This document shows, in pieces, positions 1 to 64,000 of a stretch of 64,000 nucleotides of DNA. Made by a program: the position numbers and the translations under genes. The notes beneath the pieces were generated by a model, which saw only the letters and a list, made by a program, of their open reading frames with translations, was not told where the DNA came from and ran no database searches. Source of the DNA: Jatrophihabitans sp. Its GTDB lineage: Bacteria; Actinomycetota; Actinomycetes; Mycobacteriales; Jatrophihabitantaceae. The stretch is taken from positions 405 to 64,404 of the forward strand of contig DATJNU010000042.1 in the NCBI GenBank assembly GCA_035507775.1, written 5' to 3'. How positions within the stretch are numbered: position 1 is the first letter of the stretch; every line of letters starts with the position of its first letter.

Positions 1-1036
1 GGAAGTCCACCAGGAAGTAGTGCTTGCGCTGGGAGTAGACCAGCGACCGCTCGATGACCTCGGCATACCGGCTGACGTCGTTGTTGCCGCCGGACAGCAG
101 GCAGAGCGTGGTGCTGCCCGGTGCGGTGAAGATGGTGTCGCGCAGCGCCGCGGCGGCCAGCGCCCCGGCGGGCTCGGCGATGATGCCGTCCACCTGATAG
201 AAGTCCAGCATCTCGCAGCACACCCGGCCCTCGCTGGCCGCGACCAGCTCGGCGCCGGCGTCCCGCACGATCGGAAAGGTGACGGCGCCAGCCCGCCGCA
301 CCGCCGCGCCGTCGACGAAGCCGTCCAGCGCCTCCAGGTCGACCGGCCGGCCGGCCTTCAGCGCCGCGGCCATGCTGGCGGCGCCGGCGGGCTCGACGCC
401 CACCACCCGCACCCCGGGATGCCGTTCGGCCAGCCAAGCCAGGGTGCCGGCCAGCAGGCCGCCGCCGCCGACCGGCACCACCACCAGGTCCGGTGCCAGG
501 CCCAGCTGCTCGAACGCCTCGCGGATCACGGTCCCCTGGCCGGCGATGGTGGCCGGGTGGTCGAAGGCCGGCACCAGGGTCGCGCCGGTCCGCTCGGCGT
601 GCTCGCACGCGGCCGCCGCGGAATCGTCGTAGGTGTCGCCGCCGACCGAGATGTGCACCTGCGCCCCGCCCAGCGCGGCGATCCGGTCGAGCTTCTGCCG
701 CGGCGTGGTGCGTGGCAGGTAGATGGTGCCGGGCACTCCGAGCAGGGCGCAGGCATAGGCAACGCCCTGGGCGTGGTTGCCCGCGCTGGCGCACACCAGG
801 CCGGCGGCCCGGCCGGCCGGGGAGAGCTGCGCGATCAGGTTGTACGCGCCGCGCACCTTGTACGAGCGGACCGGTTGCAGGTCCTCGCGCTTGAGCCACA
901 CCTCCCCGCCCATCCGGTCGGACAGGCGCCGGGAGCGCTGGATCGGGGTGGGGTCCAGGACGCTGGACAGCCGGGCGGCGGCGTCGTCGACGTCGGCCGC
1001 CGAGACGGTGGGTGGGTGGGCGTCGGTGGCAGGCAT
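1..1036 (-). CDS. ilvA: threonine ammonia-lyase (biosynthetic threonine dehydratase); 3' end lies beyond the window edge
   Basis: My reverse-strand translation from ATG (comp. 1034-1036) gives MPATDAHPP...WLKREDLQPVRSYKVRGAYN...CASAGNHAQGVAYAC...VPVGGGGLLAG...SRYAEVIERSLVYSQRKHYFLVDF. This includes the PLP-Lys motif and the Gly loop. It is absent from the ORF track because it is open at position 1. The + ORF 20..1177 is its shadow. Confidence 0.9.
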   Translation of the reverse strand, partial: MPATDAHPPTVSAADVDDAAARLSSVLDPTPIQRSRRLSDRMGGEVWLKREDLQPVRSYKVRGAYNLIAQLSPAGRAAGLVCASAGNHAQGVAYACALLGVPGTIYLPRTTPRQKLDRIAALGGAQVHISVGGDTYDDSAAAACEHAERTGATLVPAFDHPATIAGQGTVIREAFEQLGLAPDLVVVPVGGGGLLAGTLAWLAERHPGVRVVGVEPAGAASMAAALKAGRPVDLEALDGFVDGAAVRRAGAVTFPIVRDAGAELVAASEGRVCCEMLDFYQVDGIIAEPAGALAAAALRDTIFTAPGSTTLCLLSGGNNDVSRYAEVIERSLVYSQRKHYFLVDF

Positions 1037-1145
1037 GGCCAGAGCTTTCGTCGGCGTGGTGGTGGGCCTGGGGTCGCGCGGCGCCCGCTGCCGGTCGCCG
1101 CGCTAGCTAATGCGCTGCCATGCCATGTCGAGGTCCTTCCGGCGC

Positions 1146-1744
1146 TCAGGCCGTTACGGCCAGCGTATTCGGCTTGAACGCGGGCAGGGTGCGCTCGTAC
1201 TCGGCGATCTCGTCGGCATGGCGCAGGGTCAGCGTGATGTCGTCGGCCCCCTCCAGCAGCCGCTGGCGGATGCCCTCGTCGAGCTCGAAGCCGACGGCGA
1301 TGCCCCCGGCCCGCACCTCACGCCGCTCCAGGTCCACCGTGATCTCGGTGGCCGGGTCGGCGTCGATCAGCTTCCACAGTTGCTCGATCACGGCCTCGTC
1401 CAGCACGACGGTGAGCAGCCCGTTCTTCAGCGAGTTGCCGCGGAAGATGTCGCCGAACCGGGACGAGAGCACCACCTTGAACCCGTAGTCGCGCAGCGCC
1501 CAGACGGCGTGCTCGCGCGAGGAGCCGGTGCCGAACTCGGTGCCGGCCACCAGCACGGACGCCCCGGCGAACCGCGGATCGTTCAGTACGAAGTCCGGCT
1601 GGGCGCGCCAGCGGTGGAACAGCGCGTCCTCGAAGCCGGTCCGGGTGATCCGCTTGAGGAACTCGGCCGGGATGATCTGATCGGTGTCGACGTTGGACCG
1701 GCGCAGCGGCAGGGCCGTCCCGGTGTGCGTGGTGAAGGGGTCCA

Positions 1745-1745
<1 letters not shown>
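1146..1745 (-). CDS. leuD: 3-isopropylmalate dehydratase small subunit
   Basis: This is the C-terminal 199 aa of track ORF 1146..2504: [43 protein letters not shown]...[18 protein letters not shown]. The ATG (comp. 1743-1745) overlaps the leuC stop (TGATG). Confidence 0.95.
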
Positions 1746-3157
<1,412 letters not shown>

Positions 3158-3591
3158 CGTCCTCATCCCTCGGGTGTCATGTCGCGTCCTGCCGCCCCGC
3201 ATCGTCTCCGGGCCCGGCGGGCCGGAACCCGGTCGCGTCCCGGCGATCCCAGCTCCGCGCCAGCGTCTCATTTTATGAGACATACTGTCTACAGAGCGAT
3301 ACGGCAGCTTCCCTGGAGGTTACCGCACGGGCCGTCCAGGTGCACCGGTTCGGCAGCCACCCGCTCCATCGTCCCGAGTGGGAACGACTGCCGACAGGGC
3401 GGATCGGGCGCTCGGCGCGCGCGGGCGCCATCCGGGCGAGCGGCGCGCATGCGACATGTCTCAACAAGTGGGACGTGATGTGCGAAGTATGGACTTCGGC
3501 ATTCGCGGTCATTACCGTCGATTTCGTTCGGAGGCCGCGCGCATGGCGGCGTCCCCCCGGCCGGTCGAAGATCAGCGGGAGCACCGTGTCT

Positions 3592-4662
3592 ATGGATACC
3601 AAAAGTATGTCTACAGACCTGATAGAAAAAATAGCGCAGGACGACCCCTCCTGCCACGTGATCGCCGAACTGTCATCGTGGTTCACGCGGCCCGCCGACG
3701 AGGTCGACGAGAAACTGGGTCCGGAGCGCGACCGGATCGCCGCCGCCCTGAACGAGATCAACGCCCGCCAGCGCGGCGGCGACCGACAGGCGTTCTACCT
3801 GCAGCAGCTGCTGCTCTCCCGGATCTACCAGCTGCACATGCTGCTGCCCGACCAGCCGAACGCGGAGGGCTCGGCGGTGCTGCACGAGGTCACCCGCAGC
3901 CTCGAGCGGGCCACCCTCGGCGCCGAGAGCGAGCGGACGGACGTCACGGTCCCGGCCTCCGCCGCGCAGTCGCCGGAGGCGTACCTGACGTGGCTCAAGC
4001 AGACCGCGCGCAGTCACCGCGCCTTCAAGCACCCGTACTACACCGACTTCGTCCGCAACCGGGCGACCGCCGCCGACCTGCGCGACTACGCGATCCAGGA
4101 GTCGGTGGTCGACGGCCGCTTCGACGACCTGCTCGCGATGATGCAGGTCGGCACCCGGGGCGCGGCCAAGCTCGAGATCGCCGGCAACTATTGGGACGAG
4201 ATGGGCAACGGCCGGCCGGAGGAGGTGCACACCTTCCTGTTCAACAAGATCCTCCAGACCTTCGAGGTGTCCGAGAGCGAGCTCGAGGGTGACCTCAGCG
4301 CGGAGGCGCTGCTGTCCGGCAACCTCGCGGTGCTGCTGTGCCGCTATCGCAGCCTCTACCCCGAGGCGGTGGGCTTCCTGGGCATGACCGAGTGGTTCGT
4401 GCCCGATCGGTTCGTCGACGTGGTCAAGGCCTGGGAGCGGCTCGGCCTGCCCGAGGTCGGCATCGTCTATCACCGGCTGCACATCACGATCGACGCGACG
4501 CACGCCTCCGGCTGGTTCCACCGGGTGGTGCTGCCGGCGGCCGGTTCGGAGTTCATGCGGCGGGGGATGACCCGGGGCGCGCTGATGCGGCTGAACACCT
4601 CGGCCCGCTACCTCGACGAGCGGCTCGCCGCGGCCGAGGGCCGGCCGGCGCGGGGTGGCTGA
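3592..4662 (+). CDS. heme-oxygenase-like diiron oxidase/oxygenase (HDO; iron-containing redox enzyme family)
   Basis: 356 aa from ATG 3592; track ORF 3121..4662 is over-extended at the N-terminus. The ligand pattern is NYWDEMGNGRPEEVH (E-x9-H), GMTEWF, then RLHITIDATH (H-x3-D-x2-H), whose first His lies 30 residues after the TEW Glu. The first codons are AT-rich with rare ATA/AAA codons. Confidence 0.8.
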   Translation: MDTKSMSTDLIEKIAQDDPSCHVIAELSSWFTRPADEVDEKLGPERDRIAAALNEINARQRGGDRQAFYLQQLLLSRIYQLHMLLPDQPNAEGSAVLHEVTRSLERATLGAESERTDVTVPASAAQSPEAYLTWLKQTARSHRAFKHPYYTDFVRNRATAADLRDYAIQESVVDGRFDDLLAMMQVGTRGAAKLEIAGNYWDEMGNGRPEEVHTFLFNKILQTFEVSESELEGDLSAEALLSGNLAVLLCRYRSLYPEAVGFLGMTEWFVPDRFVDVVKAWERLGLPEVGIVYHRLHITIDATHASGWFHRVVLPAAGSEFMRRGMTRGALMRLNTSARYLDERLAAAEGRPARGG

Positions 4663-4930
4663 CGTGGCCGGCGGGACGGAGCCCGAACTCGTCGAGGCCG
4701 AGCTGCTCGGCCTGGTGCGCGAGGTGAAGAACTGCGAGCCGGCGCCGCTGCTGGCCGGCAACCGGGACCTGGTCGGCAGCCTCGGCCTGGACTCCCTCGA
4801 CGTGATCGAGCTCTGCGTCCGGCTCGATCGGCGCTTCGGCGTCCAGATGGGTGCCCGGGCCGGCGACCTCGACGCCCTCAACGACCTGGACAGCTTGATC
4901 GAGCTGGTCACGGCCAGGCGCATCCGGTGA
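4655..4930 (+). CDS. free-standing acyl/peptidyl carrier protein
   Basis: GTG 4655 overlaps the HDO stop (TGA 4660-4662). The 91-aa product carries the phosphopantetheine-attachment motif LGLDSLDVIEL. Confidence 0.85.
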   Translation: MADVAGGTEPELVEAELLGLVREVKNCEPAPLLAGNRDLVGSLGLDSLDVIELCVRLDRRFGVQMGARAGDLDALNDLDSLIELVTARRIR

Positions 4931-6471
4931 GTGCGGAGCTGCCCGCCCTGCTCCGTGAGATCGCCGCGACCGCCCGCCGGCACCCCGACCGGGAGGCACT
5001 GGTCGCCGACGGCGGCAGCGTCGGCTACGCGGAGCTGGACCGCCGGGTCGACGAGCTGGCCGGCCGGCTGCTGGGCGCCGAGTGCCGGCCGGGTCAGCTG
5101 GTCGGCGTGGTCGGGCACAAGAGCATCGAGGCGGTCGTCGCGATCCTGGCGGTGCTGCGGGCCGGTGCCGGCTACCTCCCGATCGACCCGCGGCTGCCGG
5201 CGGCCCGGGTGGCCGGCATCCTCGCCGATGCCGGCTGCCGGCTGGTGCTCGCCGGGACGGCGCAGGACGAGCAGCTGCTCAGCCGCCGGCCGGCCGGCTG
5301 CCAGGTCCGGCGCCCGGAGCAGCTGCCCGGCCCGCCGGCCCGGTCGCTGCCCGACCGGATCGAACCGGAGCGGATCGCCTACTGCATGTTCACCTCCGGC
5401 AGCACCGGCCGGCCGAAGGGCGTACAGGTCTCGCACCGGGCGATGGCGGCGTTCTTCGCGGCCGTGCACCCGCTGCTGGAGGTGTCGGCCGGCGACCGGT
5501 GCATGAACACCTCGGCGCTGAACTTCGACGTCTCGGTGGTCGATCTCTGGTACCCCCTGAGCCGGGGCGCGACGGTGCTGCTCACCCCGCTGGTGCCGCT
5601 GCCGCCGCTGCTGGTCGACCTGCTCGAACGCGAGGACATCTCCTGCTTCGCGGCCGTGGGCTCGACGCTCGACCTGCTCTGCCGCTACACCGACGGACTG
5701 GCGGGCCGGCGGTTCCCGTCGCTGCGCCGGGTGATGACCGGCGCCGAGGTGCTCAACCCGGCCACGGTGAACGCGTTCCTCTCGGCCGCGCCGGGGGCCC
5801 GGGTGATCAACGGTTTCGGCCCGACCGAGGCCACCTGCCTGGTCACCGCGCACGTCATCGACGTGCCCGAGCCGGAGCGCACCCTGCCGTACCCGATCGG
5901 CCGCCCGCTGGCGGGCGTCACGGTCCGGTTCCTGGCAGCCGACGGTAGCCTGTCCGAGGACGGCCCGGGCGAGATCCTGGTGGCCGGCGCCCAGCTGATG
6001 TCCGGCTACCTGAACGCGCCGGCGGCCACCGCGGCCCAGCTGCGGCCGCACGACGGAATCCCCTTCTACCACACAGGTGATCTCGGATACCGCGGTGCGC
6101 ACGGCCTGATCGAGTTCGCCGGCCGCGGCGACCAGCAGGTCAAGGTGCGCGGCTACCGGGTGAGCCTGGACGAGATCGGCCAGGCATTGGAAGGGCAACC
6201 GGGGGTCCGGCGGGCTTTCGCCGCCAAGGTCGTCGACCATCGCGGGCAGGAAGCGCTCGCGGCGGCGGTCTGTGCCGACGCCGACCCGGCCCCGGACGAG
6301 CGGCAGTGGTTCGCCACGCTCGCCGACCGGCTGGCGGCGGTGCTGCCGCCCTACATGGTGCCCACCCGGTTCCTGCTGCTGGACGAGCTGCCGACCCTGG
6401 CCAGCGGCAAGCCGGATACGGCCGGCATCCGGCGGCGGCTGGCGGAGCAGCCGGTTTCGGTGCGGTCGTGA
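4927..6471 (+). CDS. stand-alone adenylation (AMP-binding) enzyme, NRPS A-domain type
   Basis: GTG 4927 overlaps the carrier-protein stop (GTGA). Core motifs present: MFTSGSTGRPKGV (A3), NFDVSVVD (A4), NGFGPTE (A5), YHTGDLGY (A7), GRGDQQVKVRGYRVSLDEI (A8), LASGKPD (A10). No C, T or TE domain is fused. Confidence 0.9.
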   Translation: MSAELPALLREIAATARRHPDREALVADGGSVGYAELDRRVDELAGRLLGAECRPGQLVGVVGHKSIEAVVAILAVLRAGAGYLPIDPRLPAARVAGILADAGCRLVLAGTAQDEQLLSRRPAGCQVRRPEQLPGPPARSLPDRIEPERIAYCMFTSGSTGRPKGVQVSHRAMAAFFAAVHPLLEVSAGDRCMNTSALNFDVSVVDLWYPLSRGATVLLTPLVPLPPLLVDLLEREDISCFAAVGSTLDLLCRYTDGLAGRRFPSLRRVMTGAEVLNPATVNAFLSAAPGARVINGFGPTEATCLVTAHVIDVPEPERTLPYPIGRPLAGVTVRFLAADGSLSEDGPGEILVAGAQLMSGYLNAPAATAAQLRPHDGIPFYHTGDLGYRGAHGLIEFAGRGDQQVKVRGYRVSLDEIGQALEGQPGVRRAFAAKVVDHRGQEALAAAVCADADPAPDERQWFATLADRLAAVLPPYMVPTRFLLLDELPTLASGKPDTAGIRRRLAEQPVSVRS

Positions 6472-7190
6472 CCGGTACGGTCGCCGGGCGCATCCCGCTC
6501 TTCCTGCTACCACCGGCCGCCGGTTCGGCGGTGAGCTTCGACGGCTGGCCCGACTCGCCGGAGCTGGCCGCGCAGCCGCTCGAACTGCCGGGGCGGCGCT
6601 TCGGCGACCCGGCACCCCTGGAACTCGACCTGGCGGCCGCGGTCGACTGGCTGGACCTGCACCGCCCGGCCGGCGGTGCGGACTGGGCGCTGCTCGGCCA
6701 CAGCATGGGCGGCCTGCTGGCCGCGGCGTGGGCCGAACGCGCGACGGCGGCCGGCCACCCGCCCCGGCTGCTGGTGCTCAGCTCGGTCACGCCGCCGTGG
6801 CCGCGCTCGCAGGCGGTCGAGCTGCTGGCGGCGGGGCCGGACGAGCTCTGGGACCGGATGATCCGGCTCGGCGGCATCCCCGACGAGCTGTCCGGCTCGC
6901 GGACGTTCCGCCGGCTGATCGAGCCCCGGCTGCTGGCCGACGTCCGGCTGGCCGCGTCCTGGCAGCCGGCCGGCCCGCCCCGGCTGGACTGCCCGATCCT
7001 GAGCTGCTCCGGAGCCGACGACGCCTTCGTGCCGCCGGCGGCGATGCTCGGTTGGGCCGCGTGCACCGGGCCGGGCCGGTTCCGGCACCGGGTGTTGCCC
7101 GGCGGTCACTTCTACCGGTCCGGGCTGGTGGACCTGCACCCCCTGCTGACCGATCCCGAACCGGCCGCGGGCCGGCCGGGACCGCGGTGA
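6468..7190 (+). CDS. type II thioesterase (alpha/beta hydrolase)
   Basis: In-frame GTG 6468 overlaps the A-enzyme stop (GTGA). The 240-aa product has GHSMGG, then GADD and GGHFY (a Ser/Asp/His triad pattern). Track ORFs starting at 6272 and 6306 are over-extended or in the wrong frame. Confidence 0.85.
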   Translation: MTGTVAGRIPLFLLPPAAGSAVSFDGWPDSPELAAQPLELPGRRFGDPAPLELDLAAAVDWLDLHRPAGGADWALLGHSMGGLLAAAWAERATAAGHPPRLLVLSSVTPPWPRSQAVELLAAGPDELWDRMIRLGGIPDELSGSRTFRRLIEPRLLADVRLAASWQPAGPPRLDCPILSCSGADDAFVPPAAMLGWAACTGPGRFRHRVLPGGHFYRSGLVDLHPLLTDPEPAAGRPGPR

Positions 7191-7209
7191 CACGAGAGAG
7201 GCTGATGCG

Positions 7210-7854
7210 ATGACGACCCTGGAAACCCCCGCCACCCCGCGCAGCACCGCCGCGCCGACCGTGCTGCTGGCGCCCGGGGTGCTGGACGAGGTGATCGCCG
7301 ACGCCGTGGCCCAGTACCGCACGGCCTGGCAGGTGCGCACCAGCGGCGAGCGGTACCTGCCGCGCTGCTGGGCACTGCTGGTGGGCGACTACGAGGCGAA
7401 CCTGCTGCGAGTGCGTGCCATCCGGTGGGCAGGCAACGTCCGGGAGAGCGACGCGACGGTGCTGGAGGAGTTCTCCGAGGTCATCGTCCCGTGCTTCGGT
7501 TCCGGCTACACCAACGGCCGTCGGGGGTACTGGTGCGACCCGGCCGAGCTGCTGGCGATCACCCGCGAGGTGGAGGACGCCGGCTACGACGTGCTCGGCT
7601 CGGTGCACATGCACGCCGACATGCACCGGTTCTGGCCGGAACACGCCGGCGGCCTGGAGCTGAGCGAGCACCCGACGCCGATGGACGAGTACCTGTTCCG
7701 CAACGGCGGCTGGCCGCTGAACCTAATCCTGCACCTGGAGGCGGTCGGCGACGACATCACGATGCGCTTGGGTGCCTGGTCGCCGCCGGCGTTCGAGGAC
7801 GCCGGCGGGCGGGCGGCCGGCTGCCGGGTGCTTCCCGTCGTCGGGGAGCGCTGA
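7210..7854 (+). CDS. hypothetical protein, tentatively MPN/JAB (JAMM)-like metalloenzyme fold
   Basis: ATG 7210 is preceded by GAGAGAGG. The pattern VLLAPGVLDEVIADAV...CWALLVGDYE...FGSGY...DPAELLAITREVEDAGYDVLGSVHMHADMH...SEHPTPMDEY resembles a JAB domain (H-x-H ... S/T-x2-D). However, about 20 residues separate H-x-H from T-x2-D, versus 7 in the canonical motif. Confidence 0.4.
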   Translation: MTTLETPATPRSTAAPTVLLAPGVLDEVIADAVAQYRTAWQVRTSGERYLPRCWALLVGDYEANLLRVRAIRWAGNVRESDATVLEEFSEVIVPCFGSGYTNGRRGYWCDPAELLAITREVEDAGYDVLGSVHMHADMHRFWPEHAGGLELSEHPTPMDEYLFRNGGWPLNLILHLEAVGDDITMRLGAWSPPAFEDAGGRAAGCRVLPVVGER

Positions 7855-7855
7855 G

Positions 7856-8152
7856 GTGATCACCCGCACCGTGCTGCTCAAGGCACACGATCGCCCGCTG
7901 GTCGAGAAGACCCTGCTCGCGATGGCAGAACTGCCCGCCCGGGTGGACTGCCTCGACTCCGTCACGGTGTCCCGCGACCGCAGCGGCCGGTCGCTCGGCT
8001 ACGACCTGATGATGGTGCTGACCTTTCGTACCGAGGACGACCTGCGGGCCTGGATCGAGCACCCGGAGCACGTGCCGTTCCGGGACGCGCTGCTCGATCG
8101 CGAGGCGGTGGAGCTGCTGGTCTTCGAGTCCGGCCGGGACGGGCTGGCGTAG
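7856..8152 (+). CDS. Dabb (stress-responsive A/B-barrel) family protein
   Basis: GTG 7856 begins 1 nt after the preceding stop, with GGGGAG upstream. The 98-aa product reads VITRTVLLKAHD...MMVLTFRTEDDLRAWIEHPEHVPF. Confidence 0.75.
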   Translation: MITRTVLLKAHDRPLVEKTLLAMAELPARVDCLDSVTVSRDRSGRSLGYDLMMVLTFRTEDDLRAWIEHPEHVPFRDALLDREAVELLVFESGRDGLA

Positions 8153-8394
8153 CGTCCCGGACCTCTGCCGGAATCTCGCTCCGTGGGAATGCGGGCGGGC
8201 TTTTCCGGACTTGCGGGGAGCGCCACGGCGTGCCGGCAACCATCCCGTCGGGTCGGTATTTGCTGGGCTTCGGCATGCTGCACCGCCGAATCTGGTGCGA
8301 ATAGGCCGAGAATCCTTGCTCCGGCACGAAACGCCTGCCTATACTCCGGCGACCACAATTTGATACTAAAATCTCACACAATGGGATTGATCGA

Positions 8395-9624
8395 GTGAGC
8401 GAATTCGCCAACGAGGGCGCGGAACCTCCCCTTACCGGGGTGCGGGTGCTGGAGCTCGGCAACTACATCGCGGCACCGACCACCGGGCGGCTGCTCGGCG
8501 ACTTCGGCGCCGAGGTCGTCAAGATCGAGCGACCGGGGGCCGGGGACGAGCTGCGCCGCTGGCGGCTGGCCGAGGGTGACACCTCGATGCTCTGGCGGAC
8601 GCTGGCCCGCAACAAGCTGTCGGTCACCCTGGACCTGAAGAGCGACGAGGGCCGAGAGATCGCGCTGTCGCTGGTCGAGCAGTGCGACGTGGTGATCGAG
8701 AACATGCGGCCGGGCGCGCTGGAAGGGCTGGGGTTGGGGGTCGAGCAGCTGGCCGAGCGCCGGCCCGACCTGGTGCTGGTGCGGATCAGCGGATACGGCC
8801 AGGACGGGCCGTACCGCAAGCGCGCCGGCTTCGGCGGGGTTGCCGAGGCGCTGGGCGGCCTGCGGCACCTGACCGGCTACCCGGACCGGCCGCCGACCCG
8901 CCTCGGGGTGAGCCTCGGCGACACCGTGGCCGGCATGTACGGCGCGCTGGGCGCGGTGATGGCGCTGCTCGGCCGCCGGCCGGACCGGCCCAGGGTCGAG
9001 GTGGTCGACGTGGCCCTGTACGAGGCGGTGTTCTCCCTGACCGAATCGATGGTTCCGGAGTTCGATGCCTACGGCCTGGTCCGCGAGCGGACCGGGACGA
9101 CGCTGCCCGGGGTGGTGCCGAGCAACACCTACCGCTGTGCGGACGGCAGCTGGGTGGTCATCGGCGGCAACGCCGACGCGGTGTTCCGGCGGCTGATGCA
9201 CGTGATCGAGCGCCCGGACCTCGCCGACGATCCCGAACTGGCCGACAACCGGGGCCGATCCCGGTACCCGGAGCTGCTCGACACGGCGATCGGCAGCTGG
9301 ACCGAGCAGCACCCGCTCGCCGTGGTGCTCGACACCCTGGAGGCGAACGGCGTGCCCAGCGGCGCGATCTACGACGCCGCCGACATCGGCAAGGATCCGC
9401 ACTTCGAGGCACGCGAGATGCTGCTGCCGGTCGAGGTCGAGGTCGCGCCGGGCCGGCACCGCGAGGTGCGCTTCCCCGGCATCGTGCCGAAGCTCAGCCG
9501 GCGGCCCGGCTCGCTGCGCTGGCTGGGCCCGGAACTCGGCGCGCACACCCGCTCGGTGCTCGGCGACCTGCTCGGTCTCGGCGAGGCCGAGCTGGCCGAG
9601 CTGGCTGCCAAGGGGGTGATCTGA
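8395..9624 (+). CDS. family III (CaiB/BaiF) CoA-transferase
   Basis: 409 aa with RVLELGNYIAAPTTGRLLGDFGAEVVKIERPG near the N-terminus and a typical family III pattern throughout. Confidence 0.9.
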   Translation: MSEFANEGAEPPLTGVRVLELGNYIAAPTTGRLLGDFGAEVVKIERPGAGDELRRWRLAEGDTSMLWRTLARNKLSVTLDLKSDEGREIALSLVEQCDVVIENMRPGALEGLGLGVEQLAERRPDLVLVRISGYGQDGPYRKRAGFGGVAEALGGLRHLTGYPDRPPTRLGVSLGDTVAGMYGALGAVMALLGRRPDRPRVEVVDVALYEAVFSLTESMVPEFDAYGLVRERTGTTLPGVVPSNTYRCADGSWVVIGGNADAVFRRLMHVIERPDLADDPELADNRGRSRYPELLDTAIGSWTEQHPLAVVLDTLEANGVPSGAIYDAADIGKDPHFEAREMLLPVEVEVAPGRHREVRFPGIVPKLSRRPGSLRWLGPELGAHTRSVLGDLLGLGEAELAELAAKGVI

Positions 9625-10555
9625 TGCTGCCCGAGCAGGTGCTGATCACCGACGTGACGCTGCGCGACGGCCTGCAGAACGAGCCGGCGGTGCTCACCGT
9701 CGCGCAGAAGGCACGGATCGCCGCCGCGCTGCGCGGGACGGGGGTCCGCTCGATCGAGGCGGGCAGCTTCGTCCGGCCCGATCTGGTGCCGCAGCTGGCC
9801 GGCACCGGCGAGCTGCTCGCCACCCTGCCCCGGGTCGAGGGGATCAGCCTGGTCGCGCTGGCGCCCAACCTGCGCGGCGCCACGGACGCGCTGGCCGCCG
9901 GCGTGGACGAGGTGCGGTTCGTGCTCTCGGCCAGCGAGGGCCACAGCCGTGCGAACACCGGGCGCAGCCGCGCCGAGGGCATCGAACGGGTCGGCGAGGC
10001 GGTGCGCCGGACCCGGCCCGGCGGCCCGGCGTGCGGATCACGGTGGCGGTCGCGACAGCCTTCGTCTGCCCGTTCGACGGCGCCGTGAGCAGCGCCGAGC
10101 TGGTCGACGTGGTGCGCCCGTTCGCCGCCGCGGGGGTGGCCGCGGTCTACCTGGCCGACACCATCGGCCGGGCCGGGCCACGCCAGGTCACCGAGGCGGT
10201 GGCAGCGGTGCGCGCGGCGTTCCCGGAGCTGCCGCTCGGCCTGCACCTGCACGACACGTACGGCCGCGCGCTGGCCAACGCCTGGGCCGGGCTGCTGCAG
10301 GGGGTGGCGCTCTTCGACTCCGCGGTGGGCGGCATCGGCGGCTGCCCGTTCGCCCCCGGGGCGGCCGGGAACGTGGCGACCGAGGACCTGGTCGAGCTGA
10401 TGCACAGCTGCGGGCTGCCTACCGGCATCGACCTGGATCGGGTGGACGAGGCGAACGAGGTGCTGTCGGCCGAACTCGGCCGCCGGCTGGATACGGTGAC
10501 CGGTCGGGCCCGCCGATCGAGCCGGCGAGCGGCGGAGGCGGTGGGCGCGCGATGA
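9624..10555 (+). pseudogene. HMG-CoA lyase-like (HMGL family) gene interrupted by a 1-nt frameshift near 10030
   Basis: ATG 9624 overlaps the upstream stop (TGATG). The N-terminal half (ITDVTLRDGLQNE...EAGSFVRPDLVPQ...SASEGHSRAN) is in frame 0 and runs to a stop at 10088. The C-terminal half (VRITVAVATAFVCPFDG...LHLHDTYGRALANAWAGL...GGIGGCPFAPGAAGNVATEDLV) is in the -1 frame starting at 10031. The switch lies in the G/C run 10012-10031. Confidence 0.75.
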
Positions 10556-11346
10556 CGGCGCCAGCAGTGGAGTTGAGGTCGGTCCGGCGGGACTTCGCGA
10601 CCTCCAGCGGGGACATGTACACCGCCGTGCACGGCATCGATCTGACCATCCCGCACGGCAGGTTCGTCTCGGTGGTGGGCCCGACCGGCTGTGGCAAGTC
10701 CACCGTGCTGAACATGGCCGCCGGGCTGCTGGCGCCCACCGAGGGCGACGTGCTCAGCTTCGGCCAGCCGCTGGCCGGCATCAATGCGCGGGCCGGCTAC
10801 CTCTTCCAGCAGGAGACCCTGCTGCCGTGGAAGAGCATCGTGGACAACGTCAAGCTCGGCCTCACCATGCGCGGCGTCTCCGGCCGGGAGGCCAAGCAGC
10901 AGGCCCGCTCCTGGCTGAAGCGGGTCGGCCTGGCCGGCTTCGAGGACCGCTACCCGCACCAGCTCAGCGGCGGCATGCGCAAGCGCGCCTCGATCGCCCA
11001 GGTCTGGGTGACCGACCCGGACATCCTGCTGATGGACGAGCCGTTCAGCGCGCTGGACGTGCAGACCCGGCAGGTGATGGAGAACGAGCTGCTCCAGCTG
11101 TGGCAGGGCTCGGACAAGTCGGTGCTGTGCATCACCCACGACCTGGACGAGGCGATCGCGCTGTCCGACGAGGTGGTGCTCCTCTCGTCCGGGCCGGGCA
11201 GCTCCATCGTCGGCCGCTACGAGGTGGACCTGCCCCGGCCCCGCGACCTGCTGACCGTTCGCGACGAGCCCGGTTTCGGCCGCATCTACAACGAGATCTG
11301 GTCCCAGCTCCGCCAGGAAGTGATGAAGACCTATGCAGGAGTCTGA
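10552..11346 (+). CDS. ABC transporter ATP-binding protein (NitT/TauT nitrate/sulfonate/bicarbonate type)
   Basis: ATG 10552 overlaps the lyase stop (ATGA). Walker A GPTGCGKST, signature LSGGMRKR, Walker B ILLMDEPFSALD. Confidence 0.9.
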   Translation: MTAPAVELRSVRRDFATSSGDMYTAVHGIDLTIPHGRFVSVVGPTGCGKSTVLNMAAGLLAPTEGDVLSFGQPLAGINARAGYLFQQETLLPWKSIVDNVKLGLTMRGVSGREAKQQARSWLKRVGLAGFEDRYPHQLSGGMRKRASIAQVWVTDPDILLMDEPFSALDVQTRQVMENELLQLWQGSDKSVLCITHDLDEAIALSDEVVLLSSGPGSSIVGRYEVDLPRPRDLLTVRDEPGFGRIYNEIWSQLRQEVMKTYAGV

Positions 11347-12223
11347 GCTGTCCGGCACCCGCGTCGACACGGTCGCGGCCGAGCCCGCCGCGCCGGAGCG
11401 TCCGAGGGTGCAACCGGCCACCGACGCGCGCCGGGCTGCCAGGGCCCGGGTGCGCCGCCGGCGGGGCCTGGTGCTGTCGCTGCAGCTGCTGATCGCGGTG
11501 ATCTTCCTCGGCGGCTGGCAGATCGGTTCGGACACCGGCCGGCTGGACCCGTTCTTCTTCAGCAGGCCCAGCGACGTCGCGGTCCGGTCCTACCACTGGA
11601 TCACGTCCGGCTACATCGTCGACGACCTCGCCGTGACCCTGCAGGAGGCGTTCTACGCCCTGGTGATCGGCTCGCTGGCAGGCGTCGTGGTCGGTTTCGC
11701 GCTGGGCCGGATCCGGTTGCTGGCCGAGGTGTTCGACCCCTACATCAAGATGCTCAACGCGTTGCCCCGGGTCGTCCTGGCGCCGATCTTCCTGCTCTGG
11801 TTCGGCCTGGGCATCTCGTCGAAGGTCGCCTTCGGCATCACCCTGGTGTTCTTCATCGTGTTCTTCTCGACCTTCGAGGGCGTGCGCAACGTCGACCGGG
11901 TGCTGGTCGACAACGCCCGGATGCTGGGTGGCAAGAAACACCATGTGCTGCGGCACGTTCTCATCCCGAGCGCGGCCACCTGGATCTTCTCCAGCCTGCA
12001 CGTGAGCGTCGGCTTCGCCATCGTCGGCGCCGTGGTCGGTGAGTACCTGGGCGCCTCGCAGGGCGTCGGCTACATCATCGCCCAGTCCGAGGGAACGTTC
12101 GACACCACCGGCGTCTTCGCCGGCATGATCATCCTGACCGTCGTCGTGCTGGTGATCGACCTGATCGTCAACCGGATCGAGCGCAGGCTGCTGCGCTGGC
12201 GGCCGGACCAGCAGTTGAACTAA
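11333..12223 (+). CDS. ABC transporter permease (NitT/TauT type)
   Basis: 296 aa with multiple hydrophobic spans and a binding-protein-dependent permease pattern (LNALPRVVLAPIFLLWFG...ARMLGGKKHHVLRHVLIPSA). It overlaps the 3' end of the ATPase gene. Confidence 0.85.
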   Translation: MQESELSGTRVDTVAAEPAAPERPRVQPATDARRAARARVRRRRGLVLSLQLLIAVIFLGGWQIGSDTGRLDPFFFSRPSDVAVRSYHWITSGYIVDDLAVTLQEAFYALVIGSLAGVVVGFALGRIRLLAEVFDPYIKMLNALPRVVLAPIFLLWFGLGISSKVAFGITLVFFIVFFSTFEGVRNVDRVLVDNARMLGGKKHHVLRHVLIPSAATWIFSSLHVSVGFAIVGAVVGEYLGASQGVGYIIAQSEGTFDTTGVFAGMIILTVVVLVIDLIVNRIERRLLRWRPDQQLN

Positions 12224-12288
12224 CCGCCCCGGCTCCGGCCTCGGCACGCGTCATCTCATCCCCGCGCTCTGATTCGGAAGGGATCACC

Positions 12289-13326
12289 ATGAGGGCGAAA
12301 CTCCTGCGACTGCGGGCAGTCGGCATCCTGCTCGCCGGCGCGCTGGTCGTCACCACCGGCTGCTCCAGCCACGGGTCGTCGAGCGGCTCCGGCGGCTCGA
12401 AGAACGTCACCATCGGCGTGGGCGGCCAGAGCCTGCTGGTCTACCTGCCGACCACGCTCGCCCAGCAACTCGGCTACTACAAGGACGAGGGGCTGAACGT
12501 CAAGCTGCAGGACCTGCAGGCGGGCTCGAAGGCGCTGACCGCCTTGCTCGGCGGCAGCGTGGACGTGACCTCGGGCTACTACGACCACACGATCCAGACC
12601 CAGGCCAAGGGCAAGTCGATCGAGTCGTTCGTGACGATGCTGCGGCTGCCGGCGCTGGCCCTGGTGGTCTCGCCGAAGCACAAGGGCACGGTCAATTCGA
12701 TCGCCGACCTGAAGGGCGGCAAGATCGGGGTCACCGCGCCCGGCTCGTCCACCGACTTCTTCCTGAACTTCCTGCTCACGCAGGCGGGCCTGTCCAGCGG
12801 CGACGTCAGCCACCAGGCCGTCGGCGGTGGCAGCACCGCGGTGGCCGCGATGGAGCAGGGCACCGTGGACGCCGCGGTGATGATCGACCCGGCCATCTCC
12901 GAACTGGCCAAGCGGCACCCGGACCTGAAGATCGTGGACGACCTGCGCACCCAGGACGGGGTGCAGAAGGTCTACGGCACCACCCAGTACCCGGCCGCTG
13001 TGCTGTACTCCTCGCCCGACTGGGTGAAGGGCCACCAGGACACCGCCAAGAAGCTCGCCGCCGCCATCGTGAAGACCCTGCAGTGGATCAGCTCGCACAG
13101 CGCCGAGGAGATCGTCGCCAAGATGCCGGCCAGCTTCGTCGGCAGCGACAAGGCGGTCTACACCCAGGCGGTGGCCGCGGCCAAGCCGACGTACTCCACC
13201 GACGGCACGATGGATCCGGCCGGTGCCGCCGAGGTCCTGAAGGTGCTCTCCTCCGATCCGGCCATCGCCAGCGCGAACATCAAGCTGGACACCACCTACA
13301 CCAACGGGCTGTTGCCCTCGTCCTGA
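12289..13326 (+). CDS. ABC substrate-binding lipoprotein (NMT1/SsuA-like)
   Basis: Signal peptide with lipobox VVTTGC. Periplasmic-binding pattern: VTIGVGGQSLLVYLPTTLAQQLGYYKDEGLNVKL...GKIGVTAPGSSTDFFL. Confidence 0.85.
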   Translation: MRAKLLRLRAVGILLAGALVVTTGCSSHGSSSGSGGSKNVTIGVGGQSLLVYLPTTLAQQLGYYKDEGLNVKLQDLQAGSKALTALLGGSVDVTSGYYDHTIQTQAKGKSIESFVTMLRLPALALVVSPKHKGTVNSIADLKGGKIGVTAPGSSTDFFLNFLLTQAGLSSGDVSHQAVGGGSTAVAAMEQGTVDAAVMIDPAISELAKRHPDLKIVDDLRTQDGVQKVYGTTQYPAAVLYSSPDWVKGHQDTAKKLAAAIVKTLQWISSHSAEEIVAKMPASFVGSDKAVYTQAVAAAKPTYSTDGTMDPAGAAEVLKVLSSDPAIASANIKLDTTYTNGLLPSS

Positions 13327-13336
13327 CCGGGCCGTG

Positions 13337-13366
13337 CTGGCCGGCCCGCGATCGCGGGCCGACCAG
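13337..13366. terminator. palindromic hairpin between convergent genes
   Basis: CTGGCCGGCCCGCGA/TCGCGGGCCGACCAG has 15-nt arms with one mismatch and a perfect 18-nt palindrome core (GGCCCGCGATCGCGGGCC). It lies between the binding-protein stop (13326) and the IclR stop (13375). Confidence 0.55.
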
Positions 13367-13374
13367 TACGGCGG

Positions 13375-14070
13375 CTAGAGCGCGTCGGTGAGGGATCGCG
13401 CCGCCCGGACCACCGGCTGGGCGTACTGCCTGCCGGGCTCGCGGGTCATCCGGGAGATCGGGCCGGAGAGGCAGAGCGCCAGCAGCCGGCCGTTCGAGCA
13501 GTGGACCGGGGCGCTGACCGAGGCGACTCCGAGCGCCCGCTGGCCGACGCTCTCGGCCCAGCCCCGCTGGCGCACCCGGCGCAGCAGTACCGGGCCGAAC
13601 GCCTGCTCCGACACGGCCTCCGTTCCCGGATCGGCCGTGAACGCAAGCAGAACCTGGGCCGCGGAACCGGCGCTCATGGTGAGCTCGTTGCCCATCGGCA
13701 CCGTGTCCCGCAGGCCGGCCGCCTGTTCGACGGCGGCGATGCAGACCCGGACGTCGCCGGCCCGCCGGTAGAGCTGGATGCTCTCGCCGGTCGCCTCGTG
13801 CAGCTCCTGCATCACCGGACGTGCCGTGACCAGCAGCGGATCCGTGGCCTGGGCGGCCAGCTCGTGCAGCCAGGTGCCGAGCATCCAGCCGCCCTTGCCG
13901 TCCGGCGCGAGCAGCCCGGCGCCCTGCAGCGCGGTGACCAGCCGGTAGGTGGTGGCCCGGCTGATGCCGGTCCGTTCGGACAGCTCGCGCGGTGTCGCCG
14001 CTCCTGCCTGCACCGCCCTGAGCAGCTGGAACGCCTTGCCCAGCACGCCATAGCCAGATTGTGCTTCCAC
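13375..14070 (-). CDS. IclR family transcriptional regulator
   Basis: 231 aa with an N-terminal wHTH (PRELSERTGISRATTYRLVTALQGAGLL) and a C-terminal IclR effector-domain pattern. It is divergent from the methyltransferase gene. Confidence 0.9.
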   Translation of the reverse strand: MEAQSGYGVLGKAFQLLRAVQAGAATPRELSERTGISRATTYRLVTALQGAGLLAPDGKGGWMLGTWLHELAAQATDPLLVTARPVMQELHEATGESIQLYRRAGDVRVCIAAVEQAAGLRDTVPMGNELTMSAGSAAQVLLAFTADPGTEAVSEQAFGPVLLRRVRQRGWAESVGQRALGVASVSAPVHCSNGRLLALCLSGPISRMTREPGRQYAQPVVRAARSLTDAL

Positions 14071-14253
14071 GATGGGGGATTATGGCAGCAGGAGCGGTAA
14101 GCGGGTAATGCTGGAAATCCCGGTATCTGAGACCGACGGTTCGCATCGTAGACGTGGTAGGTGTCGGGACATATATTCGTAAGCACTCCATCTGCGCCGT
14201 ATGCCTCGCTCCCGGCACGTCCGGCAGGCGCTCATCACGACAAGGGAAGTGAC

Positions 14254-15255
14254 ATGTCCAAGCTCGATTTCGCCACCCGGGGCCAGCCGCGCCGGCACGC
14301 CTTCGAACTCGTGCAGGGCTACATCCTCTGCTCGGTGCTGGCTTCGCTCGACGACGCGGGAGTGCTGGACAAGCTCGAGCAGGACGGCCTGCGGGTCGCG
14401 GACGTCGGCGCCAACGCCCAGCTCTCGCGGGACACCCTGTACTACCTGGTGGATCGCGGGGTGGTCTATCCGGACGGCGACACCTACCGGCTGACCGGCT
14501 ACGGCACGGAACTCTTCCACGACCGTGGCTACATCTTCTGGATCGCCGGCGGCTTCGGTTTCCCCTTCCTGCGCTTCGGTGATCTGGTCGCCGGCACGCA
14601 CCACTACGGCACCGACATCACCCGGGACGGCCGGATCGTGGCGGTCTCGTCGGCCAACCTCGGTCTCGACGACGTCAAGCCCTACATCCACCGGATCCTC
14701 GAGGAACTCGACTACACCAAGGTGGCCGACCTCGGCTGCGGCAACGCCCGCAACCTGATCGGCATCGCGAACGCGAAGGGCGCGGCCGGCATCGGGGTCG
14801 ACATCGACGCCGACGCGATCGCCGAGGCGAACAAGGAGATCGACAACGAGGGCCTGACCGGCAAGGTCAAGGCGGTGCTCGCCGACGCCTCCGACCCGAA
14901 CGCGATCCCCGAGCTGGAGACGGTGGACCTGCTGGTCGGCTTCTTCTTCATGCACGAGGTGCTCGGCAAGGGCCTGGAGTACTTCATCGAGTTCGTCCGC
15001 GGCCTGTCCCGCCGGATGCCCGCCGGGGCCCACATCCTCGCGGTCGAGGTGCAGCCGCCGACCCGGGACCGGGCCGCGCCGGAGACCTTCACGCCCGAGT
15101 TCACGCTGATCCACGCGCTGATGGGGCAGGGCCTGCTCGACGAGGACGGCTGGCGCGACGCCTTCGACCAGGGCGGCTTCGACGTCGTCAAGTCCGAGCA
15201 CCCGAACATCCCCGGCGGCGTGATCATGCTGGCCCGCAACCGCGGCGACCAGTAG
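14254..15255 (+). CDS. class I SAM-dependent methyltransferase with N-terminal winged-helix/dimerisation-like domain
   Basis: ATG 14254 is preceded by AAGGGAAG. SAM motif I is VADLGCGNARNL. The track ORF is over-extended to 14161. Confidence 0.8.
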   Translation: MSKLDFATRGQPRRHAFELVQGYILCSVLASLDDAGVLDKLEQDGLRVADVGANAQLSRDTLYYLVDRGVVYPDGDTYRLTGYGTELFHDRGYIFWIAGGFGFPFLRFGDLVAGTHHYGTDITRDGRIVAVSSANLGLDDVKPYIHRILEELDYTKVADLGCGNARNLIGIANAKGAAGIGVDIDADAIAEANKEIDNEGLTGKVKAVLADASDPNAIPELETVDLLVGFFFMHEVLGKGLEYFIEFVRGLSRRMPAGAHILAVEVQPPTRDRAAPETFTPEFTLIHALMGQGLLDEDGWRDAFDQGGFDVVKSEHPNIPGGVIMLARNRGDQ

Positions 15256-15289
15256 CACCGCCGCCGCCCGATCCAGCCGAGGAGCAACG

Positions 15290-15601
15290 GTGTACCTGGT
15301 CTTCGTGAACTACATCGTGCCGGAGGAGGAGGTCACTCCGGTGCGCGCGCAGCACTTCGAGTTCATCGACCGGCATTTCGCGGCGAACGAGTTCGTGCTC
15401 GGCGGCCGGCGGTCACCCGGTGACGGCGGCTTCATCCTGGTGCGCGATCTCGGGCGCGAGAAGGTCGAGCAGATCATCGCCGAGGACCCGTACCTGGCCG
15501 CCGGCGTGGCGGTGCACGAGCTCATCGACCTGCACCCGGCCCGGGTGCAGCCGGCCATCGCGGACTTCCTCGGCCTGGAGCGGCTGGTGGGTCAGCGGTA
15601 G
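15290..15601 (+). CDS. YciI family protein
   Basis: 103 aa: MYLVFVNYIVPEEEV...RHFAANEFVLGGRRSP.DGGFILV...AEDPY, matching the YCII-like pattern. GGAGCAA lies upstream of the GTG start. Confidence 0.7.
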   Translation: MYLVFVNYIVPEEEVTPVRAQHFEFIDRHFAANEFVLGGRRSPGDGGFILVRDLGREKVEQIIAEDPYLAAGVAVHELIDLHPARVQPAIADFLGLERLVGQR

Positions 15602-15689
15602 GCGGGGCGCCGGGTCCATCGGGGGGGAGCCGGCGGCGTCGGCCGGGGGATCGGGGTCGTCCGGCCGGCGCCGCTGTCGATGGGCGCGG

Positions 15690-15983
15690 TCAGCTCTCCT
15701 CCGGGCGATAGCCGTACTCGACCAGCTGGGGCTTCATCGCCTCCTTGGCCGCCTCGTGCTGGCCGCAGTCGCAGATGCCGTCGAAGCCGCCGGCCCGCCG
15801 CTCGCTGACCAGCAACCCGCCGCCGCCCCAGTTGTCGACCGCCACCTCGTCGATCAGGACGTAGATCCGCTCCGGGTGCTTGTTCATGACGTCGTGCAGC
15901 AGGTCCGTCACGCCCTGGACGAGCTGCCGCTTCTGCTCGCGGGTGACGTTCTCGTCGGTGAGTTCGATCCTCACGATGGGCAC
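15690..15983 (-). CDS. 4-oxalocrotonate tautomerase family protein with C-terminal extension
   Basis: The N-terminus MPIVRIELTDENVTREQKRQLVQGVTDLLHDVM has the catalytic Pro1 context. At 97 aa it carries about 35 extra C-terminal residues, including GICDCGQHE. Confidence 0.7.
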   Translation of the reverse strand: MPIVRIELTDENVTREQKRQLVQGVTDLLHDVMNKHPERIYVLIDEVAVDNWGGGGLLVSERRAGGFDGICDCGQHEAAKEAMKPQLVEYGYRPEES

Positions 15984-16087
15984 GGTCGGGCCTCCTGGTC
16001 ATGGTGTTCGGGTGGGTGTGCGCGGGTGGACGGTGCGGCTCGGCTACGTGTCGGGAACGGGGACGCGGGAACTCCTCGCCCCGGCGG

Positions 16088-16143
16088 CACGGTTGCCGAA
16101 TTCCACGGTTGCCTGCCCCACGGTTGCCAGCGCCGTGGTTGCC
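16088..16143. promoter_or_regulatory. four evenly spaced direct repeats (candidate operator) in a divergent intergenic region
   Basis: CACGGTTGCC occurs at 16088, 16104 and 16119, with the variant CGTGGTTGCC at 16134 (spacing 16/15/15 nt). The array lies between the tautomerase start (15983, -) and the RidA-like start (16321, +). Confidence 0.4.
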
Positions 16144-16320
16144 GGTGTGGCGCAGCCCGTCGGGTGGCAATAGTCCCTTTGGTAACCAGGCCAGTCTGCC
16201 CTGGTACGGTTTGACCCGTCAAGCCGTACCGCTGCCCGGACTGCCTTATCCGATAACGCTATTCGCAACCGGGCGCCGGTACCTGGCGGCCGGCCCGGAC
16301 CGAGAGGCGCAGGTGACGCG

Positions 16321-16755
16321 ATGCCCCCGGTGGACCGCCCGCACCGGGCCCCAGCCCCGGTGGGGCGCTACCTGCCCGCGGTGGTCGGCGGTGGGCTGAT
16401 CCAGGTGTCGGGGCAGGGCCCGGTCGGGCCGGACGGTCCGCAGCCGCTGGTCACCGGCCGGCTGGGCGAGGCGGCCACCCCGGCGGACGCCCGGCGGGCG
16501 GCGGAACTCGCGATGGCCAACGTGCTCGCCGCGCTCCGGGAGGCACCGGTCCCGGCGCACCGGATGGTCCGGTTGCTGGTGCTGGTCGCGTGCGCTCCGG
16601 GCTCGGGCGGCCTGCTCGCCGGCGTCGCCGCGGCCGCGCTGGCGACCTGCGCGGCCGGCCTGCCCGGACCGGCCCCGGCCTGCACGGTGGTCGGGGTGCC
16701 GTGTCTGCCGTTCGACATCACCGTCGAGATCGAGGCGGTTGCGGCCGGCCGCTGA
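16321..16755 (+). CDS. RidA/YjgF/L-PSP family protein
   Basis: 144 aa: PAPVGRYLPAVVGGGLIQVSGQGPVGPDG...ARRAAELAMANVLAAL...PFDITVEIEAVA. Confidence 0.6.
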   Translation: MPPVDRPHRAPAPVGRYLPAVVGGGLIQVSGQGPVGPDGPQPLVTGRLGEAATPADARRAAELAMANVLAALREAPVPAHRMVRLLVLVACAPGSGGLLAGVAAAALATCAAGLPGPAPACTVVGVPCLPFDITVEIEAVAAGR

Positions 16756-16761
16756 GCGGGA

Positions 16762-17667
16762 TCAGCCGGGTGGCTTCGACCCCGGCAGGGCGAACCGGCC
16801 ACCCGACAGCGGGTCGAGCAGGCCGTCGGCCACCAGGGAGTCCTGCGCGCGGCGGCGCTGCACGGCGTCCGGCCAGACGGCGTCCAGGCTCGCCTGGACG
16901 ACCGGCCCGTCGGCGGCCCGCAGCACGTCCAGCAGCAGGCCCCGGACCTGCCGGTCGGTGCCGGCGAACCGCTGTGGCCGGGGCAGCGGGCCCTCGTAGG
17001 CGGGATAGCCGGCCGCCCGCCACCGGCAGAGTTCGCGGACCGGGCACCGGGTGCAGGCCGGCCCGGCGGCCGTGCAGATCACCGCGCCCAGCTCCATGAT
17101 CGCCGCGCAGAACCGGGCCGCCGCAGCGTCCGGGGCCGGCAGCACCCGCTCCATCAGGGCCAGGTCGCGGGCGGTGGCCGGTGGCCCCGGCAGGCCCTGG
17201 CCGGTCACTGCCCGGGCCAGCACCCGCCGCACGTTGACGTCGACCACCGGTGCCCGCCGCCCGAACGCGAAGGCCAGCACCGCCCGCGCCGTGTACTCGC
17301 CGACCCCGGGCAGCGCGAGCAGCGCCGGCAGTTGGTCGGGGACCCGGCCGCCGTGCTCGTCGGTGATCGCGCTGGCGCAGGCGTGCAGCCGCAGCGCCCG
17401 GCGCGGGTAGCCGAGCTTGCCCCACATCCGCACCGCCTCGCCGGGCTGGTCGGCCGCCAGCGCGGCGGGGGTCGGCCAGCGCTCCAGCCAGGCGCGGTAG
17501 GCCGGCAGCACCCGGTTCACCGGGGTCTGCTGCAGCATCACCTCGCTCACCAGCACCGACCACGCCGGCGTGCCCGGGTGCCGCCAGGGCAGGTCGCGGG
17601 CGTGCTCGTCGAACCATTCGGTGACCTGGGCGGCGAGGGCGGCGGCGGCTGGCATGGCAGCGCCCAT
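16762..17667 (-). CDS. mutY: A/G-specific adenine DNA glycosylase
   Basis: WFDEHARDLPWR...VSEVMLQQTPVNRV...LPGVGEYTARAV, with the Fe-S cluster loop CTAAGPACTRCPVRELC. Confidence 0.9.
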   Translation of the reverse strand: MGAAMPAAAALAAQVTEWFDEHARDLPWRHPGTPAWSVLVSEVMLQQTPVNRVLPAYRAWLERWPTPAALAADQPGEAVRMWGKLGYPRRALRLHACASAITDEHGGRVPDQLPALLALPGVGEYTARAVLAFAFGRRAPVVDVNVRRVLARAVTGQGLPGPPATARDLALMERVLPAPDAAAARFCAAIMELGAVICTAAGPACTRCPVRELCRWRAAGYPAYEGPLPRPQRFAGTDRQVRGLLLDVLRAADGPVVQASLDAVWPDAVQRRRAQDSLVADGLLDPLSGGRFALPGSKPPG

Positions 17668-17735
17668 CCTGACATGGCGGTTCTCGGCGGGGCGTGCCCG
17701 GTCGCAACGGCCGTCTCCACTACGTTGTAGGCCAC

Positions 17736-18413
17736 ATGTTGCATCCGGTTGGTGATCAGGCCCCGTCCGTGTACTGGCGGCGGCGAATCATGCTGCTCGC
17801 GGTGCTGGCCCTGGCCGCCGTGAGCATCTACGCGCTGGCCTTCCGGAACGGCGGCGACGCGGCGCCGCGCGGCACCGGCAGCTTCACGCCGACCGGTCGC
17901 GGCAGCTCGACCCCGCCCGGCAGCCCGACCCCGCCCGGCAGCCCGGGCACGTCCGGTCCCGCGGCCGGGGTCCCGGCCTCCAGCGCCTCGACGACGGCAC
18001 ACCACAGCGTGCCCGCCGTGCCCAAGGCCTGCGCCGCCGGCCAGCTCGCGATCGCGGCCAGCACGGGGCAGCCCCGCTACGCCGCGGGCGCCCAGCCCAA
18101 GGTCGCCATCGTCGTGACCAACCGCGGTCCCGCGCCGTGCGTGGCGGACCTGTCCGACAGTCAGATCGAGCTGCGCATCTACACCGGCAGCGCGCGGGTC
18201 TGGGGCAGCCACGACTGCGCCATCCAGCCGGGAACCGCCCTGGCCACGCTGCCGGTCGGCCAGCCGATCCGCCGCGACATCCAGTGGTCGGGCCTGACCT
18301 CGCAACCGGCCTGTGCCGGCACCCGGATGCGGGTCGGCGCCGGCACGTACACCCTGCAAGCATTCCTCGGCGGGCACCAGGGCACGCCGAGCACGTTCGT
18401 GCTGGCCGGCTGA
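17736..18413 (+). CDS. membrane-anchored hypothetical protein with Pro/Ser/Thr-rich linker
   Basis: ATG 17736. It has one TM helix (IMLLAVLALAAVSIYALAF), a low-complexity linker TPPGSPTPPGSPGTS, and a Cys-containing C-terminal domain. It occupies the position of a conserved membrane protein next to mutY in other actinobacteria (from memory). Confidence 0.55.
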   Translation: MLHPVGDQAPSVYWRRRIMLLAVLALAAVSIYALAFRNGGDAAPRGTGSFTPTGRGSSTPPGSPTPPGSPGTSGPAAGVPASSASTTAHHSVPAVPKACAAGQLAIAASTGQPRYAAGAQPKVAIVVTNRGPAPCVADLSDSQIELRIYTGSARVWGSHDCAIQPGTALATLPVGQPIRRDIQWSGLTSQPACAGTRMRVGAGTYTLQAFLGGHQGTPSTFVLAG

Positions 18414-18455
18414 GCGCGGGCCCGTCAGCGGCGCGGCCCCGTCAGCGGCGCGGGC

Positions 18456-18833
18456 TCAGAAGCAGAACGAGCCGGTCCAGTCCGGCACGCCGGTGTGCGT
18501 CGCCGCCACCAGGGCCAGCGGCAGGCAGCTGAGCAACCAGCCGAGCAGCAGCCGCGGCCAGCGGCGCGGAGCCACCAGGATCGCGCCGAACCAGCAGCTG
18601 CCGAGCACCAGTGCGGCGATGCCGAGCGACTGCTGGCCGTCGACCAGGTTGCGGTGGTCGGCGGCCTGGCCGCACGTCGTCGACGCGCCCCAGACGATGT
18701 AGAACGCGGCGAGGGCCGAGATGATCAGCTCGACCAGCACGGCGGCCGCCCAGGCTGCCCACGCTCCGGCTCGCCACGGTTCCGGCGCCGGCCGCGGCCG
18801 GGCCAGCGGCAGTCGTTCGGAGTGGACGGTCAT
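18456..18833 (-). CDS. small integral membrane protein
   Basis: 125 aa from ATG comp. 18831-18833 (MTVHSERLPLARP...), with 3-4 hydrophobic spans. It starts 5 nt after the stop of the upstream gene. Confidence 0.5.
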   Translation of the reverse strand: MTVHSERLPLARPRPAPEPWRAGAWAAWAAAVLVELIISALAAFYIVWGASTTCGQAADHRNLVDGQQSLGIAALVLGSCWFGAILVAPRRWPRLLLGWLLSCLPLALVAATHTGVPDWTGSFCF

Positions 18834-18838
18834 CGCGG

Positions 18839-19939
18839 TCAGCTCGGGTTCGCGGTCCGGCTGGACGCCTCTCTCGCCACGAGCTCGGCCTCGGCGACCG
18901 CGAGCAGGTCCTCGACGTACTGGCCGTCCCGGGGCTTCGAGGCGGAGGCGATGTTGCACGGCACCTTGTGCACGTGCATGGCCGCGCGCAGCCGCCGAGC
19001 CAGCGCGTCACCGTTCTGCGGCGGGCAGTCGGGCAGCAGGATGGCCAGGCCGGTGCCGTCTGCGTAGGTGCCGATCGCGTCGCACCCGGCCTGCATCATG
19101 GCCACGCTGCGCGCCGCGATCGGGTCTCCCGAGTCGAGCCGGACCACGGTGACCGTCGCGCTCGCCTCGACCACGACCCGGGCCACGTGCAGCCAGGCGT
19201 CCTGTGCCATCGGCCGCTCGGTGCGCTCCCGGGCGCGCAGCTCGGCCCTGGTGAACCAGCGCTGCAGGAAGACCGCGGCCGGCAGCGAGAGCCAGATCAG
19301 CGGCAGCCGGGCGGCCTGGACCCCGTATTCCAGCAGCGCAACTCCGAGCGTGATGAGTTCCAGATAATGCGTACGGGGGTGCAACATAACTCGGATACCG
19401 GCAAAATGTCCGGATGCACACATTGCCAGCGACACGGCGCCCACGCCGACCACCAGGTAGGCCGCGGCTGCCAGGCCGAGCGAGGCCGGCAGCGGCAGGG
19501 CCTGCCTGGCGACCCAGCTCGCGGTCGTCGCGGCCAGTACCGCGCCCGAGGCGCTGTAGACGTAGCGATAGAGCACCCGGTGGCCCGCCGCGTTGTACGA
19601 CGGCCAGTCTCCGATCGCGGCCACCAGCGCGACGGCGCCCGCCAGGGTCGGTGGCAGCATCACCGCGGCCGCGAAGCACCAGGTGGCCAGCACGTTCGGG
19701 GTCACCGTGGGGGTTCGTTCGAAGAGCAGGTACTGCCGTGCCTTCTCCCATCCGACGACCAGCAGGGAGTAGGTGACGCTCAGCGAGGCGAGCAGCAGGG
19801 CGATTCCGAAGTCGGGACGGTGCACCGGCGCCCGGAGCAGTACCGGCAGCGTGACGGCCGCCAGCTCGACCACTGCCAGGACTGCCAGCACTCGGCGCTT
19901 TTCCTGCCGCAGAGGCCAGTTTGCCGCCCTGCTCTTCAA
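18839..19939 (-). CDS. multi-pass membrane protein with degenerate GGDEF-like C-terminal domain
   Basis: The N-terminal two-thirds is hydrophobic. The C-terminal TVTVVRLDSGD...GTYADGTGLAILLPDCPPQNGDALARRLRAAM...LLAVAEAELVARE aligns by eye with the GGDEF-domain pattern (RYGGDEFAVLLP...LAERIR...ADQALYQAK), but GGDEF is replaced by ADGTG. The start is a TTG and is uncertain. Confidence 0.55.
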   Translation of the reverse strand: MKSRAANWPLRQEKRRVLAVLAVVELAAVTLPVLLRAPVHRPDFGIALLLASLSVTYSLLVVGWEKARQYLLFERTPTVTPNVLATWCFAAAVMLPPTLAGAVALVAAIGDWPSYNAAGHRVLYRYVYSASGAVLAATTASWVARQALPLPASLGLAAAAYLVVGVGAVSLAMCASGHFAGIRVMLHPRTHYLELITLGVALLEYGVQAARLPLIWLSLPAAVFLQRWFTRAELRARERTERPMAQDAWLHVARVVVEASATVTVVRLDSGDPIAARSVAMMQAGCDAIGTYADGTGLAILLPDCPPQNGDALARRLRAAMHVHKVPCNIASASKPRDGQYVEDLLAVAEAELVAREASSRTANPS

Positions 19940-20095
19940 CGCCGATCCTTTCGTTCGGTGAATCCTGACGCAGTGCAGGAACAGGAGGTGAAGACCGTGC
20001 GCAACTACGTGTGGAACTGAAGGCGATCTGACCTGCTAAGGGACAGACAGTACATAACTGGCGGCTTGTTGTCATCAATCGTCAGTCATCGAGAA

Positions 20096-20125
20096 GTGGC
20101 CGGCTGGATCGCTCCAGTCGGCCAC
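20096..20125 (+). other. strong stem-loop (terminator/attenuator-like) in a divergent intergenic region
   Basis: GTGGCCGGCTGGA-TCGC-TCCAGTCGGCCAC forms a 13-bp stem (one G-U) with a 4-nt loop, followed by TTTCG. Confidence 0.4.
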
Positions 20126-20193
20126 TTTCGCTGTCCGGAGCACCGGGCAGCGACGTCCGTCCGGATGATCGGTTGGTCGGACGGGCGGACGAT

Positions 20194-20220
20194 GTGATCA
20201 CTAGGAATTACCAGTAATTC
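20194..20220. promoter_or_regulatory. two adjacent perfect palindromes (candidate operator)
   Basis: GTGATCAC (20194-20201) and the AT-rich GAATTAC-ca-GTAATTC (20205-20220) lie about 113 nt upstream of the GTG start at 20333. Confidence 0.4.
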
Positions 20221-20332
20221 GGCGAGTTCGCCACCGGAGCGGCGCAGATCGTTGCGGGTCTGGACGAATTGCCCTGGTGGGCGGCCGGCGCCGGCGCAGG
20301 GTGGTGTCGCGACCCGCGGCTAGAGTCGGGAC

Positions 20333-21481
20333 GTGCCCGCCGCCGCGCCTCCCGCCGGCATCGTCCGGTATGCCGAGGCTGCCCTGTCCGACCTGATGCC
20401 CTCCGCCCTCAGCGCGCTGGGGGTGCCCGGCGAGCGCAATCCGCTGCGGCTGCCGGCGGCCGAGTGCGTCGTGGTGCTGCTGGTCGACGGCCTCGGCTGG
20501 AACCTGCTGCGCGAGCACGAGTCCGCCGCGCCGTTCCTGGCCGGGCTGCCGGGCCGCGCGCTGACCGCCGGCTTCCCGACGACGACGGCGAGCAGCCTGG
20601 CCTCGCTGGGCACCGGCCTGCCGTCCGGCGAGCACGGCATCACCGGCTACACCTCGCTCGTCGCCGGCCTCCGGGAGCCGGTCAACTGGCTGCGCTGGCA
20701 GGCCGAGGGCGGTGCCGACCTGCTCGACCGGCTGGTGCCCGAGCGGCTGCAGTCCCGGCCGACCGCCTTCGAACGCGGCGCCGGCGCCGGCCTGGCGGTG
20801 TCGGTGGTGTCCTCGCGTGACTTCCAGGGCAGCGGTCTGACCCGGGCGGTGCTGCGCGGCGGGACGTACCGGCCGGTCGTCACGGCGGCCGACCTCGCCA
20901 GCACGGTGGCCGAGGCCGCCCGGGCCGACCGGCCGAGCCTGGTCTACTGCTACCTCGGCGAGCTGGACCTGATCGGCCACGGCTACGGGTGCCGGTCGCA
21001 GGCGTGGCGGGTGCAGCTGGCCCTGATCGACCGGGCGGTCGAGCTGCTCGCCGAGCGGTTGCCGGCCGGCGCCCGGCTGGTGGTCACCGCCGACCACGGC
21101 ATGGTGGACGTTCCGGTGGCGGCCAGGCACGACTACGACGCCGAGCCGGCGCTGTCCGAGGGGGTGCGGGCGTTGGCCGGCGAGGCCCGGGTGCGCTACG
21201 TGCACGTCGAACCCGGCCGGCTCGAGGAGGTCCGGTGCCGCTGGCAGGAGCGGCTGGGGGACCGGTTCGCGGTGCTGGACCGGGACGAGGCCGTCGCCCG
21301 GGGCTGGTACGGGCCATCGGTGGCACCGGCCGCCTACGACCGGATCGGTGACCTGGTGGTGCTCGCGCTCGCCGAGGGCGCGGTGGTGCGGAGCCGGGCC
21401 GAGCCCCGGCTCTCGGCCCTCATCGGCCAGCACGGCGCGCTGACCGGGGACGAGCTGCTGGTGCCACTGCTGCTGCGCTGA
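20333..21481 (+). CDS. alkaline phosphatase superfamily protein (nucleotide pyrophosphatase/phosphodiesterase type)
   Basis: VVVLLVDGLGWNLL...GFPTTTASSLASLGTG...GHGYG...VVTADHGM. Confidence 0.85.
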   Translation: MPAAAPPAGIVRYAEAALSDLMPSALSALGVPGERNPLRLPAAECVVVLLVDGLGWNLLREHESAAPFLAGLPGRALTAGFPTTTASSLASLGTGLPSGEHGITGYTSLVAGLREPVNWLRWQAEGGADLLDRLVPERLQSRPTAFERGAGAGLAVSVVSSRDFQGSGLTRAVLRGGTYRPVVTAADLASTVAEAARADRPSLVYCYLGELDLIGHGYGCRSQAWRVQLALIDRAVELLAERLPAGARLVVTADHGMVDVPVAARHDYDAEPALSEGVRALAGEARVRYVHVEPGRLEEVRCRWQERLGDRFAVLDRDEAVARGWYGPSVAPAAYDRIGDLVVLALAEGAVVRSRAEPRLSALIGQHGALTGDELLVPLLLR

Positions 21482-21572
21482 CCGCAGGCGGGGACGCCCC
21501 GCCCCGGGGCAGGCAGCGCTCCGGAGCCAGGGGTGGCCCGGGGCCCGCAGGTTCGACCGGAGGGAGTCGCGG

Positions 21573-24500
21573 GTGACCGAGGCCGACGAGGAGTTCGTCG
21601 CCAGGATCGGGTTGTTCGGCGAGCCGGTGGCCGATCCGGCTGCCGTCGTGCAGCGCGGCCCGGCCCGGTTCACCGTCCTCACCGATCGACTGCTGCGGCT
21701 GGAGTGGTCCGAGCACGGCCGGTTCGAGGACCGTTCCTCCTACGCCTTCCCGACCCGGCGCGGGCCGGTGCCGGACTACCGGCTGGACGAGCGGGACGGC
21801 ACCCTGCTGCTGGACACCGGGGCGCTCCGGCTGCGCCACCGGGTGGACGGGCTGCCGTTCCATCCCGGCAACCTGCAGATCGAGCTGACCGGGATGCCGG
21901 CGGCCCGGTGGGTGCCGGGGCTGCGGGACCGGCGCAACCTCGGCGGCGCCCGGCGCACCGTGGACACCTGCCGCGGCGACGCCCGGCTGGAGCCGGGCCT
22001 GGTGTCGCGCTCGGGCTGGGCGGTGCACGACGACGCCGGTTCGATCCTGTTCGAGGACGGCTGGGTGTCCGGCCGGAGCCGCGAGCCGGGCGCGCTGGAC
22101 TGGTACTTCTTCGGGCACGGCCACGACTATCCCGCCGCGGTCCGCGACTACACGGCGTTCGGCGGTGGGGTGCCGGTGATCCCGCGCTGGATGCTCGGGG
22201 CCTGGTGGTCGCGCTACTGGCCGTACCGGGACGGCGAGCTGCGCGAGCTGGTCGAGGAGTTCCGGCGCCGGCGGCTGCCGCTGGACGTGGTGGTGATCGA
22301 CATGGACTGGCACCTGCCCGACAGCTGGACCGGCTACACCTGGAACCGGGAGCTCTTCCCCGATCCGGCCGGCTTCCTGGCCTGGCTGCACGAGCGCAGG
22401 CTGCACAGCACACTGAACCTGCACCCCGCGCTCGGCGTGCAGCCGTTCGAGGAGGGATACGCCGCCTTCGCCGAGGCGGTGGCGCACGATTCCGCCGGGG
22501 CGGTGCCGTTCCGGGTGACCGACCCGGCCTTCGTCCGGCACTACTTCGAGCTGCTGCACCATCCGCTGGAGGACGACGGCGTCGACTTCTGGTGGCTGGA
22601 CTGGCAGCAGGGCCGCAGCTTCGACGGGGCCGGCATCGACCCGCTGCCGTGGCTGAACCACCTGCACTTCACCGACCTGGGCCGGCGGCCCGACCGGCGC
22701 CCGGTCACCTTCAGCCGGTGGGGCGGCCTGGGCAGCCATCGCTACCCGATCGGCTTCTCCGGCGACTCCTTCGCGCAGTGGTCGGCGCTGCGGTTCCAGC
22801 CCCGCTACACCGCGGCCGGCGCCAATGTCGGCTACGGCTGGTGGAGCCACGACATCGGTGGCCACGTCGGCCCGGACGACCCCGAGCTGTACGTCCGGTG
22901 GGTGCAGTTCGGCGCGGTCAGCCCGATCCTGCGGCTGCACAGCAACCAGGAGCCGGAGTCCGAGCGGCGACCGTGGATATTCGGCGACGAGGTACTGGCG
23001 GCGGCGCGGGCGGCGTTCGAGCTGCGGTACGCGCTGGTGCCCTACCTCCACACCGCCGCTCGGGAGGCGGCCGACTCGGGACGCGCGCCGGTCCGGCCAC
23101 TCAGCTGGCTGGCACCGGCCGACGACAACGCCTACGCCGCCCGGTACGAGTACCTGCTGGGCGACGACCTGGTGGTCGCCCCGGCCGTGCATCCGGCCGA
23201 CCCGGCGACGGGCCTGGCCACGGTGGACGTCTGGCTGCCCCCGGGCGAGTGGGTCGAGCGGCACACGCTGGAGCTGGTCACCGGCCCGCGCTGGGTGCGC
23301 CAGCTGGCCGACCTGCACCGGCTGCCGCTGTTCGTCCGGCGGGGCGCGGTGCTGCCGCTGGCGGCGCCGGCCCTCAGCACCGCGGACCAGCCGGACGACC
23401 ACCTCATCCTCGAGGTGGTCCCGGGCGCGGCCGGTGCCGGCCGGCACTACCTGGACGACGGTGCCGGCTCGGCGCACCGGTCCGGCCAGCAGGGCTGGAC
23501 GTCGTTCGAGGCCCAGGCCCCGGACGAGCGCAGCTGCCTGCTGACGATCCGGCCGGGCGCGGGCGTCGGGAGCCGCCGGTACACCGTGCGGCTGCTGGGC
23601 ACCACCGCCCCGGCCGAGGTGCGGTTGAACGGGGCGCCGCACGCCGACTGGCGGCAGGACGGCGAGGTGACGGTGGTCGAGCTGCCGGCGCTGGCCGGGC
23701 CGTCCGTCGAGCTGCTCGTCCGCGCCGAGCGGGCGCTGTCGGTGCTAGGGGAGCGGCGCAATCGCCAGGTGCGCCGGGCTGATCTGCTGCGGCTGCTGGG
23801 AAATCTCGGCGATGACCCGGCGACTGCGGTGTTGGCGCTGCCGGCCGAACACCCGGCCCGCGGTGCGGCCGTCGGGCGGCTCGGCGGACCCGCCATCCGG
23901 GTGGACGAGCACACCGCGCCGGACGAGGCGGCGGACACGCTCGGCCGGCTGGTGATCGGCGTCGCGCCGGACGAGCGGGTCACCGCGCGCTGCACCTGGA
24001 CCCTGCACCGCGGTGGCCGCACCACCGTCGTCGACCGGGAACCGGTGCCGGTGGCTGCCGGTGGCGAGGTCTTCGACGCGCCGTTCCGGTGGGACGACAC
24101 GCTGGCGCCGGCCCGCTGGACGGTCGAGGTGACAGCGATCTGGCACGCCGCGCACGGCGATGTCGTGCTGCGGCACCGGCACGAGAGCGCGGTGCTCAAC
24201 CCGTCGCTGGCCGCCTGGTCGGTGGCGATCACCGAGCTGGGCGCGGCGGAGCCGGCTGGGTCGGGCTGGGTCTGCCACCGGGCGGAGCCGTCCGATCCCG
24301 ACTTCGGCGAGCTGACCGGGCGCTACCTGCTGCCGGTGCGGCGCGACCCGCGTGCGGTGCCGGATCGGGCCGTCACCGTGCATGCGCGGACCCGCCTGCG
24401 CGCGGCGTCGGAGCGGACGGTCGCGTTCCGCTACCTCGCCAGCGACGAGGTCGAGGTGCTGCTCGACGGCGTGCCGATCAGGCCCGAGGTCACCGGCAAC

Positions 24501-24764
24501 GGGCCAGCCCGGTTCTACCAGCTGGCTCCGGCGCTCCGGCGCACCGCGGCGGTGCGGTTGACGGCCGGGGAGCACGAGCTGGTCGTCCGGTGCGCCAAGG
24601 CCGCGGAACTCCCGTGGTCGCAGTGGTGCCTGGCGGTCGAGGCAGTCGGAACGGACGGCGAGGTCCTGCTCGACCTGGGTTGTGACTGCGCCGAAAACCT
24701 CGATACGGGCGATGTCACCGGTGAGCACGGTACCGCTGGGGACGGTGCCGCTGGGCTGGTGTGA
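21573..24764 (+). CDS. glycoside hydrolase family 31 protein with ~400-aa C-terminal extension
   Basis: 1063 aa from GTG 21573. The GH31 core contains LDVVVIDMDW, VDFWWLDWQQG, YPIGFSGD and WWSHDIGGH. Residues from about 650 onward have no motif I recognise. Confidence 0.9.
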   Translation: MTEADEEFVARIGLFGEPVADPAAVVQRGPARFTVLTDRLLRLEWSEHGRFEDRSSYAFPTRRGPVPDYRLDERDGTLLLDTGALRLRHRVDGLPFHPGNLQIELTGMPAARWVPGLRDRRNLGGARRTVDTCRGDARLEPGLVSRSGWAVHDDAGSILFEDGWVSGRSREPGALDWYFFGHGHDYPAAVRDYTAFGGGVPVIPRWMLGAWWSRYWPYRDGELRELVEEFRRRRLPLDVVVIDMDWHLPDSWTGYTWNRELFPDPAGFLAWLHERRLHSTLNLHPALGVQPFEEGYAAFAEAVAHDSAGAVPFRVTDPAFVRHYFELLHHPLEDDGVDFWWLDWQQGRSFDGAGIDPLPWLNHLHFTDLGRRPDRRPVTFSRWGGLGSHRYPIGFSGDSFAQWSALRFQPRYTAAGANVGYGWWSHDIGGHVGPDDPELYVRWVQFGAVSPILRLHSNQEPESERRPWIFGDEVLAAARAAFELRYALVPYLHTAAREAADSGRAPVRPLSWLAPADDNAYAARYEYLLGDDLVVAPAVHPADPATGLATVDVWLPPGEWVERHTLELVTGPRWVRQLADLHRLPLFVRRGAVLPLAAPALSTADQPDDHLILEVVPGAAGAGRHYLDDGAGSAHRSGQQGWTSFEAQAPDERSCLLTIRPGAGVGSRRYTVRLLGTTAPAEVRLNGAPHADWRQDGEVTVVELPALAGPSVELLVRAERALSVLGERRNRQVRRADLLRLLGNLGDDPATAVLALPAEHPARGAAVGRLGGPAIRVDEHTAPDEAADTLGRLVIGVAPDERVTARCTWTLHRGGRTTVVDREPVPVAAGGEVFDAPFRWDDTLAPARWTVEVTAIWHAAHGDVVLRHRHESAVLNPSLAAWSVAITELGAAEPAGSGWVCHRAEPSDPDFGELTGRYLLPVRRDPRAVPDRAVTVHARTRLRAASERTVAFRYLASDEVEVLLDGVPIRPEVTGNGPARFYQLAPALRRTAAVRLTAGEHELVVRCAKAAELPWSQWCLAVEAVGTDGEVLLDLGCDCAENLDTGDVTGEHGTAGDGAAGLV

Positions 24765-24975
24765 GGGGACTGGGCAGCGGCTGGCAGCTATGCCGCCTTC
24801 GTCGGTGAAGCGACCTCTCGCCTGATGTCTGCCACCATCGAATACCCCTGTTTCGCAACGGTATCTGGTCTCGACGAGCAGCAGGCGGCACCATGACCTG
24901 ACGGCTGGTTTCGCTCGGAGCCGGCCGACGAGCCGCGGGCTGCCGGCTCGTGGCGAGGACGGGGAGGAGCGACAG

Positions 24976-25227
24976 ATGCCGCTGTTCATGGATGTGCACA
25001 ACCTTGACGGGCCGGTCGCCGCTGCCGAGGTGGCGAAGGCGCATGCGGCCGATCTGGAGACCCAGGAAGGTCACGACGTGCAGTACCTGCGGTACTGGGT
25101 CGACGAGGGGCAGGGCAAGATCTTCTGCCTGGTGGACGCTCCGACGGCCGATGCCGCTGCGATCGTGCACCGGCAGGCGCATGGCCTGGTGGCGGACGAG
25201 ATCTACCAGGTTTCCGAAGGGGATTGA
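24976..25227 (+). CDS. DUF4242-like small protein (SCO4226-type ferredoxin-like fold)
   Basis: 83 aa: MPLFMDVHNLDGPVAAAEVAKAHAADLETQEGHDVQYLRYWVDEGQGKIFCLVDAP. GGGGAGGAG lies upstream. Confidence 0.75.
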   Translation: MPLFMDVHNLDGPVAAAEVAKAHAADLETQEGHDVQYLRYWVDEGQGKIFCLVDAPTADAAAIVHRQAHGLVADEIYQVSEGD

Positions 25228-25262
25228 CGCCTCCCACCGGCATGACCGGATCGGTCGCTGAG

Positions 25263-25292
25263 CTGTCGCGGCAGGGCTCCCTGCCGCGGCAG
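25263..25292 (+). terminator. hairpin downstream of the DUF4242-like gene
   Basis: CTGTCGCGGCAGGG-ct-CCCTGCCGCGGCAG forms a stem of about 13 bp (one G-U), 36 nt after the stop at 25227. There is no U-tract. Confidence 0.55.
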
Positions 25293-25662
25293 CCTGCCGG
25301 CCCGGCGGCCGGTTCGGGCCGCTCGGCTCGGGGCTCGGCAGCCGGGACGCGGGCCCGGTGGTTCCCGCCTCTGCGGTTCTGGCCCTGGCGTATCCGATGC
25401 GACGCCCGCGGCCGGTCTCGGCATCTGCCGTGTCGCCATGACGTGCTGCTGCCCACGCCTGCACCGCCCTGGCAACCGGTCCACGGGCTTGCCCGGTATC
25501 GATCTCGCATCGCCGGAAGGCTTCCGGCTCCGATGTCGTTCTGCCTTCATTACCAGTGCTGATCGGCGACGGCGCCGATCAGCGACAGTGATGTTCGGCG
25601 ACCCCGTCGCCCGGCAGCACCGTGCCAGGCGCCCGGTGCGCCCATCGCGCGGGCACGCCGCG

Positions 25663-25983
25663 ATGTCGACTTGGGAGTGGCAGATGTACGCACACCTTAC
25701 CGGCGAGCTCGCTCGCTGGCGGCAGGCAGATCTCCTGCGCCGGGCCCGGTTGCAGCGGCTGGCCGACGAGGCCCGGTGCGCCGCGACCTCGTGGCCGGTG
25801 CCAGCGACCGCAGGTCTAGAGCGCCCGGGTCTGTTGGCGTCGGGCCGCCGGCTGCGGCTTGCCGTGCCTTCGCGGCCGGCATCCTGGACGGCAGCCCCGA
25901 GCCGGCAGGGCGAGGGCGACCGCAGGCGGCGTCGCCGGATCGGCGGCGCGGTCGAGGCTTCCTGCGCGACCTGCCCCTGCTGA
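25663..25983 (+). CDS. hypothetical protein (weak call)
   Basis: ATG 25663 in the frame of track ORF 25438..25983: MSTWEWQMYAHLTGELARWRQADLLRRARLQRLADEA.... Third-position G+C is moderate and I recognise no motif. Confidence 0.3.
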   Translation: MSTWEWQMYAHLTGELARWRQADLLRRARLQRLADEARCAATSWPVPATAGLERPGLLASGRRLRLAVPSRPASWTAAPSRQGEGDRRRRRRIGGAVEASCATCPC

Positions 25984-26033
25984 TCCCGCGCCCGGCGAGC
26001 GGGAGCGCAAGGCCCTGGTGCTGCGGTCGCGCG

Positions 26034-26354
26034 TCAGGAAGTGCGGGCGGTGTGGGCGCCCGGCGCGGTCTGCCCGACCACGCTGAACCACTGCACCCGC
26101 GAGGGTGCCGGCACGCCGGCCTCGCTGAGCGCGTGGCCGAGCCGGGAGTTCATGAACTCCAGCTGGCTCTGCTGCGAGTCCCACACCTCGAAGACGACCA
26201 GGCTGCCGTCCGGTGACGTGGCGCCGGTGTGGTCGAGCAGGCCCCGTGGCCAGTCACCGGCTCCGGTGCGGGCGTCGATCCCGAGAAGTGTGTTGACTGC
26301 CTGGTACTGCTGCTCGGTGACACCGGTGAATTCGAGCATGAGCGCATCCGACAT
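26034..26354 (-). CDS. small hypothetical protein, possibly dimeric alpha/beta-barrel (ABM-like)
   Basis: 106 aa: MSDALMLEFTGVTEQQYQAVN...GSLVVFEVWDSQQSQLEFMNSRLGHAL. Codon bias is good. Confidence 0.5.
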   Translation of the reverse strand: MSDALMLEFTGVTEQQYQAVNTLLGIDARTGAGDWPRGLLDHTGATSPDGSLVVFEVWDSQQSQLEFMNSRLGHALSEAGVPAPSRVQWFSVVGQTAPGAHTARTS

Positions 26355-26608
26355 CTCGTCCTCCCCGCAGTGGGTGAATCCCTAGTGGACGAAGCCGCAG
26401 CGGTGGCGGCGATGGCGCCCCAACCTAACGCCGAACGATGATCAGCTACAAGAGTTGCCCATGATCGATTGGGAAATCTCGATCGACCCGAGAGGCGACC
26501 GTGCCTGCCACAACCACGTGACCGAACCGAATCGCCCCCGACCTGATCGAAGCTTGCATTCGACCTGACCGAACCGAAACAGACCGGCTCGAACAGCGCT
26601 CGACCGGG

Positions 26609-26815
26609 CTGGCCGGCCGAGCCAAAATTCGTCCGGCCGAGCCGAGCCGCATCGGACCCGTCCGGCCGAGCCAAAATTCGTCCGGCCGAGCCGAGCCGCA
26701 TCGGACCCGTCCGGCCGAGCCGGACCGAACCCGTCCGGCCGAGCCAAAATTCGTCCGGTCGAGCCGAGCCGCATCGGACCTGTCCGGCCGAACCGACCGA
26801 ACCCGTCTGACCGAG
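26609..26815. repeat. complex tandem repeat array (13-mer GTCCGGCCGAGCC iterated about 8 times; 49-nt higher-order unit)
   Basis: Exact 13-mers start at 26630, 26659, 26679, 26708 and 26732, with variants at about 26610, 26752 and 26781 (spacing 20/29/20/29/24/20/29). Spacers alternate between AAAATTC and GAGCCGCATCGGACCC. Degenerate GACCGAACCGAA copies extend back to about 26520. Confidence 0.85.
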
Positions 26816-26849
26816 CCGATCTGACGGGAACGCCGGGCGTGGGTGGCTG

Positions 26850-27929
26850 TTAGGAGTAGCGCTCGATGATCGAGGCGTCGGCCAGCCGGGAGAGGGCCTC
26901 GCGGATCGTCCGGGCCCGAGCGTCGCCGACCCCGTCCACCGCCTGCAGCTCGTCCACCGTCGCCGCCAGCACCTTCTGCAGGTTGCCGAAGTGTTCGACG
27001 ATCCGGGTCAGCACCGAGCTGGGCAGCCTCGGCACCCGGGACAGCAGCCGGTAGCCGCGCGGGCTGACGGGCTGGTCCAGGGCCTCCGGAGTGCCCGGGT
27101 ACCCCAGTGCCTTGGACACGTTCGTGAGGTCGAGGAGCTCGGCCGACGTGAGCTCCGACAGGTCGCTCATCACCTGCTCGACCGTGCGGCTGCGCCGCCC
27201 GCTGGGCAGGTAGTCGCGGCCGATCAGCTCGCGGTCGGCGTGCACGCCGGCCATCAACTCCTCCAGCTGCAGCGACAGCAGCCGGCCGTCGGTGCCGAGC
27301 TCGGCGCCGTAGCCGGAGATCTCGTCCGAGATCCGGGTGACCATCTCCAGCCGCTGGGAGACCGAGGCGGCGTCCCGCACCGTGACCAGGTCCTCGATCT
27401 CCAGCGCCGACAGGGTCTGAGCGACCTCGTCGAGCCGGGACTTGTAGCGCTCCAGCGTCGCGACCGCCTGATTGGCCCGTGACAGCAGTGAGGTCGAGTT
27501 CTCCAGCACATGCCGCCGGGTGCCGAGGTAGAGGCTGATGATCTTCATCGACTGCGACACCGAGATCACCGGAAAGCCGGTCTGCTGCGCGACCCGCTGG
27601 GCAGTGCGGTGCCTGGTGCCGGACTCCTCGGTCGGGATGGACGGGTCGGGCATCAGGTGGGTGGCGGCCCGGATGATCCGGGCCAGGTCGGTGGTGAGCA
27701 CGACGGCGCCGTCCATCTTCGCCAGCTCGCGCAGCCGGGTGGCGGAGAACTCCACGTCCAGCGGAAAGCCGCCGGTGCAGATGCCGTCCACCGCCTTGTC
27801 GTAGCCCAGCACGATCAGGGCACCGGTGTTGCCGCGCAGGATCCGTTCGAGCCCGTCACGCAGGTCGGTGCCGGGCGCCAGCAGGGCCAGGACGGTGCGC
27901 AGCACGTCGTCGCGATCGGAAATCGCCAT
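26850..27929 (-). CDS. disA: DNA integrity scanning protein / diadenylate cyclase
   Basis: 359 aa: GALIVLGYD...KMDGAVVLT...GTRHRTAQRV (DAC motifs DGA and RHR), plus a C-terminal HhH region (VDGVGDARARTIREAL). Confidence 0.95.
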   Translation of the reverse strand: MAISDRDDVLRTVLALLAPGTDLRDGLERILRGNTGALIVLGYDKAVDGICTGGFPLDVEFSATRLRELAKMDGAVVLTTDLARIIRAATHLMPDPSIPTEESGTRHRTAQRVAQQTGFPVISVSQSMKIISLYLGTRRHVLENSTSLLSRANQAVATLERYKSRLDEVAQTLSALEIEDLVTVRDAASVSQRLEMVTRISDEISGYGAELGTDGRLLSLQLEELMAGVHADRELIGRDYLPSGRRSRTVEQVMSDLSELTSAELLDLTNVSKALGYPGTPEALDQPVSPRGYRLLSRVPRLPSSVLTRIVEHFGNLQKVLAATVDELQAVDGVGDARARTIREALSRLADASIIERYS

Positions 27930-28073
27930 GGGTGCTCACCGTTCCTCTCGATCCGGCCGGACGGGGCCACCGGCGTCCGCCGTGGCGCGGGGGACAAGCC
28001 TCCGTCCGGGATATCTAACTACGCCGACCCGGTCCCGGATCGCGCAGCACGTTGCGCCAGACAGTGTAGGGGG

Positions 28074-29519
28074 TCAAAATGCCCGGCCCACCGCCGTGAG
28101 CAACTCCCATGCCTTGGCCACGGTCGCGACCTCGAGCACCTGCATGCCGGGCACCCGGGACCACTGCGACCCGGCGGGCACCAACGCCTTGCGGAACCCC
28201 AGCCGCCCCGCTTCGGTCAGCCGCCGCTGCACGCTGCTCACCCGCCGGATGTCGCCGGACAGCGACACCTCGCCGATCGCGCACATGGTGGCGGGCAGTG
28301 CGAGGTCGTGTGCCGCGGACGCGATCGCCAGCAGCACCGCCAGGTCGACCGCCGGCTCGACGATCTTGATGCCACCCACGCTGGCGGCGTAGACGTCCCG
28401 CTCGACCAGCGAGGTGCCGGCGTGCCGGGCGAGCACCGCCAGCAGCATGTTGGCGCGGGAGGAGTCCAGGTCGGTGAACGAGCGCCGGGCCGAGCCGGCG
28501 TGCCCGTACGGTGCCGAGACCAGCGACTGCACCTCCGACAGCAGCGGCCGCCGGCCGGTCACCGTCACCGTCACGCAGGTGCCGGGGACCGCGATGTCGC
28601 GGGCGCTGAGGAACAGCCCGGACGGATCGGGCAGCTCGTCGATGCCCTCCTCGTGCATCTCGAAGCAGCCGACCTCGTCGGTGGCGCCGAACCGGTTCTT
28701 GATCGAACGCAGCATCCGCAGCGAGGAGTGCCGGTCGCCCTCGAAGTAGAGCACCACGTCCACCAGGTGCTCCAGCGCGCGCGGCCCGGCGATGGAGCCG
28801 TCCTTGGTCACGTGGCCGACCAGCACGGTGGCGATGCCACGCTCCTTGGCGACCGCGCTGATCGAGGCGGTGACGGCGCGGATCTGGGGCACGCCGCCGA
28901 CCACCCCGTCGACGGTGGCCGAGGCAATGGTCTGCACCGAGTCGAGGATCAACAGGCCGGGCTTGACCTCGTCCAGGTGGGTGAGCACGGCGCCCAGGTC
29001 GTTCTCGGCGGCCAGGTACAGCTCGGGGTGCATCGTGTGGGTCCGCTCGGCCCGGGCCCGCACTTGGGCGGTGGACTCCTCGCCGGTGACGATCAGGGCA
29101 GGGCTGCCACTGGACTCCGCGAAGCGCTGGCCGACCTCCAGTAGCAGGGTGGACTTGCCGACGCCTGGCTCACCGGCCAGCAGCAGCACGGCGCCGGGCA
29201 TCAGGCCACCGCCCAGCACCCGGTCCAGCTCGGCGATGCCGGTCGGCCGCGCGCGGGCCACCGACGCGTCCTGCCGGCCGATCGGCAGCGCGGCGACCCG
29301 GGGCGTGACGGGGGTGGGCAGGCTGAGCGCCGCCGCGCGCACGCCCTCCTCGGCCATCGTTCCCCAGGCCTGGCACTCCGGGCAGCGGCCGACCCAGCGG
29401 ACCGCCGTCATGCCGCACTCGGTGCAGGCGTAGCCGGGCGCGCGGCGGCCCTGCTTGGAACTGGACTTGCCCGGGCTGCCGGTGGAGGTGGTCACGGCGG
29501 CGACGCTACCGGCAGCCAC
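28074..29519 (-). CDS. radA: DNA repair protein RadA/Sms
   Basis: Zinc finger CTECGMTAVRWVGRCPECQAWG, Walker A GEPGVGKST, IKNRFGATDE, and a Lon-like C-terminal domain. The exact start (GTG at 29519) is uncertain. Confidence 0.95.
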   Translation of the reverse strand: MAAGSVAAVTTSTGSPGKSSSKQGRRAPGYACTECGMTAVRWVGRCPECQAWGTMAEEGVRAAALSLPTPVTPRVAALPIGRQDASVARARPTGIAELDRVLGGGLMPGAVLLLAGEPGVGKSTLLLEVGQRFAESSGSPALIVTGEESTAQVRARAERTHTMHPELYLAAENDLGAVLTHLDEVKPGLLILDSVQTIASATVDGVVGGVPQIRAVTASISAVAKERGIATVLVGHVTKDGSIAGPRALEHLVDVVLYFEGDRHSSLRMLRSIKNRFGATDEVGCFEMHEEGIDELPDPSGLFLSARDIAVPGTCVTVTVTGRRPLLSEVQSLVSAPYGHAGSARRSFTDLDSSRANMLLAVLARHAGTSLVERDVYAASVGGIKIVEPAVDLAVLLAIASAAHDLALPATMCAIGEVSLSGDIRRVSSVQRRLTEAGRLGFRKALVPAGSQWSRVPGMQVLEVATVAKAWELLTAVGRAF

Positions 29520-29560
29520 CGACAGAACCGCTCAGGTGGCGAGGCCGCCTGAGCGGTGGG

Positions 29561-30298
29561 TCAGTTCTTGGCCTCGGTGGGTTCGGTCGCCTGGCTGAGC
29601 ACCGGCGCGGACGGGGCCTCGCTGGCCAGCTGCACCGGCACCGGGAGGGTGAAGCTCGTGCCGTCGGAGAAGGTGAACGTGACGGGCACCGTCTGGGCCG
29701 GGTAGAGGGCGTCGGTCAGCTGGTTCAGCACGACGTTGGGTCCGATCGCGCTGAAGCCGACCTGCACCGAGCCGCCGGCCGGCACCTCGATCGGGCTGCT
29801 CGGGGTCTCGCTGCCGGACGGCGCGGTCGAACTCTCGGAGGGGCTGGCCGATCCCGTCGGCGAGGCCGACGCGGAGGCAGAGCCCGTGGCGGAGCCGCTG
29901 GCGGTAGCCGATCCGCTGGCGGACTCACCGGCCGAACTGGGCGAGGTCGACGAGGTCTCGTTCACGCCGACGTTGCTGACCTGGGTGCTGCCGGCGGCGG
30001 GCGTGGAGACCGACTGCAACTCCACCTTGGCCGGGCCGTTGTTGACCAGCACCAGCTGCAGCATGGCGTCGCCGCCCTTGGTGTAGGTGCCGTCGGTGCC
30101 CGAGACGATGGCCGCGGTGCGGACCGAGATCGGTCCGGCGTCGGTGGAGGCGCCGTCGATCGGGGGGCGCTGGTTCACCGTCTGGGCGTCCTGGCCGGCG
30201 GCGCAGCCGGCCAGCAGGAAGGCGCCGGCCGCGATGGTGGCGGCAGCTGCGGTGAACCGTCGAATGGCTCCGGACCGGCCCGGCAACTCCTTCGGCAC
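29561..30298 (-). CDS. lipoprotein (LpqE-like by position) with Ser/Ala/Gly/Thr-rich insert
   Basis: Lipobox FLLAGC. The low-complexity stretch SSAGESASGSATASGSATGSASASASPTGSASPSESS splits a beta-rich domain. It sits between radA and carD, as lpqE does in mycobacteria (from memory). Confidence 0.7.
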   Translation of the reverse strand: MPKELPGRSGAIRRFTAAAATIAAGAFLLAGCAAGQDAQTVNQRPPIDGASTDAGPISVRTAAIVSGTDGTYTKGGDAMLQLVLVNNGPAKVELQSVSTPAAGSTQVSNVGVNETSSTSPSSAGESASGSATASGSATGSASASASPTGSASPSESSTAPSGSETPSSPIEVPAGGSVQVGFSAIGPNVVLNQLTDALYPAQTVPVTFTFSDGTSFTLPVPVQLASEAPSAPVLSQATEPTEAKN

Positions 30299-30628
30299 GC
30301 TCTCCAGCTCCTCACGCCTCGGGGCAACTAGCCGACCGTCGCCGACGGCCGTCCGGCTCAGCGTAGCGAGCCGCGGGCGACCGGCCGCCGATAGGGTCGC
30401 GCGCCGGGCCCCGGCCCCCGTTCAGGGCGAGCCAGGCCCCGCTTCGCTACCGGCTGCCGGGGCTGCCGGCAGGGCGCCCGAGGCTGCTTCGCCGGGCTCG
30501 CCCGACCGCGCTGCCGGTGCTCGCCCAACTGCGCGTATAGCACGGTGGGAGGGCTGGGGCGGGCGATCTTCGAGCTGGGCGTGTCGCCGCCACGTGTTAC
30601 CCTTGGGGAACCGAAAGGGGTTGCCTCT

Positions 30629-31120
30629 ATGACTTTTGAGGTCGGCGAAACCGTCGTATATCCGCACCATGGCGCTGCCAAAATCGAGGCAATCGAGAAG
30701 CGCATTATCAAGGGTGAAGAAAAGGCCTATCTGGTCCTCAAGGTGCAGCAGGGCGATTTGACCGTCCGAGTGCCGGCCGACAATGCCGAAATCGTCGGGG
30801 TGCGTGACGTCGTCGGGCAGGAGGGGCTGGACCGGGTGTTCGAGGTGCTGCGCGCACCGCACACCGAGGAGCCCACCAACTGGTCCCGGCGCTACAAGGC
30901 CAACGGCGAGAAGCTCGCCTCGGGTGACGTCAACAAGGTCGCCGAGGTCGTCCGCGACCTGTGGCGTCGCGAGAAGGACCGGGGCCTGTCCGCGGGCGAG
31001 AAGCGGATGCTGGCCAAGGCCCGCCAGATTCTGGTCAGCGAACTGGCACTGGCCGAGGGAACCAACGAGGACAAGGCCGAACTCGTCTTGGACGAGGTGC
31101 TGGCCGAAGCCGTCGCCTGA
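30629..31120 (+). CDS. carD: RNA polymerase-binding transcription factor CarD
   Basis: ATG 30629: [39 protein letters not shown]...NWSRRYKAN, 163 aa. The track ORF is over-extended to 30545. Confidence 0.95.
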
Positions 31121-31147
31121 TCATTTCTCTATCGGCGTTGTGCGGCG

Positions 31148-31813
31148 ATGAGTGTTGCTGCGGTCCTGGTCGCGGCCGGTTCCGGTGAACGACTTGGGCT
31201 GGGCATGCCTAAGGCCCTGGTCGGCCTCGCCGGGCGCAGCCTCCTGGACTGGTCGCTGGCCGCATTCACCGAGCACCTTGCTGTCGACGAGGTGGTGGTG
31301 GTCGCCCCGGCGGCCGCTGCCGAGAGTCTGAGCACCGTGCTCGGGCCCGGCCCGGTCACGGTGGTGCCGGGCGGCCACACCCGTTCCGAATCGGTGCGTC
31401 GGGGCTTGGCCGCGCTGTCTGACAGCACGGAATTCGTGCTGGTGCACGACGCGGCCCGGCCGCTGGTGCCCACTGAGATGATCTCGAACGTGGTCGACGC
31501 CCTGCTCGCCGGAGCCGAGGCGGTGATCCCGGTGGTGCCCGTGGTCGACACCGTCAAGCGGGTGGCGGACGGACGGGTGGTCGAGACCGTGGACCGCGGT
31601 GAGCTGTGCCGGGTGCAGACGCCGCAGGGCTTCCGGCTGGCCGAGCTGCGGCAGGCCTACGCGGCCGCCCCGGAGCTGGTCGCCACCGATGACGCCGGCG
31701 TGGTGGAGGCCCACGGCGGCAAGGTGGTGACGGTGGCGGGCGACGAGACGGCCTTCAAGATCACCACCCCGTACGACCTGCGGCTGGCCGAGTTGCTGGT
31801 GGCCAGCCGATGA
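31148..31813 (+). CDS. ispD: 2-C-methyl-D-erythritol 4-phosphate cytidylyltransferase
   Basis: [12 protein letters not shown]...[15 protein letters not shown]...[11 protein letters not shown]...VQTPQGF. Confidence 0.93.
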
Positions 31814-32280
31814 CGATGCCGCGGGTCGGCGTGGGGGTCGACGTCCATCCGGTCGAGGCCGGCCGCGAGTGCTGGATCGCCGGGCTCTTCTGGCCGAACG
31901 TCGACGGGTGTGCCGGGCACTCCGACGGTGACGTGGTCTGTCACGCCGCGTGCGACGCGTTGCTGTCCGCGGCGGGTCTCGGCGATCTCGGGGCGGTCTT
32001 CGGCACCAACGATCCCCGGTGGGACGGCGCGTCCGGCATCGACCTGCTGGTAGAGGTGATGAGCCTGCTCCGCAAGGGCAGCTGGCGGGTCGGCAACCTG
32101 GCTGTGCAGCTCGTGGGCAACCGGCCCAAGCTGGGGCCGCGCCGGCAGGACGCGGAGGCATTGCTGTCCGACGTGGTCGGCGCCCCGGTCAGCCTGGCGG
32201 CCACCACCACCGACGGGCTCGGCCTCACCGGCCGGGGCGAGGGCCTGGCCGCGATCGCCACCGCTGTCATCGCCCGCTGA
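31810..32280 (+). CDS. ispF: 2-C-methyl-D-erythritol 2,4-cyclodiphosphate synthase
   Basis: The start overlaps the ispD stop. [11 protein letters not shown]...[17 protein letters not shown]...[14 protein letters not shown]. Confidence 0.93.
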
Positions 32281-32323
32281 ACCGCGTCCCCGCTGGTCGA
32301 GGCTGGGCACGGAGGGGCGCCCG

Positions 32324-33436
32324 TCAGGCCAGCGCCTGTGCCAGGTCGGCCCAGAGGTCCTCGACGTGTTCGACGCCGACCGACAGCCTGATCAGCTCGG
32401 CCGGGGTGCCCTGCGCCAGCTCGCCCGGGTAGCTGCCGCGCCGCTCGATCAGCGACTCCACCCCGCCGATGCTGGTGGCGTGCGTGATCAGCCGTACCCG
32501 GCGGCACAGCGCGTCCGCGGCCTCCACCGACCCGAGCGTGAACGAGACGATCGCCCCGTGGTGGTCCAGCAGCGTGTCCACCAGCTTCGCCTGCGGGTGG
32601 CTGTCGAAGCCGAGGTAGTGGATCGCCCGGACGGCCGGGTGCTCGGCTAGCCGATCGGCCAGCACCGTGGCGTTGGCGCACGCCCGTTCCAGCCGGACCG
32701 GCAGCGTCCGCACCCCGCGCAGGGCCAGGAACGACTCCAGCGCGCCGGGCATCGCGCCGGTGAGGCTGCGCCGGGCGAGCAAGGCCGCGTGCCGCTGCTC
32801 GTCGGCCACCGTCAGCACGCCCATCAACAGGTCGCTGTGGCCGGCGATCCACTTGGTGGCCGAGTGCATCGACACGTCCGCGCCGTGCTCCAGCGGCCGG
32901 ATGCCGAGCGGGGTGGCCAGGGTCGCGTCCACGACGCTGAGCACGCCCCGGTGCCGGGCCGCGGCGGCCAGCTCGGGCAGGTCCGGCACCACCAGTCCCG
33001 GGTTGGTGGGCAGCTCCAGCCAGAGCAGCGCGGCACCGTCCAGCGCGGCGACGGTCGCGTCGAGGTCGGTGACGTCGACGACCCGCAGCTCCAGCCGGCC
33101 GAGCTCGGCCTGCCGGTCGAAGATCGTCCGGTGGTAGTTGTAGAAGGAGTCCGGCAGCACCAGCGCCGCTCCGGCCGGCAGGTCGGCGACGAGCGCGTTC
33201 GTGGCCGCCACCCCGGAGGCGAAGCTGACCGTGTGCCCGCCTTCCAGCGCGCCCACCGCGGCCTCGAAGGCCGCGGTGGTGTCGTTGCCGTCACGCCCGT
33301 AGACGCGGTCACCGCCGGCGTGGAAGGTCGAGGTCAGCACTACCGGCTGGTTCACCGGCCCGGCGCCGGACCTGTCCGGCCGGCCCGCGGCGACCGCGAT
33401 CGAGTCGGGATGCAGCTCGTGCGAGGAAGTGTCCAC
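32324..33436 (-). CDS. Cys/Met-metabolism PLP-dependent enzyme (cystathionine gamma-lyase/synthase family)
   Basis: 370 aa with the PLP-Lys motif HSATKWIAGHSD and the family-typical ELPTNP. Confidence 0.85.
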   Translation of the reverse strand: MDTSSHELHPDSIAVAAGRPDRSGAGPVNQPVVLTSTFHAGGDRVYGRDGNDTTAAFEAAVGALEGGHTVSFASGVAATNALVADLPAGAALVLPDSFYNYHRTIFDRQAELGRLELRVVDVTDLDATVAALDGAALLWLELPTNPGLVVPDLPELAAAARHRGVLSVVDATLATPLGIRPLEHGADVSMHSATKWIAGHSDLLMGVLTVADEQRHAALLARRSLTGAMPGALESFLALRGVRTLPVRLERACANATVLADRLAEHPAVRAIHYLGFDSHPQAKLVDTLLDHHGAIVSFTLGSVEAADALCRRVRLITHATSIGGVESLIERRGSYPGELAQGTPAELIRLSVGVEHVEDLWADLAQALA

Positions 33437-33486
33437 GAACCGAATCTAGTCGGCGGCGCCGGCCCTGCCCTTCGTACGATCAAGGA

Positions 33487-33876
33487 ATGACTGCCTTGCC
33501 GGAGCGTGCCAGGACCCTGCTCGACGACGCCAACTTCGTGGTGGTGGCGACCAGCAACACCGACGGTTCGCCGCAGACCTCGGTGCTGTGGGCGACCCAC
33601 GACGGCGACCAGTTGCTGCTGTCGACCACCCAGGGCCGCAAGAAGGAGACGAACTGGCTCCGGGACCCGCGGGCCAGCGTGCTGATCCTCGACAAGGCCG
33701 ACCCGTACCGCTACGTCGAGGTGCGCGGGACGGTCAGCATGACCACAGACGGCGGCCCGCAGCTGATCGAGCGGCTGTCGCAGATCTACACCGGCCAGAG
33801 CTACACCGGCGACGAGGGGACCGACAACATCCGGGTGGTGGTCCGGGTGACGCCGACCCGGGTCATTGTGCGGTAA
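33487..33876 (+). CDS. PPOX-class (pyridoxamine 5'-phosphate oxidase-like) probable F420-dependent enzyme
   Basis: 129 aa: LLDDANFVVVATSNTDGSPQTSVLWATHDGDQLLLSTTQGRKKETNWLRDPRASVLI. Confidence 0.8.
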   Translation: MTALPERARTLLDDANFVVVATSNTDGSPQTSVLWATHDGDQLLLSTTQGRKKETNWLRDPRASVLILDKADPYRYVEVRGTVSMTTDGGPQLIERLSQIYTGQSYTGDEGTDNIRVVVRVTPTRVIVR

Positions 33877-33896
33877 GTGCCCCGTAGACTTGCCCG

Positions 33897-35288
33897 GTGA
33901 CGCTCAGGCTGTACGACACCGCTACCAGGACGGTCCGGGACTTCGAGCCCCTCGTTCCCGGCCAGGCTTCGATCTATCTGTGCGGAGCCACGGTCCAGGG
34001 CGAGCCCCACATCGGGCACCTGCGGTCCGGGCTCAACTTCGACATCCTGCGCCGGTGGCTGGAGTACCGCGGCTACGAGGTGACCTTCGTCCGCAACGTC
34101 ACCGACATCGACGACAAGATCCTCACCAAGGCGGCCGAGGCCGGCCGGCCCTGGTGGGCGCACGCCACGATCTTCGAGCAGGCATTCCGCGACGGCTACC
34201 GGATCCTCGGCTGCCTGCCACCGACCATCGAGCCGCGTGCGACCGGGCACATCCCCGAGATGATCACCCTGATGCAGCGGCTGATCTCGACCGGGAACGC
34301 CTACGCCTCCGAGGGCGACGTCTACTTCGATGTCCGGTCGTTCGCGGCGTACGGGCGGCTGTCCGGCCAGAAGGTGGACGAGATGCTGCCGGCCGGCGAC
34401 TCGGTGGGCGAGTCCCGCAAGCGCGATCCGCGCGACTTCGCGCTCTGGAAGTCGGCCAAGCCGGGTGAGCCGAGCTGGCCGACGCCGTGGGGGGACGGGC
34501 GTCCCGGCTGGCACCTGGAGTGCTCGGCCATGGCCGGCAAGTACCTCGGCTCGGCGTTCGACATCCACGGCGGTGGCCTGGACCTGATCTTCCCGCACCA
34601 CGAGAACGAGGTCGCCCAATCGGTCGCGGCCGGGGGCGAGTTCGCCCGCTACTGGATGCACAACGGCTGGGTGACGATGGCCGGCGAGAAGATGTCGAAG
34701 TCGCTGGGCAACACAGTGAGCATCGCCGAGATGGCAAAGCGCTGGCGGCCGGTCGAGCTGCGCTATTACCTCGGGGCGGTGCACTACCGCTCCGCGATCG
34801 AGTACTCGGCCGAGTCGCTGGCCGAGTCCGCCACCGCGTACACCGGCCTGGAGAACTTCGTGCAGCGCGCCGTCGAACTGGTCGGGGAGCCCGAACGGCT
34901 GCCCGAGCCGCCGCCCGAGTTCTGCGCGGCGATGGACGACGACCTCAACGTCTCGCAGGCGCTCGCGGTGCTGCACGGGGCCCGCCGAGCCGGCAACTCC
35001 GCGCTGGCCGCCTCGGACAAGACGGCGGTGGCCGAGTCGCTGGCGGCGGTGCTGGCGATGACCGACGTGCTGGGCCTCAACCCGTTGCGCTGGCAGGCCA
35101 CCAGCGGGGAGGCCGTGGCACTGCACGACACCGTGTCGCAGCTGATCGACCTCGCGCTGCGGCAGCGGCAGGCAGCACGCGAGCGCAAGGACTACGCCTC
35201 CTCCGACCAGATCCGGGACACCCTGGCGGCGGCCGGCGTGGTCGTCGAGGACACCCCGGACGGCCCGCGCTGGACGCTGGCCAGGTAA
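33897..35288 (+). CDS. cysS: cysteine--tRNA ligase
   Basis: GTG 33897. [11 protein letters not shown]...[17 protein letters not shown] (HIGH motif), KMSKSLGN (KMSKS motif). Confidence 0.95.
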
Positions 35289-35318
35289 CGCCCGAATCCG
35301 AACGAGAACAGGTCGATA

Positions 35319-36278
35319 ATGGCAGGCAATTCATCTCGCCGTGGCGCGGTCCGCAAGGGCAAGAAGGGCGCCACCGTCGGCTCCGGCGGGAACCGGGCGC
35401 GCGGGCTGGCAGGCAAGGGACCGACCCCGAAGGCGACCGAGCGCAAGGGGCATCCGGCGGCCCGGCGGGCTGCGGCCGCCGAGCGCCGGTCTGCGGAGTC
35501 CGGCCGGCGACGGGGCGGCCCCCGCAACACCGACGCACCCGAGCTGCTGGTGGGGCGCAACCCGGTCGCCGAGGCGCTGCGGGCCGCGATCCCCGCGAAC
35601 GCGCTGTACGTCGCCGTCGGCATCGAGGCGGACGAGCGGGTGACCGAGGCGATCCACCTGGCCGCCGACCGGGGGCTGCCGATCCTGGAGGTCAGCAAGT
35701 CCGAGATCGACCGGCGGACCGGCGGCATCCTGCACCAGGGCATCGCGCTGCAGGTGCCGGCCTTCGTCTACGACGAGCTGCCCGACCTGCTCGACCTGGT
35801 GGCACAGTCCACCACCACGCCGCTGCTGGTGGCGCTCGACGGCGTGACCGACCCGCGCAACCTCGGCGCGGTGATCCGGTCCGCGGTGGCCTTCGGCGCG
35901 CAGGGCATCGTGCTGCCGACCCGCCGCTCGGCCGGCGTCACCGCGACTGCCTGGCGCACCTCGGCGGGCACCGCTGCGCGGATCCCGGTGGCCCAGGTGA
36001 CCAACCTGGTGCGGGCGCTGCGGGACTGCCAGCAGGCCGGCCTGCAGGTGGCCGGCCTGGATGCGGACGGCGACACGACGCTGGACGACTTCGGCTTCGC
36101 CACCGATCCGCTGGTGGTCGTGGTGGGCTCGGAGGGCCGCGGCCTGTCACGGCTGGTGGGCGAGACCTGCGACGTCCGGCTCTCCATCCCGATGACCGGC
36201 CTGGCCGAGTCGCTGAACGCCTCGGTGGCCGCCGCGGTGACGCTGGCCGAGGTGGCCCGGCAGCGCCGGCTGGCCTGA
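35319..36278 (+). CDS. rlmB: SpoU/TrmH-family 23S rRNA 2'-O-methyltransferase
   Basis: A basic N-terminal tail is followed by [11 protein letters not shown]...[16 protein letters not shown]...[11 protein letters not shown]...[18 protein letters not shown]. Confidence 0.85.
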
Positions 36279-36295
36279 CACCCCGAACGCACGAC

Positions 36296-36329
36296 GAAGG
36301 GGACGCCGTCGGTGGTCGGCGTCCCCTTC
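36296..36329. terminator. bidirectional hairpin terminator
   Basis: GAAGGGGACGCC-(10 nt)-GGCGTCCCCTTC forms a perfect 12-bp stem between the convergent rlmB stop (36278) and the ABC ATPase stop (36343). Confidence 0.7.
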
Positions 36330-36342
36330 GCAGTACCGCTGG

Positions 36343-37458
<1,116 letters not shown>

Positions 37459-37756
37459 CGCTGATCCTCTCGGTGAGCGGTGACCGCACCGGGTACGGGC
37501 TCGCGCGGGTGCGCGGGCCTCACGGTATTCCGGCCGGTGCTGTGGTCCGCCCCCACCGATGGAAGGCGGCAGCCCCGACCGGCATAGCGGTCGACGACGC
37601 TGCCATTGGACCCGTCGGCATCGCTCGGCGTCAAGCGATGCCGATTCGATACCAAAGACCATTGACCATTGCGCCAGATTTGCACATATTTATCCCGCAA
37701 GATCATTCCCCCGCGGGCGGCTGCCCCCGCCGTCCCCACCTTCCGAGGAGAACTGC

Positions 37757-38512
37757 ATGTTCGCAGCACGGCCGCTGGCCGGCATCCGGAACAGGCTCAC
37801 CACCGGCATCGCGGCCGGTGCGCTGGCAGTCGGCGCGCTCGCCGCCGGCCTGCTCATGCCCGCCCAGGCGAACGCCGCCACCTACGTCCAGGGCATGGAC
37901 GTCTCCAGCTACCAGGGCAACGTCGCGTGGTCCACGGCGTACGCCAACGGCGCCCGGTTCGCCTATGTCAAGGCGACCGAGGGCACCACCTACACCAACC
38001 CGTACTTCGCCCAGCAGTACAACGGCTCCTACAGCGCGGGCATGATCCGCGGCGCGTACCACTTCGCCCACCCGAACAGCTCGTCCGGCACCGTCCAGGC
38101 CGACTACTTCGCCGCGCACGGTGGTGGCTGGTCCGCCGACGGCAAGACCCTGCCGCCGGCGCTGGACATCGAGTACAACCCGAGCGGCGCCGAGTGCTAC
38201 GGCCTGTCGCAGTCGGCGATGGTCAGCTGGGTCCGGGCGTTCTCGAACGAGATCCACGCCAAGTACAACAAGTACCCGATGATCTACACGACGCTGGACT
38301 GGTGGACGACCTGCACGGGCAACTCCAGCGCGTTCGCGTCGACGAACCCGTTCTGGATCGCCAAGTACAGCTCGACCGCGCCGACCCCGCCGGCCGGTAC
38401 TGCGACCTGGACCATGTGGCAGTACGCCGACTCCGGCACCTTCCCGGGCGACCAGGACTACTTCAACGGCCCGTACTCCTCGCTGCAGGCGCTGGCCACC
38501 AACCACGACTAG
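37757..38512 (+). CDS. secreted GH25 lysozyme (muramidase)
   Basis: ATG 37757 after GAGGAG. Signal peptide ...LLMPAQANA/ATY, then VQGMDVSSYQGNV...FAYVKATEGTTYTNPYF...YHFA...LDIEYNP. Confidence 0.9.
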   Translation: MFAARPLAGIRNRLTTGIAAGALAVGALAAGLLMPAQANAATYVQGMDVSSYQGNVAWSTAYANGARFAYVKATEGTTYTNPYFAQQYNGSYSAGMIRGAYHFAHPNSSSGTVQADYFAAHGGGWSADGKTLPPALDIEYNPSGAECYGLSQSAMVSWVRAFSNEIHAKYNKYPMIYTTLDWWTTCTGNSSAFASTNPFWIAKYSSTAPTPPAGTATWTMWQYADSGTFPGDQDYFNGPYSSLQALATNHD

Positions 38513-38529
38513 TCCGCTAGGCACGCGGC

Positions 38530-38557
38530 GGCCGTCCCCTGGCCTCAGGGGGCGGCC
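38530..38557 (+). terminator. hairpin downstream of the lysozyme gene
   Basis: GGCCGTCCCCTG-gcct-CAGGGGGCGGCC forms a 12-bp stem (one G-U), extendable by 2-3 bp, 18 nt after the stop at 38512. Confidence 0.55.
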
Positions 38558-38593
38558 GCTGTCGCATGTCCGGCCGGCGGTGCGGACCTCAGC

Positions 38594-38663
38594 TCGGCGG
38601 TGCGGCTTCAGGCGCGCGTGGTCCCAGGTCGGCGGTGCGGCTTCAGGCGGGCGTGGTCTCAGG
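38594..38663. repeat. 35-nt tandem duplication
   Basis: TCGGCGGTGCGGCTTCAGGCGCGCGTGGTCCCAGG (38594-38628) and TCGGCGGTGCGGCTTCAGGCGGGCGTGGTCTCAGG (38629-38663) are 33/35 identical. Partial copies flank both sides, and the last copy runs into the GNAT gene 3' end. Confidence 0.7.
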
Positions 38664-39204
38664 TCGGCGTGGTCGGCACCCAGAACCACAGCTTGCCGTC
38701 CCGCTCGCCGTCGAGCACGCCGTCGTTGTTCTCCATCACCCGGCGCGAGGCGAGATTGTCGGAGTCGCAGCTGATGAGCGCCTGGTCGAAACCGAGCGCC
38801 CGAGCGTGCGGGAGCGCCGCGCGCAGCATGGCGGTGCCGTGACCGCGGCGGCGGGCCCGCGGGGCGATGTCGTAGCCGATCAGGCCGGCATCCTCGAGTA
38901 CCGCCGGCACCATCTCGTGTCGGATCCGGATCGAGCCCAGGAACTCGGCCCCGTCGGCCCACCAGAACGTGCTGACGTGGGTCCAGTTCGGCGGCGCCGG
39001 CCGGCTGGTGTCGCCCGCGGCGTGCAGCGCGTCCAGGAACTCGGCGAAGCCGGCGTCGGACTGCCACCGGCCGGCGAACTCCGCGATGCCCCGGCCGAGG
39101 GCGGAGTCGTCGTCCGGGGCGCCGCGGCCCTCGGCGATGAAGTCGGCCATCGCGGCGCGGAAGGAATCGGCGTACTGGGGGGCGGGTCGGACGAGTTCGG
39201 GCAT
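38659..39204 (-). CDS. GNAT family N-acetyltransferase
   Basis: 181 aa with acetyl-CoA-binding motif A (IAPRARRRGHGTAMLRAALPHA). Confidence 0.8.
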   Translation of the reverse strand: MPELVRPAPQYADSFRAAMADFIAEGRGAPDDDSALGRGIAEFAGRWQSDAGFAEFLDALHAAGDTSRPAPPNWTHVSTFWWADGAEFLGSIRIRHEMVPAVLEDAGLIGYDIAPRARRRGHGTAMLRAALPHARALGFDQALISCDSDNLASRRVMENNDGVLDGERDGKLWFWVPTTPT

Positions 39205-39276
39205 GGCCAGATTCTGTCGGGACGCCCGCGCCGCGCGCGACCGGATTAGCGCCGGTCACCCGATAACGTGGGGGTG

Positions 39277-40362
39277 ATGGCTGACGATCCGGTGCGGCCG
39301 GACGTCCCCCGGCGGGGACGTCCGGGGGCCACCCTTGCCGCGGTGGCCGCCCGGGTCGGGGTCTCGCGGACGACCGTGTCCAATGCCTACAACCGGCCCG
39401 ACCAGCTGTCCGCGGACCTGCGCGACCGGGTCCTGGCGGCAGCCGTGGAGCTGGGCTATCCGGGGCCCGATCCGGTCGCCCGGTCACTGCGCACCCGGCA
39501 GGCCGACGCGGTCGGGCTGATCTTCGCCGAGCGCCTGGAGTATGCCTTCCACGACCCCGGTGCGGTGGAGTACGTCGGTGGCCTGGCTTCGGCCTGTACC
39601 GAACGCGGCCGGTCGCTGCTGATGGTGCCCGCCGGCCGCGACCACCTGGAGACGGTGCAGCGGGCGGCGGTGGATGGGTTCGTGGTCTCGGCGCTGTCGG
39701 CCGCCGACGAGCTGCTCGCCGCGGTGCTGGCCCGGCCGCAGCCGGCCGTGATCGTGGACACCCCGCTCGGGCTGCCCGGGGTGGACTTCGTCGGGATCGA
39801 CGACCGGGCCGGCTGCGCCCTGATCGGGGCACACGTCGCCGGGCTCGGCCACCGCCGGATCGGCGTGGTGGCGGTCCGCCGGGACGAGGACGTGCCGGCC
39901 GAGCCGAAGCCGTCCCCGCTGGCCGACCGGGTGGCCGCCGGAGCCGTCCGGCACCCGGTGCGTCAGCTGCGGCTGCTCGGGCTGCGCGACACGCTGCCAG
40001 CCGGGGCTCGCGTGCTGGTGACCGAGCGCGTGGCCAACTCCCGGGAGGAGGGCGCGCTGGGGGCCGCCGCGCTGCTCGGTGCGGCGCCGGACCTGACCGC
40101 GGTGCTGTGCCTGTCGGACATCCTGGCACTCGGCGTGCTGGACGAGCTGCAGGCGCGGGGCCGGCCGGGGGTCACGGTGACCGGGTTCGACGACGTGCCG
40201 GCCGCGGCCGGAGCGGGGCTGACCACGGTGCGGCAGCCGCTGGCCGGCAAGGGACGGGCGGCGATCGAGTTGCTGCTCGACGACCGGCCCCGGGCCACGG
40301 CGGTCCAGCGGCTGCTGCCGTGCGAGCTGGTGGTGCGGGGCAGCTCCGGGCCGCCGGGCTGA
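39277..40362 (+). CDS. LacI family transcriptional regulator
   Basis: HTH ATLAAVAARVGVSRTTVSNAYN plus a periplasmic-binding-like effector domain. The start is ATG 39277 or GTG 39268. Confidence 0.9.
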   Translation: MADDPVRPDVPRRGRPGATLAAVAARVGVSRTTVSNAYNRPDQLSADLRDRVLAAAVELGYPGPDPVARSLRTRQADAVGLIFAERLEYAFHDPGAVEYVGGLASACTERGRSLLMVPAGRDHLETVQRAAVDGFVVSALSAADELLAAVLARPQPAVIVDTPLGLPGVDFVGIDDRAGCALIGAHVAGLGHRRIGVVAVRRDEDVPAEPKPSPLADRVAAGAVRHPVRQLRLLGLRDTLPAGARVLVTERVANSREEGALGAAALLGAAPDLTAVLCLSDILALGVLDELQARGRPGVTVTGFDDVPAAAGAGLTTVRQPLAGKGRAAIELLLDDRPRATAVQRLLPCELVVRGSSGPPG

Positions 40363-40377
40363 GGGCGTGGCTGCGGG

Positions 40378-41142
40378 TCAGGCCGGCCGGTCGCCGGCGG
40401 TGTGCGGGTCCCCAGGGTGCTGGTCCGTGGGGCGCTCCGCCGCCGGGTGGCCGTCGGCGCTCGTCCGCGCCAGCGCCACCTGCTCGCCGACCGCGGCCAT
40501 GATCCGGTCGGTCATCGCGCGCAGCAGCTCGGCCGACGGCTCGGAGCCGGGTTGGCCGCGGAACTCGGCCAGGTCGACCGGCTCGCCGAGCGAGGCCTCG
40601 TGCCGGTGCCGGGGCAGTGGCCGGAACTGGCCGCCGCGGCCCAGCGTCCGGTGCGCGCCCCACTGGCCGATCGGGATCACCGGGACGTCCGGGCAGGCCA
40701 GGGCCAGCCGGGCGACGCCGGTGCGGGCCTGCATCGGGGTGTAGTCGGGGTTGCGGGTGATGGTGCCCTCGGGGTAGATGATCACGCACTCCCCGGCCTG
40801 CAGCGCGGCCACCGCCGCCCGCAGCGAATCTGCGGCCTGGTCGCTGCCCCGGTAGACCGGCAGCTGGCCGGCGCCGGCCATCACCCGGCCGACCACCGGC
40901 CACTCGAAGACGGTGTGCTTGATCAGGAAGCGCGGGATGCGACCGGACTGCCAGATCAGCCGGGCCATCGTCGCGGTGTCGGCCTGCGAGATGTGGTTGA
41001 CCGCGACCAGCACGCCGCCGGTGGCCGGCATCCGGTCGAGGTGATGCCAGCGGAGCTTGAAGAGCAGGCTGTCGAGGGGGTAGAGGACGATCACGCAGAG
41101 GCGGATCCAGAAGCCGGCGCGGGGCTTGTGCAGGCGGGTCAC
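40378..41142 (-). CDS. 1-acyl-sn-glycerol-3-phosphate acyltransferase-like (PlsC family)
   Basis: This is the C-terminal part of track ORF 40378..42783. It carries the H-x4-D motif VAVNHISQADT and IIYPEGT. The start is set at GTG comp. 41140-41142. Confidence 0.85.
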   Translation of the reverse strand: MTRLHKPRAGFWIRLCVIVLYPLDSLLFKLRWHHLDRMPATGGVLVAVNHISQADTATMARLIWQSGRIPRFLIKHTVFEWPVVGRVMAGAGQLPVYRGSDQAADSLRAAVAALQAGECVIIYPEGTITRNPDYTPMQARTGVARLALACPDVPVIPIGQWGAHRTLGRGGQFRPLPRHRHEASLGEPVDLAEFRGQPGSEPSAELLRAMTDRIMAAVGEQVALARTSADGHPAAERPTDQHPGDPHTAGDRPA

Positions 41143-41245
41143 GCGGTCATTCGTACCGGGCCGGCCGGCGGATCGACCCGGCGGGGTGTTCGGTGGCCGG
41201 TCGCTGTCTAGGATTGCGGTGCCCCGGGTGTAGCGCCGGGGTGTG

Positions 41246-41321
41246 GCCGGCGTGGCGCAATTGGTAGCGCACTCGACTTGTAATCGAGCGGTTCGGGGTT
41301 CGAGTCCCCGCGTCGGCTCCA
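41246..41321 (+). tRNA. tRNA-Thr (anticodon UGU), CCA encoded
   Basis: Hand-folded 76-nt cloverleaf: acceptor GCCGGCG/CGTCGGC (one G-U), D arm GCGC-AATTGGTA-GCGC, anticodon arm CTCGA-CTTGTAA-TCGAG, variable loop CGGTT, T arm CGGGG-TTCGAGT-CCCCG, discriminator T, CCA. Confidence 0.9.
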
Positions 41322-41329
41322 GTCCGTCG

Positions 41330-41414
41330 CTTCGAGTCCGTCGGGCTCCAGGCCGTCGGTTCCGGCTCCGGCTTCGTCGGTTCGAGTTCGTCGGGCTCCG
41401 GCTCGTCGGCTCCA
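41330..41414 (+). repeat. degenerate tandem copies of the tRNA-Thr 3' end (T-loop/acceptor)
   Basis: The tRNA ends GGTTCGAGTCCCCGCGTCGGCTCCA. Downstream copies are CTTCGAGTCCGTCGGGCTCCA (41330-41350), GGTTCGAGTTCGTCGGGCTCC (41379-41399) and GGCTCGTCGGCTCCA (41400-41414), with extra CGTCGG units between them. Confidence 0.6.
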
Positions 41415-41481
41415 GGCGGGGTAGGTTCCCGGTGCCGTGGTGTTGTCTGTCCAGACGTTCCCATCCCGGAGGAGGCCGTCC

Positions 41482-41865
41482 GTGTCGCTGACGATGAAAC
41501 TCGAGCTGGTGCCGGTCCCGGTGTCCGACATCGACCGGGCGGCGGCCTTCTACGCCGACCGGCTGGGCTTCACCCTCGACCACGACGTCCAGCCGCAGCC
41601 GGGCCAGCGCTTCGTGCAGCTGACCCCGCCGGGTTCGGCGGCCTCGATCGTGCTGGGCACCGGCCTCTACGAGCCGGCGATGTCCGGCCGGCTGCGGGGA
41701 CTGCACCTGGTGGTCGCCGATGTCGCCGCCGCCCGGCAGCAGCTGGTCGCCGCCGGGGTGGCGGTCAGCGAGGTGGTCGATCTGGGTGGCGTGCACTACG
41801 CGCATTTCGCCGATCCGGACGGCAACACCTGGGCGCTGCAGCAGATCGGCCCGTTTCCGTCCTGA
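41482..41865 (+). CDS. VOC (glyoxalase/bleomycin-resistance/dioxygenase) family protein
   Basis: GTG 41482 lies 6 nt after GGAGGAGG (ATG 41494 is an alternative). KLELVPVPVSDIDRAAAFYADRLGF...HYAHFADPDGNTWALQQ. Confidence 0.8.
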   Translation: MSLTMKLELVPVPVSDIDRAAAFYADRLGFTLDHDVQPQPGQRFVQLTPPGSAASIVLGTGLYEPAMSGRLRGLHLVVADVAAARQQLVAAGVAVSEVVDLGGVHYAHFADPDGNTWALQQIGPFPS

Positions 41866-41979
41866 GCTGGCGAAACCGGCGCCGGGCCGCGAGACTGGAT
41901 CGCGGCGACATTCCGGTCCGGTGCCGGGCGGCTCGCCGTCGGTCGTGACCCGGGCAGGTCGGGTCCCGGGGGAGGCGCG

Positions 41980-42738
41980 ATGGTCTGGACGGGGGACGCG
42001 CGCTACCGCCTGGCGCCGGCACTGCTGACCCTGCTGCATCAGTTGCAGGCCGACTACCCCGGCGCGGGCTGGCTGAACTCGCCGCAGACGGGCACCATCG
42101 GTGATGCCGCGCATTTCGCCGAGGGCTCCGCCTCCGATCACAACCCGTGGCTGGACGGCACGGTGCGCGCGCTGGACATCGCCGCGGACGTGAGCGGGGT
42201 GCCCGGCGTGGTGCCGGTCCGCGATGCGCCCGACTGCGAGGCCTTGTTCGGGATGGTCAACCGGATGTACGCCGCCCGCGACGTCCGGGTCTACCCCGAC
42301 GGCTACGCGATCTATCGCGGCCGGATCACCGACTGGGACAACCCGGGCGGCTACCACGCCCAGCAGGGTGACCCGCACCAGTACCACCTGCACATCTCGG
42401 TGAGCCGGAACCCGGCCGGCTTCGGCTCGACGGCGCCGTGGCCGGTGCCTGGGGAGCAGCCGATGGCCGGGCCGGGCACACCGGCTGCGGGTGGGGTATC
42501 GATGGCGATGGAGGATGCCGTGTTCCATGTGATCCGCAACCAGGAGACCGGCGCGGTCCGCGCCTGCGGGCCGAGCATGTGGGTCTCGCTGAACGCCACC
42601 TCCGATGCCGAGACCCAGGCCAACATCGACCTGGCCCGCGGCCTGCCGACCTGTGCCAGCCAGACGGTGGAGGAGGTCTCCAGCGCGCGGATGGCCTGGC
42701 TGAAGCGCTTCTACACCACCGGAACGGTGTCGGAGTGA
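41980..42738 (+). CDS. hypothetical protein; His/Asp motifs faintly reminiscent of LAS/M15-type zinc peptidases
   Basis: 252 aa with good codon bias. It contains GDAAHFAEGSASDHNPW...RALDIA...YHLHISV, but the spacings do not match the canonical S-x-H-x2-G-x-A-x-D motif. Confidence 0.45.
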   Translation: MVWTGDARYRLAPALLTLLHQLQADYPGAGWLNSPQTGTIGDAAHFAEGSASDHNPWLDGTVRALDIAADVSGVPGVVPVRDAPDCEALFGMVNRMYAARDVRVYPDGYAIYRGRITDWDNPGGYHAQQGDPHQYHLHISVSRNPAGFGSTAPWPVPGEQPMAGPGTPAAGGVSMAMEDAVFHVIRNQETGAVRACGPSMWVSLNATSDAETQANIDLARGLPTCASQTVEEVSSARMAWLKRFYTTGTVSE

Positions 42739-42766
42739 CCTCGCCGGCCGCTCCCGGACGAGCGGG

Positions 42767-44125
42767 TCAGGTCGCCCCGGCACGGTAGGCCGGCGCGACC
42801 CGGGGCCATGGGTTCAGCCGTTCCAGGTGGCGGGCCACCGCGAGCAGCGTCGCCTCGCCGCCCGGCGGCCCGACGAGCTGGACCGACAGCGGCAGGCCGG
42901 ACGGGTGCACGCCGGCCGGTACCGCCATCGCGGGCCAGCCGGCCAGGTTCCAGGCCGCGGCGAACGGCGCGTACCGGATGCTGGCCAGCACGTTCGCGGC
43001 CCAGCTGCGGGTGTGCCAGGCGTGGGCCGGCAACGGCAGTTGGGCGAGCGTCGGGGTGATCAGCACGTCGACCTGCGCGAAGTAGCGCCGGGCGGCCTGC
43101 TGCCACGCCGTGCGCCCGCCCGGGCGCGGCCCGCCGGCGGCCCGGATCAGCCGGCCGAGCCGGGCGTGCATGGCGACCGGGCCGTCGAGCCGGGACCGGT
43201 CCAGCGTGCTGGCATCGCGTTCGGCACCGGCGAACCAGCGGGCCAGGGCCGCCGGGCCCGCCATCGTGGGGTAGTGCAGCTCGGCATGCTCGACCGGAAA
43301 GCCGGCCGAGGCGAGCAGGTCGCCGGCCCGCAGCGCGGCGCCGGCATACTCCCGGTCCACCGGCAGGCCGGGCAGCGGGGCCTTGACCGAGATGCCGATC
43401 CGCGGCCGGGAGTCGAGGTCGCGCGGGCCGGCGAGTTCGGGCCGCTCGGCCATCACCGAGAGCAACAGCGCGCAGTCCTCGACGGTGGTGGCAAGCGGCC
43501 CGTTCTCGGCCATGTCGAACCACGAACCATTGCCCAGCTGGGAGGGGACGGTACCCAGGCCCGGCTTGATGCCGACCAGGCCGGTGCAGGCCGCCGGGAT
43601 GCGGATCGAGCCCATGCCGTCGTTGCCGTGCGCGGCCGGCACCAGCCCGCCGGCCACCGCCGCGGCGCTGCCCCCGGAGGACCCGCCGGGGCTGCGGTCG
43701 AGATCCCACGGATTGCGGGTGATCCCGGTCGCGGCCGAATCGGTTGCCCCGAAGACACACAGCTCGGGGACGTTGGTGAGCCCGACGACGACGGCGCCGG
43801 CCCGGCGCAGCCGGGCCACCACCTCGTGGTCGGCCTGCTGGGGCGTGCGGTCCCCGGCGAGGGTCCCGTTGCCCAGGTACTCACCCGCGACCGGCACGTT
43901 GTCCTTGACCGCCAGCGGGATTCCGGCGAGCGGCAACCGGGCCCGGTCGGGGTGTGCGTGCACTCGTTCGGCCTCGGCGCGGGCCTGATCGGCTCGGACG
44001 GTCCGGAACGCGCGCAGGTCACCGTCATGGGTCGCGATCCGGTGCAGCGCCTGCTCGAGAAGCTCCGGTGCGGACCGGGCACCGGTGCGCACCGCTTCGG
44101 CGGTCTCTGCCGCGGTCATCGTCAT
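42767..44125 (-). CDS. amidase (amidase-signature family)
   Basis: 452 aa: GIPLAVKDN...[14 protein letters not shown]...GNDGMGSIRIPAA. Confidence 0.9.
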   Translation of the reverse strand: MTMTAAETAEAVRTGARSAPELLEQALHRIATHDGDLRAFRTVRADQARAEAERVHAHPDRARLPLAGIPLAVKDNVPVAGEYLGNGTLAGDRTPQQADHEVVARLRRAGAVVVGLTNVPELCVFGATDSAATGITRNPWDLDRSPGGSSGGSAAAVAGGLVPAAHGNDGMGSIRIPAACTGLVGIKPGLGTVPSQLGNGSWFDMAENGPLATTVEDCALLLSVMAERPELAGPRDLDSRPRIGISVKAPLPGLPVDREYAGAALRAGDLLASAGFPVEHAELHYPTMAGPAALARWFAGAERDASTLDRSRLDGPVAMHARLGRLIRAAGGPRPGGRTAWQQAARRYFAQVDVLITPTLAQLPLPAHAWHTRSWAANVLASIRYAPFAAAWNLAGWPAMAVPAGVHPSGLPLSVQLVGPPGGEATLLAVARHLERLNPWPRVAPAYRAGAT

Positions 44126-44199
44126 GGCCGCATCATCGCCTGCCGGCGTGGTTGCCGGAAGCGTGGTTGCCGGCGGCTGCGGGGTATTACGGTCGAAGC

Positions 44200-44379
44200 A
44201 TGACCGAGCATCCGGATCCCGACCGCGTCCAGCGGCGTGCGCACGAGCTGAACCCCGAGGAACTTGCGGTCGGCAGCGACGATCCGGAGGCGCAGGCCGA
44301 GGCGATCCTCGCGGATTCCGACGAGCGCACCGAGCATCCCGAGCGAGCGGCGCGAGAGTCCACCCAGACCCCCGACTGA
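44200..44379 (+). CDS. small acidic hypothetical protein (weak call)
   Basis: ATG 44200, 59 aa: MTEHPDPDRVQRRAHELNPEELAVGSDDPEAQAEAILADSDERTEHPERAARESTQTPD. I recognise no motif. Confidence 0.35.
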   Translation: MTEHPDPDRVQRRAHELNPEELAVGSDDPEAQAEAILADSDERTEHPERAARESTQTPD

Positions 44380-44402
44380 GGCCGTGCGGCCGGGCGGTCC
44401 GG

Positions 44403-45275
44403 TCACCGGCTGACCAGGGTGCTGTGTGCCTGGCGGACGGTCAGCGCGGCCGTCGCGGGCTGGCGGGCGGTGACCGCGCCGGGGATGTCCTGCCACTGCT
44501 GGCCGGCGATTCGGTATTGTCCCTGCCAGTAGGTGCGAGCCGTGACCGTGACCGGCCCCGCGCCGCGGTAGGTGTGGCCGAATTCGGCCGCGCAGTTGCC
44601 GCAGTCGTGCGACGGGTCGTACGGCGTGCCCGGCGTCGGGGCGAGCGTGTCACCGGTGCCGTCGCCGAAGTCGAAGTCGGTGCGCAGGTAGTGCACGCGC
44701 AGCTCGACCGGGAAGCCGACGAGAGCCGCCCGACCGAGGTTGACAGTGCTCGCGGTGTGCACCCAGTAGAGCGTCTTGAGATTGACCAGACCGGTTCCGG
44801 TGTCGGGTGAAACGCCGATGGAGGGCGGCGTCAGCAGCCGGATGAGCTCGTCGCGCAAGGCGGCCGCGGACGGCATCGGCGCGTCCACTCCGGCGCACCA
44901 TTGCGCGATCGGGACCGGTGGATCGGTGAGTGCGACGGTCGTCATGAACTGGTGCGGGGTGGGATTGTTCGGAGTGGGTGGGCACGGAAAGCCGGTAGCG
45001 CCGCAGCTCTTGTTCCAGTGGGTGTGATCGTCCTTGGCGGTCGCGTAGCCACAGTCGACGACCAGCACCGGCAACCCGCCGGCGGCTGGCAGGTCCGTCG
45101 TGCGGACGTCACAGGAACCGGACGCGCCGACAAAGCCAGGACCGGTAGCGCCGGTCAGGACGCTGTCTCCCGCGGAACCGCAGTCTGAAGAGTCAGCATA
45201 CGAAGATGAGCATGTCTTCAGGGTTGATGAGATTAGTGCGGCCAAACACAGCAATAGCGATAGTCTGTGGTTCAC
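44403..45275 (-). CDS. secreted protein with PKD-like domain
   Basis: The preferred start is GTG comp. 45273-45275, forming a GTGA overlap with the upstream stop (the track start is 45302). Signal-like N-terminus VNHRLSLLLCLAALISS. PKD signature DFDFGDGTGD...HTYRGAGPVTVTARTYW. The N-terminal codons are atypical (CTA, TTG, TCA). Confidence 0.6.
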   Translation of the reverse strand: MNHRLSLLLCLAALISSTLKTCSSSYADSSDCGSAGDSVLTGATGPGFVGASGSCDVRTTDLPAAGGLPVLVVDCGYATAKDDHTHWNKSCGATGFPCPPTPNNPTPHQFMTTVALTDPPVPIAQWCAGVDAPMPSAAALRDELIRLLTPPSIGVSPDTGTGLVNLKTLYWVHTASTVNLGRAALVGFPVELRVHYLRTDFDFGDGTGDTLAPTPGTPYDPSHDCGNCAAEFGHTYRGAGPVTVTARTYWQGQYRIAGQQWQDIPGAVTARQPATAALTVRQAHSTLVSR

Positions 45276-45943
45276 AAGCGGCTCAGATAAGTTGTTTGCC
45301 AACGTGCATGATCGGAGACGGCGCAGAGTTTGAACCGCAACCCGCGAGCTGCCGCCGATCCATTGGCGACGTTCCCTTTTGCGTCTACGACCGAAGTTGT
45401 TGAAACGTTGACGGTAACCACTGAGCAGTACTCCGCAGGTGCTGTAACGGGTTCTATAGATGTCGGGACAACTGAGGTTTCGGTGATTCGGCCGCCCTCA
45501 TAGCTGTGTCCGGCGGTCGCGGTTTTCGCTATGCCTGTCGCGAGTCCGCTGCATTGGCCGCAGGTCGGGCCGTAGTAGTGCTTCATGTAGGACGGGTTGG
45601 TGGTGGCATAGGCCCAATCCAGGGTCTTCATGAAGAACTCGGCGAAGGCGTTCGCACCGGCCTGGGTCCGGGCCGAGGCGGCGGCCGGGTAGATCGGTGG
45701 CTTCTCGCCCGGCCGTACGTTGTGCCCGGTCAGCGGGACGTCCGCCGGGTAGACCGGGCTGGGGCTGGCCGGGACCGCAGCGGACGACGCGGCACCGGAG
45801 GAGCCCGGTGCGGACGATCCCGCCGGCACGGTCGAGAGGTTCGGGGCCGGGTCACCGCCGCCGCAGGCCACCAGCGCTGTCACCACGAGGCCGAGACCGA
45901 CAAAAGCCATCAAACGTCCTGGACCCCGCATGCCCACCATCAT
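45272..45943 (-). CDS. lipoprotein of unknown function
   Basis: Signal peptide with lipobox LVACGG, then a Ser/Ala/Pro linker and a domain containing FAEFFMKTLDWAYATTNPSYMKHYYGPTCGQCSG. The 3' third lies in the low-G+C patch. Confidence 0.65.
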   Translation of the reverse strand: MMVGMRGPGRLMAFVGLGLVVTALVACGGGDPAPNLSTVPAGSSAPGSSGAASSAAVPASPSPVYPADVPLTGHNVRPGEKPPIYPAAASARTQAGANAFAEFFMKTLDWAYATTNPSYMKHYYGPTCGQCSGLATGIAKTATAGHSYEGGRITETSVVPTSIEPVTAPAEYCSVVTVNVSTTSVVDAKGNVANGSAAARGLRFKLCAVSDHARWQTTYLSRL

Positions 45944-45994
45944 GCCTGAAGTTCGGAATCGAGCATTCCGGCCTGTGGATAACCCTTCGGGGCA

Positions 45995-47185
45995 TTAGTC
46001 CGGCAGCAACGGCACGGCAACGCCCGGATCCCGCCCGATCATGGCGGCCCGGCCCAGCGCTGCGGTCCCGAACCGTTGCCGGATGTCGTCCACCGCCCGA
46101 TCGAGCTGGCGCGACGGGGCATTCTCGAATGGCAGTTCCAGCTGCAGCGAATCGGCATGGTCCAGGCTGGCCAGGGTGACCCCGATCAGCGTGAGTCCCC
46201 GTTCGGCGATCAGCCCGGCCTGTGCCGCCAGCAGGATCCGGGCGGCGGCGAGGATCGTCGCGGTGTTGTCGGTCGGCGACGGCAGTGTGTGCGCGCGGGT
46301 GGTCCGGGTGAAGTCGTCGAACCGGAACCGCAGCACGACGGTCCGGCAGGTGCGGCCCGCGGCCCGCAGCCGCCGGCTGACCCGGTCGATCAGGGCGCCG
46401 AGGTAGGCGTCGAGTTCCGCGCCCGAGCGCCGCTGCCGGCCGAGCGCGCGCTGCGCGCCCATCGACCGGCGACGCCTGCCCGGCCGCACCGGGCGCGGGT
46501 CCAGGCCGTGCGCCAGCGCGAACAACTGCCGGCCCGAGCCCGCGCCCAGCATCGCCACCAGCGACGGCTCCGGCAGCGCGGCAACGTCTGCCACCGTCGT
46601 CAGCCCGTGCCGGTGCAGTTTCGCCGCCGTCACGCTGCCGACGCCCCACAGCCGCTCGACCGGCAGCGGGAGCAGGAACTCCTGCTCCGAACCGGGCGGC
46701 ACCAGCAGCAGCCCGTCCGGCTTCGCCACGCCGCTGGCGACCTTGGCCAGGAACCTGGTGCGCGCGACCCCGACTGTGATCGGCAGCCCGGCCTCGGCCA
46801 GCACTCGCGCGCGCAGCCGGACCGCGATCTGCAGCGGGGAGCCGGCCACCCGCCGCAGGCCAGCCACGTCGAGGAACGCCTCGTCGATCGAGGTCCCCTC
46901 GACCAGCGGGGTGGTGTCGGCGAAGATGCCGAACACGTCACGACTGGCCTGCGTGTACGCCGCCATCCGCGGCGGCACCACCACTGCCTGCGGGCAGAGC
47001 CGCCGGGCCTGGCCGCCGGGCATCGCGGTGCGCACGCCGAACGCCTTGGCCTCGTAGCTCGCGGCGAGCACCACGCCACCGCCGACGATCACCGGCCGGC
47101 CGCGCAGGGCCGGCCGGTCCCGCTGCTCGACCGAGGCGTAGAAGGCGTCCAGATCGGCATGCAGGATGGCCGCGTCCGAACGCAT
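45995..47185 (-). CDS. dinB: DNA polymerase IV (Y-family)
   Basis: ILHADLDAFYASVEQRD...PVIVGG...SIDEAFLDV...VARTRFLAKVAS...LWGVG. Confidence 0.93.
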   Translation of the reverse strand: MRSDAAILHADLDAFYASVEQRDRPALRGRPVIVGGGVVLAASYEAKAFGVRTAMPGGQARRLCPQAVVVPPRMAAYTQASRDVFGIFADTTPLVEGTSIDEAFLDVAGLRRVAGSPLQIAVRLRARVLAEAGLPITVGVARTRFLAKVASGVAKPDGLLLVPPGSEQEFLLPLPVERLWGVGSVTAAKLHRHGLTTVADVAALPEPSLVAMLGAGSGRQLFALAHGLDPRPVRPGRRRRSMGAQRALGRQRRSGAELDAYLGALIDRVSRRLRAAGRTCRTVVLRFRFDDFTRTTRAHTLPSPTDNTATILAAARILLAAQAGLIAERGLTLIGVTLASLDHADSLQLELPFENAPSRQLDRAVDDIRQRFGTAALGRAAMIGRDPGVAVPLLPD

Positions 47186-47230
47186 GTTCGAATAATGTCA
47201 TGGCGGGGCGTAGATGGCGAGCCCTCGGCG

Positions 47231-48253
47231 TCAGGCCTCCAGGTCGATGAGCACCTTGCCGACCACGGACTTCTCCACCGCAGCGTGCGCCAGTGCGGTC
47301 TCCTCCAGGGCGTAGCGATGCAGTGGCAGGCCGGCCTCGTCGCCGACCCGGACCGCGCCGCACAACACCGCCGCCGACACCGAATCGATCGCCCGCGCCT
47401 TGGCCGGTTCCGGCACCGTGTAGAGCAGGACGAACTGCCAGCGGGCGTTCGGCCCCATCATCGGCCGCACCGGCAGTGTGAACTCGTCGCCGCCGTCGTT
47501 GGCGTAGATCGCGACCGAGCCGTTCGGCCCGAGCACCGCCGCGTCGATCGCGGCGTTCGCGGCCGGCGCCACCTCGACGACGCTGTGCACGCCGTGCGGG
47601 GCGATCTTGCGCACCTCGGCGACCACGTCCTGCCGGTGGTAGTCGATCACGTGGTCGGCCCCGGCGGCAGCCGCGAGCTGGGCCTTGGCCGGGCTGCTCA
47701 CGGTGCTGATCACCGTCGCGTCGGCCCAGCGGGCAAGCTGGATCGCGGCGTTGCCGACCGCGCCGGCGCCGCCGGCGACCAGCACCGTCCGGCCGGACAG
47801 CGCGCCGGCGGACAGCTCGCCCGGGCCGTCCTCGGCGACCGTCAGCGCCCGGTGCGCGGTCAGGAACGGCACGCCGAGGCAGGCTCCGAGGTCGAACGAG
47901 GCCCAGTCGGGCAGCAGCACCACCTGCCGGGCCGGCACGATCGCGTACTCCTGCGCGGTGCCCTCGGGGCGCTGGTAGGCGGCCTCCCAGATCCAGACCC
48001 GCTGCCCGTCGAGCGCGGCGTCGACCCCGGCACCGACCGCGTCGACCACCCCGGAGCCGTCCTGGTTGGGAACCTGGGGCGGGTCGACCGGGGTGCCGCT
48101 CGCGCTGCCGCGCCGGGACTTCCAGTCCGTCGGGTTCACTCCGGAACGGTGGATCCGGACCCTCACCTCACCCGGCCCCGGTTGCCCGATCGGCTTGTCG
48201 ATCAGGGTGAGTACGTCGGGGTCGCCGGTCTGCTCGTAGCTGATTGCTCGCAT
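47231..48253 (-). CDS. NADPH:quinone oxidoreductase / zinc-type alcohol dehydrogenase-like (MDR) protein
   Basis: 340 aa: GEVRVRIHRSGVNPTDWKSR...VLVAGGAGAVGNAAIQLA. Confidence 0.88.
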   Translation of the reverse strand: MRAISYEQTGDPDVLTLIDKPIGQPGPGEVRVRIHRSGVNPTDWKSRRGSASGTPVDPPQVPNQDGSGVVDAVGAGVDAALDGQRVWIWEAAYQRPEGTAQEYAIVPARQVVLLPDWASFDLGACLGVPFLTAHRALTVAEDGPGELSAGALSGRTVLVAGGAGAVGNAAIQLARWADATVISTVSSPAKAQLAAAAGADHVIDYHRQDVVAEVRKIAPHGVHSVVEVAPAANAAIDAAVLGPNGSVAIYANDGGDEFTLPVRPMMGPNARWQFVLLYTVPEPAKARAIDSVSAAVLCGAVRVGDEAGLPLHRYALEETALAHAAVEKSVVGKVLIDLEA

Positions 48254-48362
48254 TGGTCAACGGTAATCCGGCCCGGCGCCGGTCGCCCGGGATGAGTCCG
48301 GGCTGAGAGGCCGCCGGGCCTCGCCGGCGGCCGACCGGGAGTTCGGCTGCCACACTGCGCGG

Positions 48363-49217
48363 ATGGCGAACGGGTCGATTACCCGGCGCGCTGCGCTGGC
48401 CGGCTCGGCCGCCGCGGTCGCCGGTGCGGCGGTGGCGGTCGAGCGGGGCGCGCTGCCCGGCCGGCGGTGGCTGCCGTCCTCGCTGGGTGGCGGGGACGTG
48501 GGCGGCGCGAAGACGGTCTCCGGCTCCTTCGTCTCGGCCAGCCGGCGCGGCCGGCGATGTGGTTACACCATCGCCTATCCCACCGCCGCCGCCGAGCGGT
48601 TGCCCGTCGTGGTCGTGCTGCACGCCCGCGGCGCCAACCACCGCACCGCCTTCACCGACCTCGGCCTCGGCCGGGTGCTGCAGTCCGCCCGGCACCGGTT
48701 CGCCCTGGCGGCGGCGGACGGCGGCGACACCTACTGGCACCGCCGCGCCAGCGGTGAGGACTCCGGGGCGATGGTGATCCGGGAGTTCCTGCCGCTGCTG
48801 CACGGCCACGGCCTCGACACCGGCCGGATCGGCCTCTTCGGATGGTCGATGGGCGGTTTCGGGACGCTGTCGCTGGCCGGCGTGCTCGGCGCCCGGCGGG
48901 TGGCCGCGGCGACCGCCCTCAGCCCGGCGCTGTGGCACCGGCCGGAGCAGACCGCGGCCGGCGCCTACGACGATCCGGCCGACTTCGCCGCCCACGACGT
49001 CTTCACCCACCTCCCGGGGCTGGCCGGCATCGGGATCCGGGTCGACTGCGGCACCGCGGACGGCTTCTGCCCGACCGCCCGGGACTATCTCCAGCTGGCG
49101 CAGCGGGAACTCCGGCCGGCACCGGCCGGCGGGTTCGAGCCGGGCGGCCACACCGTCGCGTACTGGCGGCAGGCCGCGCCGGCGCAGCTGGCGTTCCTGG
49201 CCGGTCACCTGGGCTGA
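48363..49217 (+). CDS. secreted alpha/beta hydrolase (esterase D/antigen-85-like)
   Basis: Tat-like signal [21 protein letters not shown] and nucleophile elbow [10 protein letters not shown]. Confidence 0.8.
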
Positions 49218-49248
49218 CCGCCGATCCCCGACCGCAGATACTGGGCGG

Positions 49249-50211
49249 ATGAGCACCCATGAACCGATAGGTCCGGTCGACGCCTCCCGCGTGCCGCGCT
49301 ACGCCGGCCCGGCCACCTTCGCCCGGCTGCCCCGCCGCGAGGACGTGCCCGGCGCGGACGTCGCCGTGCTGGGTGTCCCGTTCGACTCCGGCGTGAGCTA
49401 CCGGCCGGGTGCCCGGTTCGGTCCGGCACACATCAGGCAGAGCTCCCGGCTGCTGCGGCCGTACAACCCGGCGCTGGACGTCAGCCCGTTCGCCGGCCAG
49501 CAGGTGGTGGACGCCGGCGACCTGCCGGTGAACCCGTTCGACATCGGCCAGGCCATCGCCGAGATCCAGCGGGGCGCGGCTGAGCTCACCGCGACCGGCG
49601 CGCGGCTGCTCACCCTCGGCGGCGACCACACCATCGCGCTGCCGCTGTTGCGCACCCTGCACGCCCGGCACGGCCCGCTGGCGGTGCTGCACTTCGACGC
49701 CCACCTCGACACCTGGGACACCTATTTCGGTGAGCCCTACACCCACGGGACGCCGTTCCGCCGGGCCGCCGAGGAGGGCCTGCTGGATCCGCTGCACTGC
49801 CTGCACATCGGCATCCGCGGGCCGCTCTACGACGCCCGTGACCTGCCCGAGTCGGCGGATCTGGGCTTCGCCACCGTCCACGCCGTGGAGCTGGAATCGG
49901 ACGGTGTCACCGGGGTGATCGAGCGGATGCGGGACCGGCTGGCCGACCGTCCGGTGTACGTCTCGGTGGACATCGACGTGCTGGACCCGGCTCACGCACC
50001 GGGCACCGGGACGCCCGAGGCGGGTGGGCTGACCTCCCGCGAGCTGCTGGCCATCCTGCGCGGGCTGGCCGGCCTCGACCTTGTTTCGGCCGACATCGTC
50101 GAGGTGTCACCGGCCTACGATCACGCCGAGCTGACCGGTATCGCCGCCGCGCACGTCGGCTACGAGTTGCTGTCGGTGATGGCACCAAGGCACCCGAACC
50201 GGGCAGGATGA
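49249..50211 (+). CDS. ureohydrolase (agmatinase/guanidinobutyrase family)
   Basis: GVPFDSG...GGDHTIALP...HFDAHLDT...[22 protein letters not shown], which are Mn-binding arginase-family motifs. Confidence 0.9.
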
Positions 50212-50215
50212 CGCC

Positions 50216-51655
50216 ATGACCAGCACCGGATCGCCGCGGATCAGTGGCGTCGAAGCCCGTTCCATCGACTACGTCCCGCTGGGTGAGCGGCACGGCAAGC
50301 TCTGGCACCTCGGGCCGCTGTGGTTCATGTCGAACGCCCAGATCGCCACCCTCGCGGTTGGCCTGATCAGCATCGAGGCCGGCGGCAACCTGTTCTGGTC
50401 GCTGATCTCGATCGCGGCCGGCACCCTGCTCGGCACCCTGTTCATGGCCTTCCACTCGGCGCAGGGCCCGCAGCTGGGGCTGCCCCAGATGATCCAGTCG
50501 CGCCCGCAGTTCGGCTACCTCGGCGCCCTGCTGGTGTGGCTGTTCGCCTACATCCAGTACGCGGGCTTCAACGTCTTCAACACGATCCTGGCCGGCGAGG
50601 CGATGCACACGACCGCGCACGGTGCCACCAAGCTCTGGGTGGCCGTCGCCACCGTGGCGGCCTTCGCGGTGGCACTCATCGGCTACGACCTGATCCACCG
50701 TGCCGAGCAGGTGATGACCTACCTCTTCCTGGTCATCTTCGGGGTATTCACCGCCGTCGTGCTGTTCGCGCTGCACTATCCGGCGGGCTCGTTCGACGTC
50801 GGCGGGTTTCGCTGGACGCCGTTCCTGGCCCAGTTCGGGGTGGTCGCCGGCTATCAGATCAGCTGGGCGATCTACGTCTCCGACTACTCCCGCTACCTGC
50901 CGCCGGACGTGACCGTGCGGCGGACCTTCTACTGGACCTACTGGGGATCGGCAATCGGCGGCGGCTGGCTGATGTGCCTCGGCGCGCTGCTCGCGGCCTG
51001 GGCCGGGCCGTCCTTCAGCGGCAGCGGCATCGCCGAGATCAATGCCGCCGGCGACAAGCTGTTCCCCGGGTTCGGGGCCGTCGTGCTGATCTTCGCCGCG
51101 CTCGGCCTGGTCTCGGTGACCGCGCTGAACATGTACGGCGGCTCGCTCACCCTGATCAGCGGCCTCGACTCGCTGCGCCGGGTGCGCCCGACCGCCCGCC
51201 TGCGGCTGGTCACGCTCGGCCTGACCGCCGGGCTGTCGCTGGTCGGCGCGCTGGCCGCCACCGACAACTTCCTCGGCAACTTCAACAACTTCCTGCTGCT
51301 GGTGCTCTACCTCTTCATCCCGTGGACCGCGGTCAACCTGGTCGACTACTACGTGGTTCGGCACGGCCACTACGCCATCGCCGAGATCTTCAACCCCCGA
51401 GGCATGTACGGGCGGTGGGGCTGGCGCGGCATCACCGCCTACCTGGTCGGCTTCGCCGCCATGGTGCCGTTCTTCTCGGTGGGCACCCTCTACACCGGCG
51501 TCGTCGCGCGGGCGCTGGGCGATGCCGACATCTCGCTCTTCGTCGGATTGCCGGTGGCCGGCCTGCTCTACCTGGCGCTCGCCAGGTCGATCGACGTCGA
51601 GGCCGAGATCCGGGTGGCCCGGGCCGAGGCGGCAGAGCTCGAGCCACGCCGGTGA
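50216..51655 (+). CDS. NCS1 family (purine-cytosine/allantoin type) permease
   Basis: 479 aa with about 12 hydrophobic spans. N-terminal RSIDYVPLGERHGKLWHLGPLWFMSNAQIATLAVG. It starts 4 nt after the ureohydrolase gene. Confidence 0.85.
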   Translation: MTSTGSPRISGVEARSIDYVPLGERHGKLWHLGPLWFMSNAQIATLAVGLISIEAGGNLFWSLISIAAGTLLGTLFMAFHSAQGPQLGLPQMIQSRPQFGYLGALLVWLFAYIQYAGFNVFNTILAGEAMHTTAHGATKLWVAVATVAAFAVALIGYDLIHRAEQVMTYLFLVIFGVFTAVVLFALHYPAGSFDVGGFRWTPFLAQFGVVAGYQISWAIYVSDYSRYLPPDVTVRRTFYWTYWGSAIGGGWLMCLGALLAAWAGPSFSGSGIAEINAAGDKLFPGFGAVVLIFAALGLVSVTALNMYGGSLTLISGLDSLRRVRPTARLRLVTLGLTAGLSLVGALAATDNFLGNFNNFLLLVLYLFIPWTAVNLVDYYVVRHGHYAIAEIFNPRGMYGRWGWRGITAYLVGFAAMVPFFSVGTLYTGVVARALGDADISLFVGLPVAGLLYLALARSIDVEAEIRVARAEAAELEPRR

Positions 51656-51846
51656 CTGCGGGCGCACGCGGTGTCGCTCAAAGCGACCGAACGGTCGGTT
51701 CTCGCCGCCGTGGTCGGATCCGGGCACGCTGAGTGAACCTCCGGTAGCGCAGAGTTGTTCGAGTTTGAGCTTTGATTTGCGGGGTAAACCAGGCTATACA
51801 TAACCGGTTGTTCCCGGCTGCTCGCCGTTCCTGTGAGGAGGCGCCC

Positions 51847-52275
51847 ATGCGCACCAGACCGCGTCCGGAGCGGCTGGAGACGCTGGTCGCCGTGCCGCGT
51901 GGGCACGAGACGGTGCACGCGGCCCCGGTCGGCGGGTTCTCCTTCACCTCCTGCTGCGACCGCACGGTGCCGGAACTGCCCGCCTACGACCGGCTCAGCC
52001 GCCACCCGGACGAGGTGACCTGCGGCCGGCTGAGCCGGGCCGACGAGCTGCTGCTGGCCGGCGTGGGCAGCCACCACATCGAGCGGCTGATCTACGACAT
52101 GGCCGTCTCCCTGCGGTCGCTGCGCGGCCCGGACCTGCCGCTGGGCAGGGCGCTCGCCTGCGTGCAGGCCGCGATCGAGGAGCTGGTGCCGGTCCGCGAT
52201 CCCGGTGACCGGTGGCCGGCCGCGCTGCTGGTCCGCATCACCCAGCGCGCGGACGAGCTGGCCGCCCGGGGCTGA
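51847..52275 (+). CDS. hypothetical protein
   Basis: ATG 51847 follows GAGGAGG. The 142-aa product has good codon bias and no recognised motif. Confidence 0.45.
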   Translation: MRTRPRPERLETLVAVPRGHETVHAAPVGGFSFTSCCDRTVPELPAYDRLSRHPDEVTCGRLSRADELLLAGVGSHHIERLIYDMAVSLRSLRGPDLPLGRALACVQAAIEELVPVRDPGDRWPAALLVRITQRADELAARG

Positions 52276-52360
52276 GTGCGGCTGGTCCGGGGTGGGTGTC
52301 GTAGGCCGGGGGTAACGTCCGGGCTGACACTGAGGTCGACTCACCATGGGAGGCGAGAAG

Positions 52361-53158
52361 ATGGCTACACGAACGACGCCGTTCGCGGCCGGGACGCCGT
52401 GCTGGGTGGATCTGCTGAGCTCGGACGTGGACCGGGCCAAGCGGTTCTACCACGAGGTATTCGGCTGGGACGCGGTGGATTCCGACCAGGAGTTCGGCGG
52501 GTACGTCAACTTCGAGTCCGACGGGCACAAGGTGGCCGGCATGATGGCGAACGCCGCGGACTCCGGCATGCCCGACGTCTGGTCGACCTACCTGAGCACC
52601 GACGACCTGCCGGCCACGGTCGACGCGGCGGTCCGCGCCGGTGGCACCATCGTCGCGGCCCCGATGCAGGTCGGTGACCTGGGTTCGATGGCGATCGTCA
52701 CCGACGCGGCCGGGGCGGTGGTGGGCTTCTGGCAGGCCGGCAAGCACACCGGCTTCGGCAAGTACAACGAACCGGGCTCGGTGACCTGGGACGAGCTGCA
52801 CAGCAAGAACTTCGCGGCCAGCCGGGAGTTCTACGCCGCGGTCCTGGGCTGGGGCTACCAGCCGATGTCGGACACCGACGAGTTCCGCTACTTCACCGGC
52901 CAGGTCAACGGCGAGACCGTGGCCGGGCTGATGGACTCGGCGAGCTTCCTGCCGGCGGAGGTTCCCTCGATGTGGACGGTCTACTTCGCGACGGCCGACA
53001 TCGACGCCACCGTCGAGAAGGTCGTGGCCGCCGGCGGCCGGGTGATCCGGCCACCGGAGACGACGCCGTTCGGTCGGATCGGCGAGTTCGCCGACCCGAC
53101 CGGGGCGATGTTCAAGCTGCACACCGAGGCCGAGCAGGCCCCCGAGTCCTCGGGCTGA
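52361..53158 (+). CDS. two-domain VOC family protein
   Basis: ATG 52361 (GGGAGG upstream). The glyoxalase-like module is duplicated: PCWVDLLSSDVDRAKRFYHEVFGW and VTWDELHSKNFAASREFYAAVLGW. Confidence 0.8.
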   Translation: MATRTTPFAAGTPCWVDLLSSDVDRAKRFYHEVFGWDAVDSDQEFGGYVNFESDGHKVAGMMANAADSGMPDVWSTYLSTDDLPATVDAAVRAGGTIVAAPMQVGDLGSMAIVTDAAGAVVGFWQAGKHTGFGKYNEPGSVTWDELHSKNFAASREFYAAVLGWGYQPMSDTDEFRYFTGQVNGETVAGLMDSASFLPAEVPSMWTVYFATADIDATVEKVVAAGGRVIRPPETTPFGRIGEFADPTGAMFKLHTEAEQAPESSG

Positions 53159-53307
53159 CGGCGCGGCCGCCGGGCCGCTACCGGCGACCCGGCGGCAGCA
53201 CGACCATCGCTGCCCGGCGGCAGCGGCGGTGGTGCGTTTCGGCTGCCGGTCCGGCCCAGGTGGGCCGGCGCCGCGCCGGCCACCGGCGGCTGCCGCCGGG
53301 CGCTACC

Positions 53308-55494
53308 GTGCCAGGTGTGGCTGCAGCGGATTCCGGTCTCCGGCTGGTCGGGCGGTCGCTGCGGCAGCTGTACTCCGACGCCGTCCACCTCGACCTGAGC
53401 CAGTCCGATCCGGTGGTGGCGGCCCGCAACGCGCTCGGCTTGGCCGGGCCGCTGGCGGTCGCCGCCGCGCTGGGCAACCCGGTGGCCGGGGTTGGCATGT
53501 CGATCGGCGCGCTGCAGACCGCGTTCGCCGACCGGCCCGGGCCGTACCGGCTGCGGATGGTGCGGATGCTCGGCACCGCCCTCGCCGCCGCGACCACCGC
53601 CGGGCTGGCCGCCGCCCTCGGGAACAGCCTGCTCGCCTCCGCGCTGCTGCTCGCCGCCCTCGGCTTCGCCGCCGGCCTGCTGCTCACCGCAGGCGCGAGC
53701 GCCGCCCAGGTCGGCGTTGCGACCACCGCGACCGCGCTGATCCTCGGGCACACCCCGAAGTCGCCCCACGCCGCGGTGGAGACCGCGCTGCTGATCCTGC
53801 TCGGTGGCGTCGTGCAGGCCGCGCTGGCGGTCGCGGCCTGGCCGCTGGGGCGGCACCGGCCGGAGCGCCAGGTGCTGGCCGAGCTCTACCGGCAGCTGGC
53901 GGGGCTCGCCGCGGAGCCGATCGACACCCGCACCAGCCCGCCGCTCGGCCCGGCCATCGGCACGGCCTCGGCGGTGCTGCGCGGCGTCGGACACGACCAC
54001 GGTCCCAGTGTCGAGGCGTATCGGGTGCTGCTGGACGAGGCGGTCCGGGCCCGACAGGACATCCTCGTGCTCTCCGGGTACGCGAGCCGGCTGGCCACGG
54101 CCGAGCCCGGTCCGGCCCGGGCCATCGCCGCCGAACTCGCCCGCGCCTCGGCGGTGTTGGACGCGGTGGCCGGCGGCCTGGCCAGCGGCCGGGGACTGGC
54201 GCCGGAGACCGCCGCCCGGCTGCTGGCCGGGGTCGGCGCCAGCCGGCACGAGCTGGGCGACTCGCTGACCGGGCGGGCCGCGGTGAGCCGGGTGCGCAGC
54301 CTGGCCGGCCAGCTGCGGGCGATGGTGGAGACCGTCCGGACCGGTGCCGCGGAGGGCCGGGTCACCGAGGACGAGGGCCGCCCGGCCGGCAGCATCCGGC
54401 TCCGCGATCCGCTCGCCACGCTCCGGGCGAACCTCAACCTGGACTCGCCCGCGGTCCGGCACGCGGTCCGGCTGGCGATCCTGGTGCCGGCCACCGACGT
54501 GCTCGCGCAGGGGCTGGGCATCCAGCGCTCCTACTGGGTGGCGCTGACCATCCTGGTGGTGCTCCGGCCGGACTTCGCCGCCACCTTCCAGCGGTCGCTG
54601 ATGCGGGTGGCCGGCACCCTGATCGGGCTGCTGCTGGCCAGCGCGATCGCGTACTACGTGCTCGGCGGCTCCGTGCCGGGCCTGATCGTCCTGCTGGCGC
54701 TGTGCTTCTTCGGCATGCGGCTGGCCGGGCCCGCCAACATGGGGCTGTCCTCGGCCTTCCTGGCCGGCCTCGTGGTGGTGCTGCTCTCGCTGGCCGGGGT
54801 GCCGGCGCACACCACGGTCGTGGTGCGGCTGGTCGACACCGTGATCGGCGGTGCGATCGCGCTGGTCGCGGTGCTGTTCTGGCCGAGCTGGGAACGCGGG
54901 CAGCTCCCCGGCCGGCTGGCCGAGCTGCTGGCCGCGTACCGGGCCTACCTGCACACGATGATCGATCCCGACACCACCGCGGCCCAGCGCGGCGCCGCCC
55001 GCAGCCAGGCCCGGCTGGCCCGCAGCAATGCCGAGGCGTCGCTGGACCGGGCCCGGGTGGAACCGGTCAGCAGCCAGGGTGCGGTCGAGCTGGGGGCGGC
55101 GCTGCTGGCGCACAGCCACCGGCTGGTGCACGCGCTCACCGCACTGGACGCCACCCGGCAGACCCGTGAGATCTATGCCAAGGTGCCGCAGTTCCGGCTG
55201 CTGGTGGATGCGGTCTCGGCGACCCTGGCGCTGGCCGAGGCCGCAGCCGCCCACGGCTGGCGCCAGGTACGCGACCTGCGACTGCGGGCCCTGCAGAACG
55301 AGTTCGTGGAGGCGCTGGAGTCCCGGGCGCCGGCGGACTCCGGTGCGCTGTCGGACGAGACGGCGGCAGCGCTGGTCGAGGCCACCGACCGGCTGGTCAA
55401 CAGTCTCGACTCGCTGGTCGCCGTGCTCAGCGCCCGTCCGGCCGCTGGGCAAGCAGCCGGGCACCCGAGCGTGCCGGGTGGCGGCCGGTCTTGA
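53308..55494 (+). CDS. FUSC (fusaric-acid-resistance/aromatic acid exporter-like) family membrane protein
   Basis: Two hydrophobic blocks are separated by a long helical cytoplasmic region. SYWVALTILVVLRPDFAATFQRSLMRVAGTLIG is typical of the family. The start (GTG 53308) is uncertain. Confidence 0.7.
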   Translation: MPGVAAADSGLRLVGRSLRQLYSDAVHLDLSQSDPVVAARNALGLAGPLAVAAALGNPVAGVGMSIGALQTAFADRPGPYRLRMVRMLGTALAAATTAGLAAALGNSLLASALLLAALGFAAGLLLTAGASAAQVGVATTATALILGHTPKSPHAAVETALLILLGGVVQAALAVAAWPLGRHRPERQVLAELYRQLAGLAAEPIDTRTSPPLGPAIGTASAVLRGVGHDHGPSVEAYRVLLDEAVRARQDILVLSGYASRLATAEPGPARAIAAELARASAVLDAVAGGLASGRGLAPETAARLLAGVGASRHELGDSLTGRAAVSRVRSLAGQLRAMVETVRTGAAEGRVTEDEGRPAGSIRLRDPLATLRANLNLDSPAVRHAVRLAILVPATDVLAQGLGIQRSYWVALTILVVLRPDFAATFQRSLMRVAGTLIGLLLASAIAYYVLGGSVPGLIVLLALCFFGMRLAGPANMGLSSAFLAGLVVVLLSLAGVPAHTTVVVRLVDTVIGGAIALVAVLFWPSWERGQLPGRLAELLAAYRAYLHTMIDPDTTAAQRGAARSQARLARSNAEASLDRARVEPVSSQGAVELGAALLAHSHRLVHALTALDATRQTREIYAKVPQFRLLVDAVSATLALAEAAAAHGWRQVRDLRLRALQNEFVEALESRAPADSGALSDETAAALVEATDRLVNSLDSLVAVLSARPAAGQAAGHPSVPGGGRS

Positions 55495-55747
55495 ACACGC
55501 CGAGGGCGAGATCCTCGCGGGTGGGTGTGGCCCCGGACCGGTCGCGTATCTGGCGCCACTCGGCACCGGCCAGCAACTCGCCCAGCACCAGCCCGACGAT
55601 GCCCTGGGTCGCCGCCTCTGCCTGCTGCGGCGTGGGAAACGCCTCGATCGTCCGGTAGGCCTCGAAGCCGCCCACCGTCACCACTCCGACGAATCCCCAG
55701 CTGTCGCTGGACGGATCCGATCCGATCGACATGATCATGTCCGGCAT
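55427..55747 (-). CDS. hypothetical protein
   Basis: ATG comp. 55745-55747, 106 aa (MPDMIMSIGSDPSSDSWGFVGVVTVGGFEAYRTIEAF...), with good third-position G+C. Its 3' end overlaps the FUSC gene by 68 nt (convergent). Confidence 0.4.
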   Translation of the reverse strand: MPDMIMSIGSDPSSDSWGFVGVVTVGGFEAYRTIEAFPTPQQAEAATQGIVGLVLGELLAGAEWRQIRDRSGATPTREDLALGVFKTGRHPARSGARLLAQRPDGR

Positions 55748-56001
55748 GTGCTCCCCCCGAGCTGTCCCGCCGCATGCGCCGACGCCGTCGCGGCGTGGCG
55801 CCAACGGCGCGGACTCCTCGCTCTACCGGCACGGTAACCGGCACCGGTCCGGCTGCGGAAGCGGCGAGGTGCCGGAGTTGCTCCCTCGGTGAGCGATCGG
55901 CCGGCCGGCGCGCCGGGTATATGCTTGCCGATAGGCAACTATCTGGACGTCGCGAGCCGACTGCGGGGAGCGGCGCGGTGCGACATGGTGAGGGAGCGAC
56001 G

Positions 56002-56451
56002 ATGCCGAACGAATTCCACCCCGACGAGGTCGCCCGGCTGCGGATCGCGCTCGCCCGGATCGCGCGGGTGGTCGACCGGGCCTCCGCCGACGCCGGCTTC
56101 ACCAGGACCCAGCTCTCGGTGCTGGGCTCGGTGGTGCGGGTGAAGGAGATCGGCCTGGGTGAGCTGGCCGAGGTGGAGGGCTTGAACCCGACCATGCTCT
56201 CCCGGGTGGTCGGCAAGCTCGAGGTGGCCGGCCTGATCACCCGCTCGTCCGGCGTCGAGGACCGGCGCGCGGTGCGGGTGCGGCCGACCGCCACCGGCCG
56301 CGCGCTGCACCTCAGGCTGCGCACGCGGCGCACCGACCTGCTCGTCCGCCAGCTGGCCGCGCTGCCGGACGGGCTGGCGGCCGACCTGCTCACCGCGCTG
56401 CCGGCGCTGGAGGCCCTCGGCGACCAGCTGCATGCCGGATCGTCGCGATGA
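56002..56451 (+). CDS. MarR family transcriptional regulator
   Basis: ATG 56002, 149 aa: FTRTQLSVLGSVVRVKEIGLGELAEVEGLNPTMLSRVVGKLEVAGLITR...DRRAVRVRPTATG. Confidence 0.85.
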   Translation: MPNEFHPDEVARLRIALARIARVVDRASADAGFTRTQLSVLGSVVRVKEIGLGELAEVEGLNPTMLSRVVGKLEVAGLITRSSGVEDRRAVRVRPTATGRALHLRLRTRRTDLLVRQLAALPDGLAADLLTALPALEALGDQLHAGSSR

Positions 56452-57776
56452 CGGTGCCTCGGCTGACCCGGCAGGCCTTCGCCGGCCTCGGCCGGCAGAC
56501 CTTCGCGTCCCTGGCCAACCCGAACTACCGCAGGTACTTCCGCGGCCAGGCGGTGTCGCTGGTCGGCACCTGGATGCAGACCGTGGCCCAGTCGTGGCTG
56601 GTGCTGGAGCTGACCGGTTCGGGCACCGACCTCGGCGTGGTCGTGGCGTTGCAGACGCTGCCGGTGCTGCTGCTCGGGCCGTACGGCGGCGTGGTGGCCG
56701 ACCGGATGGACAAGCGCCGGCTGATGATCGGCCTGCAGTCGATGATGGGGGTGCTCGCCGCGGTCCTGGCCGTGCTCACCCTCACCGACGTCGTGCGGCT
56801 GTGGCACGTCTACCTGCTGGCCTTCCTGCTCGGTCTGAACAACTGCTTCGAGAACCCGGCCCGCCAGTCCTTCGTGCTCGAACTGGTCGGCCCGGCGGAC
56901 CTGCGCAACGCGGTCAGCCTCAACTCGGTGCTGGTCAACGTGGCCCGCGCGGTCGGCCCGGCGGTCGCCGGCGTGATCATCGCCGCCGGCGGTCTCGGCA
57001 TCTGCTTCCTGCTGAACGCGGTGAGCTTCGTGGCCGTGGTCTGGTCGCTGGCGACCCTGGACACCGCGGCGCTGCAGCAGGCACCGCCCGCGGCCCGGGC
57101 CAGGGGGCAGCTGCGGGAGGGCCTCGGCTACGTCCGGCGCAGCCCGCGGTTGGCGATTCCGCTGCTGATGATGGCGATCGTCGGTTGCTTGGCCTACGAG
57201 TTCCAGGTGACCCTGCCGGTCGTGGCCAAGCAGACCTTCCACGGCGATGCCTCCAGCTACGGCTTCATGACGGCCGCGATGGGGGCCGGCGCGGTGGTGG
57301 GCGGGCTGTACGTCGCGGCCCGCGGCCAGACCGGGGTGCGCTCGCTGGTGCGGTCGGCCGCGATGTTCACGGTGGTGCTCACCGCGGCCACCCTGGCGCC
57401 GACGCTCTGGGCCGAACTCGTCGCGCTCGCGCTGGTGGGCGCGGTGAGCGTCGGCTTCCTCTCCAAGGGCAACAGCACCCTGCAGCTGGAGGCGAGCCCG
57501 CAGATGCGCGGCCGGGTGATGGCGCTCTGGGCGGTGGCGTTCCTCGGTTCCACGCCGATCGGCGGCCCGATCGCGGGGTGGGTCAGCGAGACGCTCGGTG
57601 GCCGGGCGGGCCTGGCGCTGGCGGCGCTGGCCTGCGCGGCGGCGGCCGTGCTCGGGGAACTGACGGTGCGGCGGCTCGAACGCCGGCCCGCCGCGCTCGC
57701 CAGCCGCCCGGCAGCGGTGGTCGTGGCCGAGGACGACGCCGGGGTTGCCCTGTCGCGGCGGGACATTCGTCGCTAG
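56448..57776 (+). CDS. MFS transporter (EntS/MFS_3-like efflux type)
   Basis: ATG overlaps the MarR stop (ATGA). 442 aa with about 12 TM spans: FRGQAVSLVGTWMQTVAQSWLVL...GGVVADRMDKRR. Confidence 0.88.
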   Translation: MTVPRLTRQAFAGLGRQTFASLANPNYRRYFRGQAVSLVGTWMQTVAQSWLVLELTGSGTDLGVVVALQTLPVLLLGPYGGVVADRMDKRRLMIGLQSMMGVLAAVLAVLTLTDVVRLWHVYLLAFLLGLNNCFENPARQSFVLELVGPADLRNAVSLNSVLVNVARAVGPAVAGVIIAAGGLGICFLLNAVSFVAVVWSLATLDTAALQQAPPAARARGQLREGLGYVRRSPRLAIPLLMMAIVGCLAYEFQVTLPVVAKQTFHGDASSYGFMTAAMGAGAVVGGLYVAARGQTGVRSLVRSAAMFTVVLTAATLAPTLWAELVALALVGAVSVGFLSKGNSTLQLEASPQMRGRVMALWAVAFLGSTPIGGPIAGWVSETLGGRAGLALAALACAAAAVLGELTVRRLERRPAALASRPAAVVVAEDDAGVALSRRDIRR

Positions 57777-57847
57777 CGTGAGAGCGGGTCGAACAGAGGC
57801 TCTCATCCCGACGGCGGCCTGGCTGCCATTCGACGAGGAGTAACGAG

Positions 57848-58093
57848 ATGACCGAGACCGAAGGACCTGCCGACAGTGGAGCCGAGGGTGTGCCGGGCCA
57901 GCACGACGGCGGCGCGGACGGCGGTGCCGAGGGCCCGGCCGACGGCGGCGCGAACGGCGTTCCCGGTGAGCACGACGGCGGCGCGGACGGCGGCGCCGAC
58001 GGCGGTGCCGAGGGCCCGGCCGACGGTGGTGCCGATGGCGGGGCGGACACCGCTGCCGGCCAGCACGACGGTGGCGCGGACGGCGGCGCCTGA
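57848..58093 (+). CDS. 81-aa acidic Gly/Ala/Asp repeat peptide with three (Q/E)HDGGADGGA boxes
   Basis: ATG 57848 lies 7 nt after GAGGAG. Third codon positions are strongly G/C. It contains no Cys, Lys, Arg or aromatic residues. Repeats: VPGQHDGGADGGAEGPADGGANG / VPGEHDGGADGGADGGAEGPADGGADGGADTAAG / QHDGGADGGA. Confidence 0.55.
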   Translation: MTETEGPADSGAEGVPGQHDGGADGGAEGPADGGANGVPGEHDGGADGGADGGAEGPADGGADGGADTAAGQHDGGADGGA

Positions 58094-58167
58094 GCGCTGA
58101 CCAGCCGGTCGTCGGGGCCGGTCCGGGCAGCGCGCCCGCGGCCGGCCCCGGTCACCGGCCCGCCGCG

Positions 58168-59382
58168 GTGCTGCCCCGGTGTGTGGGGGTCCCGGCCGGC
58201 ACGTTCGCGGCGGAGGTCTGGTCGCGTCGGCCACTGCTCACCCCGGCGGCCGACAGCGGTGCCGATTTCACCGACCTGCTCTCCCTCGCGGCGGTGGACG
58301 AGCTGCTCTCGCGCCGCGGCCTGCGCACGCCGTTCATCAGGATGGCCAAGCAGGGCACGGTGATTCCGGCCCGCGAGTACACCCGTTCGGGTGGCCAGGG
58401 CGCCGGCGTCGCCGACCAGGTCGCCGACGACCAGGTGCTGCGGCTGGTGGCCGACGGCGCGACGCTGGTGTTGCAGGGGCTGCACCGGCTGTGGCCGCCG
58501 CTGATCGAGTTCGGCGGCCGGCTGACCGCCGAACTCGGCCACCCGGTGCAGATCAACGCCTACCTGACCCCGCCGCTGAACCAGGGCTTCGCGCCGCACT
58601 ACGACACCCACGACGTCTTCGTGCTGCAGGTCGCCGGCCCGAAGCGCTGGGTGATCCACCCCCCGGTGCTGGTCGATCCGCTGCCCGGCCAGGACTGGGA
58701 GAAGCACCGGGACGCGGTCACCGAACGGGCCGCCACGCAGCCGCTGCTGGACGTCGTGCTGCAGCCCGGGGATGCCCTCTACCTGCCCCGCGGATTCGTC
58801 CATTCCGCCATGGCACAAGGCGAAACCTCACTGCACCTGACGGTGGGCGTGCACCCGGTCACCCGGTACCGGCTGCTGCAGCAGTTGCTCGCCGAGGCCG
58901 CGGACGAGCCCAGCCTGCGGGCGTCGCTGCCGGTCGACCCGGCGATCGGCGGTGCGGAGCCGGCGCTGGAGTCGTGGCTGGCCGGCCCGCTGGCCGACAC
59001 CGTCGCGGCCTTCACGACCTTCGCCGAGGGCCCGCGGCTGCCCGGCGTGGCGGCCCGGCTCGCCGACGAGCTGGCCGGCGCTACCCGGCCGGCGCCGATC
59101 GAGCCGCTGGCGCAGCTGGCCGCGCTGCAGGCACTGGGCCCGGAGTCCACCTTCCGGCTGCGGGCCGGGCTGCGGGTGCGGCTCGACCGGTCCGGTGCGG
59201 GGATCCGGCTGCGGGCGCTGGGAACCACGCTCGACCTGGCACCGGCCACCGAGCCGGCGCTGAAGCCGGTGCTCGCCGGGGAGCCGGTGTGCGCCCGTGG
59301 CCTGCCCGGCCTGGCCGGGCCCGAGGCGCTGGAGCTGGTGCGCAGCCTGGTCACCGCGGCGGTGCTGGTGCCGGTTGACTGA
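58168..59382 (+). CDS. JmjC/cupin_4 family Fe(II)/2-oxoglutarate-dependent oxygenase (ribosomal-oxygenase-like)
   Basis: 404 aa with facial-triad context GFAPHYDTHDVFVLQVAGPKRW (H-x-D) and GDALYLPRGFVHSA (distal His). The C-terminal helical/winged-helix-like part is typical of the family. Confidence 0.8.
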   Translation: MLPRCVGVPAGTFAAEVWSRRPLLTPAADSGADFTDLLSLAAVDELLSRRGLRTPFIRMAKQGTVIPAREYTRSGGQGAGVADQVADDQVLRLVADGATLVLQGLHRLWPPLIEFGGRLTAELGHPVQINAYLTPPLNQGFAPHYDTHDVFVLQVAGPKRWVIHPPVLVDPLPGQDWEKHRDAVTERAATQPLLDVVLQPGDALYLPRGFVHSAMAQGETSLHLTVGVHPVTRYRLLQQLLAEAADEPSLRASLPVDPAIGGAEPALESWLAGPLADTVAAFTTFAEGPRLPGVAARLADELAGATRPAPIEPLAQLAALQALGPESTFRLRAGLRVRLDRSGAGIRLRALGTTLDLAPATEPALKPVLAGEPVCARGLPGLAGPEALELVRSLVTAAVLVPVD

Positions 59383-60349
59383 CCGGTGCGCCCCGGCCGC
59401 CCGGGTCCGGGGTGACGAGATGCTCGGCACCGCCTTCCCCGCCGGCCGGCTGTTGCTGGTCGAGCAGCTGGGCGGCTGGGGGCTGACGGGAGTCGGCGGC
59501 AGCCGGTTCGACCAGCGGATCGCCGGCCGGCTGATCCGCGAGCTCGGCAGCCAGGGCGTCCGGGTGCTGGCCGTGCGCCGGCCCGGTCGCAGGCCTGCGA
59601 CGGCCGTCCGCCGGTGGGCCGTCGCCGACTGCCGGGCCGGGCGGGCGTCACTGGCCTGGGGCGAATTCGAGACGGAGGCCGACCTGCTCGGCCTCGACCC
59701 CGACCTGCTCGGCCCAGACCTGCTCGGCCCAGACCTGCTCGACCCCGACCGCGCCCCCGACTCCGCGTACCCCGACCCCGACTCCGCGTACTCCGACTCC
59801 GACTACTCCGACTCCGACTCCGGCCTGCCGGCCACCCGGCCGGTCTATCTGGTCTGCACGCACGGCAGGCACGACGTGTGCTGCGCCGTCGAGGGGCGGC
59901 CGGTGGCGGCGGCGCTGGACCGGCTGTGCCCCGACCGGGTCTGGGAGTGCAGCCACGTCGGCGGCGACCGGTTCGCGGCCAACGTGCTGGTGCTGCCCAC
60001 CGGCCAGCTCTACGGCCGGGTCACCGATCCGGCGGCGCTGGTCGGCGCCACCGAGGCCGGCGAGGTGCTGCTGGCGAACCTGCGCGGCCAGATCGGGGTG
60101 CCGCCGGTGGTGCAGGCCGCCCTCGCACACGCCCAGCGGGTCCTGGCCGTCCGCCGGCCCGGCCGGCTCCGGCCGCTCGGCGTGACCGGCGAACCGCCGC
60201 TGCAGCAGGTACGCCTGGCGACCCCGTCCGGCGCCTGCACCGTGTCGGTGGAGCGGGTCACCGGCGACGCGGCCCGGCTGACCTGTCGCGCCACCGCCGA
60301 CCGGGTGCCGATCGGCTACCGGCCGGTCTCGCTGGTGCTGGCGGACTGA
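59375..60349 (+). CDS. sucrase/ferredoxin-like (thioredoxin-like Fe-S) family protein with internal repeat insertion
   Basis: Family motifs VYLVCTHGRHDVCCAVEG and CSHVGGDRFAANV are present. The family N-terminus (RC..A...GD.MLGTA......LLVEQ.GGWG) requires a start upstream of ATG 59420. TTG 59375 (8-nt overlap with the oxygenase gene) or ATG 59297 are candidates. Confidence 0.7.
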   Translation: MTDRCAPAARVRGDEMLGTAFPAGRLLLVEQLGGWGLTGVGGSRFDQRIAGRLIRELGSQGVRVLAVRRPGRRPATAVRRWAVADCRAGRASLAWGEFETEADLLGLDPDLLGPDLLGPDLLDPDRAPDSAYPDPDSAYSDSDYSDSDSGLPATRPVYLVCTHGRHDVCCAVEGRPVAAALDRLCPDRVWECSHVGGDRFAANVLVLPTGQLYGRVTDPAALVGATEAGEVLLANLRGQIGVPPVVQAALAHAQRVLAVRRPGRLRPLGVTGEPPLQQVRLATPSGACTVSVERVTGDAARLTCRATADRVPIGYRPVSLVLAD

Positions 60350-60792
60350 AGCCGGTCGAGGAACTCCACCTGGGCCTGCACCAGCCGCTGCCGGGCCTCC
60401 GGCTCGGTCAGCCAGGCGACCTCGGCCAGCTCGGGGAACTGCCGGAGCTGGCCGGACCGCGGCGGCCACTCCAGCTCGAACGTGCCCGGCCGCACCGCGG
60501 CCAGGTCGATCTCGCCGGCGCCGGCGTACACCAGCACCTGCTTGCCGCCGCGCTGGGTCACGGTGCCCAGGTCGAGCAGCTCGACGGCCGGCACCGGCAC
60601 GCCCACCTCCTCGGCGAACTCCCGCCGGGCCGCGTCGGCCGGCTCCTCGTCCGGGAGCAGTTCACCCTTGGGAATGGACCAGTTCCGCTCCCGGCGGCGC
60701 TCCCAGAACGGGCCGCCCATCCGCCCGAGCAGCACCTGCAGCTCGGGCTGCCGGCGGAACAGCAGGATGCCGGCACTGCGCTTACCCGCCAT
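60316..60792 (-). CDS. NUDIX hydrolase
   Basis: ATG comp. 60790-60792, 158 aa. Nudix box GELLPDEEPADAARREFAEEVGV. There is a convergent 34-nt overlap with the preceding gene. Confidence 0.8.
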   Translation of the reverse strand: MAGKRSAGILLFRRQPELQVLLGRMGGPFWERRRERNWSIPKGELLPDEEPADAARREFAEEVGVPVPAVELLDLGTVTQRGGKQVLVYAGAGEIDLAAVRPGTFELEWPPRSGQLRQFPELAEVAWLTEPEARQRLVQAQVEFLDRLQSASTSETGR

Positions 60793-60809
60793 CGGGCCAG
60801 TATGCCGGC

Positions 60810-62021
60810 TCAGGCCGGCACGGTGACCGGCTGCCGCGCGGTGCTGCCGAGCTCGTCGTCGACGTACTGCCGCCGGCCGGCGTAGAGCCCGAACAGGCTG
60901 GACAGCAGGTTCGCGGTGAGCAGCAGCAGCAGCGGCCCGGTCCAGTCCTGGTCGGTGACGTCGAGCAGCAGGCCGACCAGCAGCGGGCCGGTGCCGGCGA
61001 TCAGGTAGCCGACCCCCTGGCTGAATGCCGACAGCGCGGCCGTGCTCGGCACCGCGCGGGAGCGCAGCCCGATCAGGGTGAGGGTGAGCGGGAACATCCC
61101 GCTGCCGATGCCGCCGAACAGCATCCACGCCCAGGCACCGCCGGCCGGGGCCAGCAGCATGCCGAGGTAGCCCGCGGTGGCCGCGACCCCGAGCACCACC
61201 ACCGACAGCCGGGGGGCACGCGCGGCGGCCGCGGGGATCACCATCGAGATCGGGATGGACAGCGCCGCGAAGAAGGCGACCAGGGCACCGGCCGTGGCCG
61301 CGCCGATGTGGTTGTGCCGGAAGAAGTTGGTGAACCAGCCGAAGGCGATGTAGGCCTGGAACGACTGGAAGCCGAACATCAGCGCGAGTGCCCAGCCGAG
61401 CCGGGTCCGGGCGAGCAGCCGCAGCGGCAGCCGACCGGCCGCGGTCGCGGGATCCGGCCGGTCGTGCCGCAGCGTGGGCAGCCACGGCAGCACGGCCAGC
61501 GCGGTGACGATCGCCCACGAGCCGACGCCGGTCCGCCAGCCGCCGGCGGCCTGCGCGATCGGCACGGTCAGCCCGGCCGCCGCGGTCGAGCCGACCGCGA
61601 GGCTGGTGGTGTAGACGGCGGTCATCAGGCCGATCCGGTCGGCGAAATGCCGCTTGACCAGGGCCGGCATCAGCACGTTGGCGATCGCGCCGCCGGTGAG
61701 CGCGAGCAGCGAGAGCAGGCCGAAGAGCCACACCCCCGGGCTGATCGCGCGGCCGGCCAGCCCGGCGGTCGAGACGGCCAGCGAGAGCACCACCAGCCGG
61801 TGCTCGCCGAGCCGGTGGGCCAGGGCCGGGCCGAGGAAGCCGAGCGTGGCGAAGACGATCACCGGCAGCGTGGTGAGGATGCCGGCCACCCCGGACGACA
61901 CCGGCAGGCCGGCCTCCAGGTCGTCCAGCACCGCGCCGATGCTGGTCACCGCGACCCGCATGGTGAAGCCGGTGAGCGCCACCGCGCCGACCAGCAGCGC
62001 GGCGTGCCGCGGACGGGTCAC
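60810..62021 (-). CDS. MFS transporter (CynX/cyanate-permease-like)
   Basis: 403 aa with about 12 TM spans: TGFTMRVAVTSIGAVLDDL...GILTTLPVIVFA. Confidence 0.85.
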   Translation of the reverse strand: MTRPRHAALLVGAVALTGFTMRVAVTSIGAVLDDLEAGLPVSSGVAGILTTLPVIVFATLGFLGPALAHRLGEHRLVVLSLAVSTAGLAGRAISPGVWLFGLLSLLALTGGAIANVLMPALVKRHFADRIGLMTAVYTTSLAVGSTAAAGLTVPIAQAAGGWRTGVGSWAIVTALAVLPWLPTLRHDRPDPATAAGRLPLRLLARTRLGWALALMFGFQSFQAYIAFGWFTNFFRHNHIGAATAGALVAFFAALSIPISMVIPAAAARAPRLSVVVLGVAATAGYLGMLLAPAGGAWAWMLFGGIGSGMFPLTLTLIGLRSRAVPSTAALSAFSQGVGYLIAGTGPLLVGLLLDVTDQDWTGPLLLLLTANLLSSLFGLYAGRRQYVDDELGSTARQPVTVPA

Positions 62022-62037
62022 CGGCGGGAACCGCCGG

Positions 62038-62895
62038 TCACCACGGGGCGACCTCGGCCGCCGCCCGGGCGAGCACCTCGGGCACGGCCGGGTCGGCCGG
62101 ATGCCGGGTGGTCAGGTAGGCGGTGCCGAAGCCGAGTTCGTGCACGGCGCGCAGCTGGTCGATCAGCGCGTCCGGCTGCTCGGGATCGAAGCCGAACATG
62201 GTGGTCTTGGCGATGCTGGCGTAGTCGCGTCCCTCGCGCTCGCAGTGCTCGGCCAGCACCTGCAGCTTCCGGCCGGCGTCCGGGCCGGCGAAGATGTTGC
62301 AGGCGTCGGCGTACCGGGCCACCAGCCGGAGCGTCTTGCGCTCACCACCGCCACCGATCAGGATCGGCGGGTGCGGGCGCTGCACCGACTGCGGGGAGTT
62401 CACCGTCGCGCCCAGCTGGTACTCGGTTCCCGCGTACGGGCCGTCCTCGTCGCTCCAGAGCTGCCGGGCGATCTGCAGCGTCTCCTCCAACCGGCGGAAG
62501 CGCTCGGCGACCGGCGGGAAGGACAGGCCCAGGCCGATCGACTCCTGCTCGTTCCAGGCCGCGCCGATGCCCAGGAACGCCCGGCCGCCGGAGAGCACGT
62601 CCAGCGTGGTGACCGCCTTGACCAGCAGGCCCGGTGACCGGTAGACGGCGGCGGTGACCATGGCGCCCAGCTTCAGCCGCGAGGTCACCCCGGCCATGAA
62701 GCCGAGGGTCGTGTAGGCCTCCAGCATCGGGTCGGTGTGCGGGCCGATCATCTCGATCTGGAAGAGGTGATCCATCACGGTCAGCGCGTCCAGGCCGGCT
62801 TCCTCGGCCGACCGGGCGATCCGGGCGAGCGTGTGGCCGGTCGCGGCGGGCCCGTCCGGGTAGTCGAACGAGGTGACGTGCAGGGCGAGTTTCAT
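62038..62895 (-). CDS. LLM-class (luciferase-like) probable F420-dependent oxidoreductase
   Basis: ATG comp. 62893-62895: MKLALHVTSFDYPDG...LDALTVMDHLFQ...LEAYTTLGFMAGVTSRLKLGAMVT...LSGGRAFLGIGAAW. The track ORF is over-extended to 63030. Confidence 0.88.
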   Translation of the reverse strand: MKLALHVTSFDYPDGPAATGHTLARIARSAEEAGLDALTVMDHLFQIEMIGPHTDPMLEAYTTLGFMAGVTSRLKLGAMVTAAVYRSPGLLVKAVTTLDVLSGGRAFLGIGAAWNEQESIGLGLSFPPVAERFRRLEETLQIARQLWSDEDGPYAGTEYQLGATVNSPQSVQRPHPPILIGGGGERKTLRLVARYADACNIFAGPDAGRKLQVLAEHCEREGRDYASIAKTTMFGFDPEQPDALIDQLRAVHELGFGTAYLTTRHPADPAVPEVLARAAAEVAPW

Positions 62896-62953
62896 GCGTG
62901 CTCCGGGGAGGTTCGGGTGCCGGGAGGTTCCGGCAGGTCCAGCTGCTGGTGGC

Positions 62954-63988
62954 TCAGCTCGTGGCGGCCTGGCGCCAGAGGTCGATGCCGCCCTCGACAG
63001 CGTGCTCGTCGATCTCGGCCAGTTCGGCATCGGCGAAGGCCAGATTGTCCAGCGCCGCGACGTTCTGCTCCAGCTGGCGCACCGACGACGCGCCGACCAG
63101 CACCGAACTCACCCGCTCGTCCCGGGCCACCCAGGCCAGCGCGAGCTGGGCCAGGGACTGCCCGCGGCGCGAGGCGATCTCGTTCAGCGCGCGGATCCGG
63201 GCCAGGTTCTGCTCGGTCAGCAGGTCGGCCGAGAGCGAGGAGTTCTCCGCCATCCGGGAGTCGTCCGGAATGCCGTCGAGGTAGCGGTCGGTGAGCATTC
63301 CCTGCGCCAGCGGGGAGAACGCGATCACGCCGGCACCGACCTCGGCAGCGGTGGCGAGCAGGCCGTGCTCCACCCACCGGTTCAGCAGCGAGTACGACGG
63401 CTGGTGGATGAACAGCGGCGTGCCCAGGCCGCGCAGGATCTCGGCCGCCTGGCGGGTGCGGTCGGCGGAGTAGGACGAGATGCCGGCGTAGAGCGCCTTG
63501 CCGGACCGGACGGCCTGGTCGAGGGCGCCCACCGTCTCGTCCAGCGGGGTGTCCGGATCGTTGCGGTGGTGGTAGAAGACGTCGACGTAGTCCAGGCCCA
63601 GCCGCGACAGCGACTGGTCGAGGCTGGCCAGCAGGTACTTGCGCGACCCCAGGTCGCCGTACGGGCCGGGCCACATGTCCCAGCCGGCCTTGGTCGAGAT
63701 GAACAGCTCGTCCCGGTACGGCCTGAAGTCCTGGGCCAGCACCCTGCCGAAGTTCGACTCCGCCGAGCCGTACGGCGGCCCGTAGTTGTTGGCCAGGTCG
63801 AAGTGGGTAATGCCGAGGTCGAAGGCCCGGCGCAGGATCTCGCGCTGGCCCTGCAGCGGCCGGTCGTCGCCGAAGTTGTGCCAGAGGCCCAGCGAGATCA
63901 GCGGCAGCTTGATGCCGCTGGCTCCCACCCGGCGGTAGGGCATGCGCTCGTAGCGGTCGTCGGCGGCGAGATAGGTCATGTGGTTCAT
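62954..63988 (-). CDS. aldo/keto reductase (YghZ/L-glyceraldehyde-3-phosphate reductase-like)
   Basis: ISLGLWHNFG...GITHFDLANNYGPPYGSAE...FISTKAG...YVDVFYHHRND. The start is at 63988 or 63979. Confidence 0.9.
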   Translation of the reverse strand: MNHMTYLAADDRYERMPYRRVGASGIKLPLISLGLWHNFGDDRPLQGQREILRRAFDLGITHFDLANNYGPPYGSAESNFGRVLAQDFRPYRDELFISTKAGWDMWPGPYGDLGSRKYLLASLDQSLSRLGLDYVDVFYHHRNDPDTPLDETVGALDQAVRSGKALYAGISSYSADRTRQAAEILRGLGTPLFIHQPSYSLLNRWVEHGLLATAAEVGAGVIAFSPLAQGMLTDRYLDGIPDDSRMAENSSLSADLLTEQNLARIRALNEIASRRGQSLAQLALAWVARDERVSSVLVGASSVRQLEQNVAALDNLAFADAELAEIDEHAVEGGIDLWRQAATS

Positions 63989-64000
63989 TGTTTCATCGCG

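Follow-up and report, generated by a model that had tools for sequence, protein, structure and literature searches.

The locus examined here raises the question of whether a heme-oxygenase-like diiron oxygenase (HDO) encoded directly beside a free carrier protein oxidises an amino acid tethered to that carrier, or a free one. In the window (the whole 64,000-nucleotide stretch of Jatrophihabitans sp. DNA that was analysed), six coupled ORFs occupy positions 3592-8152 of the + strand:

3158..3591, no strand: intergenic region from which leuC* and the HDO operon diverge (direct sequence reading)
3592..4662, +: HrmI/BelK-type heme-oxygenase-like diiron N-oxygenase, HDO (PF14518, HrmI homology)
4655 or 4664..4930, +: free-standing carrier protein, PCP/ACP (PF00550, 33 bits; LDSL serine present, in GLDSLD)
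4927..6471, +: adenylation (A) enzyme for amino acids, stand-alone (PF00501, 267 bits; TIGR01733, 350 bits, cut-off 317; code DVVAMGGCLK)
6468..7190, +: type II thioesterase, TE (PF00975, 81 bits; GHSMGG and C-terminal GGHF motifs)
7210..7854, +: rare JAMM/MPN-fold family member (AlphaFold model, Foldseek match)
7856..8152, +: Dabb (dimeric alpha+beta barrel) protein (PF07876, 43 bits)

The ORFs and their start/stop coupling had been proposed in a sequence-only reading, and every junction was as described. As read from the sequence, GTG 4655 of the PCP overlaps the HDO stop TGA 4660-4662, GTGA overlaps join PCP to A (4927-4930) and A to TE (6468-6471), and the last two genes follow spacers of 19 nt, containing GAGAGAGG ahead of ATG 7210, and of 1 nt, ahead of GTG 7856. 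Independent gene calling on a public contig gives the identical six genes, with the alternative GTG 4664 as PCP start, which leaves a 1-nt gap after the HDO stop, and a GC3 of 0.83-0.93 across the cassette supports coding. The tight HDO-PCP gene order is as expected if both proteins interact. All six domain assignments of the earlier reading were borne out, by Pfam and TIGR profiles and, for its MPN/JAB guess, by a structure match, as was the absence of C, KS and reductase domains from the cassette and neighbouring genes. The divergent leuC*/HDO layout recurs in loci L005 and L020; in the intergenic region itself, neither an Rfam family nor a match to the sigma-70 consensus was found.

Profile search placed ORF 3592 in the HDO family, as had been proposed (PF14518, 129 bits), and the protein matches HrmI (PDB 9n1a, E 7e-68). 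In the tree, it is nested among, and bracketed by, 2OG-partnered HrmI/BelK-type enzymes. The protein keeps all six iron ligands, 72 of the 77 columns conserved in 51 such 2OG-partnered relatives, and every conserved polar residue of the family, and its ligand motifs (WDEMGNG...EVHT, TEW and HxxHITIDATH) match the ligands listed for BelK, namely E205, H215, E269, H299, D303 and H306, plus Tyr295 (PMC11611017). From this overall conservation we infer that the lysine-anchor residues are retained. HrmI and BelK oxidise free L-lysine to 6-nitronorleucine, with the alpha-amine and carboxylate of the substrate anchored electrostatically (PMC13108848, PMC11611017). A departure from the HrmI/BelK consensus, L269F, lies beside the iron ligand E267 and is shared with L005, L020, L040 and L008. 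The nearest relative of the window HDO, at 75% identity, is encoded at L005, in a cluster without PCP, A or TE.

The A enzyme has Asp235 and Lys517, and its code does not look lysine-like, because the pocket contains no acidic residue. The window shares this code without change with L020, L038, L040 and L042, and L008 has DVIAMGGCVK; we know of no A-domain code that matches DVVAMGGCLK, and the tentative substrate assignment has just two sources, the missing acidic residue and context. Given the HrmI/BelK kinship, the carrier-less L005 cluster and the non-lysine A code, the HDO probably acts first on free lysine and not on a tethered substrate, the most likely reaction being L-lysine to 6-nitronorleucine. 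Together with the retained polar residues, these features speak against the earlier suggestion of an HDO working on a PCP-tethered amino acid; the accompanying remark that no HDO had been characterised on a carrier-tethered substrate agrees with a 2026 HDO review, which names none.

In relatives from at least five genera, the operon order is HDO-PCP-A-ACAD-ACAD-TE-JAMM-Dabb, with the TE after two acyl-CoA dehydrogenase-like (ACAD) genes; hosts of the full ACAD-bearing operon are Streptosporangium, Streptacidiphilus, two Streptomyces and one 5.4-Mb metagenomic contig. The cassette had been put forward as a set of six: its HDO-PCP-A-TE association does recur in other genera, but the relatives add the two ACADs. 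All five other family-1 loci have these two genes; the window lacks them, and their loss left a clean junction there with translational coupling kept, while the sister locus L005 has HDO-JAMM-Dabb without the whole PCP-A-ACAD-ACAD-TE block. From these two losses, we infer that the carrier module is accessory to an HDO-JAMM-Dabb core. Without ACADs, the A-PCP-TE set of the window could load and hydrolyse only, unless JAMM, Dabb or HDO acts on the tethered intermediate.

The two remaining products of the operon belong to less familiar families. ORF 7210-7854 has no Pfam match, and its AlphaFold model (pLDDT 87) matched JAMM/MPN structures in Foldseek with probability 1.00 and E 4e-7, including Rpn11, BRCC36 and archaeal JAMM1. 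Across the family E87, H133, H135, D137 and D159 are invariant and S152 nearly so; the family is rare: 5.8 billion proteins yielded just 35 clusters, and a profile search of 1.84 billion representatives gave 56 matches. The Dabb protein weakly resembles olivetolic acid cyclase and proteins of the At3g17210 type, and its gene lies 3' of the JAMM gene in L005, L020, L086, L088 and L089.

The description of the cassette as an orphan did not hold, since it is part of a larger conserved cluster that includes methyltransferase, YCII and tautomerase genes (14.2-16.0 kb) and LeuC*. The flanking features are:

1..1036, -: IlvA-type threonine ammonia-lyase, truncated at the start of the window (PALP and Thr_dehydrat_C)
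1155..1745, -: LeuD, isopropylmalate isomerase small subunit (TIGR00171, 199 bits, cut-off 116; GSSRE motif)
1745..3157, -: LeuC*, variant LeuC paralog (isopropylmalate isomerase, large subunit; TIGR00170, 715 bits)
8395-9624, +: family III CoA-transferase, lineage-specific block
9624-10555, +: HMG-CoA-lyase-like gene, frameshifted in the window, lineage-specific block
10552-11346, +: ABC ATPase, lineage-specific block
11333-12223, +: permease, lineage-specific block
12289-13326, +: SsuA-like binding protein, lineage-specific block
13375..14070, -: IclR-family regulator (profile match)
14254..15255, possible start 14161, +: MppJ/MrsA-like SAM methyltransferase (MppJ similarity)
15290..15601, +: YCII-domain protein (PF03795)
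15753..15983, -: 4-oxalocrotonate tautomerase (4-OT) family protein (PF01361; TIGR00013, 69 bits, cut-off 57)

The operon partners in relatives are likewise an MppJ/MrsA-like keto-acid C-methyltransferase, YCII, 4-OT and a LeuC paralog. The methyltransferase aligns with MppJ over its full length (E 9e-22) and with the 2-ketoarginine methyltransferase (E 6e-16), scores 107 bits against TIGR04543, under the cut-off of 425, and is a candidate alpha-keto-acid beta-C-methyltransferase. Copies 65-89% identical occur in L005, L020, L040, L088, L089 and L090, with the YCII gene next in L005, L020, L088, L089 and L090, and 4-OT copies (58-64% identical) in L020, L086, L088, L089 and L090. In L086 and L088, the gene immediately upstream of the HDO encodes an IclR regulator, to which that of the window is 39% identical, and RidA imine deaminases are found in L086, L088 and L090. 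The block 8395..13326 is confined to the window and L005, being absent from L020, L040, L086, L088 and L089. Literature searches found no described cluster of HDO-PCP-A-(ACAD-ACAD)-TE-JAMM-Dabb architecture, in line with the earlier expectation that no characterised cluster would match.

Based on which genes are present and how well they are conserved, on the families they belong to, on the residues they retain and on the LeuC* signature, we consider it fairly probable, for all parts of the proposal jointly, that the six ORFs are one operon in a larger conserved actinobacterial biosynthetic cluster (roughly positions 1-16000 of the window) combining nitro-oxygenation of free lysine, carrier handling, further processing and a dedicated LeuC*. 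Most likely, this cluster would make a nitro amino acid from free lysine and then handle it on the carrier protein. By close homology, the HDO would produce 6-nitronorleucine from free L-lysine, converting the epsilon-amine into a nitro group by oxidation. The resulting nitro amino acid is neutral; this compound, or one closely derived from it, would be adenylated by the A enzyme and loaded onto the free PCP. In pyrrole pathways, ACAD-like enzymes oxidise carrier-bound substrates. In azaserine biosynthesis, ACAD-like enzymes also work on carrier-bound substrates (PMC13274452). By analogy with both, the two ACAD-like flavoproteins, whose genes are those of the relatives and not of the window, would most likely turn the tethered aminoacyl thioester into an imine or 2-oxo-acyl form by oxidation at C-alpha, before the type II TE frees the product from the carrier. 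Once released, the nitro acid, in 2-oxo or amino form, may be processed further, where the JAMM-fold metalloenzyme and Dabb barrel might act as a hydrolase or in carbanion/cyclase chemistry, with the methyltransferase, 4-OT and YCII as other conserved partners; LeuC* would serve as a resistant target copy or a repurposed hydro-lyase.

The missing ACADs leave space in the window for two other readings. In one, which we hold to be decidedly unlikely, the A enzyme loads lysine or another amino acid on the PCP, the HDO oxidises the tethered form and the TE sets it free; such use of a carrier-bound substrate would be a first among known HDOs. HDO, PCP and A genes are indeed coupled neighbours, constant in order in every locus having them, and L269F is specific to this HDO subgroup. 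Because the ACADs are missing, the window also has no other obvious oxidoreductase for a tethered substrate, and the ferritin-like diiron N-oxygenases PvfB and HamC do use carrier-bound amino acids (PMC11611017). However, the polar residues conserved in the free-lysine enzymes are all kept, tethering would make a thioester of the carboxylate that HrmI anchors, L005 retains its HDO without PCP, A and TE, the A pocket has no acidic residue for a lysine side chain, and the enzymes among which this HDO lineage is nested have HrmJ-type oxygenases as partners, which take the nitro amino acid in its free form. The other reading, also unlikely, takes PCP-A-TE in the window as a decaying remnant heading to the L005 state, with HDO-JAMM-Dabb and methyltransferase/YCII/4-OT/LeuC* alone functional. 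While the loss of the whole block in L005, the lack of ACADs found in all other family-1 loci and the frameshift in the neighbouring HMG-CoA-lyase-like gene are consistent with decay, the PCP, A and TE ORFs are intact with their start/stop overlaps, catalytic motifs are complete (A3, A5, A7, A8, A10, carrier serine, GHSMGG), the specificity code is that of the relatives, GC3 is typical of coding sequence, and the clean ACAD junction preserves translational coupling.

It is highly improbable that leuC, leuD and ilvA are plain housekeeping genes of branched-chain amino acid metabolism beside an unrelated cassette; for leuC, this is effectively excluded. LeuC, LeuD and IlvA are the only cluster proteins to pass NCBIfam equivalog cut-offs, and LeuC* is 77-81% identical to ordinary actinobacterial LeuC, no lower than among ordinary copies. 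Nevertheless, all nine cluster-linked LeuC proteins, from at least five genera, carry L31M, H108F and H133L, while the other close actinobacterial LeuC have L/H/H in 110 of 110. In alignment with the M. jannaschii homoaconitase/IPMI, F108 falls on the His of its 'CHQ' motif and L133 adjoins the DSH motif; the Fe-S cysteines and SNRNFEGR motif are retained. The linkage also outlasts rearrangement, being divergent in the window, L005 and L020 and downstream in L040, and one Jatrophihabitans MAG carries an ordinary H/H LeuC (P0159) 81% identical to LeuC*. LeuD adjoins LeuC* in the window, L005, L020, L040 and L090 but not in L088 and L089, whose genomes therefore presumably hold an ordinary leuCD pair elsewhere. 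The cassette is thus not merely wedged next to leuCD-ilvA, as first described: LeuC* is a cluster-specific variant and would have a dedicated part in the cluster, whether as a resistant version of the enzyme that the product targets or as a hydro-lyase put to new use, and a lysine-derived nitro or nitronate compound aimed at isopropylmalate isomerase would be an attractive, if speculative, reading. Linkage of ilvA is confined to the window and L005 (absent from L020, L040, L088 and L089), as the housekeeping explanation would have it; on the public contig IlvA is 422 aa long and 79% identical to its L005 orthologue, for which the IlvA equivalog model gives 569 bits (cut-off 421).

Six ORFs on the forward strand between 3592 and 8152, in high-GC, actinobacterial DNA, belong to an uncharacterised cluster whose predicted first step is known from HrmI and BelK; what stands out is the unusual accessory set and a LeuC paralog. 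Their coordinates, strand and couplings, as given by the sequence-only reading, were all borne out by sequence reading and profile searches. The products are listed here with the evidence that places them.

3592-4662, +, ORF1, heme-oxygenase-like diiron oxidase (HDO); PF14518, profile search
4655-4930, +, ORF2, carrier protein (PCP); PF00550, profile search
4927-6471, +, ORF3, adenylation (A) enzyme; PF00501 and TIGR01733 (amino-acid adenylation) above cut-off, profile search
6468-7190, +, ORF4, type II thioesterase (TE); PF00975, GxSxG, profile search
7210-7854, +, ORF5, JAMM-fold protein; no profile match, fold search
7856-8152, +, ORF6, Dabb barrel protein; PF07876, profile search

The PCP start, GTG 4655, lies 8 nt within the HDO gene, and a public gene call chose the alternative GTG 4664. 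GTGA overlaps at 4927 and 6468 form the PCP/A and A/TE junctions, while ATG 7210 is preceded by a 19-nt spacer with a GAGAGAGG run and GTG 7856 by a 1-nt gap. The PCP carries the phosphopantetheinyl serine, and the Dabb protein is weakly similar to olivetolic acid cyclase and plant Dabb proteins. Rfam and promoter/terminator scans of the region yielded nothing useful. A terminator-like hairpin followed by a T-run lies at 3636-3654 (-), a short way into the HDO gene from its 5' end; the scan returned two such sites, where chance alone would give about 1.2.

These genes proved to be part of a larger cluster when window proteins were compared by tblastn with every locus and gene neighbourhoods were looked up around JAMM-like and LeuC proteins. 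Relatives share a recurring operon, HDO-PCP-A-ACAD-ACAD-TE-JAMM-Dabb, where ACAD denotes an acyl-CoA dehydrogenase-like protein.

Relatives with the full operon (locus, source)
L020, Streptosporangium jomthongense
L040, Streptacidiphilus sp. 4-A2
L086, Streptomyces sp. NPDC055400
L088, Streptomyces sp. NPDC050528
L089, 5.4-Mb metagenomic contig

All six genes that the sequence-only reading had grouped as a set thus recur together, but in these relatives two ACAD genes stand between A and TE. Both are cleanly absent from the window, since its A stop overlaps the TE start. The nearest relative locus, L005, an Actinomycetota MAG with flanking genes 71-89% identical to those of the window, lacks the whole carrier block. 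Several other window genes travel with the operon:

1745-3157, -, leuC
14254-15255, +, methyltransferase, 331 aa
15290-15601, YCII protein
15753-15983, -, 4-oxalocrotonate tautomerase

Several loci also encode a RidA-type deaminase, an IclR regulator and MFS exporters. Only the window and L005 share ilvA and a block that lies at 8.4-13.3 kb in the window (CoA-transferase, HMG-CoA-lyase-like gene, frameshifted in the window, and ABC transporter); we treat these as lineage-specific additions. The HMG-CoA-lyase-like gene (window 9624-10555) is frameshifted near 10043-10088 and called as products of 154 and 170 aa, and its L005 orthologue is intact (308 aa) and passes the HMG-CoA lyase subfamily model; the window copy may be a pseudogene, or else the frameshift is an error in the MAG assembly. 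Alongside the clusters resembling that of the window (family 1), a second family (L008, L038 and L042, with L041 partial) has HDO-PCP-A-ACAD-ACAD-TE in common with them and nearly the same A code. Family 2 adds an EamA transporter and a different methyltransferase of 250-265 aa (in L038 also a P450 and a 341-aa protein without a Pfam match), and has no JAMM, Dabb or cluster-type LeuC.

The HDO matches PF14518 (Haem_oxygenas_2) at 129.1 bits against a cut-off of 28.9, over 175 of 177 profile positions, and its sole strong solved-structure match is HrmI (9n1a; E 7e-68, residues 90-345). Its three-His/three-carboxylate ligand set is complete: E203 and H213 (WDEMGNG..EVHT), E267 (TEW), and H297, D301 and H304 (HITIDATH) align with BelK E205, H215, E269, H299, D303 and H306, and Y293 aligns with the essential tyrosine, BelK Y295. 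We collected 80 genomic loci encoding HDO relatives; 50 of the loci fetched have a HrmJ/BelL-type PF10014 oxygenase beside the HDO. The HDO is 39-46% identical to 2OG-partnered loci of the HrmI and belactosin clades. In a group-wise comparison of conservation, 77 columns reached at least 92% in 51 2OG-partnered sequences, HrmI included, and the window HDO retains 72 of them, among them every polar or charged one (departures: P125A, L269F, N311R, I326M and A327T). In a neighbour-joining tree, the HDO subgroup of the window is nested within the radiation of 2OG-partnered HrmI/BelK enzymes. Structure match, ligand set, conserved columns and tree placement together identify the HDO as a predicted HrmI/BelK-type lysine N-oxygenase without the usual HrmJ partner: neither the window nor any locus of family 1 or family 2 has an HrmJ-like PF10014 cyclopropanase, compared with 50 other loci that have one. 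HrmI and BelK take free L-lysine as substrate and turn its epsilon-amine into a nitro group, so that 6-nitronorleucine is formed (PMC11611017), and in the HrmI structure the substrate alpha-amine and carboxylate are anchored electrostatically as N-zeta nears Fe1 (PMC13108848). Our literature search for other fates of 6-nitronorleucine found only the cyclopropane pathway and reviews.

It had been proposed from the sequence that the HDO oxidises an amino acid tethered to the PCP. The conserved HDO-PCP-A gene order fits this, as does the window's operon having no oxidase besides the HDO, yet four other lines of evidence point the opposite way. The residues conserved in the free-lysine HrmI/BelK enzymes are intact, and in L005, whose HDO is 75% identical, the HDO is followed directly by JAMM and Dabb, without PCP, A or TE. 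The A enzyme has intact core motifs, with Asp235 and Lys517 present as expected for alpha-amino acids, but its code from motif alignment (DVVAMGGCLK, identical in five of six loci; DVIAMGGCVK in the sixth) is without the acidic pocket residues found in published codes of lysine- and ornithine-activating domains. Finally, a 2026 HDO review lists no carrier-dependent member, in agreement with the earlier remark that no characterised HDO is known to act on a carrier-bound substrate. Of the other enzymes that came up in the search for such an HDO, the one in a Nature 2026 diazo paper is ferritin-like, and NngH, the HDO encoded by the N-nitroglycine cluster (PMC13274452), is a candidate only. On these indirect arguments, the evidence favours an HDO acting on a free substrate; oxidation of a tethered amino acid by this enzyme, an appealing but unsupported idea corrected here, seems quite unlikely. 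The likelier on-carrier oxidase in the relatives is the ACAD pair, and the window has no ACAD.

The leuC gene, earlier seen only as a neighbour that the cassette was wedged against, is by its sequence signature a cluster-specific paralog rather than a bystander. LeuC, LeuD and IlvA each score above their NCBIfam equivalog cut-offs (LeuC TIGR00170, 715 bits against 560), and overall identity does not separate the paralogs, with cluster LeuC 77-82% identical to ordinary actinobacterial LeuC. A systematic column comparison, however, returned exactly three discriminating columns, L31M, H108F and H133L, which mark nine of nine cluster-linked copies and none of 110 others. The nine, hereafter LeuC* (window, L005, L020, L040, and proteins P0162, P0167 from L089, P0170, P0173 from L090 and P0195 from L088), read GIVF and STLGAFG; the 110 other top matches, including an 81%-identical Jatrophihabitans copy, read GIV/VH and STHGAFG. 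Eight of the nine adjoin methyltransferase/YCII/tautomerase or HDO genes, and P0170 is presumed to be cluster-linked, its contig being equal in length (567,625 bp) to that of the JAMM homologue P0123. L088 and L089 carry LeuC* alone, without leuD, which implies an ordinary leuCD pair elsewhere in those genomes.

The active-site histidines of the G-I-V-H-V and S-T-H-G-A-F-G motifs are not present in LeuC*, where F108 and L133 take their places. In archaeal homoaconitase/isopropylmalate isomerase structures, the position of F108 is held by the 'CHQ' histidine; F108 presumably corresponds to pig aconitase His147, which we take to be part of an active-site His-carboxylate pair. L133 falls three positions past the conserved DSH triad, which is aligned with aconitase D165-S166-H167. 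The Fe-S cysteines (GSCTNGR and GCSMCLG aligned) and the arginine-rich substrate motif are kept. The replacement of a superfamily-conserved histidine by phenylalanine may mean a new substrate. We rejected the idea that LeuCD serves in homologation, as it would in a homo-amino-acid pathway: no family-1 locus has a LeuA- or LeuB-like gene, and the HMGL-like gene of the window is of the HMG-CoA-lyase type and confined to the window/L005 lineage. The L005 copy (8241-9575) has a 'TGSSLDLI' insertion typical of ordinary Jatrophihabitans-like LeuC (P0159, P0160 and P0166) that the window copy is without, both having the F/L signature; the pattern could reflect a complex origin or conversion between the paralogous genes.

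Among the accessory proteins, the MPN/JAB assignment made for ORF5 from sequence proved right at the level of the fold. A model built from an alignment of 21 homologues (pLDDT 87) matched Rpn11, BRCC36, CSN5/6 and archaeal JAMM1 with Foldseek probability 1.00 and target-normalised TM of 0.5-0.76, and the top 50 PDB matches were all MPN/JAMM proteins. Fold search was required here, as PDB sequence searches returned only noise, Pfam gave no JAB match, HMMER gave no link to mainstream JAB families, and a desampylase match was weak (E 0.0096, 15.8 bits against a cut-off of 130). Like the JAMM/MPN+ proteins Rpn11, BRCC36 and archaeal JAMM1, ORF5 has an upstream invariant Glu, an H-x-H, and then a conserved Ser and Asp, and Mec+/QbsD are bacterial JAMM/MPN+ metalloproteases. 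Its motif, E87...H133-M-H135-A-D137...S152...D159, nevertheless departs from the canonical E...HxHx(7)Sx(2)D spacing, and the cluster encodes no ubiquitin-like or ThiS/MoaD-like partner. E87, H133, H135, D137 and D159 are invariant across the family and S152 nearly so. The family is small, with 35 clusters at 90% identity among 5.8 billion proteins and 56 profile matches, 24 of them below 1e-30, among 1.84 billion representatives. A distant member (48% identity; L087 10001-10699) sits in an unrelated cluster without an HDO, with genes for an Asn synthase, P450, DUF6875 protein, SDR, BBE oxidase, Trp halogenase, flavin reductase and aminotransferase, so the JAMM-fold family is not confined to nitro-lysine chemistry.

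The methyltransferase matches MppJ, a phenylpyruvate beta-C-methyltransferase (E 9e-22), and 2-ketoarginine methyltransferase (E 6e-16), both near full length, and scores 107 bits against TIGR04543 (cut-off 425), as a relative and not an equivalog. Together with the tautomerase and RidA, it points to a 2-oxo or 2-imino acid intermediate. Within their family the ACADs are divergent and of a generic kind: PDB searches with both L088 proteins returned generic acyl-CoA dehydrogenases and no specific link to nitroalkane oxidase or prolyl-carrier oxidases. Most likely they would oxidise a tethered aminoacyl thioester, by analogy to the azaserine dehydrogenases (PMC13274452) and to prolyl-carrier oxidases.

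From gene content, family placements and residue patterns, we infer every chemical step of the following scheme. The HDO would convert free L-lysine to 6-nitronorleucine, a neutral amino acid that the A enzyme would load onto the PCP. In the full operon, the ACAD pair would then oxidise it on the carrier and the TE would release a 2-oxo or 2-imino nitro acid, to be elaborated by the methyltransferase, tautomerase, JAMM-fold, Dabb and YCII proteins before the product is exported. For the window, which has no ACADs, there are two options: JAMM or Dabb may act on the tethered intermediate, or the carrier module may be on its way out as in L005. LeuC* would serve as a resistant target subunit or a repurposed hydro-lyase. 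This overall picture, with an HrmI/BelK-type start, carrier module, elaboration and LeuC* in one cluster, seems to us reasonably probable.

A more specific reading, which we consider unlikely, is that the cluster makes a lysine-derived aliphatic nitro (nitronate) antimetabolite mimicking the isopropylmalate isomerase carbanion, with LeuC* as the resistant target subunit. Nitro compounds are classical carbanion or transition-state mimics of aconitase-family enzymes; PDB 1NIS and 1NIT, both among the aconitase matches obtained, are presumably nitro-analogue complexes of aconitase. The route would run from 6-nitronorleucine to 2-oxo- or 2-imino-6-nitrohexanoate, the keto acid perhaps being C3-methylated by the MppJ-like methyltransferase, and then through intramolecular nitro-aldol or nitro-Mannich closure, with the JAMM-fold and/or Dabb proteins as predicted catalysts, to a product of the 1-hydroxy- or 1-amino-2-nitrocyclopentane-1-carboxylate type. 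Nitro-aldol closure of 2-oxo-6-nitrohexanoate could give exactly the 1-hydroxy-2-nitrocyclopentane skeleton. 1-Hydroxy-2-nitrocyclopentane-1-carboxylate is a potent herbicidal isopropylmalate isomerase inhibitor, and 1-amino-2-nitrocyclopentanecarboxylic acid is a lysine-derived metabolite of Aspergillus wentii. Self-resistance copies of target enzymes occur within biosynthetic clusters, and LeuC* resembles them as a nearly normal LeuC with only three fixed changes in conserved active-site motifs, so by analogy it could have the typical look of such a copy. Literature searches on LeuC self-resistance, isomerase inhibitors and nitrocyclopentane products returned nothing relevant.

The closest known systems are those of hormaomycin (HrmI/HrmJ) and belactosin (BelK/BelL/BelM/BelN), in which the first enzyme is the same as the HDO here and the HrmI/BelK route leads from lysine through 6-nitronorleucine to nitro- or aminocyclopropylalanine. 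Belactosin-type clusters also have leuCD-like genes and a methyltransferase, but their PF10014 cyclopropanase, DAP-epimerase-like gene and molybdenum reductase are missing from the window and family-1 loci, which have PCP-A-(ACAD x2)-TE, JAMM-fold and Dabb genes instead. Likewise, belactosin-type LeuC keeps both histidines and is accompanied by an IPMS homologue and an AMP-ligase, whereas the LeuC of the window cluster is the F/L variant with no synthase. Belactosin-like loci in our collection (L065, L070, L072-L076 and L080) have an IPMS homologue, ordinary H/H LeuCD, an AMP-ligase, a methyltransferase, a BelK-like HDO, a PF10014 oxygenase, a DAP-epimerase-like gene, a molybdopterin oxidoreductase and an M24 peptidase.

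The carrier module has parallels of its own. Sets combining A, PCP, oxidase and TE include NikP1/NikQ/NikP2 and NovH/NovI, and prolyl-carrier sets include PltF/PltL/PltE and AnaC/AnaD/AnaB/AnaA. The cluster shares with both a stand-alone A enzyme, a free carrier, a type II TE and the lack of a condensation domain, and the placing of ACAD-like oxidases between A and TE in the relatives also recalls the pyrrole and anatoxin systems. It differs in that the only oxidase of the window's operon is the HDO, from a family using free lysine, with no P450, and in that the ACADs of the relatives are paired. The azaserine/N-nitroglycine pathway provides the AzsP ligase, AzsQ ACP, AzsT and AzsF dehydrogenases and AzsB TE, AzsT being described as an acyl-ACP dehydrogenase and AzsF only as a dehydrogenase (PMC13274452). 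As here, a ligase, a carrier, two dehydrogenases and a TE operate on a small, nitrogen-oxidised, lysine-dependent building block, but our cluster has neither of the hydrazine-forming enzymes (cupin/MetRS-type ligase and flavin lysine N-hydroxylase), its A enzyme has the Asp235 of alpha-amino-acid-activating enzymes, and its HDO is HrmI-type rather than NngH-type. PvfB and HamC likewise place a diiron N-oxygenase beside an A-T module, theirs acting on a tethered amino acid (PMC11611017); these are ferritin-like (PF11583), whereas the window HDO is heme-oxygenase-like (PF14518), with a free substrate favoured.

Since HrmI/BelK chemistry has so far been known only as the entry to nitro- and aminocyclopropylalanine, the completely different downstream set points to a second, unexplored fate of an aliphatic nitro amino acid. 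The replacement of two highly conserved LeuC histidines in a variant strictly tied to the cluster offers a handle for target-directed genome mining. LeuC* may point to a natural product that inhibits leucine biosynthesis, which is a target of herbicides and antimicrobials; alternatively, an aconitase-family enzyme may have been repurposed for a nitro substrate.

Other HDO contexts were also seen. About 8 kb from the family-1 cluster of Streptomyces sp. NPDC050528 (L088), a second, very divergent PF14518 HDO (2910-4796) has a zf-CDGSH protein and a small methyltransferase encoded after it. Many S. lavendulae-type loci (L085; L009, L013, L014, L017-L019, L021-L023, L026-L029, L032, L033 and L043) encode HDOs 60-63% identical, with no recognisable PF10014 partner in the locus. 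In L085, the one inspected, the HDO is followed by a 231-aa protein without a Pfam match, and its neighbours are a PLP decarboxylase, a SnoaL protein, a flavoprotein and an acetyltransferase; loci of this type represent another unexplored context for the same HDO enzyme.

Follow-up and report, generated by a model that had tools for sequence, protein, structure and literature searches.

The question raised by this locus is whether a small open reading frame (ORF) encoding an acidic repeat peptide directly upstream of an oxygenase gene is a gene at all and, if so, what its product has to do with the oxygenase. The locus lies in a 64,000-nucleotide stretch of Jatrophihabitans DNA, called the window here, where the small acidic repeat ORF is followed by the gene of a ROX-type JmjC oxygenase and then by the gene of a Suc_Fer-like protein (thioredoxin-like ferredoxin family), all three on the + strand. 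An earlier note, made from the sequence alone, had proposed that the oxygenase hydroxylates the peptide in its three His-Asp boxes.

Besides the window, at least 78 further actinobacterial genomes contain the unit. In all 78 testable GTDB loci, which come from other species, a DGGADG-repeat ORF lies immediately 5' of the orthologous JmjC gene on the same strand, with the JmjC proteins showing 50–69% identity to that of the window. These loci belong to Jatrophihabitans, Nakamurella, Cryptosporangium, Actinokineospora, Cellulomonas, Actinoplanes, Geodermatophilaceae and Solirubrobacteraceae, and when the small protein was used as an independent query, the cassette was also recovered from Streptomyces, Salinispora and Aeromicrobium. 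A Suc_Fer-like ORF adjoins the JmjC stop in 73 loci, while it is absent beside the JmjC gene in the Micromonosporaceae loci. Thus, the co-occurrence of small D/G/H-repeat ORFs with cupin_4 and Suc_Fer-like genes, which the earlier note had raised as a check of its idea, is found widely. The JmjC clade itself is large: it comprises over 6000 sequence clusters at E ≤ 1e-10, and a relative is encoded in 591 stretches of GTDB species representatives. A literature search found no published description of such an architecture, in agreement with what had been supposed, and the existing labels of the microprotein family are "hypothetical" or, wrongly, "BatC".

The small ORF runs from ATG to TGA at 57848–58093 and encodes 81 aa; the well-placed Shine-Dalgarno (SD)-like motif GAGGAG that had been noticed before is indeed present at 57835–57840, 7 nt 5' of the ATG. 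The strong third-position G/C bias that had also been claimed is by contrast weak, with GC by codon position of 0.915/0.671/0.805, while the neighbouring genes have GC3 of 0.93–0.97 and the +1 frame over the small ORF has a higher GC3 than the actual frame. Because of this, composition alone cannot pick the frame, and it is the comparative evidence that does so. The low GC3, together with the several other frames across the repeat that are also open in many loci, could be taken to mean that the small ORF is a chance frame in GC-rich repeats, or that the gene is in fact the mirror ORF of the opposite strand, either of them unrelated to the oxygenase. If this were true, it would be difficult to see why the ORF is kept in 78 of 78 loci, with ATG as the start in 67 of the 68 homologous ORFs, or why it is coupled stop to start with the JmjC gene on the sense strand. 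Moreover, the substitutions are biased to the third position (1546/1916/4563 mismatches at codon positions 1/2/3) and the indels tend to be in frame (596 of 815 alignment gaps have a length divisible by 3); an SD-like motif lies 5' of 46 of the 68 ORFs. As for the opposite strand, stops interrupt the antisense frame that shares the third-position phase in 20 of 68 loci, and the third positions of the fully open antisense frame would fall on the least variable sites, so that the comparative data rule out the mirror ORF. We consider that a chance frame or a mirror gene can hardly be the explanation and that, judged from the comparison of homologues, the 81-aa ORF is a real gene in its translated frame; it has already been called as a gene in one ENA assembly. 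The locus is thus an example where gene calling by composition is ambiguous and the frame is settled by comparative genomics. In high-GC genomes, translated small ORFs usually go unnoticed, and the present one would establish a new family of them.

The window's small protein contains, as reported earlier, three (Q/E)HDGGADGGA boxes, and K, R, C, F, Y and W are all absent from it. It is built of modules EGPADGGA-x-G-x-PG-x-H-DGGADGGA, which at the DNA level correspond to a tandem repeat detected by TRF at 57891–58090 (+ strand), with 2.5 copies of an 81-nt (27-aa) higher-order unit that is itself composed of 12-nt (DGGA) units in 11.8 copies. The emphasis on exactly three His-Asp boxes does not carry over to the family, as this number is specific to the window genome and box numbers vary widely in the homologues. 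The homologues have lengths of 55–148 aa and a median net charge of −18, and the AF2 model (pLDDT 51, no secondary structure) predicts the small protein to be intrinsically disordered. What is invariant across the small proteins is the hexapeptide DGGADG, found exactly in 227 run-initial boxes in 68 proteins and often sitting inside a module EGPADGGA...PG-x-(H/Q/S/G)-DGGADGGA, while the copy number swings from 4 to 23 DGGA-type units per ORF. An acidic N-terminal motif, M-x-L-x-DDD-[IM]-[TR]-[TS], occurs in 55 of 74 small proteins, the window's own having the variant N-terminus MTETEGPAD. Of 68 homologues, 24 contain no His, and Asp is the sole reactive side chain common to every one of them. 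No signal peptide is evident among the small-protein sequences listed. In a wider set (all 79 homologues of one search and the best 120 of 290 of another), with lengths of 54–176 aa, no fusion to the JmjC protein was found.

The junctions between the three genes bear on how their products are made. In the window, a CTG in the JmjC frame (58090–58092) overlaps the small-ORF stop TGA (58091–58093), and the open JmjC frame continues from there to the first canonical start, GTG 58168; the stretch 58090–58167 on the + strand may either extend the JmjC protein at its N-terminus or serve as a reinitiation zone. The JmjC protein (58168–59382, + strand) has 404 aa from the GTG and 430 aa if it starts at CTG 58090, its homologues being called at 419–439 aa. 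The 74-nt gap between the two genes that had been described thus stands if GTG 58168 is the start, but most relatives have a JmjC start that overlaps the small-ORF stop or directly adjoins it, the overlaps being of the types GTGA, ATGA, TTGA and TGATG and the start otherwise being an ATG or GTG 1–16 nt past the stop. Of the 40 clean loci of frame offset 2, 23 have a stop overlapping an NTGA or TGATG start, and the offsets from the small ORF to the JmjC frame are not uniform across loci (50/24/4). At the second junction, the reported overlap of the JmjC stop with the Suc_Fer-like start is seen as 8 nt in the window (TTG 59375 versus stop 59380–59382) and as 4–8 nt in 47 of 73 homologous loci. 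For most loci, the junctions suggest translational coupling.

It is noted that such junctions could also mean that the small ORF is mainly a translated upstream ORF, with termination and reinitiation setting or regulating the expression of the JmjC and Suc_Fer-like genes and with the peptide being secondary. This would fit the overlapping or abutting JmjC starts, the window and its closest relative (L002), where no canonical JmjC start is present at the junction, and the finding that no SD enrichment precedes the small ORF/JmjC junction, which is no more than compatible with reinitiation. However, a length of 55–148 aa and the conserved DGGADG, EGPADGGA and N-terminal DDD[IM]T (55 of 74) exceed what a coupling device needs, and neither a terminator- or attenuator-like structure nor an Rfam family was found in the region. 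As coupling and a functional product can coexist, we regard a mainly regulatory ORF as improbable.

The second gene product is a ROX-type JmjC oxygenase. The earlier assignment to cupin_4/JmjC is borne out by the PF08007 JmjC_2 match (96.1 bits vs a cut-off of 22, E 1.5e-27), with Cupin_8 also matched, and in the PDB phmmer matches NO66 (1.1e-20) comes before MINA53 (7.7e-15) and YcfD (2.8e-7). The H-x-D...H triad noted before is intact, with its codons at 58597–58599 (His), 58603–58605 (Asp) and 58801–58803 (His) on the + strand, and aligns with H340/D342/H405 of NO66, while the invariant Lys of the AGPKRW motif between the triad residues aligns with K355. H139, D141, H207 and K154 are invariant across 16 JmjC homologues, the Lys presumably binding the C5 carboxylate of 2OG. 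Judged from these residues, the oxygenase has a complete Fe(II)/2OG site. The AF2 model (pLDDT 81.2, pTM 0.74) matches full-length NO66 in Foldseek over about 455 columns (TM 0.67, E 2.7e-24), followed by MINA53 and YcfD, and the protein is therefore predicted to be a full-length ROX with JmjC, helical and winged-helix domains. This is the architecture described for ROX, namely JmjC, a helical dimerisation domain and a C-terminal winged helix (PMC6006756). The dyad by which NO66 and MINA53 recognise the substrate His is Tyr328/Ser421 in NO66 (PMC9994133); in the JmjC clade the Tyr328 equivalent is kept (INAYLTPP, invariant Y127) and the Ser421 position is an invariant Gly (HLTVGVH).

Based on this evidence, we propose that the small protein is the dedicated substrate of the JmjC enzyme, a reading to which we give a chance just short of even. 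In the proposed mechanism, the small protein would be a multi-site substrate, with the hydroxylase adding C-3 hydroxyls within the x-DGGADG boxes. The conserved target would most likely be Asp, because it is the only reactive side chain in all homologues, and His could be an extra site where it is present, as in the window. The product would be a hydroxylated polyanion kept inside the cell, which may bind metal cations or alter its interactions in an O2/Fe/2OG-dependent way, and the acidic N-terminal motif may dock, possibly onto the winged-helix domain of the enzyme. The synteny, the coupling, the always-separate product and the competent enzyme site all point to the substrate reading, with the enzyme–substrate relation itself inferred from the synteny and the coupling, and a fixed DGGADG in variable copy number is more in line with a series of modification sites than with a fixed structural subunit. 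FIH-type JmjC enzymes are able to hydroxylate Asp, Asn and His. There is also precedent for JmjC-type Fe/2OG enzymes acting on co-encoded peptides, i.e. CzlI on CzlA (PMC11575548) and BipG (PMC12707348).

Several points argue against the substrate reading. The characterised ROX enzymes are narrowly selective, and their substrates are basic ribosomal proteins (PMC9994133). The Ser of the His-binding dyad of NO66 appears to be lost, with only the Tyr kept. We know of no precedent for Asp hydroxylation by a ROX-clade enzyme. Hydroxylation of the three His-Asp boxes, as had been suggested, is borne out only in part: 24 of 68 small proteins lack His, and no JmjC alignment column separates His-containing from His-less partners.

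By contrast, the small protein could partner the oxygenase without being its substrate, e.g. as an inhibitor or pseudo-substrate, as a subunit with a solubilising or nucleic-acid-mimicking role, or as a donor of Fe(II), and the JmjC enzyme would hydroxylate a ribosomal protein as YcfD, NO66 and MINA53 do. Such a partner would be expected with the complete ROX architecture closest to NO66, with a His content that does not co-vary with the enzyme and with the stop–start coupling, which suggests co-production as of subunits and is equally typical of them. It also agrees with the genomic setting: in 80 GTDB loci and in L001 and L082–L085 the cassette is surrounded by core housekeeping genes (ppa, dacB, tilS, menaquinone genes) and not by those of biosynthetic islands, and in one Streptomyces locus it adjoins a cluster of alternative ribosomal proteins. 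However, no ribosomal-protein gene is conserved beside the cassette in the GTDB loci, and the loss of the dyad Ser also counts against this role. Moreover, exact DGGADG is kept despite a several-fold change in copy number; one would seldom expect this of a stoichiometric subunit or simple polyanion, which as a rule conserves its composition and not its sequence. We thus take the partner role to be possible but somewhat doubtful.

The same setting bears on the RiPP-like product that the earlier note had envisaged. If the cassette made an exported RiPP-type metallophore, the repeat peptide would be hydroxylated, cleaved and secreted, e.g. via the MFS_3 (EntS-like) transporter of the window. The small peptide gene does adjoin a tailoring oxygenase in 78 of 78 loci, genes of a MarR regulator and the MFS_3 transporter immediately precede the cassette in the window and L002, and beta-hydroxy-Asp and beta-hydroxy-His are metal ligands in siderophores. 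However, the MarR/MFS_3 pair is limited to these two loci, no conserved gene for a protease, an exporter or an RRE-type protein accompanies the cassette in the 80 GTDB loci, the listed sequences have no evident signal peptide, the repeat length is highly variable, and the housekeeping setting argues against an exported RiPP. This idea is therefore not retained, secretion of a cleaved product being very improbable.

The third gene encodes the Suc_Fer-like protein at 59375–60349 (+ strand), with TTG 59375 as the probable start and ATG 59420 as an alternative. Its match to PF06999 (5.9e-18, 66.1 bits vs a cut-off of 34.9) covers only profile positions 94–168 of 191. The motif of the thioredoxin-like [2Fe-2S] family is CX8CXnHX3H, with a bis-histidinyl HX3H pair (PMC8482512), and the protein has here a putative cluster-ligand motif CX8C...HX3D at 59855–59968 (+ strand), with the codons Cys 59855–59857, Cys 59882–59884, His 59954–59956 and Asp 59966–59968. 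The conserved Cys/His motifs that had been pointed out thus hold for C146, C155 and H179, each present in 73 of 73 homologues, while the second His of bis-His [2Fe-2S] proteins is missing: 57 of the 73 carry D at position 183, 14 carry E and 2 carry C, and among the top 150 cluster representatives this position is D in 104, H in 19, C in 11 and E in 8. His148, His151, Cys154 and Cys289 are also invariant, while an acidic tandem-repeat insertion detected by TRF (DLLGP, DSAYPDP and SDSDY units; 59679–59822, + strand; residues 88–135) is not conserved among homologues. Through its CX8C...HX3(D/E) site the protein might act as an iron or redox partner keeping the oxygenase iron reduced or loaded. 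This role is speculative, because 2OG oxygenases need no electron donor, and the absence of the gene in the Micromonosporaceae loci would also count against it.

Taken at its widest, the proposal would be that a ROX enzyme has been recruited to a coupled, non-ribosomal substrate, making from the disordered (DGGA)n microprotein a poly-beta-hydroxy-Asp (and His) polyanion that serves as an intracellular metal buffer or an O2/Fe/2OG switch, with the Cys2-His-Asp Fe-S protein as obligate partner; we put this forward as a tentative and rather doubtful whole. To our knowledge, the only activity characterised for the bacterial ROX-type JmjC hydroxylases is the Arg hydroxylation of uL16. If this wider proposal is true, the small protein would be the first dedicated substrate of a bacterial ROX enzyme and would show the first multi-site Asp hydroxylation of a bacterial protein, and the cassette offers a concrete and cheap test of a new class of protein-hydroxylase substrate. 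Hydroxylation, if confirmed, would mean a ribosomally made hydroxy-acid polyanion with a possible metal-binding or oxygen-sensing role.

Among known systems, the window enzyme resembles the ROX enzymes (NO66/RIOX1, MINA53/RIOX2, E. coli YcfD/RoxA and Rhodothermus YcfD) in JmjC_2, triad, Lys, fold and Tyr328. The ribosomal-protein targets of ROX are uL16 Arg, uL2 His and uL15 His, each known enzyme acting on a single residue of a basic ribosomal protein encoded elsewhere (PMC6006756) and none being known to have a co-encoded, translationally coupled partner, whereas the window enzyme is linked to an acidic repeat microprotein and a Suc_Fer-like protein; it also differs from NO66 in the invariant Gly at Ser421 and in an identity of only about 23%. 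CzlI, which hydroxylates Phe of CzlA in curacozole and is encoded immediately beside the precursor gene (PMC11575548), and BipG, a JmjC-subfamily ornithine hydroxylase with a co-clustered peptide in biphenomycin (PMC12707348), share with the window a JmjC-subfamily oxygenase gene in one cluster with the gene of a small ribosomal peptide, on which the window enzyme would likewise act. However, their clusters are multi-enzyme, with cyclodehydratases, rSAM or MNIO enzymes, proteases and transporters, while the window cassette has no other tailoring enzyme, protease or exporter, its "precursor" is a tandem-repeat polyanion of 55–148 aa in a core-genome setting, and CzlI is YxbC-like while the window enzyme is ROX-like. 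In concept, the C-3 hydroxylation of a repeated motif proposed here is like that by FIH, which hydroxylates Asp, Asn or His in the repeated motif of ankyrin repeats. A further 2OG oxygenase parallel is AspH (mentioned in PMC9994133), which acts on EGF domains. FIH and AspH act on folded repeat domains with no operon linkage, while the substrate in the window would be a disordered, operon-linked microprotein, and FIH is distant from the JmjC model (Foldseek E ~1e-7, TM ~0.25–0.28). The Suc_Fer-like protein is like the Apd1/Aim32 [2Fe-2S] ferredoxins in its PF06999 match and conserved CX8C, and unlike them in having Asp or Glu for the second His, extra invariant residues and a genetic coupling to JmjC, its cluster being putative. 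Compared with all of these, what is new on the sequence evidence is a large actinobacterial ROX clade tied to a previously unnoticed microprotein family and a variant Fe-S-type protein.

It is seen that the window carries a conserved three-gene unit, seemingly coupled in translation, which consists of an acidic repeat microprotein, a NO66-like hydroxylase of the JmjC type and a variant thioredoxin-like Fe-S-type protein. The first gene, at 57848-58093 on the plus strand, encodes 81 aa and has GAGGAG 7 nt 5' of its ATG; its product contains three (Q/E)HDGGADGGA boxes and no Lys, Arg, Cys or aromatic residue, and its DNA is an 81-nt higher-order repeat made up of 12-nt units. The sequence features described in the earlier note are all found in the window, with the exception in interpretation that the third-position G/C bias of this ORF, which had been called strong, is not so: GC3 is just 0.805, compared with 0.93-0.97 in the adjacent genes (the window having a G+C content of 72.6%), and is higher in another frame. 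Base composition by itself cannot tell whether the small ORF is real.

GTDB was scanned with the JmjC alignment as query and one genome per species, giving 591 stretches with a JmjC relative, and the best 80 of the 591 loci, with JmjC identities of 50-69%, were taken as the comparison set. In 78/78 loci with sufficient upstream sequence, a same-strand ORF with the DGGADG repeat lies immediately 5' of the JmjC gene. The 68 intact copies, 67 of which start with ATG, encode 55-148 aa composed of 38% Gly, 19% Ala and 18% Asp with no Cys, the median net charge being -18, and the N-terminus reads M-x-L-x-DDD-[IM]-[TR]-[TS] in 55/74, with the window having the variant MTETEGPAD. In DNA-level alignments of the small ORFs that were not guided by protein, the mismatches at codon positions 1, 2 and 3 number 1546, 1916 and 4563, respectively, and 596 of the 815 internal gaps are divisible by three, which indicates an evolution of the coding type. 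The mirror ORF on the minus strand, which the earlier note had considered as possibly the true gene, is excluded by two observations: the antisense frame that shares its third positions with the small ORF (the APPS frame) has stop codons in 20/68 loci, and in the antisense frame that is almost always open the third positions would fall on the least variable sites. Based on the universal synteny, the coding-type evolution, the exclusion of the mirror ORF and the fact that a public ENA assembly annotates it as a gene, the small ORF is, as judged from sequence, a real gene conserved at the protein level, and a spurious ORF is excluded.

With the microprotein as query, the cassette was independently retrieved in further genera, the carriers including Amycolatopsis, Streptomyces, Salinispora, Aeromicrobium, Ornithinibacter, Leifsonia and Phytohabitans. 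The microprotein homologues among the matches listed have 54-176 aa, all lack a Pfam domain, and are named either 'hypothetical protein' or 'BatC protein'. The latter label, carried in public records by the family members P0133, P0171, P0354 and P0378, appears to be an annotation artefact from low-complexity sequence, the name being met in the literature search in unrelated contexts only. No JmjC fused to the microprotein occurs among the matches listed; the sole long homologue, P0116, was rejected as a repeat-JmjC fusion since its repeat is translated in the wrong frame. Scans of the microprotein with Pfam and NCBIfam gave no family match and no model. The protein is predicted to be disordered (AF2 pLDDT 51, with secondary structure absent), by which a folded repeat such as a beta-roll is ruled out at the level of the model. 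Note also that in four loci from metagenome-assembled genomes (MAGs; L016, L025, L027 and L037) the repeat ORF switches frame mid-way, e.g. ...DGGAARRWRSRR..., most likely because the 12-nt repeats were misassembled or carry erroneous indels, and that the whole cassette is present at L077 (JBEKHC010000121.1), in a MAG labelled Candidatus Velthaea of the phylum Vulcanimicrobiota, i.e., outside Actinomycetota, which could be a horizontal transfer or a binning error.

We then consider the junction of the first two genes. The JmjC frame is offset from that of the small ORF by 2 in 50 loci, by 0 in 24 and by 1 in 4, with the frame-switched MAG loci explaining part of the rare offset-1 cases. This distribution, which is far from uniform, is due to the stop-start arrangement: the small-ORF stop overlaps a JmjC-frame start (GTGA, ATGA, TTGA or TGATG) in 23 of the 40 clean offset-2 loci, and such overlaps explain many cases, while most offset-0 loci have ATG or GTG 1-16 nt past the stop. 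The annotated JmjC start is at such an overlap in Streptomyces and a few bases from the small-ORF stop in Aeromicrobium and Salinispora. An internal SD for JmjC in the 3'-terminal part of the small ORF was rejected, the SD motif occurring there in 12/68 against about 15.5% expected, i.e., with no enrichment, which is compatible with termination-reinitiation. In the window, CTG at 58090-58092 in the JmjC frame lies over the TGA at 58091-58093 (plus strand) and the next canonical start is GTG at 58168. The window shares with 16 further loci an overlap of the stop by CTG alone, and L002, the closest GTDB relative, has zero canonical JmjC starts ahead of the conserved ALxRC motif, which suggests a CTG start or termination-reinitiation for JmjC at junctions of this type. 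In the spacer that follows the stop-start junction (58090-58167 in the window), G is enriched at position 1 of the JmjC-frame codons and GC3 is just 0.70-0.80. Since many JmjC homologues are annotated at 419-439 aa, the window enzyme may have 430 aa instead of 404. A fusion of the two products by −1 frameshifting was rejected, because by eye the junction has no slippery heptamer and the overlapping canonical starts in relatives suffice. That the small ORF, placed as it is immediately before JmjC, is purely a regulatory upstream ORF is improbable in our estimate, to be set beside its conservation as a protein; no Rfam element or terminator-like site was found in the cassette region.

The JmjC gene (58168-59382, plus strand) matches Pfam JmjC_2 with E 1.5e-27 and also Cupin_8. 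An identical protein is encoded in a metagenome-assembled genome of Jatrophihabitans sp. (Actinomycetota). Its similarity decreases in the order NO66 (1.1e-20), MINA53 (7.7e-15) and YcfD (2.8e-7), and its AF2 model (pLDDT 81, pTM 0.74) superposes over the full length on NO66 with TM 0.67, with MINA53 and YcfD next. The model has the same architecture of JmjC, helical and winged-helix domains that is defining for ribosomal oxygenases (PMC6006756), and the homologues show no variation at the HxD...H triad or at the Lys of the AGPKRW motif, so the protein is predicted to be a catalytically intact NO66-like hydroxylase. In NO66 the substrate histidine is held by Tyr328 and Ser421 (PMC9994133); in the cassette enzymes the counterpart of Tyr328 is conserved, whereas that of Ser421 is an invariant Gly. 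It is noted that residues 72-88 of the 404-aa form (58381-58431) are an invariant Gly/Asp-rich loop, TRSGGxGAGVADQVADD, similar in composition to the microprotein repeats and, in the 399-aa AF2 model, with pLDDT <50 for residues 72-76; this loop could act either as a flexible lid or as a pseudo-substrate.

It was proposed in the earlier note that the three His-Asp boxes are the target of this enzyme. Comparison bears this out only in part, because His is present in only 44/68 microproteins and absent in 24/68, and because no JmjC alignment column (0) separates 15 loci with two or more HDGGADG boxes in the partner from 25 loci with a His-less partner, the two groups not being separate clades. 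His is thus rejected as the conserved target. The residue preceding DGGADG can be G, H, A, S, Q or R, and Pro is present in 57/68; the invariant element is the exact hexapeptide DGGADG, and Asp is the sole reactive side chain that occurs in every homologue. If the microprotein is the substrate, the most economical proposal would be hydroxylation of Asp at C-3, with His being a possible extra site where present.

The third gene matches Pfam Suc_Fer-like with E 5.9e-18. Its ORF adjoins the JmjC stop in 73 loci, and the overlap of its start codon with that stop, noticed before, is borne out: the probable start is TTG 59375 in the window, and the overlap is 4-8 nt in 47/73 loci. With stop-start overlaps at both junctions, the three genes look like a translationally coupled unit. 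The family motif is CX8CXnHX3H (PMC8482512); here the putative ligand motif (59855-59968) is CX8C...HX3D, compared with CX8C...HX3H in the characterised Apd1/Aim32. Across 73 homologues the CX8C and the first His are retained while the second His is replaced by Asp in 57, Glu in 14 and Cys in 2, Asp being also dominant in the best 150 cluster representatives of a library-wide search, and His148, His151, Cys154 and Cys289 are further invariant. Because of this replacement, the protein is classed from its motif as a putative variant form of the bis-His [2Fe-2S] proteins. A PDB sequence search gave no meaningful match. The window gene has also an acidic tandem-repeat insertion at 59679-59822 (15- and 21-nt units; DLLGP, DSAYPDP, SDSDY), which seems to have arisen by recent in-frame expansion of a repeat since it is not conserved across the 73 homologues, and its 3' end overlaps convergently by 34 nt (60316-60349) with that of a NUDIX hydrolase gene on the minus strand.

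In the window, the cassette is preceded by genes for a MarR regulator and an MFS_3 transporter (55774-57776, overlapping by 4 nt at ATGA, 56448-56451), the latter an EntS-like 'transmembrane secretion effector' whose gene ends 71 nt ahead of the small ORF, and is followed on the opposite strand by those for the NUDIX hydrolase, an MFS transporter, a luciferase-like oxidoreductase and an aldo-keto reductase. An exported metallophore as the cassette product could be imagined beside such a transporter; the MarR/MFS_3 pair is found in the window and L002 only, and retention of the NUDIX gene is confined to L002, L003 and L005, the closest relatives. When neighbouring ORFs were clustered over the 80 GTDB loci, L001 and L082-L085, the conserved neighbours were housekeeping genes only: upstream a UbiE/MenG-type methyltransferase and a radical-SAM menaquinone gene, downstream inorganic pyrophosphatase, D-Ala-D-Ala carboxypeptidase and tilS. 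No conserved protease, exporter or further tailoring enzyme was present in this set. This context speaks against an exported RiPP and argues for a probable intracellular function that is part of the core genome, and we consider the metallophore very improbable. In the Streptomyces locus L082 (1-8305; Streptomyces sp. NPDC059398), the cassette comes right after genes for the ribosomal proteins S14, L28, L33, L31 and S18 and CobW_C, a cluster that resembles the Zur-type zinc-starvation cluster. A zinc/Zur link was rejected: the single Zur-like box of that locus (3 mismatches) is located in the interval from the L28 to the L33 gene, the 345 nt upstream of its small ORF contain none, and the ribosomal adjacency occurs in one locus only. 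A tRNA gene at 41246-41318 is the sole Rfam match at the gathering threshold in the entire window.

Our tentatively preferred reading is a dedicated enzyme-substrate pair, in which the repeat boxes would be hydroxylated at multiple sites. It is suggested by the short motif strictly kept in variable copy number, by the universal co-occurrence with the microprotein always a separate product, and by known cases in which a JmjC enzyme hydroxylates a peptide encoded alongside it, namely CzlI (PMC11575548) and BipG (PMC12707348). Counting against it are the narrow selectivity of the characterised ROX enzymes (PMC9994133) and the fact that translational coupling is just as usual among subunits. In the main rival reading, which is rather unlikely by our estimate, the microprotein would be a partner other than a substrate and JmjC would modify a ribosomal protein; both the regulatory upstream ORF and the exported metallophore are less likely than these two.

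In full-text literature searches on the repeat, Suc_Fer-like proteins, JmjC with RiPP, ROX in actinobacteria, hydroxyaspartate and 'BatC', the cassette was not found described, and the term-searched passages of Iyer et al. 2010 on bacterial JmjC neighbourhoods (PMC2938197) do not mention it. Compared with known systems, the cassette would belong to a known kind, the JmjC protein/peptide hydroxylase systems, to which it would add an undescribed family of microprotein partners and a proposed chemistry on the substrate.
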